From: Myxococcota bacterium
Lineage (GTDB): Bacteria > Myxococcota_A > UBA796 > CAJQPC01
Assembly (NCBI GenBank): GCA_036012755.1
Contig: DASCPX010000133.1
Coordinates: 1-18,411, forward strand
Direction: 5' to 3'
DNA length: 18,411 nt
Part shown: one piece after another, positions 1 through 18,411 of the stretch
How the letters are laid out: each line of letters starts with the position of its first letter
Position numbering within the stretch: position 1 is the stretch's first letter
The notes under the pieces: generated by a model
Told to the model about the DNA's origin: nothing
The model's input: only the letters and a program-made list of their open reading frames with translations
Database searches by the model: none
Made by a program: the position numbers and the translations under genes

Positions 1-101
1 GTGTTGTCAGCGTTGTCGGCGTTCTCGTCCTTGTCGCCACAGGCGATCAGGGCGAAGGCTGCAGTCGCGGTAGCGGCAACAGCGAGGAGCTTCATGTTCA
101 T
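1..101 (-). CDS. Small lipoprotein-signal peptide, paralog of 217..429; 3' part runs off the window
   Basis: My translation: MNMKLLAVAATATAAFALIACGDKDENADNADN(T)..., 32/33 identical to the start of 217..429. GAGGTG RBS at 106-111. Alternative ATGs at 104 and 95. Not in the ORF track because it has no stop in the window. Confidence 0.85.
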   Translation of the reverse strand, partial: MNMKLLAVAATATAAFALIACGDKDENADNADN

Positions 102-165
102 CATTCACCTCAGTGTTTCTCGGGGGCCGCTTCGGCGACCGCCGACCTTCTATCGCGTGAGATCC

Positions 166-198
166 AAAAAGAAAACCCCCGACCGAGGTCGAGGGCTC
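166..198 (-). terminator. Rho-independent terminator after the 217..429 gene
   Basis: Minus strand CCCTCGAC-ctcg-GTCGGGGG stem (one G-U pair) followed by TTTTCTTTTT, about 20 nt after the TGA. Confidence 0.8.
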
Positions 199-216
199 CT
201 TGGATTCCGTGAGGAA

Positions 217-429
217 TCAGCCGCCACAGGCGTTGCATGCGTTGCAGGCGTTGCATGCGTTGCAGGCGTTGCATGCGTTGCAGGCGTTGCAGGCGTTGCA
301 TGCGTTGCATGCGTTGCAGGCGTTGTCAGCGTTGTCAGCGTTGTCGGCGTTCTCGTCCTTGTCGCCACAGGCGATCAGGGCGAAAGCTGCGGTAGCAGTG
401 GCGGCCACTGCAAGAAGCTTGGTGTTCAT
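217..429 (-). CDS. 70-aa Cys-rich repeat lipoprotein or possible RiPP precursor: signal peptide-LIAC-GDKDE-(NAD)3-(NAC)11-GG
   Basis: Basic N-terminus, hydrophobic Ala-rich stretch and lipobox LIA|C. GAGGAG RBS at 439-444. Terminator downstream. Variation among the NAC repeat units falls at synonymous positions in this frame. Adjacent paralog. Confidence 0.85.
   Translation of the reverse strand: MNTKLLAVAATATAAFALIACGDKDENADNADNADNACNACNACNACNACNACNACNACNACNACNACGG
226..351 (-). repeat. 9-bp tandem repeat, 14 units (AAC GCN GAC x3, AAC GCN TGY x11)
   Basis: Read directly: units aacgcctgc / aacgcatgc / aacgctgac and close variants. Confidence 0.95.
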
Positions 430-494
430 TTTTTGAGTCTCCTCTCAGGTTCTTGCGGATGTCCAAATTGGGGAACCCAATCAGACCCACGCGA

Positions 495-522
495 ATGTTA
501 CAGGTGCTTGGTGACTTGTCAA
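495..522 (-). promoter_or_regulatory. Putative sigma70-type promoter for the NAC peptide gene
   Basis: Minus strand TTGACA (522-517), 16-nt spacer, TAACAT (500-495), about 65 nt upstream of ATG 429. Confidence 0.55.
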
Positions 523-1952
523 GAGAGCCCCCGCTGAGTGCGCTCGCGCGGGTTTTCGGGCCCAACACGCCACCATGGAAGGCCGTGGTGGGTGTCGTGG
601 TCGCACAAGTGGTCCTCGCGGGGTTGATGGTGGTCGACTGGCGAGCACCGGTCGCCGTCGTTCTCGGCGTCGGGCTCGTAGTCCTCGCGCTCCGCAGACC
701 GCTGGTCGCCGTGGGTCTTCTCATCGCTGGTCGGCTGCTGTCGACAGGCTCGATGTCGTTCATCCGGATCGGCAAGGTCAACATCGGGTTGTTCGAGCCC
801 GTGTTGTTCCTCGCCCTGGCTGCGCTGGCGATCCACGCGATCACCCGCAAGCAACCACTCCTGCAGAAGTGGCCGTGGCGCGGCCCTTTGCTGGTCCTGG
901 CCGGCTGGCAGGTGTTGGGCCTGCTCTGGTGCCACTCGCTGGGCGGAGGAATCCAGGAGCTGATCGCCGTCGGGGTCATCTTCGCGACGGCGACCGTGTT
1001 GCTCACCTACGTGCGGACCTACGAGGACTTTCGGGTCGTCGTCAGCGCCTGGCTCGGCGCAGCGGTGCTCATCGGACTGCTCGCCCTGACGACCGACTGG
1101 ACCGGGGTCGGCGAGGTGAAGGACACCTGGGAGGTCGCCGCCGGCGGGGGGCGCGAGACGGGACTCGGGCAGCAACCCAACTGGTTTGCCATGAACCTGA
1201 TGTTCATCGTGCTCACCGCCTTCGGAATGGCCGCGGTCGAAGAGCGCCGCTGGCTGCGCTGGCTCTTCGTCGCGGCTGGCTTCTTCGTGTTCGTGTCCCA
1301 GCTGCGCTCCGGCTCGCGCGGCGGCATCTACGCCCTCGCGATCGGCTCCGGCCTGGTCGGGCTGGCCCATCCCATCGCGCGGAAGTGGGTCGCCCGCTTC
1401 GGCGTCCTGGCCGGCCTGGTGTTCCTCGGCTTCTGGCTCTTCGGCGAAGGTGGAAGCACGACCAAGGCCGTCAACCGCATCCTCATGAACCTCGGCAACA
1501 CCTGGGGCGAGGACGTGCGCGAGCAGAACTGGGTCGTCTGCATGGAGATGTTCGCCGAGACCTGGGGTCGCGGGATCGGGCCAGGGGGCTACCCGGAGCT
1601 GGTCGCCGACTACAACTGGCGCATCTACGACTCCATCCACAAGTACCCCCACGGCATCTTCTGGGGAGTCATGGCCCACTACGGCGTCGTGGGCCTTGGC
1701 CTCGCAGGGTGGCTCGTCGTGCTCGTGTTCCGCATGAGTCGTGATCTCGTGCGCTGGACTCGCGGCACCGCCGTCGAGGTCTTCGCGTGGACCATGCCAG
1801 CTACGATGCTGGGATACGCGCTGTGGTCCTTCGTCGAGTTCAACTTCGACGACAAGCCGTTCTGGGAGTTCCTAGCCCTGTTCACCGCTCTCTACCTCTT
1901 CGTCCGCCGCCGTCGCGAATCGGACGGGAAGCTCCCGGAGCTGCCCGCATGA
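495..1952 (+). CDS. O-antigen ligase / Wzy_C-family polytopic membrane protein (start uncertain, could be as far downstream as GTG 585)
   Basis: Many TM segments. Family-like motifs 'GLGQQPNWFA', 'SGSRGG', 'R...W...(W)GRGIGPGGY' and 'YPHGIFWGVMAHYGVVGL'. Confidence 0.75.
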   Translation: MLQVLGDLSREPPLSALARVFGPNTPPWKAVVGVVVAQVVLAGLMVVDWRAPVAVVLGVGLVVLALRRPLVAVGLLIAGRLLSTGSMSFIRIGKVNIGLFEPVLFLALAALAIHAITRKQPLLQKWPWRGPLLVLAGWQVLGLLWCHSLGGGIQELIAVGVIFATATVLLTYVRTYEDFRVVVSAWLGAAVLIGLLALTTDWTGVGEVKDTWEVAAGGGRETGLGQQPNWFAMNLMFIVLTAFGMAAVEERRWLRWLFVAAGFFVFVSQLRSGSRGGIYALAIGSGLVGLAHPIARKWVARFGVLAGLVFLGFWLFGEGGSTTKAVNRILMNLGNTWGEDVREQNWVVCMEMFAETWGRGIGPGGYPELVADYNWRIYDSIHKYPHGIFWGVMAHYGVVGLGLAGWLVVLVFRMSRDLVRWTRGTAVEVFAWTMPATMLGYALWSFVEFNFDDKPFWEFLALFTALYLFVRRRRESDGKLPELPA

Positions 1953-2956
1953 CCCTCGAGGTGGTGCTCTGGATCGCCGTCGTCGTACTCGCCCTGTGGG
2001 CTGGGTGGCTCACGCTCCCGCGCAGTATGGCGCTGGACTGGGAACGCCTCTTCAAGCTCGCACTCGTGACGGGCATTCGAGGGCCGATAGAGGCCCGCGA
2101 TGGCGGAGTCGACGAGTGGCTCCGTGCCGGCCGGGAGCGCGTCTGGTACCACCCGGCGGCCCGCAGCCTGGTGGCGAAGCTGCGTGACCCGGCTGCCTTC
2201 GTGGTGCCCGTGCCGACGCTCAGTGGCGAGAGGGCCCTGATGGAGAAGCTCAGCTCTCTCGAGGACCCGAGCGCCCGCCTGGTCGAGGTCTTCGAGCAGG
2301 GCGGCGATGAGCCGTTGTACGAGGATCCAGCTGGCTTCGGGCCGGACTGGGACCTGGCGAGGATCCTCGGCCCCGGCGCGGGCTGGGAGGAGGTCGCGAC
2401 CTGGTCCGACAGTGTCGTCGAGGTGCTCCGTCGTCGGGCCGAGCACCACAAGTGGGCCATCGTCGGTCACCCGATCCTCGCTCGCTCCCTCGCCCAGGTC
2501 CTAGGGGAGCGTGTCGTCGAGGTCGACGATCTCGAGGAGCTGTCTGGCCTCGTGCCCCGGATGTCGGATCGCGTCGTGATCGTGACCCTGGGCGCTACCG
2601 GGCTCTTCGAGCATCTCCACGAAGCGCCCGCTCTGCGGGACCAGGTCGCGGCGGTGGTGGGCATCGACCTGGAGAACGACCCCGCCTGGCTCGCCGAGCA
2701 CTTCGACAACGAGGCCTTCGACACAGAGGTCAACCGGGCGACGCCCTACTTCCACCTCGCCTTCGTGGAGCGTGACCCGGACCTCGATCGCCTCGAGGCC
2801 TCCCTGCTGCCGGTCCCGCAGGTCCCGGACACCATGCGCGTCGTGCTGGAGCCCATCGATCTCGGCGTGCTGCCGGGTCCGGTGGCGGACTGTCCCCCGG
2901 ATCTGCTCGCCCGCGCCTTGCTGATCGTGGTATCCGCCCGGCTCGCGCTGGCTTGA
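1949..2956 (+). CDS. Hypothetical protein with N-terminal membrane anchor
   Basis: ATGA overlap with the upstream stop at 1949-1952. Begins MTLEVVLWIAVVVLALWAGWLTLP (one TM). Fills the gap to the next gene. Confidence 0.75.
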   Translation: MTLEVVLWIAVVVLALWAGWLTLPRSMALDWERLFKLALVTGIRGPIEARDGGVDEWLRAGRERVWYHPAARSLVAKLRDPAAFVVPVPTLSGERALMEKLSSLEDPSARLVEVFEQGGDEPLYEDPAGFGPDWDLARILGPGAGWEEVATWSDSVVEVLRRRAEHHKWAIVGHPILARSLAQVLGERVVEVDDLEELSGLVPRMSDRVVIVTLGATGLFEHLHEAPALRDQVAAVVGIDLENDPAWLAEHFDNEAFDTEVNRATPYFHLAFVERDPDLDRLEASLLPVPQVPDTMRVVLEPIDLGVLPGPVADCPPDLLARALLIVVSARLALA

Positions 2957-2963
2957 GGGCGTC

Positions 2964-3755
2964 GTGCATCCCTTCCACCGGACCGAGCTGATCGTCGGAA
3001 AGAAGGGCTGGCTGCGCCTCCAGCGCGCAAGCGTCCTGGTGGTCGGGCTGGGCGGGGTCGGCTCCTACGCGGCAGAGGCCATCGCGCGCGGGGGCATAGG
3101 TCGTATCGGTCTCGTCGACTTCGACGATGTCTGCGTGACCAACCTGAACCGGCAGCTCCATGCTCTGAGGCGCACGGTCGGACTGCCGAAGGCCGAGCTC
3201 ATGGCGCAGCGGTGTCGGGCCATCGATCCCAAGCTCGAGATCGACGCGCGAGTCGCCTTCTTCGACGCGGAGACGAGCGACGAGATCCTCGCGCCGGGCT
3301 GGGACTACGTGGTCGACTGCATCGACAACGTGACCGCGAAGCTCCACCTGCTCGAGACCTGCGTGAGTCGGGGGATCCCGGTCGTCGCGGCGTTGGGCGC
3401 TGGGGGCAAGCTCGATCCGACTCGGGTCCGGGTCTCGGCCCTCGGAGAGACCCGCGTCGACCCCTTCGCCAGGATCCTTCGCAAGGAGCTCCGCCGGCGG
3501 GACGTGGAGCTGTCGAGGATCGCGGCAGTGTGGTCGGACGAGCCCCCGGTGGAGCTCGACAGGGACGTGGCGACCGCGTTTCGCTGCATCTGTCCACAGG
3601 GCGACAACGAGGTGCACAGCTGCGATGACCGCAACGTCGTCCAGGGCACCGTCAGCTTCATCCCCCCGCTCTTCGGGTTGGTCGCCGCGGGGGTCGTCGT
3701 CAACGACCTCCTCGGACGGTCTCTGCTCCAGCCGTGCAGTTCGGTCGCGAGCTGA
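2964..3755 (+). CDS. tcdA: ThiF/E1-like enzyme, tRNA threonylcarbamoyladenosine dehydratase-like
   Basis: GLGGVGS, DFDDVCVTNLNRQ, DCIDNVTAK, GAGGKLDPT, DPFARILRKELR, WSDE, GTVSFIPPLFG. Confidence 0.85.
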   Translation: MHPFHRTELIVGKKGWLRLQRASVLVVGLGGVGSYAAEAIARGGIGRIGLVDFDDVCVTNLNRQLHALRRTVGLPKAELMAQRCRAIDPKLEIDARVAFFDAETSDEILAPGWDYVVDCIDNVTAKLHLLETCVSRGIPVVAALGAGGKLDPTRVRVSALGETRVDPFARILRKELRRRDVELSRIAAVWSDEPPVELDRDVATAFRCICPQGDNEVHSCDDRNVVQGTVSFIPPLFGLVAAGVVVNDLLGRSLLQPCSSVAS

Positions 3756-4867
3756 GGGCGCTCTGGGGTCTCGACCCCGACGCGACCTATCTGAACCACG
3801 GGGCCTTCGGTGCGGCCCCGCTCGAGGTCCTGGCCGCACAGCGTGTCTGGCGAGACCGCATGGAGCGCCAGCCATTCCGGTACTTCGTCGACGAGCTCGC
3901 CGAGCTCACACGCGAGGCTGCCGGGCGCCTCGCCGCCTACTGCGGGGCATCCGGCGAGGACCTCGTCTTCGTGCCGAACGCGACCACCGCCATCAACTCG
4001 GTGCTTCGCAGCCTCGAGTTCGCCCCCGGCGATCGCATCGTCGTGCTCGAGCACGTCTACGTCGGGATCGGGCACAGCGTCGAGTACGTCTGCTCCCGCA
4101 CCGGCGCGGTCATGGACAAGGTGCCGCTGCCCTGCCCGCCGGAGTCCGACTTCCTCTCGCGGCTCGGTGAGCGTCTCGTCGGAGCGCGGCTGGCCATCCT
4201 CGACCACATCACCTCGGCGACGGGCCTGCTCCTGCCGATCGAGGAGATGGTGCGGCTCTGTCGGGAGCGTGGGGTGCCGGTGCTCGTCGATGGCGCCCAC
4301 GCCCCGGGTCAGGTTCCGCTGGAGCTCGCTGCGCTCGGGGCCACCTGGTACACCGGAAACGCGCACAAGTGGCTCTGCGCCCCGAAGGGCTGCGCCTTTC
4401 TCTGGGCGTCGCAACAAGGGCAGGTGGGGCTTCATCCGGCTGTGATCTCCAACGGCTACGGTCGTGGCTTCCACGCAGAGTTCGACTACACGGGCACCTC
4501 GGACACGACCGCTCACCTTTCCATCCACGCCTGCCTCGACTTCCGCGCTCGCCTCGGCGACGCGGCGATCCGAGAGCACAACACCGCGCTGGCCAAGGAG
4601 GGTCGCCGGTTGCTGCTCGATGCGCTGGAGACGCAGGGCGCGGGCGCGGAGGCCCATGTCGGCAGCCTCGCGACGATCCGCCTGCCCATGGGAGAGCCGA
4701 CCATGGCGGCGGCACAGCGGCTCTCCAGGCGGATCTGGGAGGGGGATCGGATCGAGGTCCCGATCTTCGCCCATGCCGGCCATCTCTGGCTTCGCATCTC
4801 CGCGCAGATCTACAACGAGCGCGACGAATACCTGAAATTGGCGCAGTTGCTCTCAAGGATGCGCTGA
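3734..4867 (+). CDS. Class V PLP-dependent enzyme (isopenicillin N epimerase / Egt2 / cysteine desulfhydrase-like C-S lyase)
   Basis: YLNHGAFGA, FVPNATTAIN, DHITSATG, VDGAHAPG, GNAHKWLCAPKG (PLP lysine), LRISAQIYN. Confidence 0.85.
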   Translation: MQFGRELRALWGLDPDATYLNHGAFGAAPLEVLAAQRVWRDRMERQPFRYFVDELAELTREAAGRLAAYCGASGEDLVFVPNATTAINSVLRSLEFAPGDRIVVLEHVYVGIGHSVEYVCSRTGAVMDKVPLPCPPESDFLSRLGERLVGARLAILDHITSATGLLLPIEEMVRLCRERGVPVLVDGAHAPGQVPLELAALGATWYTGNAHKWLCAPKGCAFLWASQQGQVGLHPAVISNGYGRGFHAEFDYTGTSDTTAHLSIHACLDFRARLGDAAIREHNTALAKEGRRLLLDALETQGAGAEAHVGSLATIRLPMGEPTMAAAQRLSRRIWEGDRIEVPIFAHAGHLWLRISAQIYNERDEYLKLAQLLSRMR

Positions 4868-4903
4868 GTGATCCGAGTGGGTTCTCAACAGGAGGACCTC
4901 AGC

Positions 4904-6004
4904 ATGGTCATCAGCATTCTCATCGCCTGCAGCACTTCCGAGGACATCATCAGCGTTGAGGAGCTCACCTCGGCATCCACAGCGGACGCCTCCGGGCAGC
5001 CGGACCCCTCCGAGGAGCCTGACTTGGACACGGAGGACGATCCCGACTTCGAGGGTGAGTTTCCCGCGGACGAAGAAGAAGAGGAGCGCTCATTCGATCC
5101 CGACGCTTGCGACGAGGGAGTCGCTGCCAGCATCGGCGAGCGCACCTACGGCGGGCTCCAGGCCGCGCTCGATGCCCTGGGCCCCAACGACGAGGCCGTC
5201 TGGGTCTGTCCGGGTGTGCACACCGGGCCCTTCTACATCACGGCCAACTACGAGGTCGTGGTTCTCGGCGCCGGCGACAAGCCGGACGAGACGATCCTCA
5301 CGACGACCGTCAGCAACGTCCTGAACGTCTTTGCCTGGCGCGGCGGCCAGCAGGGTGAGCCCGGGCGCTTCTTCGCCAGGAACCTCACGGTCATGGGCGG
5401 CTCCGCGGAGCAGGGCGGCGGGATCAGCGCCGCTGCTCAGGAGGTCCACCTCCAGGACGTGATCATCCGCGGCGGCAACGCCACGCAGGGCGGAGGCCTC
5501 TATGTCGACGGTGGGGCTGTCGGAGTGTTGCTCGACAGCGTCGAGTTCTACGACAACGACGCTGTCCGCGGCGGCGGCTTCTACATCGGCGGCTCGGAGG
5601 AGGTCAACCACCTCGAGTTCAGGCAGGTCGGCTTCTACGAGAACGCCGCCACCGACGCCGGCGGCGCCGCCTACTTCGCCAACGGAGACGTCGACGGCAC
5701 CTTCGTCGGTGTGTACGCCCGCGGCAACTCCGCTCCGATCGGCGCGGCCTATCGCTTCGGCGGCAGCGACGAGGCGGCCTACGCCCACTTCGGCATGATC
5801 GGTGGAGGCGTCCACACCAACGTCAGCGAGTCCGGGGCCATCGACGCCTATGGCACCGCCACCGTGGTCGTCGAGGACGTGGACTTCGGCAGCGGCACCG
5901 ACGACAACGAAGGCTTCGATGTCGGCGGCTGCAACGGCGACTTCGGGCCTGGCTCGAGCTTCGTGTACTGGCCCGACGGCGGCATCTACTGCGAAGACGA
6001 GTAG
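4904..6004 (+). CDS. Acidic lipoprotein with right-handed beta-helix (pectin-lyase-like / Pmp-type GGA-FxxN repeats)
   Basis: GGAGG at 4891-4895 before ATG 4904. MVISILIAC lipobox. 'LQAALDA...VWVCPGVH' cap. Repeated GGGI/GGGL/GGGF/GGAA and FYDN/FYEN. Confidence 0.7.
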   Translation: MVISILIACSTSEDIISVEELTSASTADASGQPDPSEEPDLDTEDDPDFEGEFPADEEEEERSFDPDACDEGVAASIGERTYGGLQAALDALGPNDEAVWVCPGVHTGPFYITANYEVVVLGAGDKPDETILTTTVSNVLNVFAWRGGQQGEPGRFFARNLTVMGGSAEQGGGISAAAQEVHLQDVIIRGGNATQGGGLYVDGGAVGVLLDSVEFYDNDAVRGGGFYIGGSEEVNHLEFRQVGFYENAATDAGGAAYFANGDVDGTFVGVYARGNSAPIGAAYRFGGSDEAAYAHFGMIGGGVHTNVSESGAIDAYGTATVVVEDVDFGSGTDDNEGFDVGGCNGDFGPGSSFVYWPDGGIYCEDE

Positions 6005-6074
6005 GCAGACTTCCCGAACTGTCTGTGAATACTGGTCCGTCCAGTCCGTCTCGGGGGGAGACGGAGGACGGACC

Positions 6075-7151
6075 ATGCTGCTTCTCAGCTTCCTGACCGC
6101 TTGCTTGCCTCAGCTCGGGCGCCACGACCGGCCCGATGACGAGACCATCCCCGGCGACGACCTCATGAGCGTCGACGCCATCACCCCCGGCTACTCCAGC
6201 ACCCTTGGCGGTGACGAAGCCGAGATCACCGGAGGCCCCTTCGACGGCAGCGTCAGCGTCGTCATCGGAGGCAACCAGGCAGAGGTGCTCTCGGTCGAGG
6301 CCGACCGGTTGATCGTCGAGCTCCCGCCTGCCTCGGAGGGCATGCGGGACGTGATCGTCGAGAGCGACCTGGCCACGGCCGAGCTCGAGGACGGCATTCG
6401 CTACTTCACCGATGGCACGGGACTCGCCGGAACTGTCGGCGCCATCGAGTGGTACGAGCTGCAAGGCAGCTACTGGACAGAGGACTCCAGCGACTTCGGG
6501 AGCGCCTGGTGGGGCCTCGTCGAGCCAGAGGACGTGCACTACTGGACGCTCTTCGGCGTCGAAGAGGACAGCTGCGTCGCGGCCGCGGACTTCCCGAGCC
6601 TGCGCTTCATGGACACCGGACTGGCCACGACCTCCCTGTCCGTCGGCGAGCGCGACATCGAGCTGGAGGCCCTGGACGACCGCACCTTCGACAGCCTCCT
6701 GTCAGCCAACGAGTACCAGGAGTACTCGACCTACGGCGTCGACATCAACGGCGGCGACCTCCCCGACTTCTCGATCCCGGAGCTCGCTCGCACAGGCGCG
6801 GCCTTCGACCTCTACGCACCCTATGTCTTCGGCTCTGCGCCCCCGGAGCTGGCCAAGAACGAGCTCGAGATCGAGTGGGGCCAGGCCGACGCGGACCGCA
6901 TGGTCATCTGGGTCGAGCGCTACGACGAGGACCTCACAGAAGTCATCGAGGCAGTCGCCTGCGTCGCACGCGATGACGGCGAGTTCAAGGTGCCGGGCTC
7001 GGTCTGGGAGCAGGAGTGGGACTACGACCAGTGGCTCTACATCTACGTCGGCGCTGTCCGCGAGGACGGTGGCACCGTGCCGCTGAACAACGCCGAGTCG
7101 CGGGTCGCAGGGGTCTACTGGCTCCTCGGGGCGGCTTCGACCACGAAGTGA
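6075..7151 (+). CDS. Acidic lipoprotein with IPT/TIG-like domain
   Basis: GGAGG RBS before ATG 6075. MLLLSFLTAC lipobox. 'VDAITPGYSSTLGGDEAEITGGPF...VVIGG...LIVELPP..EG.RDVIV' fits the IPT/TIG pattern. Confidence 0.7.
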   Translation: MLLLSFLTACLPQLGRHDRPDDETIPGDDLMSVDAITPGYSSTLGGDEAEITGGPFDGSVSVVIGGNQAEVLSVEADRLIVELPPASEGMRDVIVESDLATAELEDGIRYFTDGTGLAGTVGAIEWYELQGSYWTEDSSDFGSAWWGLVEPEDVHYWTLFGVEEDSCVAAADFPSLRFMDTGLATTSLSVGERDIELEALDDRTFDSLLSANEYQEYSTYGVDINGGDLPDFSIPELARTGAAFDLYAPYVFGSAPPELAKNELEIEWGQADADRMVIWVERYDEDLTEVIEAVACVARDDGEFKVPGSVWEQEWDYDQWLYIYVGAVREDGGTVPLNNAESRVAGVYWLLGAASTTK

Positions 7152-7159
7152 GGGCACCC

Positions 7160-8248
7160 TCAGCGCCCACTCGCCCACGCCATGAAGCCCTCGGGGTCAG
7201 CCTGGATCCGCCGAACGAGGGCCTCCGGTAGGCGCCCCGCTCGGAGACCCAGCTTGTCCTCGCTCACGCCGAGCGCTCCGGAGAGTGCAGCCAGCACCTC
7301 GCTCGTGGGCTGCCGAGCTCCCGACTCGATGCGTGACAGCACGCTCGCAGCGATGCCCGCACGGGTGGCCAGGGCGCGCTGGGAGAGGCCCCTCCGTTGT
7401 CGGCGGGCGCAGAGCCACTCGCCGAAGGGCTGTGGTGTGGGCCTGGGCCTCGTCGCTGGCGCGGCGACGTCCTCGTGAGGCCAGGCGATGCGAGCCCAAG
7501 CGCTGTGGTTGTGGATCGACTCGAGGTTCTCCACGCTCACCTCGAGCCAGGACATCCCCGGCAGCTCGCGCAGGGCGCCGACGACGTCGCGGACGAGGTC
7601 CTCGACGAAGCGAGGGTTCTCGTAGGCCCGCTCCGTCACGTGCTTCTCGTCCTCGCGCTTGAGCAACGCGTAGAGCGGTGAGCTCGCATGGGCCTCGACG
7701 ACCTCGACGATGTCCTCGATCCAGATCATGCCCTCGAAGCGCACCTGTACGTCCACCAACCCGCGCTGGTTGTGGGCACCGTGGCGGCTCACGGCCTTGG
7801 AGCAGGGGCAGAGCGTCGTGACGGGTACGGTCACCCCGAGCACGAAGTCGAGTTCGTCTCGGCGCCGGCTGGCGGCGAAGCGGCAGGGGTACTCCATCAG
7901 CGAGCGGGCCCCGCTCACCGGCGCGCGGCGCTCCAGGAAGTAGGGGAAGCTCACGTCGAGGTAGGCGTCGTCGGCCTGCAGCCTGCGCTGCACCTCGGCG
8001 AGGATGTCCGGCACAGTGCCGAGCGACAGCTCCCCCCGGTGGCTCTCGAGCACCTCGAGGAAGCGGCTCATGTGTGTGCCCTTGAACTCTGCAGGCAGAC
8101 CGACGGAGAGCTGGATCTCCGCGACGGTGTGTTGGCGCTGCCTGGCCTTGTCCCAGACCGTGATCGGGTAGCTCAGGCGGTCGATGCCCACCTGGTCGAT
8201 GGGCAGCTGCCGGTGATCGGACTCGCTCGCGATGTCGGGCATACTCAT
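7160..8248 (-). CDS. folE2: GTP cyclohydrolase IB (FolE2) fused to a C-terminal XRE-family HTH domain
   Basis: IDQVGI, KGTHMSRF, VPVTTLCPCSK, GAHNQR, LLKREDEK, AYENPRFVED, ESIHNHSA. Then a Pro-rich linker and FGEWL..RR...GLSQRALA...GI....LSRIESG.R.P. Start ATG 8248 or 8242. Confidence 0.9.
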   Translation of the reverse strand: MSMPDIASESDHRQLPIDQVGIDRLSYPITVWDKARQRQHTVAEIQLSVGLPAEFKGTHMSRFLEVLESHRGELSLGTVPDILAEVQRRLQADDAYLDVSFPYFLERRAPVSGARSLMEYPCRFAASRRRDELDFVLGVTVPVTTLCPCSKAVSRHGAHNQRGLVDVQVRFEGMIWIEDIVEVVEAHASSPLYALLKREDEKHVTERAYENPRFVEDLVRDVVGALRELPGMSWLEVSVENLESIHNHSAWARIAWPHEDVAAPATRPRPTPQPFGEWLCARRQRRGLSQRALATRAGIAASVLSRIESGARQPTSEVLAALSGALGVSEDKLGLRAGRLPEALVRRIQADPEGFMAWASGR

Positions 8249-8268
8249 ACCGGAAGCGCTAACTGGCG

Positions 8269-8286
8269 GTTGCCATGTCTGGCAAC
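8269..8286. promoter_or_regulatory. Inverted repeat GTTGCCA-N4-TGGCAAC, candidate operator
   Basis: Perfect 7-bp arms in the divergent folE2/oleA intergenic region, 20 bp from the folE2 start. Confidence 0.5.
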
Positions 8287-8371
8287 ATCGGTGTGACCTG
8301 ATTTCAGTTGGTATTGAAGTCAATGAAGTTCTGGGGTAGGTAGGAAGCCCCAGAGCAGTTAGACGGTGACA

Positions 8372-9376
8372 ATGCGCTTTGAGAAGGTCTGCATCGAGGC
8401 CCTCAGCTACGAGCTCCCCCCGCAGGTCCTGACCACGGCGGCGCTGGAGTCCGCGCTGGGTCCGCTGTACTCCCGGTTGGGGGTCCAGCCGGGCTGGCTG
8501 GAGGCGGTGACGGGCATCAGGGAGCGCCGCATGTGGGCTCCAGGTGACGACGCGGTCGCGGCGGCGAGCAGGGCATGCGACAAGGCTCTCGAAGAGGCCG
8601 GTGTGCCTCGCTCACAGGTCGACGTCCTGGTGAGCTGCTCGGTCTACAAGGCCCAGCTCGAGCCCAGCGTGGCCTGCAGGGTCCACCACGACCTCGGCCT
8701 GCGCCCGGGCGCGATGAACTTCGACGTCGGCAACGCCTGCCTCGGACTCCTCTCGGGGATGCAGGTCGTGGGCAACATGATCGAGCTCGGGCAGGCGAGG
8801 GCCGGGCTGGTCGTCGCCGGAGAGTGCAGCCGCGAGGTCACCGGCAACACGATCGCGAAGCTGCTCGAGCCCGACGCGGACATACAGCGCTACCGCGAGA
8901 ACCTCGCCACCCTGACCCTCGGGAGCGCCGCCGCCGCCGTGCTCCTCGTCGACCGCTCCCTGTCCGTGAGCGGCCATCGCTTCACGGGCGGCGTCACCCT
9001 CAGCGCCAGCCAGCACGCTGGCCTGTGCTACGGCGACAACCGGGGCATGACCACCGACCCGACGCGCTTGCTGGCCGAGGGCGTGCGCCTCGCGCGACAG
9101 ACCTGGGACAGCTTTCGGCGGGAGCAGGGGGACTCCAGTGCCTTCGCGCTGCACCAGGTCGGAAAGGCCAACCACGACACGGTCTGCCGGGCGCTGGGCA
9201 TCGACGATCGGCGGGCTCTCCGCATCTACCCGGAGATCGGGAACGTCGGCGCCGCCAGCGTCGCCATCGCCGCGGGCATGTCGGTCGAACAAGGCGCCGT
9301 GCGGCCCGGCGAAGGGCTCACCCTCATGGGCATCGGCAGCGGGCTGAACGTCTCGATGCTGCGGGTCGATTGGTGA
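8372..9376 (+). CDS. oleA: OleA, thiolase-fold acyl-CoA head-to-head condensing enzyme
   Basis: MRFEKVCIEALSYELP start, LEPSVA (catalytic Glu), FDVGNACLG (Cys), LTLGS, HQVG, GNVG, LMGIGSGLN. First gene of an oleABCD order. Confidence 0.9.
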   Translation: MRFEKVCIEALSYELPPQVLTTAALESALGPLYSRLGVQPGWLEAVTGIRERRMWAPGDDAVAAASRACDKALEEAGVPRSQVDVLVSCSVYKAQLEPSVACRVHHDLGLRPGAMNFDVGNACLGLLSGMQVVGNMIELGQARAGLVVAGECSREVTGNTIAKLLEPDADIQRYRENLATLTLGSAAAAVLLVDRSLSVSGHRFTGGVTLSASQHAGLCYGDNRGMTTDPTRLLAEGVRLARQTWDSFRREQGDSSAFALHQVGKANHDTVCRALGIDDRRALRIYPEIGNVGAASVAIAAGMSVEQGAVRPGEGLTLMGIGSGLNVSMLRVDW

Positions 9377-10230
9377 TCCCGGGGGAACTCTACCCGTGGA
9401 CCGGTGACTTCCACGACGTGGACGGCGGTCGCATGCACGTGGTCGACGAGGGCCCGAAGGACGCGCCGGTGCTGCTGGCGGTCCATGGAAACCCGACGTG
9501 GTCCTTCTACTGGCGAGCGCTCATCGAGCACTTCGCCGGGCGCTACCGGGTCGTGGCGGTCGACCACATCGGCTGCGGGCTCTCGGACAAGCCCCAGGAC
9601 TGGCCATACCGACTCGAGGGGCACGTCGAGAACCTCGTGAAGGTCGTCGAGGAACTCGATCTGAGCGACATCACCCTGGTCGTGCACGACTGGGGTGGCG
9701 CCATCGGCATGGGCGCCGCCGAGCGCATGCCCCAGCGCTTCGGGCGGATCGTCGTCACCAACTCCGCCGCCTTTCGCAGCCAGGCGATCCCGCCGAGCAT
9801 CGCCTGCTGCCGCATCCCGGGCTTCGGGGCGGTTGCGGTCCGCGGCTTCAACGGCTTCGCTTGGGCCGCGACCTGGCGCACGACCGTGCGGCCCCTGTCC
9901 AAGGAGGTCAAGGCTGGCCTCACCCACCCATACGACAGCTGGGACAACCGCATCGCCACCCTTCGCTTCGTCGAGGACATCCCGATGAAGCCCTCGCACC
10001 CGAGCTACCAGACCCTCGTCGACATCGAAGACGGCCTCGCCGCGCTCGCGGACAAGCCGATGCTGGTCCTCTGGGGAGAGCAGGACTGGTGCTTCACCCC
10101 CGAGTTCCGCCGCCAGTGGGAGGCGCGCTTCCCCCGGGCAGAGGTCCACGCCTGGCAAGACGTCGGCCACTACGTCATGGAGGACGCCCCCGAGCGGGTC
10201 TGCGAGGCCATCGAGGCCTGGACCGCGTGA
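9373..10230 (+). CDS. oleB: OleB, beta-lactone decarboxylase (haloalkane-dehalogenase-like alpha/beta hydrolase)
   Basis: GTGA overlap with oleA stop. HGNPTWSFYWR, DHIGCGLSDKP, VHDWGG, FVEDIP, GHYVMED. Confidence 0.9.
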   Translation: MIPGELYPWTGDFHDVDGGRMHVVDEGPKDAPVLLAVHGNPTWSFYWRALIEHFAGRYRVVAVDHIGCGLSDKPQDWPYRLEGHVENLVKVVEELDLSDITLVVHDWGGAIGMGAAERMPQRFGRIVVTNSAAFRSQAIPPSIACCRIPGFGAVAVRGFNGFAWAATWRTTVRPLSKEVKAGLTHPYDSWDNRIATLRFVEDIPMKPSHPSYQTLVDIEDGLAALADKPMLVLWGEQDWCFTPEFRRQWEARFPRAEVHAWQDVGHYVMEDAPERVCEAIEAWTA

Positions 10231-11825
10231 ACTTCGCGGCCCGCCTGGACCGGCTCGCGGCAGAGCGTCCCCGGCAGCGTGCCCTCGTGCGGCCAGCTGG
10301 GCGGGACCCTCGCGATGGTCGGAGGCTCTGGGCGCAGCTCACTTTTTCGCAGCTGCACGAGATGACCAACAGCACGGCGCGCGGCTTCGCGAGCGCCGGG
10401 ATCGGGCAGGGCGATCGCGTCATCCTGCTCGTGGAGCCGAGCTTCGAGTTCTTCAGCATCATCTTCGCCCTCTGGAAGCTGGGCGCGGTGCCTGTCCTCA
10501 TCGATCCGGGCATGGGGCTCTCCGGCTTCCTGGCATGCGTGCGCCAGATCCGGCCGAGGGTGTGCATCGGCGTACCGCGCGCGATGCTCCTGTCCAAGCT
10601 CAAGGCCACGGACTTCGAGAGCGTCGAGCTGCGCGTCACCGTCGGGCCCAGCACCTGGTTCTGGGGTGGCGAGACCCTGCCGCTGTTGATGGACCCCGGG
10701 CCACTGCAGACCCTGGATGTGCCGGGTGATGCCGTCGCGGGAGTGCTCTTCACCAGCGGCTCCACCGGTCCGGCGAAGGGCGTCCGATACAGCCACGGCA
10801 TGTTCGAGGCCCAGGCTACGCGCATCGCGGCGCTCTATGGCATCGAAGCGGGCCAGGTCGACGTGCCCTGCTTCCTCCCCTTCGCGATGTTCAGCTGCGT
10901 GATGGGCATGACCGTCGTGCTGCCGGACATGGACTTCAGCAAGCCCGCGACGGCCAGGCCAGAGGCCCTCGCAGAGGCCATCATCGAGCACGGCGCCCAT
11001 CAGCTGGTGGGCTCTCCCGCGGTCATGAGGCGGCTCGCTCGGTGGGCTCCGGACAAGGGCGTGCGCTTTCCCAGCCTCGAGCGCGTGCTCACCTTTGGCG
11101 CGCCGATCCCCCGCGACCTGCACGAGACCTTCCGCGAGCTGCTCGCTGAGGGCGTGGACATCCACACCCCCTACGGCGCCACCGAGGCGCTGCCCGTGGC
11201 GAGCACCTCGACGACCGCGATCCTGGCCGAGCTGGGCGCCCGCACGGCGAGCGGGGAGGGGACCTGTGTCGGCGGCGTCGCTCCGGACACGAACGTAAGG
11301 GTCATCCGCATCACCGACGAGCCGATCCCGACCTGGTCCGAGGAGCTCGTGCTCCCCCCTGGAGAGGTCGGCGAGATCTGCGTGAAGGGGCCCCAGGTCT
11401 CCTCCGAGTACGTCGGGCGGCCAGAGGCCACCAGCGCCGCGAAGATCCAGGACGGCGAGGGCTTCTGGCACCGCATGGGGGACCTCGGCTTTGTCGACGC
11501 ACAGGGCCGTCTCTGGTTCTGCGGGCGCAAGGCACACCGGGTCAGGTGCAGCGACGGCGAGCTGGTCTTCCCCGTTCCACTGGAGGGTGTCTTCAACGAG
11601 GTCGACGGCGTCCTTCGCAGCGCGGTGGTGGAGGTGAGCGGGGCTCCGGTCCTGGTCGTCGAGGGCAAGGCCGACGAGGGGGAGCTCCTGCGGGTGGCCA
11701 AGGCCAACCCGGTGACTCGCCGCGTCGAGCGCGTCCTGTTCCACCCGGGCTTCCCGGTCGACCGGAGGCACAACGCCAAGATCCACCGGCTCCAGCTCCG
11801 GGACTGGGCCAGAGACCGCACGTGA
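10227..11825 (+). CDS. oleC: OleC, AMP-forming beta-lactone synthetase
   Basis: GTGA overlap. LIDPGMG, FTSGSTGPAKG, TPYGATEALP, WHRMGDLG, WFCGRKAHRV, FPVDRRHNAKI. Confidence 0.9.
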   Translation: MNFAARLDRLAAERPRQRALVRPAGRDPRDGRRLWAQLTFSQLHEMTNSTARGFASAGIGQGDRVILLVEPSFEFFSIIFALWKLGAVPVLIDPGMGLSGFLACVRQIRPRVCIGVPRAMLLSKLKATDFESVELRVTVGPSTWFWGGETLPLLMDPGPLQTLDVPGDAVAGVLFTSGSTGPAKGVRYSHGMFEAQATRIAALYGIEAGQVDVPCFLPFAMFSCVMGMTVVLPDMDFSKPATARPEALAEAIIEHGAHQLVGSPAVMRRLARWAPDKGVRFPSLERVLTFGAPIPRDLHETFRELLAEGVDIHTPYGATEALPVASTSTTAILAELGARTASGEGTCVGGVAPDTNVRVIRITDEPIPTWSEELVLPPGEVGEICVKGPQVSSEYVGRPEATSAAKIQDGEGFWHRMGDLGFVDAQGRLWFCGRKAHRVRCSDGELVFPVPLEGVFNEVDGVLRSAVVEVSGAPVLVVEGKADEGELLRVAKANPVTRRVERVLFHPGFPVDRRHNAKIHRLQLRDWARDRT

Positions 11826-12826
11826 AGGCCCTCGTCACCGGCGGCGGTGGCTTCCTCGGCAGCGCCATCGTGCGCCTGCTGCGAGCGCGCGACGACGAGG
11901 TGGTCGTCCTCGGCCGCAACCACTACCCACACGTCGAGGAGCTCGGCGCCACCTGCGTGATCTGCGACATCGCAGAGGGCGGGGCGGCCCTCGATACGGC
12001 CCTCGTCGGTGTGGACGTCGTCTTCCACGTCGCGGCCCTCGCCGGCATGTGGGGCCCCTATGAGCGCTACCGGCGCGTCAACGTGCAAGGCACGCAGACC
12101 GTGCTCGAGGCGGCCAGGCGAGCCGGGGTCCGGCGCTTCGTCCACACCTCCAGCCCCAGCGTGACCTTCGACGGTCGGAGCGAGGAGGGGGTGCGCGAAG
12201 AGGACTGCAGCTACCCCGAGACCTTCCTCTTCCACTACCCGGCGACCAAGGCAGAGGCAGAGGCCTGGGTGCTCGCCCAGGACTCCGACGTGTTGGCCAC
12301 AACCGCCCTGCGCCCTCATCTCATCTACGGCCCCGGGGATCCCCACCTCGTGCCGCGGCTCCTCGCCAGGCAGCGAGCAGGACGGCTCAGGGTCCTCGGA
12401 TCGGGGACCAACAAGGTCGCCCTGACCTACGTCGACAACGCCGCCGTCGCCCACCTGCAGGCAGCCGACGCGCTCGCCGTCGGCTCCCCGAACGCCGGTC
12501 GGGCCTACTTCATCACCGACGGTGACCCGGTGGTGGTGTGGGAGTGGCTCGACGAGCTCTTCGAGGCCGTCGGCGCGGGCCGGATCCGGGGGCGGGTCCC
12601 CACCGGGGTCGCCATGCCCCTCGCGGGACTCGTCGAGTGGGTCTGGCGGACCTTCGGCGTGGCCTCCGAGCCCCCGATCACGCGCTTCACGGTGGCCCAG
12701 ACCAGCACATCCCACTGGTACGACCTGCACAACGCGCGAGCGGACTTCTCCTACACCCCCATCGTGGACCCCGAGACCGCTTTTTCCCGCACGGTTGCGG
12801 CCTTTTTGGGGCCTCCCGCCCGCTGA
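11822..12826 (+). CDS. oleD: OleD, 2-alkyl-3-oxoalkanoate reductase (3-beta-HSD-like extended SDR)
   Basis: GTGA overlap. VTGGGGFLG, HTSSPSV, YPATKAEAE (YxxxK), LRPHLIYGPGD, YVDNAA.AH. Confidence 0.9.
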   Translation: MKALVTGGGGFLGSAIVRLLRARDDEVVVLGRNHYPHVEELGATCVICDIAEGGAALDTALVGVDVVFHVAALAGMWGPYERYRRVNVQGTQTVLEAARRAGVRRFVHTSSPSVTFDGRSEEGVREEDCSYPETFLFHYPATKAEAEAWVLAQDSDVLATTALRPHLIYGPGDPHLVPRLLARQRAGRLRVLGSGTNKVALTYVDNAAVAHLQAADALAVGSPNAGRAYFITDGDPVVVWEWLDELFEAVGAGRIRGRVPTGVAMPLAGLVEWVWRTFGVASEPPITRFTVAQTSTSHWYDLHNARADFSYTPIVDPETAFSRTVAAFLGPPAR

Positions 12827-12922
12827 CCCACGGGTCAAAAAACAAACCCACAGGTTTTTTTGGATGCCAAGGGCGTGCAATCCGGATGATCTGCGGAATT
12901 GTGTCCAACTCGTCAACGCAAC

Positions 12923-12938
12923 CCCCTGAATTCAGGGG
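12923..12938. promoter_or_regulatory. Perfect 16-bp palindrome CCCCTGAATTCAGGGG upstream of pfaD
   Basis: Read directly, 45 bp upstream of the TTG start. Confidence 0.45.
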
Positions 12939-12983
12939 TAGAAGGCCCGGTCACCGGAGTCATGACCCGGTGCGGGAGATCGC

Positions 12984-14600
12984 TTGATCGAGAATCACCT
13001 CGTCGGAGCCTGGACGCAGGGTCCGACGCCCCCCAACTTCGATGGTCCTGACGTCCTCGCGGCCGTCCAGCGCATCCGTGAACCGGTCCACATCGTGCAG
13101 GAGCCCGAGGGCCGGGTCGGTGTCGCCTTCCAGGGCGGCGTCATCTCGACCGAGATGGTCAACGGGAGACCCTCCTTCCCGCTCCTGGCCACGCTCCCCC
13201 CCCTGTACCCGGAGTGGCTCGGCGACCGCAGCTTCTGCGAGGTCCACGGGACGCGCTACCCCTACCTCCAGGGCGCGATGGCCAACGGCATCGCCACGAC
13301 CCGCATGGTCATCGCCATGTGCCAGGCGGGCTTCCTCGGCTTCTTCGGCGCCGGGGGGCTCGGGCTCTCGCGCATCGAGGCCGCTGTCGACGAGCTCATC
13401 TCGTCGGTGGGCGACAGGCCGAACTGGGGCTGCAACCTGATCCACGCCCCCCAGGAGCCGGACCTGGAGCAGGCCACGGTCGAGCTCTACCTGGCACGCG
13501 GCGTGCGCCGGATCTCGGCTGCGGCCTTCATGAAGCTCACGCCGATGGTGGTGCAGTACTCCGCCAGTGGGCTCCGGGAGCTGCCTGACGGGCGCGTGGT
13601 CAGGAAGAACCACGTCTTCGCGAAGATCAGCCGCCCAGAGGTCGCCGCCCACTTCATCAACCCCGCCCCGGACGAGATGCTCGATGCCCTCGTCGCTTGC
13701 GGGCGCCTGAGCCCGGAGGAGGGTCGCCTGGCCCGCCGGGTCGCCGTCGCCGAGGACATCATCGTCGAGTCCGACAGCGGCGGTCACACGGACAACCGGC
13801 CCCTCGGCGCGCTCTTCCCCGTCATCGTCACCTTGCGGGACGAGCTCGTGCGCCGGCACGGCTACAGCCGGCCCATCCGGGTCGGCGCTGCTGGAGGCAT
13901 CGGCACCCCCGCCGCCGCCGCTGCTGCCTTTTCGCTCGGCGCGGCCTTCGTGCTCACCGGCTCCGTGAACCAGGGCGCGGTCGAGTCGGGGCTCTCCGAG
14001 GAGGGCCGGGTGATGCTCGCCAGCGCCGGCCTCGCCGACGTGACCATGGCACCCGCCGCCGACATGTTCGAGCTCGGGGTCGAGGTCCAGGTCCTTGGCC
14101 GCGGCACGATGTTCGCGATGCGCGCCAAGCGCCTCTACGAGACCTACGAGCGCTACGCCGGCCTCGAGGACATCCCCGCAGATGTCCGCGCCAGGCTCGA
14201 GAAGCAGGTCCTCGGCCTCTCACTCGAGACCGTCTGGTCCAACACCCAGTCCTTCTGGACCGAGCGCGACCCGCGTGAGCTGGAGCGCGCCGAGGCCGAC
14301 CCCAAGCACAAGATGGCCCTCTGCTTCCGCTGGTATCTCGGGCTGTCCAGCCGCTGGGCCATCACCGGCGATGCGTCGCGTCGCCTCGACTACCAGATCT
14401 GGTGCGGCCCCGCGATGGGCGCCTTCAACAGCTGGGTCCGCGGGAGCGTCCTCGAGCCCGTCGAGAACCGCCGCGTCGTCCAGATCGCCCTGAATCTCGT
14501 GGAGGGCGCCGCGCACATCACGCGCGCGCAGCAGCTCCGCACCTACGGCGTGGCCGTCCCCGCCGCTGCCTTCGACTTCCGTCCCCGGAACCTGTCATGA
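12984..14600 (+). CDS. pfaD: PfaD/Pfa1, FMN-dependent enoyl reductase of PUFA synthase
   Basis: GAMANGI, NLIHAP, AKISRPEVA, ESDSGGHTDNRP, GAAGGIGTP, MAPAADMFELG, DYQIWCGPAMGAFN. GGGAG before TTG. Confidence 0.92.
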   Translation: MIENHLVGAWTQGPTPPNFDGPDVLAAVQRIREPVHIVQEPEGRVGVAFQGGVISTEMVNGRPSFPLLATLPPLYPEWLGDRSFCEVHGTRYPYLQGAMANGIATTRMVIAMCQAGFLGFFGAGGLGLSRIEAAVDELISSVGDRPNWGCNLIHAPQEPDLEQATVELYLARGVRRISAAAFMKLTPMVVQYSASGLRELPDGRVVRKNHVFAKISRPEVAAHFINPAPDEMLDALVACGRLSPEEGRLARRVAVAEDIIVESDSGGHTDNRPLGALFPVIVTLRDELVRRHGYSRPIRVGAAGGIGTPAAAAAAFSLGAAFVLTGSVNQGAVESGLSEEGRVMLASAGLADVTMAPAADMFELGVEVQVLGRGTMFAMRAKRLYETYERYAGLEDIPADVRARLEKQVLGLSLETVWSNTQSFWTERDPRELERAEADPKHKMALCFRWYLGLSSRWAITGDASRRLDYQIWCGPAMGAFNSWVRGSVLEPVENRRVVQIALNLVEGAAHITRAQQLRTYGVAVPAAAFDFRPRNLS

Positions 14601-17600
14601 CCACTCGCTCACCCATCGCCGTCGTCGGCGTCTCCGCCATCTTCCCAGGCTCCGTCGACGCCACCGGCTTCTGGAAGGACATCCTCGCGGGCACCGACCT
14701 GATCCGCGACGTGCCGCGCAGCCACTGGCTCATCGACGACTACTACGACCCGGATCCGGCCGCCCCCGACAAGACCTACGCCAAGCGCGGTGCCTTCCTC
14801 GAGGACATCCCCTTCGACCCGCTCGAGTGGGGCGTCCCGCCCAGCATCGTGCCGGCCACCGACACCTCCCAGCTCCTCGCGCTCATCACGGCGAAGCGGG
14901 TGCTCGAGGACGCGGCGGGTGGCCAGTTCGCCGAGATGGACAAGAGCAGGATCAGCGTCATCCTCGGCGTCACCAGCGCCCAGGAGCTGCTGGGATCCAT
15001 GAACAGCCGCCTCCAGAAGCCGGTCTGGCGCAAGGTCCTGCGCGACGCTGGCCTGCCCGAGAGCAAGGTCGTCGAGCTGCTCGGCCGCATCGAGGGCGAG
15101 TACACCCCCTGGCAGGAGGCCAGCTTCCCGGGGCTCCTCGGCAACGTCGTCGCCGGACGCATCGCCAACCGCCTCGACCTCGGCGGAACCAACTGTGTCT
15201 GCGACGCTGCCTGTGCCTCGGCCTTCAGCGCGGTGTCGATGGCTGCAAACGAGCTCTGGCTCGGACAGTCCGATGTCGTCATCACCGGCGGCGTCGACAC
15301 CATGAACGACATCTTCATGTTCATGTGCTTCAGCAAGACGCCAGCCCTGTCCCCCTCCGGGGACGTGAAGCCCTTCTCCGACGAGGCCGACGGCACCATG
15401 CTCGGCGAGGGGATGGGGATGGTCGCCTTGAAGCGTCTCGAGGACGCCGAGCGTGACGGTGACCGCATCTACGCCGTGATCACGGGTGTCGGCTCCAGCA
15501 GCGACGGGCGCGCCAAGAGCGTCTACGCCCCCCGTCCCAGCGGGCAGGCCTCTGCGCTGGAGCGCGCCTACGACGCCGCCGGCTACGGCGCCGACACGGT
15601 GGAGCTGGTCGAGGCCCACGGGACCGGCACGAAGGCCGGCGACGCCGCCGAGTTCGAGGGGCTCACCATGGCCTTCGACCACAGCGGCCGACAGGACCGC
15701 CGCTGGTGTGCGCTGGGAAGCGTGAAGTCCCAGATCGGCCACACCAAGGCCGCCGCGGGCAGCGCTGGCCTCTTCAAGTCGGTCATGGCGCTGCACCACA
15801 AGGTCATCCCCCCGACCATCAAGATCGACCGTCCGAACCCCAATATGGACCTCCAGGGCTCGCCCTTCTACCTGTCCACGCGTGCCCGTCCCTGGGTCCG
15901 CGGCCCAGAGCACCCCAGGCGTGCCGGCGTGTCGAGCTTCGGCTTCGGCGGGAGCAACTTCCACCTCGCCCTCCAGGAGTACACCGGGGACCACAAGGCC
16001 AGCTTCCGTCGCTGGGGCGGGCCCGAGATCGTCGTCTTCGGAGCGGACTCCTCGGAGGCTCTGCTCGCGCAGCTGCGCAGCCTCGATCTCTCAGGCGATG
16101 GCTGGCTCGAGTGGCTCGCTCGTGACTCGCAGCAGAGCTACTCCGGTGGCCAGGCCCGCCTCGCCATCGTGGCATCCGACGTCGAGGACTTCCGCACCAA
16201 GCTCGAGCTCGCGCTGAGCCACCTGCAGGACAAGCCCGGCAAGCCGCTGGCCTCTCCCAAGGGCATCCACTACGGCTTCGGCGAGGCTGGCAAGACCGCC
16301 TTCGTCTTCCCCGGTCAGGGCAGCCAGTACGTCGACATGGGAGCCCAGGTCGCGATGACCTGGCCCGAGGCAGTGGGTGCCTGGGACGCCGCAGAGGGCG
16401 CCGTCGCCGGACTCGCGGACATCGTCTTCCCCCGCCCGGACTTCTCCGCCACCGCTGAGGACTGGCAGACCAGGCTGACCGCCACCGAGTGGGCCCAGCC
16501 CGCCATCGGCGCCTGCTCGCTCTCGCTCTTGAGGGTGCTCTCTCGCCTGGGTGTCAGCGCCGACTGCGTCGGTGGACACAGCTATGGAGAGGTCACCGCG
16601 CTCCACGCAGCGGGCGTGCTCAGCGCAGAGGACATGCTCCGGGTCGCCCGCCGTCGAGGCGAGCTCATGGCCCAGGCGGCGAAGACCCCGGGCTCGATGA
16701 CCGCCGTCGTCGCGGACATCGAGAGTGTTCGGCCAGTGGTCGAAGACAGCGGCCTCGACGTCGTGGTCGCGAACCACAACAGCCCGCGGCAGGTCGTGCT
16801 CAGCGGCCCGACCAAGGCCATCGATGGAATCGAGCAGGCCCTCGACGCTGCGGGGCTTCCCTTCCGGCGCCTCGGTGTCGCCACCGCTTTCCACTCCAGC
16901 GTCGTCTCCGACAGCGTCGGCCCCTTCGCCGAGGCCCTCGCAGAGGTCGACTTCGCCACGCCGACGCTGCCGGTCTACGCCAACAGCGAGGCGGCTCCGT
17001 ACCCCAGCGAGCCAGCGGCGATCCGCGAGCTGCTCGCTGGCCAGATCGCCCGGAGCGTGCGCTTCGTCGACCAGGTCGAGGCCATGTACGCCGCCGGCGT
17101 GCGCGTCTTCGTCGAGGTCGGCCCACACGCGGTGCTGACGGGTCTCGTCGCGCGCATCCTGAAGGGGCGTCCGCACGCGGCCGTGCCCCTGGACAAGAAG
17201 GGCAAGGACGGCCTGGTTCAGCTGCAGGACGGCCTCGGCCGCCTCGTCGCCGCTGGCGTCGAAGTGCAGCTCTCGAAGCTCTGGGAGGGCTGGGCCGAGG
17301 CCGTCGACCCCCGCAGCCTCCCGGCTCCCAAGATGCTCATGCACATCAACGGGGCCAACTACGGCAAGCCCTATCCGCCGCCAGAGGGCCAGATGCCTGG
17401 TCCCAACCCGGAACTCGAGCCCGAGGTCATCGTGAAGGAAGTCATCAAGGAGGTCCGCGTCGAGGTCCCTGTGGAGGTTCCGGTGCAGGCTCCGGTGCAG
17501 GCTCCCGGGCGCGCCGCAGCCCGTCCGGCAGCGGACGGTTGGGTCCAGGCCTTCCAGGAGAGCCAGCGTCAGACCGTCGAGGCCCACTCGGCCTTCCAGG

Positions 17601-18411
17601 ACGCGATGACCCGCTCCCACACCGTCTTCCTCGAGTCGATGGAGCGCAGCTTCGGCCAGCTCACCTCGATGGTGACCGGGGCCCCCGCCCCCCAGCCGCC
17701 AGCTCGCGTCGCGCAGCCCGCGGCGGTCGCCGCACCAGCACCCGTCGCCGCACCCGCGTCGGTCCCGGTGCCGTTGGCAGCCGCTCCGATCCCGACTTCG
17801 ACCCCCGCCGTCGCCGCTCCGGCTGTTGACCTCGACGCGCTCATGAGCGCGCCCCAGCCGGTGGCCCCTGTGGCCTCTGTGGCCCCTGTGGCGCCTCCGG
17901 CCTCCCTCGACCTCCACGCGCTCCTGCTCAGCGTGGTCGCTGACAAGACCGGCTACCCGGCCGAGATGCTCTCTGCGGAGATGTCGCTGGAAGGCGACCT
18001 CGGCATCGACAGCATCAAGCGGGTGGAGATCCTCAGCGCGATGCGCGAGGAGGCCCCGGAGCTTCCGGAGGTCGACGCCGGCGCGATGGCCGAGCTGAAG
18101 ACCCTCGGCCAGATCGTCGAGCACATGGCCGCGGCGCTGCCCGGAGCCACCGCGGCACCGGCGCCCGGAGCCACCGCGGCACCGGCGGCCGTCCCGACCC
18201 TCGACCTGCACGCGCTCCTGCTCAGCGTCGTGGCGGACAAGACCGGCTACCCGGCGGAGATGCTCTCTGCGGAGATGTCGCTGGAAGGCGACCTCGGCAT
18301 CGACAGCATCAAGCGGGTGGAGATCCTCAGCGCGATGCGCGACGAGGCCCCGGAGCTTCCGGAGGTCGACGCCGGCGCGATGGCCGAGCTGAAGACCCTC
18401 GGCCAGATCGT
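14597..18411 (+). CDS. pfaA: PfaA/Pfa2 iterative PUFA synthase: KS - malonyl AT - tandem ACPs; truncated at window end
   Basis: ATGA overlap with pfaD stop. MTTRSPIAVVGVSAIFPG, DAACAS (Cys 15212), EAHGTGT, KSQIGHTK, FPGQGSQY, GHSYGE (Ser 16580), TAFHS, and two LGIDSIKRVEIL ACPs (Ser 18011 and 18305), all in one frame. Absent from the ORF track. Confidence 0.93.
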   Translation, partial: MTTRSPIAVVGVSAIFPGSVDATGFWKDILAGTDLIRDVPRSHWLIDDYYDPDPAAPDKTYAKRGAFLEDIPFDPLEWGVPPSIVPATDTSQLLALITAKRVLEDAAGGQFAEMDKSRISVILGVTSAQELLGSMNSRLQKPVWRKVLRDAGLPESKVVELLGRIEGEYTPWQEASFPGLLGNVVAGRIANRLDLGGTNCVCDAACASAFSAVSMAANELWLGQSDVVITGGVDTMNDIFMFMCFSKTPALSPSGDVKPFSDEADGTMLGEGMGMVALKRLEDAERDGDRIYAVITGVGSSSDGRAKSVYAPRPSGQASALERAYDAAGYGADTVELVEAHGTGTKAGDAAEFEGLTMAFDHSGRQDRRWCALGSVKSQIGHTKAAAGSAGLFKSVMALHHKVIPPTIKIDRPNPNMDLQGSPFYLSTRARPWVRGPEHPRRAGVSSFGFGGSNFHLALQEYTGDHKASFRRWGGPEIVVFGADSSEALLAQLRSLDLSGDGWLEWLARDSQQSYSGGQARLAIVASDVEDFRTKLELALSHLQDKPGKPLASPKGIHYGFGEAGKTAFVFPGQGSQYVDMGAQVAMTWPEAVGAWDAAEGAVAGLADIVFPRPDFSATAEDWQTRLTATEWAQPAIGACSLSLLRVLSRLGVSADCVGGHSYGEVTALHAAGVLSAEDMLRVARRRGELMAQAAKTPGSMTAVVADIESVRPVVEDSGLDVVVANHNSPRQVVLSGPTKAIDGIEQALDAAGLPFRRLGVATAFHSSVVSDSVGPFAEALAEVDFATPTLPVYANSEAAPYPSEPAAIRELLAGQIARSVRFVDQVEAMYAAGVRVFVEVGPHAVLTGLVARILKGRPHAAVPLDKKGKDGLVQLQDGLGRLVAAGVEVQLSKLWEGWAEAVDPRSLPAPKMLMHINGANYGKPYPPPEGQMPGPNPELEPEVIVKEVIKEVRVEVPVEVPVQAPVQAPGRAAARPAADGWVQAFQESQRQTVEAHSAFQDAMTRSHTVFLESMERSFGQLTSMVTGAPAPQPPARVAQPAAVAAPAPVAAPASVPVPLAAAPIPTSTPAVAAPAVDLDALMSAPQPVAPVASVAPVAPPASLDLHALLLSVVADKTGYPAEMLSAEMSLEGDLGIDSIKRVEILSAMREEAPELPEVDAGAMAELKTLGQIVEHMAAALPGATAAPAPGATAAPAAVPTLDLHALLLSVVADKTGYPAEMLSAEMSLEGDLGIDSIKRVEILSAMRDEAPELPEVDAGAMAELKTLGQI
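17906..18411 (+). repeat. Near-identical ACP-coding direct repeat, period 294 bp (17906.. vs 18200..)
   Basis: The two copies differ by a few synonymous changes and one E/D. The linker holds a 24-bp duplication (PGATAAPA x2, 18140-18187). Confidence 0.92.

Follow-up and report, generated by a model that had tools for sequence, protein, structure and literature searches.

The question raised by this locus is what use a bacterium can make of a tiny exported lipoprotein that carries the tripeptide Asn-Ala-Cys (NAC) eleven times in a row. The DNA that was analysed (the window) is 18,411 nt long and is an entire contig (C133). In the first-pass annotation, the peptide was taken to be either metallothionein-like or modified by an enzyme after translation. 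The features around the gene are as follows, read from the sequence unless another basis is given.

495 to 522, minus strand: sigma-70-type promoter-like TTGACA-16-TAACAT (motif search)
439 to 446, minus strand: ribosome-binding-site-like GAGAGGAG
217 to 429, minus strand: coding sequence of the 70-aa NAC lipopeptide, copy A (a DNA pattern finds orthologues in 12 of 22 genomes of the family)
367 to 429, minus strand: predicted lipoprotein-type signal peptide, residues 1-20, and lipid-accepting Cys21 (367-369)
325 to 366, minus strand: acidic linker GDKDE(NAD)3
226 to 324, minus strand: (Asn-Ala-Cys)11 array, the proposed substrate sites
172 to 199, minus strand: intrinsic-terminator-like hairpin and T-run 3' of copy A
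1 to 101, minus strand: 5' part of tandem copy B, which continues at the start of contig C23
453 to 1952, plus strand: O-antigen-ligase-like membrane protein, divergent, start uncertain (weak Wzy_C and PEP_O_lig_1 matches below cut-off)
1949 to 2956, plus strand: F1, a divergent 335-aa membrane-anchored protein (conserved neighbour)

Copy A begins with a 20-residue signal that ends in LIA-C21 and is followed by GDKDE, (NAD)3, (NAC)11, and GG. This layout and the mature length of 50 aa had been described at first pass and were confirmed; no strand had been given, and the gene lies on the minus strand. The mature peptide contains 11 repeat cysteines in addition to the lipid-accepting one, and neither Ser nor Thr. 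Nine of the 11 repeat cysteines are in CX3N, the exceptions being the last two, as had been described. The signal has the charged N-region, hydrophobic core, and lipobox cysteine of bacterial lipoproteins (SPII), and Cys21 is invariant in 24 of 24 aligned homologues. From its sequence, copy A is predicted to be exported and lipidated. The gene had also been credited with its own ribosome-binding site, promoter, and terminator, and sites resembling all three are present (446-439, 522-495, and 199-172, respectively). AGGAG is found 9 nt 5' of the ATG. One promoter-like site was found at copy A against 0.1 expected in shuffles, and TTGACA occurs within 200 nt upstream in 10 of the 14 orthologous loci checked.

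By chance, (NAC)11 would be expected about 5e-42 times per genome. A DNA microsatellite was considered as the origin of the array and was ruled out by the freely varying Ala codon. Over 200 repeat units from 21 loci, Ala was encoded by GCC (91), GCT (71), GCA (30), and GCG (8). Ala and Cys are constant across these units while the Ala codon drifts; the units were chosen by the [ND]-A-C pattern, and the counts show synonymous turnover, not the absence of other residues. Selection thus acts on the peptide. Contigs from RNA libraries (three runs, two studies) include pieces of the gene of 206 nt (266-471) and 179 nt with 0 differences. A third piece, of 150 nt, has four differences. These contigs, which gave no coverage of the gene flanks or of the cytochrome gene described below, are consistent with transcription of copy A, short of proof. 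Since the runs were picked using the peptide gene and contigs cannot rank genes, the expression level cannot be inferred from them. DNA matches to the locus came from marine or seawater metagenomes.

The locus continues on contig C23. This contig opens with the remainder of a NAC peptide, followed by a pentahaem cytochrome (C23:187-1497) and a PMT_2-like, glycosyltransferase-like GT-C protein (C23:1517-3130). The cytochrome has 436 aa, an N-terminal hydrophobic segment (membrane anchor), and five CxxCH motifs. A metagenome contig, L344, is colinear with positions 3-4678 of the window and 1-1499 of C23 and has two peptide copies immediately before the cytochrome, which confirms the gene order across the two contigs. 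The mix of NAD and NAC with which C23 opens may reflect misassembly, since a contig from a DNA run reads NAC there. The first-pass annotation had seen no modifying enzyme in the window, and family scans found none. It had pointed to the left of position 1 as the place to look for further paralogs and for MNIO, radical SAM/SPASM, or YcaO genes. A second copy of the peptide is indeed there, but in place of MNIO, SPASM, or YcaO genes it is the pentahaem cytochrome that follows.

The conserved layout has F1 and the O-antigen-ligase-like gene on one side and, divergently, the peptide, the pentahaem cytochrome, sometimes a methyltransferase, and GT-C. The SAM methyltransferase is missing from the locus in the source genome (G000). 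F1 gave no Pfam, NCBIfam, or usable Atlas match. It is present at the locus across the order, Cys-less loci included, and the O-antigen-ligase-like gene is likewise a conserved neighbour that also stands beside Cys-less orthologues, so neither is tied to the cysteines. GT-C, the O-antigen-ligase-like gene, F1, and the SAM methyltransferase were all rejected as partners because each also adjoins Cys-less peptides.

Pfam and NCBIfam scans with the peptide (E 0.1) gave no match, in agreement with the first-pass view that the NAC repeat belongs to no named family. A protein search returned 7 relatives only. The (NAC)3 DNA pattern occurs in 12 of 22 family genomes and 0 times in the control. Family peptides are found in one to three tandem copies with 2-11 repeat cysteines; some repeats are DAC, and NGC and TAC variants also occur. 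Across the order, the orthologous peptides have 0, 1, 2, and up to 11 Cys, and no His. The tiny lipoprotein is itself found order-wide, often with no cysteine beyond the lipobox. NAD/NAE is the Cys-less form of the repeat and composes whole Cys-less orthologues. The homologues therefore bear out a real, conserved family of lipopeptides, predicted to be exported, but not a fixed number of cysteines (0-11).

A GTDB-wide scan for (NAC)3 DNA gave 115 stretches. Inspection by eye found a signal-plus-NAC gene, a fusion, or a cut end at 23 loci among them, and the remaining stretches were rejected as out-of-frame or antisense repeats. The looser pattern [ND]AC x2 had matches in 103 of 154 order genomes; seven such loci in family f3 were read and rejected as Asp-rich repeats, which we take to be thrombospondin-type-3-like. 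Very small acidic lipoproteins without annotation are found upstream of GT-C order-wide (L243, L244, L246-L256, and L258-L306). At NAC-less loci these have 10-50 mature residues of D/S/T/E/A. In addition, three larger lipoproteins that are unrelated (in G012, G002, and G004) have NAC tracts or scattered NAC motifs fused into them.

L038:417-980, minus strand: NAC fusion lipoprotein
L045:6914-7237, plus strand: NAC fusion lipoprotein
L424:2357-2878, minus strand: NAC fusion lipoprotein

The distribution of the cytochrome follows that of the NAC motif. The order was surveyed from the GT-C gene (99 of 154 order genomes), and the DNA upstream was read for the peptide and the cytochrome. The counts exclude 26 of the 57 fetched GT-C loci, which had no recognisable peptide, as well as G115 (intact cytochrome, no peptide found) and GT-C matches that were not fetched; G104, among the excluded loci, has a relic cytochrome on a short contig. 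A cytochrome orthologue was present in 30 of 30 genomes with at least one NAC in the peptide, the 'intact' cytochrome of G012, G017, G107, and G116 resting on split or cut contigs and that of G120 having one altered haem-1 motif. An intact cytochrome was present in 0 of 37 genomes with a NAC-less orthologous peptide, G085 (one non-NAC Cys, no clear ATG) being scored as NAC-negative. Among these 37, the cytochrome was missing at the locus in 32 and was a relic with 2-4 haem motifs in 5. Where it was missing, at most paralogue-level matches were found, in four genomes (E ~1e-22 to 1e-25). None of the five relics retains haem 2, the MG.G loop, or the tyrosine of GH..P[TS]Y. Four genomes with a single NAC (G090, G106, G110, and G111) have the cytochrome.

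On a quick GT-C tree of 66 surveyed genomes, with both states tabulated by hand and G136 absent for want of a GT-C match, the state changed 11 times or more, and of the independent pairs that well-supported branches provide, 7 of 7 agree (p 0.016 by sign test). Simple co-deletion was considered as the cause and is contradicted by two sets of genomes. The signal peptide of G090, which has one NAC and the cytochrome, is almost identical to those of G092-G094, which have neither Cys nor cytochrome, and in G105, G107, and G108 the NACNAC peptide is on another contig while the cytochrome is kept with five haems. G290 (93% complete) and G115 (84%) have a five-haem cytochrome, and no repeat gene was found in them. 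Co-retention shows a shared function; it is not proof of direct contact or of a reaction. The cytochrome and the peptide are probably linked as enzyme and substrate. The relic cytochromes without haem 2 may keep a non-catalytic role. Relics at six loci (L263, L267, L268, L269, L271, and L264) retain an open frame, the Ig-like domain, and the membrane anchor.

An AlphaFold model of the cytochrome, built without haems, has a pLDDT of 87. It matches Thermochromatium tepidum c552 (5ZE8) with Z 20.6 and an rmsd of 3.6 over 298 residues, and the next structural match has Z 7.2. The cytochrome profile matches 5ZE8 at E 1e-16 and MccSep (PDB 9wt8) at E 3e-8. The likeness to MccSep rests on sequence, while that to 5ZE8 also rests on the fold of the model. 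Five c-haem motifs (CxxCH), a C-terminal Ig-like domain, and export are shared with this PHC family, and the predicted fold is 5ZE8-like. The 5ZE8 protein has a Cys at the position aligned with C239 of MccSep, and its haem 2 reportedly has His/Cys ligation. In MccSep, catalysis takes place at haem 2, which has His and C239 as ligands and, together with the Sec residue U325, breaks the S-S bonds of polysulfide (10.1101/2025.11.18.688581). The function of T. tepidum c552 has been suggested to concern sulfur (PMC11976967).

The cytochrome of the NAC locus differs from these proteins at the catalytic site. When C239 and U325 of the MccSep type were sought by alignment, Gln and a Thr-Tyr loop were found instead. 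Among 107 distinct pentahaems, selected by the Thr/Ser-Tyr loop at the Sec site, the position equivalent to C239 is Gln/Glu in 106, falls in a Leu/Glu register in 1, and is Cys in 0. Thus Gln/Glu replaces the haem-2 Cys ligand of MccSep and 5ZE8, and the Thr-Tyr loop replaces the catalytic Sec/Cys of MccSep. Unlike MccSep and 5ZE8, the cytochrome also has an N-terminal membrane anchor or lipobox, and it is tied to N-x-C repeat proteins whereas MccSep/PHC is tied to S0 respiration. It is a member of the pentahaem fold family but not a MccSep. The cytochrome appears to contribute no thiol to the catalytic haem and to retain haem 2 only together with a Cys-bearing partner. Haem 2 is probably the active site and probably open. 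A conserved Met, Gln/Glu, or Tyr could instead fill the haem-2 site, and a cytochrome without both MccSep catalytic residues may carry out entirely different chemistry. The source genome has a second, distant pentahaem paralogue (G000:C9:79698-80741, L435), which has no Tyr loop and no N-x-C repeat gene nearby.

The cytochrome is also associated with Asn-x-Cys repeats outside the order. The phylum sample comprised 401 genomes, 341 of them outside the order, and 17 of the latter have a close cytochrome homologue (E <= 7e-67). At least 10 matches to the N[PA]C-repeat pattern were found in 16 of these 17, and in 15 of the 16 a secreted NPC-repeat protein adjoins the cytochrome. Most of these adjacent proteins carry a SoxA/TsdA-type haem domain flanked by NPC arms. 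Neighbours at NPC loci include molybdopterin oxidoreductase, DoxX, AhpC/TSA, ECF sigma, and a zf-HC2 anti-sigma factor. This is a thiol-redox setting. Exported N-x-C repeats, haem-protein neighbours, and the same pentahaem family are common to NAC and NPC loci. The NAC locus differs in that the motif is on a pre-existing tiny lipoprotein with a sigma-70-like promoter and has no adjoining SoxA-like domain or ECF sigma. One lipopeptide (L348) mixes NGC, NPC, and NAC, and G031, of a family without the lipopeptide locus, is of the NPC type. In G031 (L325, G031:C365) the pentahaem lies between two different NPC-tailed monohaem cytochromes. An AIRS-domain gene, presumably similar to that of the selenophosphate synthetase SelD, and a zf-HC2 gene are near the pentahaem at L364, L375, and L393, and two of these three loci have a short NPC-tailed protein.

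The association is looser elsewhere. Among metagenome cytochrome loci, a NAC/NPC gene was seen in 18 of 80, and in 10 of 33 with at least 2 kb on both sides; 23 loci of one lineage have a common aminopeptidase-like neighbour and no NAC/NPC gene in the contigs at hand. Three genomes (G431, G364, and G234) have NPC repeats, yet a 7-haem Tyr-less homologue is their only match. Seven weaker matches in the phylum sample (E 1e-45 to 1e-61), G239 among them, were set aside, and six that were read are 6-8-haem proteins without the Tyr loop. L429-L434 form a related 6-8-haem subfamily that has no Tyr loop; NPC repeats are present elsewhere in three of these genomes. Among 317 outside-order genomes with no cytochrome match, those with 1-5 pattern matches being inspected in part, 3 had at least 6 repeat-pattern matches. 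All three were rejected: the matches listed for G394 and G456 are non-NPC DNA repeats, and the control count for G413 is equally high.

In the preferred reading, a tentative one at somewhat less than an even chance, the peptide is a rechargeable thiol arm that is serviced by the pentahaem cytochrome through disulfide/persulfide chemistry. The lipid-anchored peptide would present its Asn-Ala-Cys cysteines in the envelope as the substrate of a dedicated five-haem cytochrome. The membrane-anchored cytochrome would bind each NAC cysteine at the open haem 2, and electrons would pass along the haem chain to make or break disulfides or persulfides reversibly. This mechanism is drawn from the chemistry of MccSep and from the thiol-redox neighbours of the NPC loci. 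Direct contact between peptide and cytochrome and a reversible turnover of disulfide or persulfide would be expected. The reaction direction and the physiological trigger, conceivably the buffering of oxidants or of reactive sulfur, are likewise suggested by the proposal. SoxYZ with SoxAX/TsdA would offer a parallel, with Cys on a flexible arm that is serviced by a c-type haem enzyme, and NPC relatives have a SoxA/TsdA haem domain as Sox does. The NAC system differs in having many Cys per arm, and its pentahaem has a different fold from the Sox haem enzymes and no Cys ligand of its own. SoxY was searched for in G000 and none was found, so no sulfur-oxidation pathway backs a carrier role there.

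The main alternative, possible if rather unlikely, is that the peptide is a lipo-RiPP precursor. The pentahaem would then be a periplasmic maturase that irreversibly oxidises N-x-C cysteines and gives a membrane-bound metal chelator, an analogue of bufferins and DAG-RiPPs made without MNIO. In that event, which we consider doubtful, the cytochrome would be the first multihaem-cytochrome RiPP maturase, with the NAC/NPC cysteine as a trans ligand at haem 2 that is permanently converted and the haem chain as electron sink. The products, at a similarly low likelihood, would be a heterocycle, a cross-link, or an oxygenation. Periplasmic haem enzymes that modify proteins exist, MauG being one, and the co-retention of NAC and cytochrome fits this reading equally. 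The short motif with its near-fixed Asn resembles a modular tag, found as it is on unrelated lipoproteins in three genomes, and the motifs of DAG-RiPPs, too, are found both on small peptides and on large proteins (PMC13056109). The DoxX, ECF sigma, and zf-HC2 anti-sigma neighbours of NPC loci fit bufferin-like RiPP clusters equally, and bufferin clusters have DoxX, SigF, and NrsF (10.1101/2024.03.18.585515). Against this reading, the S-S chemistry of the only characterised relative, MccSep, is reversible, neither an RRE nor a partner protein is conserved, and the variants DAC, NGC, and TAC are tolerated. Modification of the peptide is purely hypothetical so far.

Modification by MNIO, YcaO, or radical SAM enzymes finds no support. 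DAG-RiPPs (DybA and NedA; PMC13056109) and bufferins/oxazolins share with the peptide a small precursor, a lipoprotein or Sec signal, and a repeated Cys motif, and their motif is also portable to larger proteins. The motif is N-[AP]-C in the NAC system as against CPxCGxG or EGKCG in MNIO RiPPs, and its co-evolving enzyme is a periplasm-facing haem protein with a putative modification. The MNIO core motifs (CPxCGxG, EGKCG, and DUF2282) are absent from the peptide, which gave no Pfam/NCBIfam match at E 0.1. DUF692/MNIO was found neither at the locus nor in G000 (96% complete), and in 0 of 5 tested NPC/pentahaem genomes. Within the family MNIO does not follow the peptide: 11 of 14 genomes with NAC have it, as do 4 of the 8 others, and 0 were seen in the fetched neighbourhoods. 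Among ranthipeptide/sactipeptide enzymes, 13 SPASM matches were found in G000, 0 of them on C133 or C23, and radical SAM/SPASM genes were not found among the conserved neighbours of the peptide loci, so that any such enzyme would have to be unlinked. YcaO had 0 matches in the 96%-complete G000. Of the first-pass proposal that an enzyme modifies the peptide, the link to an enzyme is supported, with the pentahaem in 30 of 30 NAC genomes, but the MNIO, YcaO, and radical SAM classes are not.

An unmodified peptide that acts as a metal-thiolate sponge (Cu, Zn, or Hg), with the cytochrome setting the redox state of the bound metal or keeping the thiols reduced, is improbable. Up to 11 Cys in CxxC register, one to three tandem copies, and the consensus promoter do suggest a bulk stoichiometric role. 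However, single-NAC orthologues still keep the cytochrome, and a defined cluster is at odds with Cys counts that run from 1 to 11, odd as well as even. The peptide has no His and no match to a metallothionein HMM, and no metal regulator or transporter is found in the conserved neighbourhood. Bacterial metallothioneins (SmtA/BmtA) are also small and Cys-rich. The NAC peptide differs in being exported and lipid-anchored (both predicted), free of His, linked to an enzyme, variable across orthologues (0-11 Cys), and without a family match. The first-pass comparison with metallothioneins is thus weakened. The functional unit is the single N-A-C rather than CxxC, and since a single NAC suffices, a metallothionein is unlikely.

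It is less probable still that the cytochrome, as a dedicated thiol oxidase, ties copies of an abundant envelope lipoprotein together through disulfides into a structural mesh. The order-wide presence of a tiny acidic Cys-less lipoprotein suggests a basic role in the envelope, and NPC repeats occur in the spore protein CdeC, which is self-assembling and disulfide-dependent (PMC7677010). A single NAC, however, permits a dimer only, and the NPC arms are on soluble secreted cytochromes that do not look structural. Lastly, it is very unlikely that N-A-C is an Asn-X-Cys glycosylation sequon, or a site of S-glycosylation, for the GT-C and O-antigen-ligase-like proteins; both glycosyltransferase-like genes are conserved neighbours and the mature peptide offers no Ser or Thr, but both genes are kept next to Cys-less peptides and also at loci in which no peptide was found, so neither tracks NAC, STT3/PglB was not found in G000 (a long query can miss weak matches), and Pro at X, as in the interchangeable NPC form, blocks N-sequons.

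No published description of an envelope peptide with a pentahaem sulfur-redox system was found, and the pairing appears to be new. The literature gave no account of secreted NAC/NPC repeats paired with a pentahaem, in a search that largely covered sources other than subscription papers and supplements. The pentahaem is a candidate enzyme for the widespread, unexplained secreted Asn-x-Cys repeat proteins. In turn, the NAC peptide is a candidate protein substrate for a pentahaem branch of which one well-studied family member reduces polysulfide. If either the thiol-arm or the RiPP reading is true, this would be new enzymology, in which a c-type haem enzyme borrows a Cys ligand from its substrate. 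If the cytochrome is a maturase, its products would form a new class, widespread and made up of modified lipopeptides and protein arms, with NAC at this locus and NPC in other genomes, and the role of MNIO-made bufferins would be filled without MNIO. The minimal pair consists of a peptide of 50 residues with a single soluble haem domain as its partner, and one-NAC peptides, zero-NAC peptides, and haem-2-less relics are natural controls.

The remainder of the window contains other genes. The gene at 7160-8323 (minus strand) encodes a GTP cyclohydrolase FolE2 that bears an HTH_3/XRE domain as a C-terminal fusion, and related genes of similar length are found in several relatives. From 8366 to 18411 (plus strand), OleABCD-like genes for olefin biosynthesis precede PfaD and a PUFA synthase of the PfaA type, and together these make up a polyunsaturated hydrocarbon cluster.

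Follow-up and report, generated by a model that had tools for sequence, protein, structure and literature searches.

Bifunctional enzyme-repressors are known from vitamin and amino-acid pathways, as in BirA, NadR and PutA, which are ligand-gated and have N-terminal DNA-binding domains. Que and folate genes are controlled largely by riboswitches, and the operators of 434 and lambda lie in tandem, spaced by about two helical turns. Known FolE2 proteins (GTP cyclohydrolase IB) are stand-alone enzymes of about 257–300 aa, often in Zur regulons, and Zur is the known control of folE2, according to PMC6103462 and PMC11672702. The closest analogue found for the gene described here is RbkR, an archaeal riboflavin kinase and regulator that likewise joins a cofactor-pathway enzyme to a DNA-binding domain, whose operators were likewise derived from comparative genomics and whose own gene is in its regulon; its winged HTH is N-terminal and joined to a kinase core, its regulon spans several genes, and ligand control has been demonstrated (CTP up, FMN down; PMC5397151).

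Here we analyze folE2-XRE, a gene in an 18,411-nt stretch of DNA (the window, meaning the whole stretch analyzed) from the genome G000 of a member of an uncultured Myxococcota order. Compared with stand-alone FolE2, the protein adds an in-frame C-terminal XRE domain and a predicted private operator, and in contrast to RbkR it carries its XRE domain at the C-terminus of a T-fold hydrolase, with a regulon that is apparently its own operon only. The enzyme folds of BirA, NadR and PutA are unrelated to that of the fusion, which may work like RbkR or BirA/NadR yet belongs to none of these. With the XRE/Cro-C1 phage-type repressors (P22 c2, 434, ClgR, SinR) it shares the HTH fold and signature residues, and the likeness extends to a 16-bp palindrome with an N6 spacer and to tandem operators about two helical turns apart; unlike those repressors, it would presumably owe its oligomerization to the enzyme tetramer plus a short tail, and it is not in a prophage. 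The initial annotation knew of no described FolE2-HTH fusion, and likewise none was found in the full-text literature, subscription journals and supplements aside, nor was any report found there of a DNA-binding GTP cyclohydrolase I. Patterns detected across relatives indicate that the fusion is real and conserved, and an autoregulatory operator, although predicted, is well supported by comparative evidence.

Table 1. Features of the folE2-XRE locus, in positions of the window
Feature	Position	Strand	Basis or remark
folE2-XRE fusion gene	8248-7160	-	362 aa, without internal stop (translation); alternative start ATG at 8242
FolE2 / GTP cyclohydrolase IB domain	7481..8248	-	Pfam and NCBIfam profiles, N. 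gonorrhoeae FolE2 alignment, Foldseek
Linker, Pro/Ala-rich	7427..7480	-	homologue alignment, predicted structure
XRE/Cro-C1 HTH domain	7265..7426	-	Pfam HTH_3, residue conservation
Conserved three-helix tail, LRAG..P..L..RI..DPEGFL.W	7163..7264	-	alignment, predicted structure
-10-like hexamer (TTAGCG/TAGCGC)	8256..8262	-	17-18 nt past -35
Conserved element GDCAA-N7-TTGHC-N6-GDCAA	8297-8270	-	overlaps -35 box of folE2-XRE
Predicted proximal operator TTGCC-N6-GGCAA	8270..8285	.	inside 18-bp perfect palindrome 8269-8286
Predicted distal operator, 23 bp upstream of proximal	8293..8308	-	conserved right arm GTCAC (8297-8293); degenerate left arm in this genome
Divergent oleABCD-like operon	8372..12826	+	Pfam/NCBIfam; neighbour, not conserved target

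By every feature testable here the protein is predicted to be a FolE2, and by its domain and the comparative operator evidence an XRE regulator. Pfam GCHY-1 (PF02649) matched residues 3–252 over the whole model at 304.7 bits (cut-off 25), HTH_3 matched residues 282–333 at 54.3 bits (cut-off 23), and the NCBIfam FolE2 equivalog NF010200 scored 286.2 (cut-off 215), with MptA and GCH-IV scores under their cut-offs. This bears out the earlier reading of an intact FolE2 running in frame through a linker into an HTH, both Pfam cut-offs being passed within one 362-aa frame; the HTH span given then, 7426–7160, does contain a complete HTH (7426–7265), but the remainder is a tail of about 30 aa. FolE2 residues C147 (7810), C149 (7804), H159 (7774), E201 (7648), E243 and H246 were all present, numbered as in N. 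gonorrhoeae FolE2 (3D2O) from residue 106 on, where the alignment is ungapped, and all six count as metal-ligand or active-site residues. In PMC11672702, C149 and E201 bear the same numbers as in the fusion. Against GTP cyclohydrolase IB structures (N. gonorrhoeae 3D2O/5K95, N. europaea 2R5R, and 8G6C) identity was 45–50% and TM 0.88–0.91 by target over about 245 residues, and the best 11 Foldseek matches were all FolE2 structures (8G8V/3D2O, E~1e-29, TM 0.89–0.91 by target). Eight active-site positions were intact in 180/184 fused sequences, counted over protein and locus sets that overlap, and in the HTH R283 and E308 were kept in 119/121, Q290 was kept in 116/121 and S305 was over 90% conserved. 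In the predicted structure (pLDDT 92) a tandem T-fold is joined by a loose linker to an HTH of five helices, with additional helices in the tail; the linker, the least confident part of the model (pLDDT 59), ranged from 17 to 45 aa across homologues and varied in sequence too, with column conservation of 0.26, compared with 0.72 (core), 0.59 (HTH) and 0.58 (tail). With so variable a linker, tethering would fit at least as well as allostery, and classical allostery appears less likely; as to gating of DNA binding by substrate or product, the linker points neither way. The three-helix tail, which occurs on other XRE proteins as well, may serve in dimerization. Enzyme domain and DNA-binding domain are conserved together in one chain, the enzyme activity being predicted from its residues.

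Both GCHY-1 and HTH_3, the architecture to look for according to the initial annotation, were found in 118/120 of the best homologues listed. Among 121 genomes of the order searched, 61 had a match at E<=1e-30, with the full-length fusion at 51 places in 50 genomes, and in two families of the order the fusion is near-universal, FolE2 matches occurring in 20/21 and 24/24 genomes and being mostly full fusions. FolE2 was present in 57/301 genomes of the phylum sample, where the loci examined included 3 fused outside the order and 26 unfused. Among 80 named loci listed there were at least two full fusions, both in Myxococcota MAGs, the rest being mostly unfused folE2, which served as controls, and in the Atlas a 201-member cluster has the fusion architecture, with Myxococcota its commonest phylum. 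In trees of the FolE2 domain a branch with support of 100 and 98 separated the fused forms, together with a small number of HTH-less genes, from the rest, a pattern that fits one fusion event followed by several losses of the HTH. To an assembly or read-through artefact merging two genes we give practically no weight. The C-terminal 109 aa are called separately in one record and short HTH-only records exist, but the full fusion recurs as counted above, and a check of short records put P0157 and P0225 in clusters with longer members, while P0172 and P0174 start inside the FolE2 C-terminus. The separately called piece, P0122, is a database record from the same contig and reflects a partial gene call, the frame being open rather than split; no other record came from a search for short stand-alone relatives. 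Assembled contigs from four runs were listed without indels, and the contigs of three of these runs cover the junction. One contig covers the entire stretch with one difference at 8249, and its run may be the source of the window; a contig of run X7 (7054–7478) and two of run X8 (7332–7482 and 7476–7626) were identical to the window. Conservation of the fusion already refutes the artefact reading. Position 8249, just 5′ of the start codon, is G in contigs of two runs and A in the window.

An operator-like element precedes the gene, and a palindrome recurs in the upstream regions of relatives. With the leader defined as the 170 nt 5′ of folE2, or 5′ of a directly preceding queE/queC, an unseeded palindromic motif search of 34 fused leaders returned TTGcC..at..GgCAA with a log-likelihood of 162.7, against 39.3 for 34 unfused leaders. 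When leaders were scored with leave-group-out matrices over 18 groups, 10 bits or more was reached by 23/33 fused leaders, 7/103 unfused leaders and 0/26 unfused leaders of the same phylum; among 21 held-out fused loci outside the matrix, 15/21 reached 10 bits and 17/21 reached 8 bits. Scores under 10 bits occurred in 6/21 held-out and 10/33 training loci, several with variant right arms (GTCCG, GTCAC), and scores of at least 12 bits in four unfused leaders, all from other phyla. With TTGHC set at 0, a right arm GDCAA was found at −12 in 25/32 loci and at +11 in 28/33, TA followed 17 nt after the hexamer in 20/33 fused leaders, and the distal left arm at −23 was found in 11/32 only. One locus with 37 nt upstream (L143) was left out of the motif counts; also left out were two loci without upstream DNA (L334, L336) and two whose HTH state is cut off by a contig end (L337, L338), both of which have the site; the layout anchors of L138 and L022 were set by hand.

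The left arm of the proximal operator is the −35 hexamer TTGCCA of the folE2-XRE promoter, and since it doubles in this way, conservation of that part of the palindrome has a separate cause. The −35 does not account for the right arms: TTGHC is paired with GDCAA at spacer 6 in 15/41 cases in fused leaders, compared with 0/52 in unfused leaders and 5/1205 in G000 upstream regions, and the arms are kept without a divergent gene, at +11 in 9/11 and at −12 in 10/11 loci where the upstream gene is co-oriented. The window site had the top score (16.6 bits) among 5757 G000 upstream regions, tied with the divergent oleA that shares the same region, and four other regions scored 15.7–16.4 bits. Perfect TTGCC-Nx-GGCAA occurs 0–8 times per spacer by chance in G000, so that a single genomic occurrence is not itself unlikely and it is position, not rarity, that bears the argument; the three-arm pattern with one mismatch allowed had background matches in 106/121 genomes and does not discriminate genome-wide. 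The ATG at 8248 comes within about 7 nt of the −10, and the mRNA may be leaderless. A generic promoter scan found nothing at 7000–8500, because the −10 is degenerate. A sigma54 promoter, considered for its GG..TTGC likeness, was rejected, the spacing being 12 bp here and sigma54 spacing occurring in 0/33 leaders. The intergenic strand folds well (z −3.15), and a riboswitch or RNA hairpin was also considered; Rfam gave no match in the window, riboswitch or other, and nothing beyond a tRNA in 5 related loci; the predicted start site lies downstream of the palindrome, and the spacer pairs in just 12–15/33. This candidate too was rejected. Zur boxes are AT-rich; the recovered motif is not, and a Fur-family gene is present in G000.

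There was also variation in the element among relatives. Variant right arms GTCCG or GTCAC mark a sub-clade with L136 and L144 (also L142, L308, L310, L312, L314 and L315), and are repeated at the 23-bp spacing in L136, L142 and L144; the helix reads SESLVCKLE in both L136 and L144, which hints that helix and operator co-vary. Genome G012 has two fused copies (L135 and L161), of which one adjoins ole and the other belongs to a queC-queE-folE2 cluster close to a dpdB-cluster gene, and these differ in operator variant and in recognition helix.

Comparison with relatives that lost the HTH shows that the palindromic site is gained and lost together with it. Six in-clade losses were identified (L166, L328, L329, L330, L331 and G001) in which the gene stops directly behind the FolE2 core and no HTH follows; G001 was pieced together from two overlapping contig ends, its 5′ part being L335 and its 3′ part L334. 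L332 and L333 lie outside the fused clade and were left out of this count. The losses fall on separate branches of the tree, and 0/6 leaders reached 10 bits (Fisher p=0.003, for a small set of kin that are not independent). L330 and L331 kept a −35-like TTGHC and lost the right arms, and L166 was kept as a loss case in that its two sites of at least 10 bits lie 2–3 kb upstream, both inside ORFs and without a distal arm or −10. In G001, of the same genus as the window, oleA is still divergent (71% identity) and the IPT gene still convergent (56%), with HTH and site both absent. An operator-like palindrome that lies over the gene's own −35 and tracks the HTH agrees with the earlier proposal that the fusion may control transcription of itself.

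The regulon looks like the gene's own operon. Where the fusion lies downstream of queE or queC-queE, the site precedes the first gene (L131–L135, L140, L141, L147 and L149), and when 10 folE, 8 queC, 30 PTPS and 30 folP loci of relatives (about 3.5 kb each) were scanned, strong tandem sites were found only at folE2-linked promoters. In G000 there was no site at 5/5 PTPS, tgt and pterin-binding (folP, MetH-like) loci. A wider regulon over unlinked pathway genes was looked for and not found in these scans or among the G000 upstream regions. Upstream neighbours of fused loci included oleA (8/34), a DTW-domain gene, an IPT gene and a divergent queD; the upstream gene was divergent in 15/26 classified loci, and 11 loci had no divergent gene. 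L134 and L140 have dpdA/dpdB next to the fusion, L135 has a dpdB-cluster gene there, and in L140 (genome G209) a single cluster holds dpdA, dpdB, divergent queD, queC-queE-folE2-XRE and a second queC.

Control of the divergent ole operon, the other target initially suggested, did not hold up as the purpose of the element, since oleA is divergent in no more than the 8/34 fused loci, in L151, where it is located elsewhere, there is no site upstream of it (3.0 bits at best), and G001 keeps oleA where HTH and site are gone. The distal site ends about 64 nt from the oleA start codon, and an incidental effect on oleA is possible in G000. A second perfect palindrome at 8314–8325 (ATTGAAGTCAAT) overlies a possible oleA −35, and a similar stretch is kept in G001 (L335) without the folE2 operator; this palindrome may belong to the ole promoter. 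The plus strand at 8372–18411 carries the oleABCD-like operon followed directly by pfaD and pfaA-like PKS genes, a polyunsaturated olefin cluster. At the other end of the window, on the minus strand at 1–429, there are two tandem paralogous small lipoprotein-like ORFs, one at 217–429 and the other starting near 99 and truncated by the contig end; their features are a signal peptide, DENAD repeats and a long Cys repeat, (NAC)n. They had no Pfam or NCBIfam match, and resemble a modified-peptide precursor or a metal-binding repeat.

In G000 (96% complete) there was no FolE, QueC or QueF match, whereas FolK, FolP, a PTPS/QueD-like gene, a QueE-like gene and two TGTs were present. Because the fusion is the only GCH-I found there and folK and folP are present, its enzyme most likely serves folate in this genome. 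The two TGTs lie at C190:105861-107018 and C27:87233-88336, with no QueC or QueF match there, suggesting salvage of Q precursors. FolE was also present in 22/31 fused genomes, and QueC was above cut-off in 7/32 genomes searched. In P0153 and P0250 the FolE2 scaffold has lost its catalytic motifs while HTH and tail are intact, as they are in P0284, which has lost both cysteines; P0153 and P0250, as singletons, may be decaying genes, and a search with P0250 for a family of enzyme-dead fusions found no close one (best 43% identity).

We consider it probable that FolE2-XRE represses its own transcription unit, with the tetramer bringing pairs of HTHs to two operators that lie 23 bp from each other. 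According to section 4.3.3 of PMC11672702, FolE2 assembles as a dimer of dimers, and its metal site is completed by E201 of the opposite dimer. The T-fold core would convert GTP to 7,8-dihydroneopterin triphosphate, leading to folate in G000 and to preQ0 in relatives with que operons, and the presumed tetramer would bear four HTHs on flexible tethers. Pairs of these are predicted to bind TTGHC-N6-GDCAA, strongly at the −35 and more weakly at the operator 23 bp upstream of it, and with as many as four half-sites, spaced about 11/12/11 bp or roughly one helical turn, binding by the assembled enzyme could be avid. An occupied −35 would block sigma70 polymerase and so make the amount of assembled enzyme subject to negative feedback; in operons with queE or queC-queE ahead of the gene, all genes would come under the same control. 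Ligand- or metal-dependent assembly could gate DNA binding. It is possible, although rather unlikely in our view, that the catalytic tetramer is itself the sensor, with metal or GTP loading assembling or reshaping it and bringing four HTHs onto four half-sites; this reading arises because the active site spans the dimer-dimer interface, with E201′ coming from the other dimer.

Alternative explanations would assign the site or the enzyme a different part. Two-operator switches are known from restriction-modification controller proteins and from lambda OR, and here distal binding might activate or prime while binding at the −35 represses, and the shared region might bring a divergent gene (oleA, queD) under the same regulation. 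We regard this as improbable: the proximal −35 site is better conserved than the distal one, whose left arm is often lost, 11 loci have no divergent gene, and oleA of L151, apart from folE2, is siteless, even though the two sites 23 bp apart, the divergent upstream gene at 15 of the 26 loci (queD in several), the dpdA/dpdB or dpdB-cluster genes beside L134, L140 and L135, and the fusion of the same HTH and tail to N6/N4 methyltransferases in Atlas clusters would all agree with such a switch.

A quite improbable explanation is that the palindrome is bound by another regulator encoded in trans, or is mere promoter architecture of back-to-back −35 boxes, the HTH having a different role or none. 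The identity of the left arm with the −35, right arms that may be read as an opposite-strand −35 where a gene is divergent, and G000 promoters that score nearly as high are consistent with it, but it would not account for loss of the site in all six in-clade HTH losses, one with unchanged synteny, or for its persistence with co-oriented upstream genes; it is further opposed by the absence of a consistent site at unlinked folP, PTPS/queD-like, tgt or folE loci and by the missing sigma54 spacing. It is very improbable that the FolE2 domain is turning into a sensor or scaffold, so that the fusion is chiefly a regulator reading GTP/H2NTP with catalysis dispensable. Degenerate forms number 3/184, each a singleton, P0250 being without close family, and in G000 no other GCH-I was found; these observations outweigh the loss of catalytic motifs or cysteines in P0153, P0250 and P0284 and the additional FolE of many fused genomes.

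Autorepression by the fusion, the reading preferred here, would involve one gene and one promoter with a predicted 28–39-bp operator, so that both functions are testable in E. coli. The occurrence of the same HTH and tail module on N6/N4 DNA methyltransferases in the Atlas suggests a portable autoregulatory module, and the in-clade HTH losses and enzyme-dead forms offer a natural model for an enzyme gaining or losing a regulatory role. If the tetramer is the sensor, transcription of the folate/preQ0 entry step would read metalation or GTP directly, in this Myxococcota lineage the fusion would take the place, as a protein, of Zur and of preQ1/THF riboswitches, and the repeated HTH losses together with the enzyme-dead fusions would form a natural series from enzyme to pure regulator.
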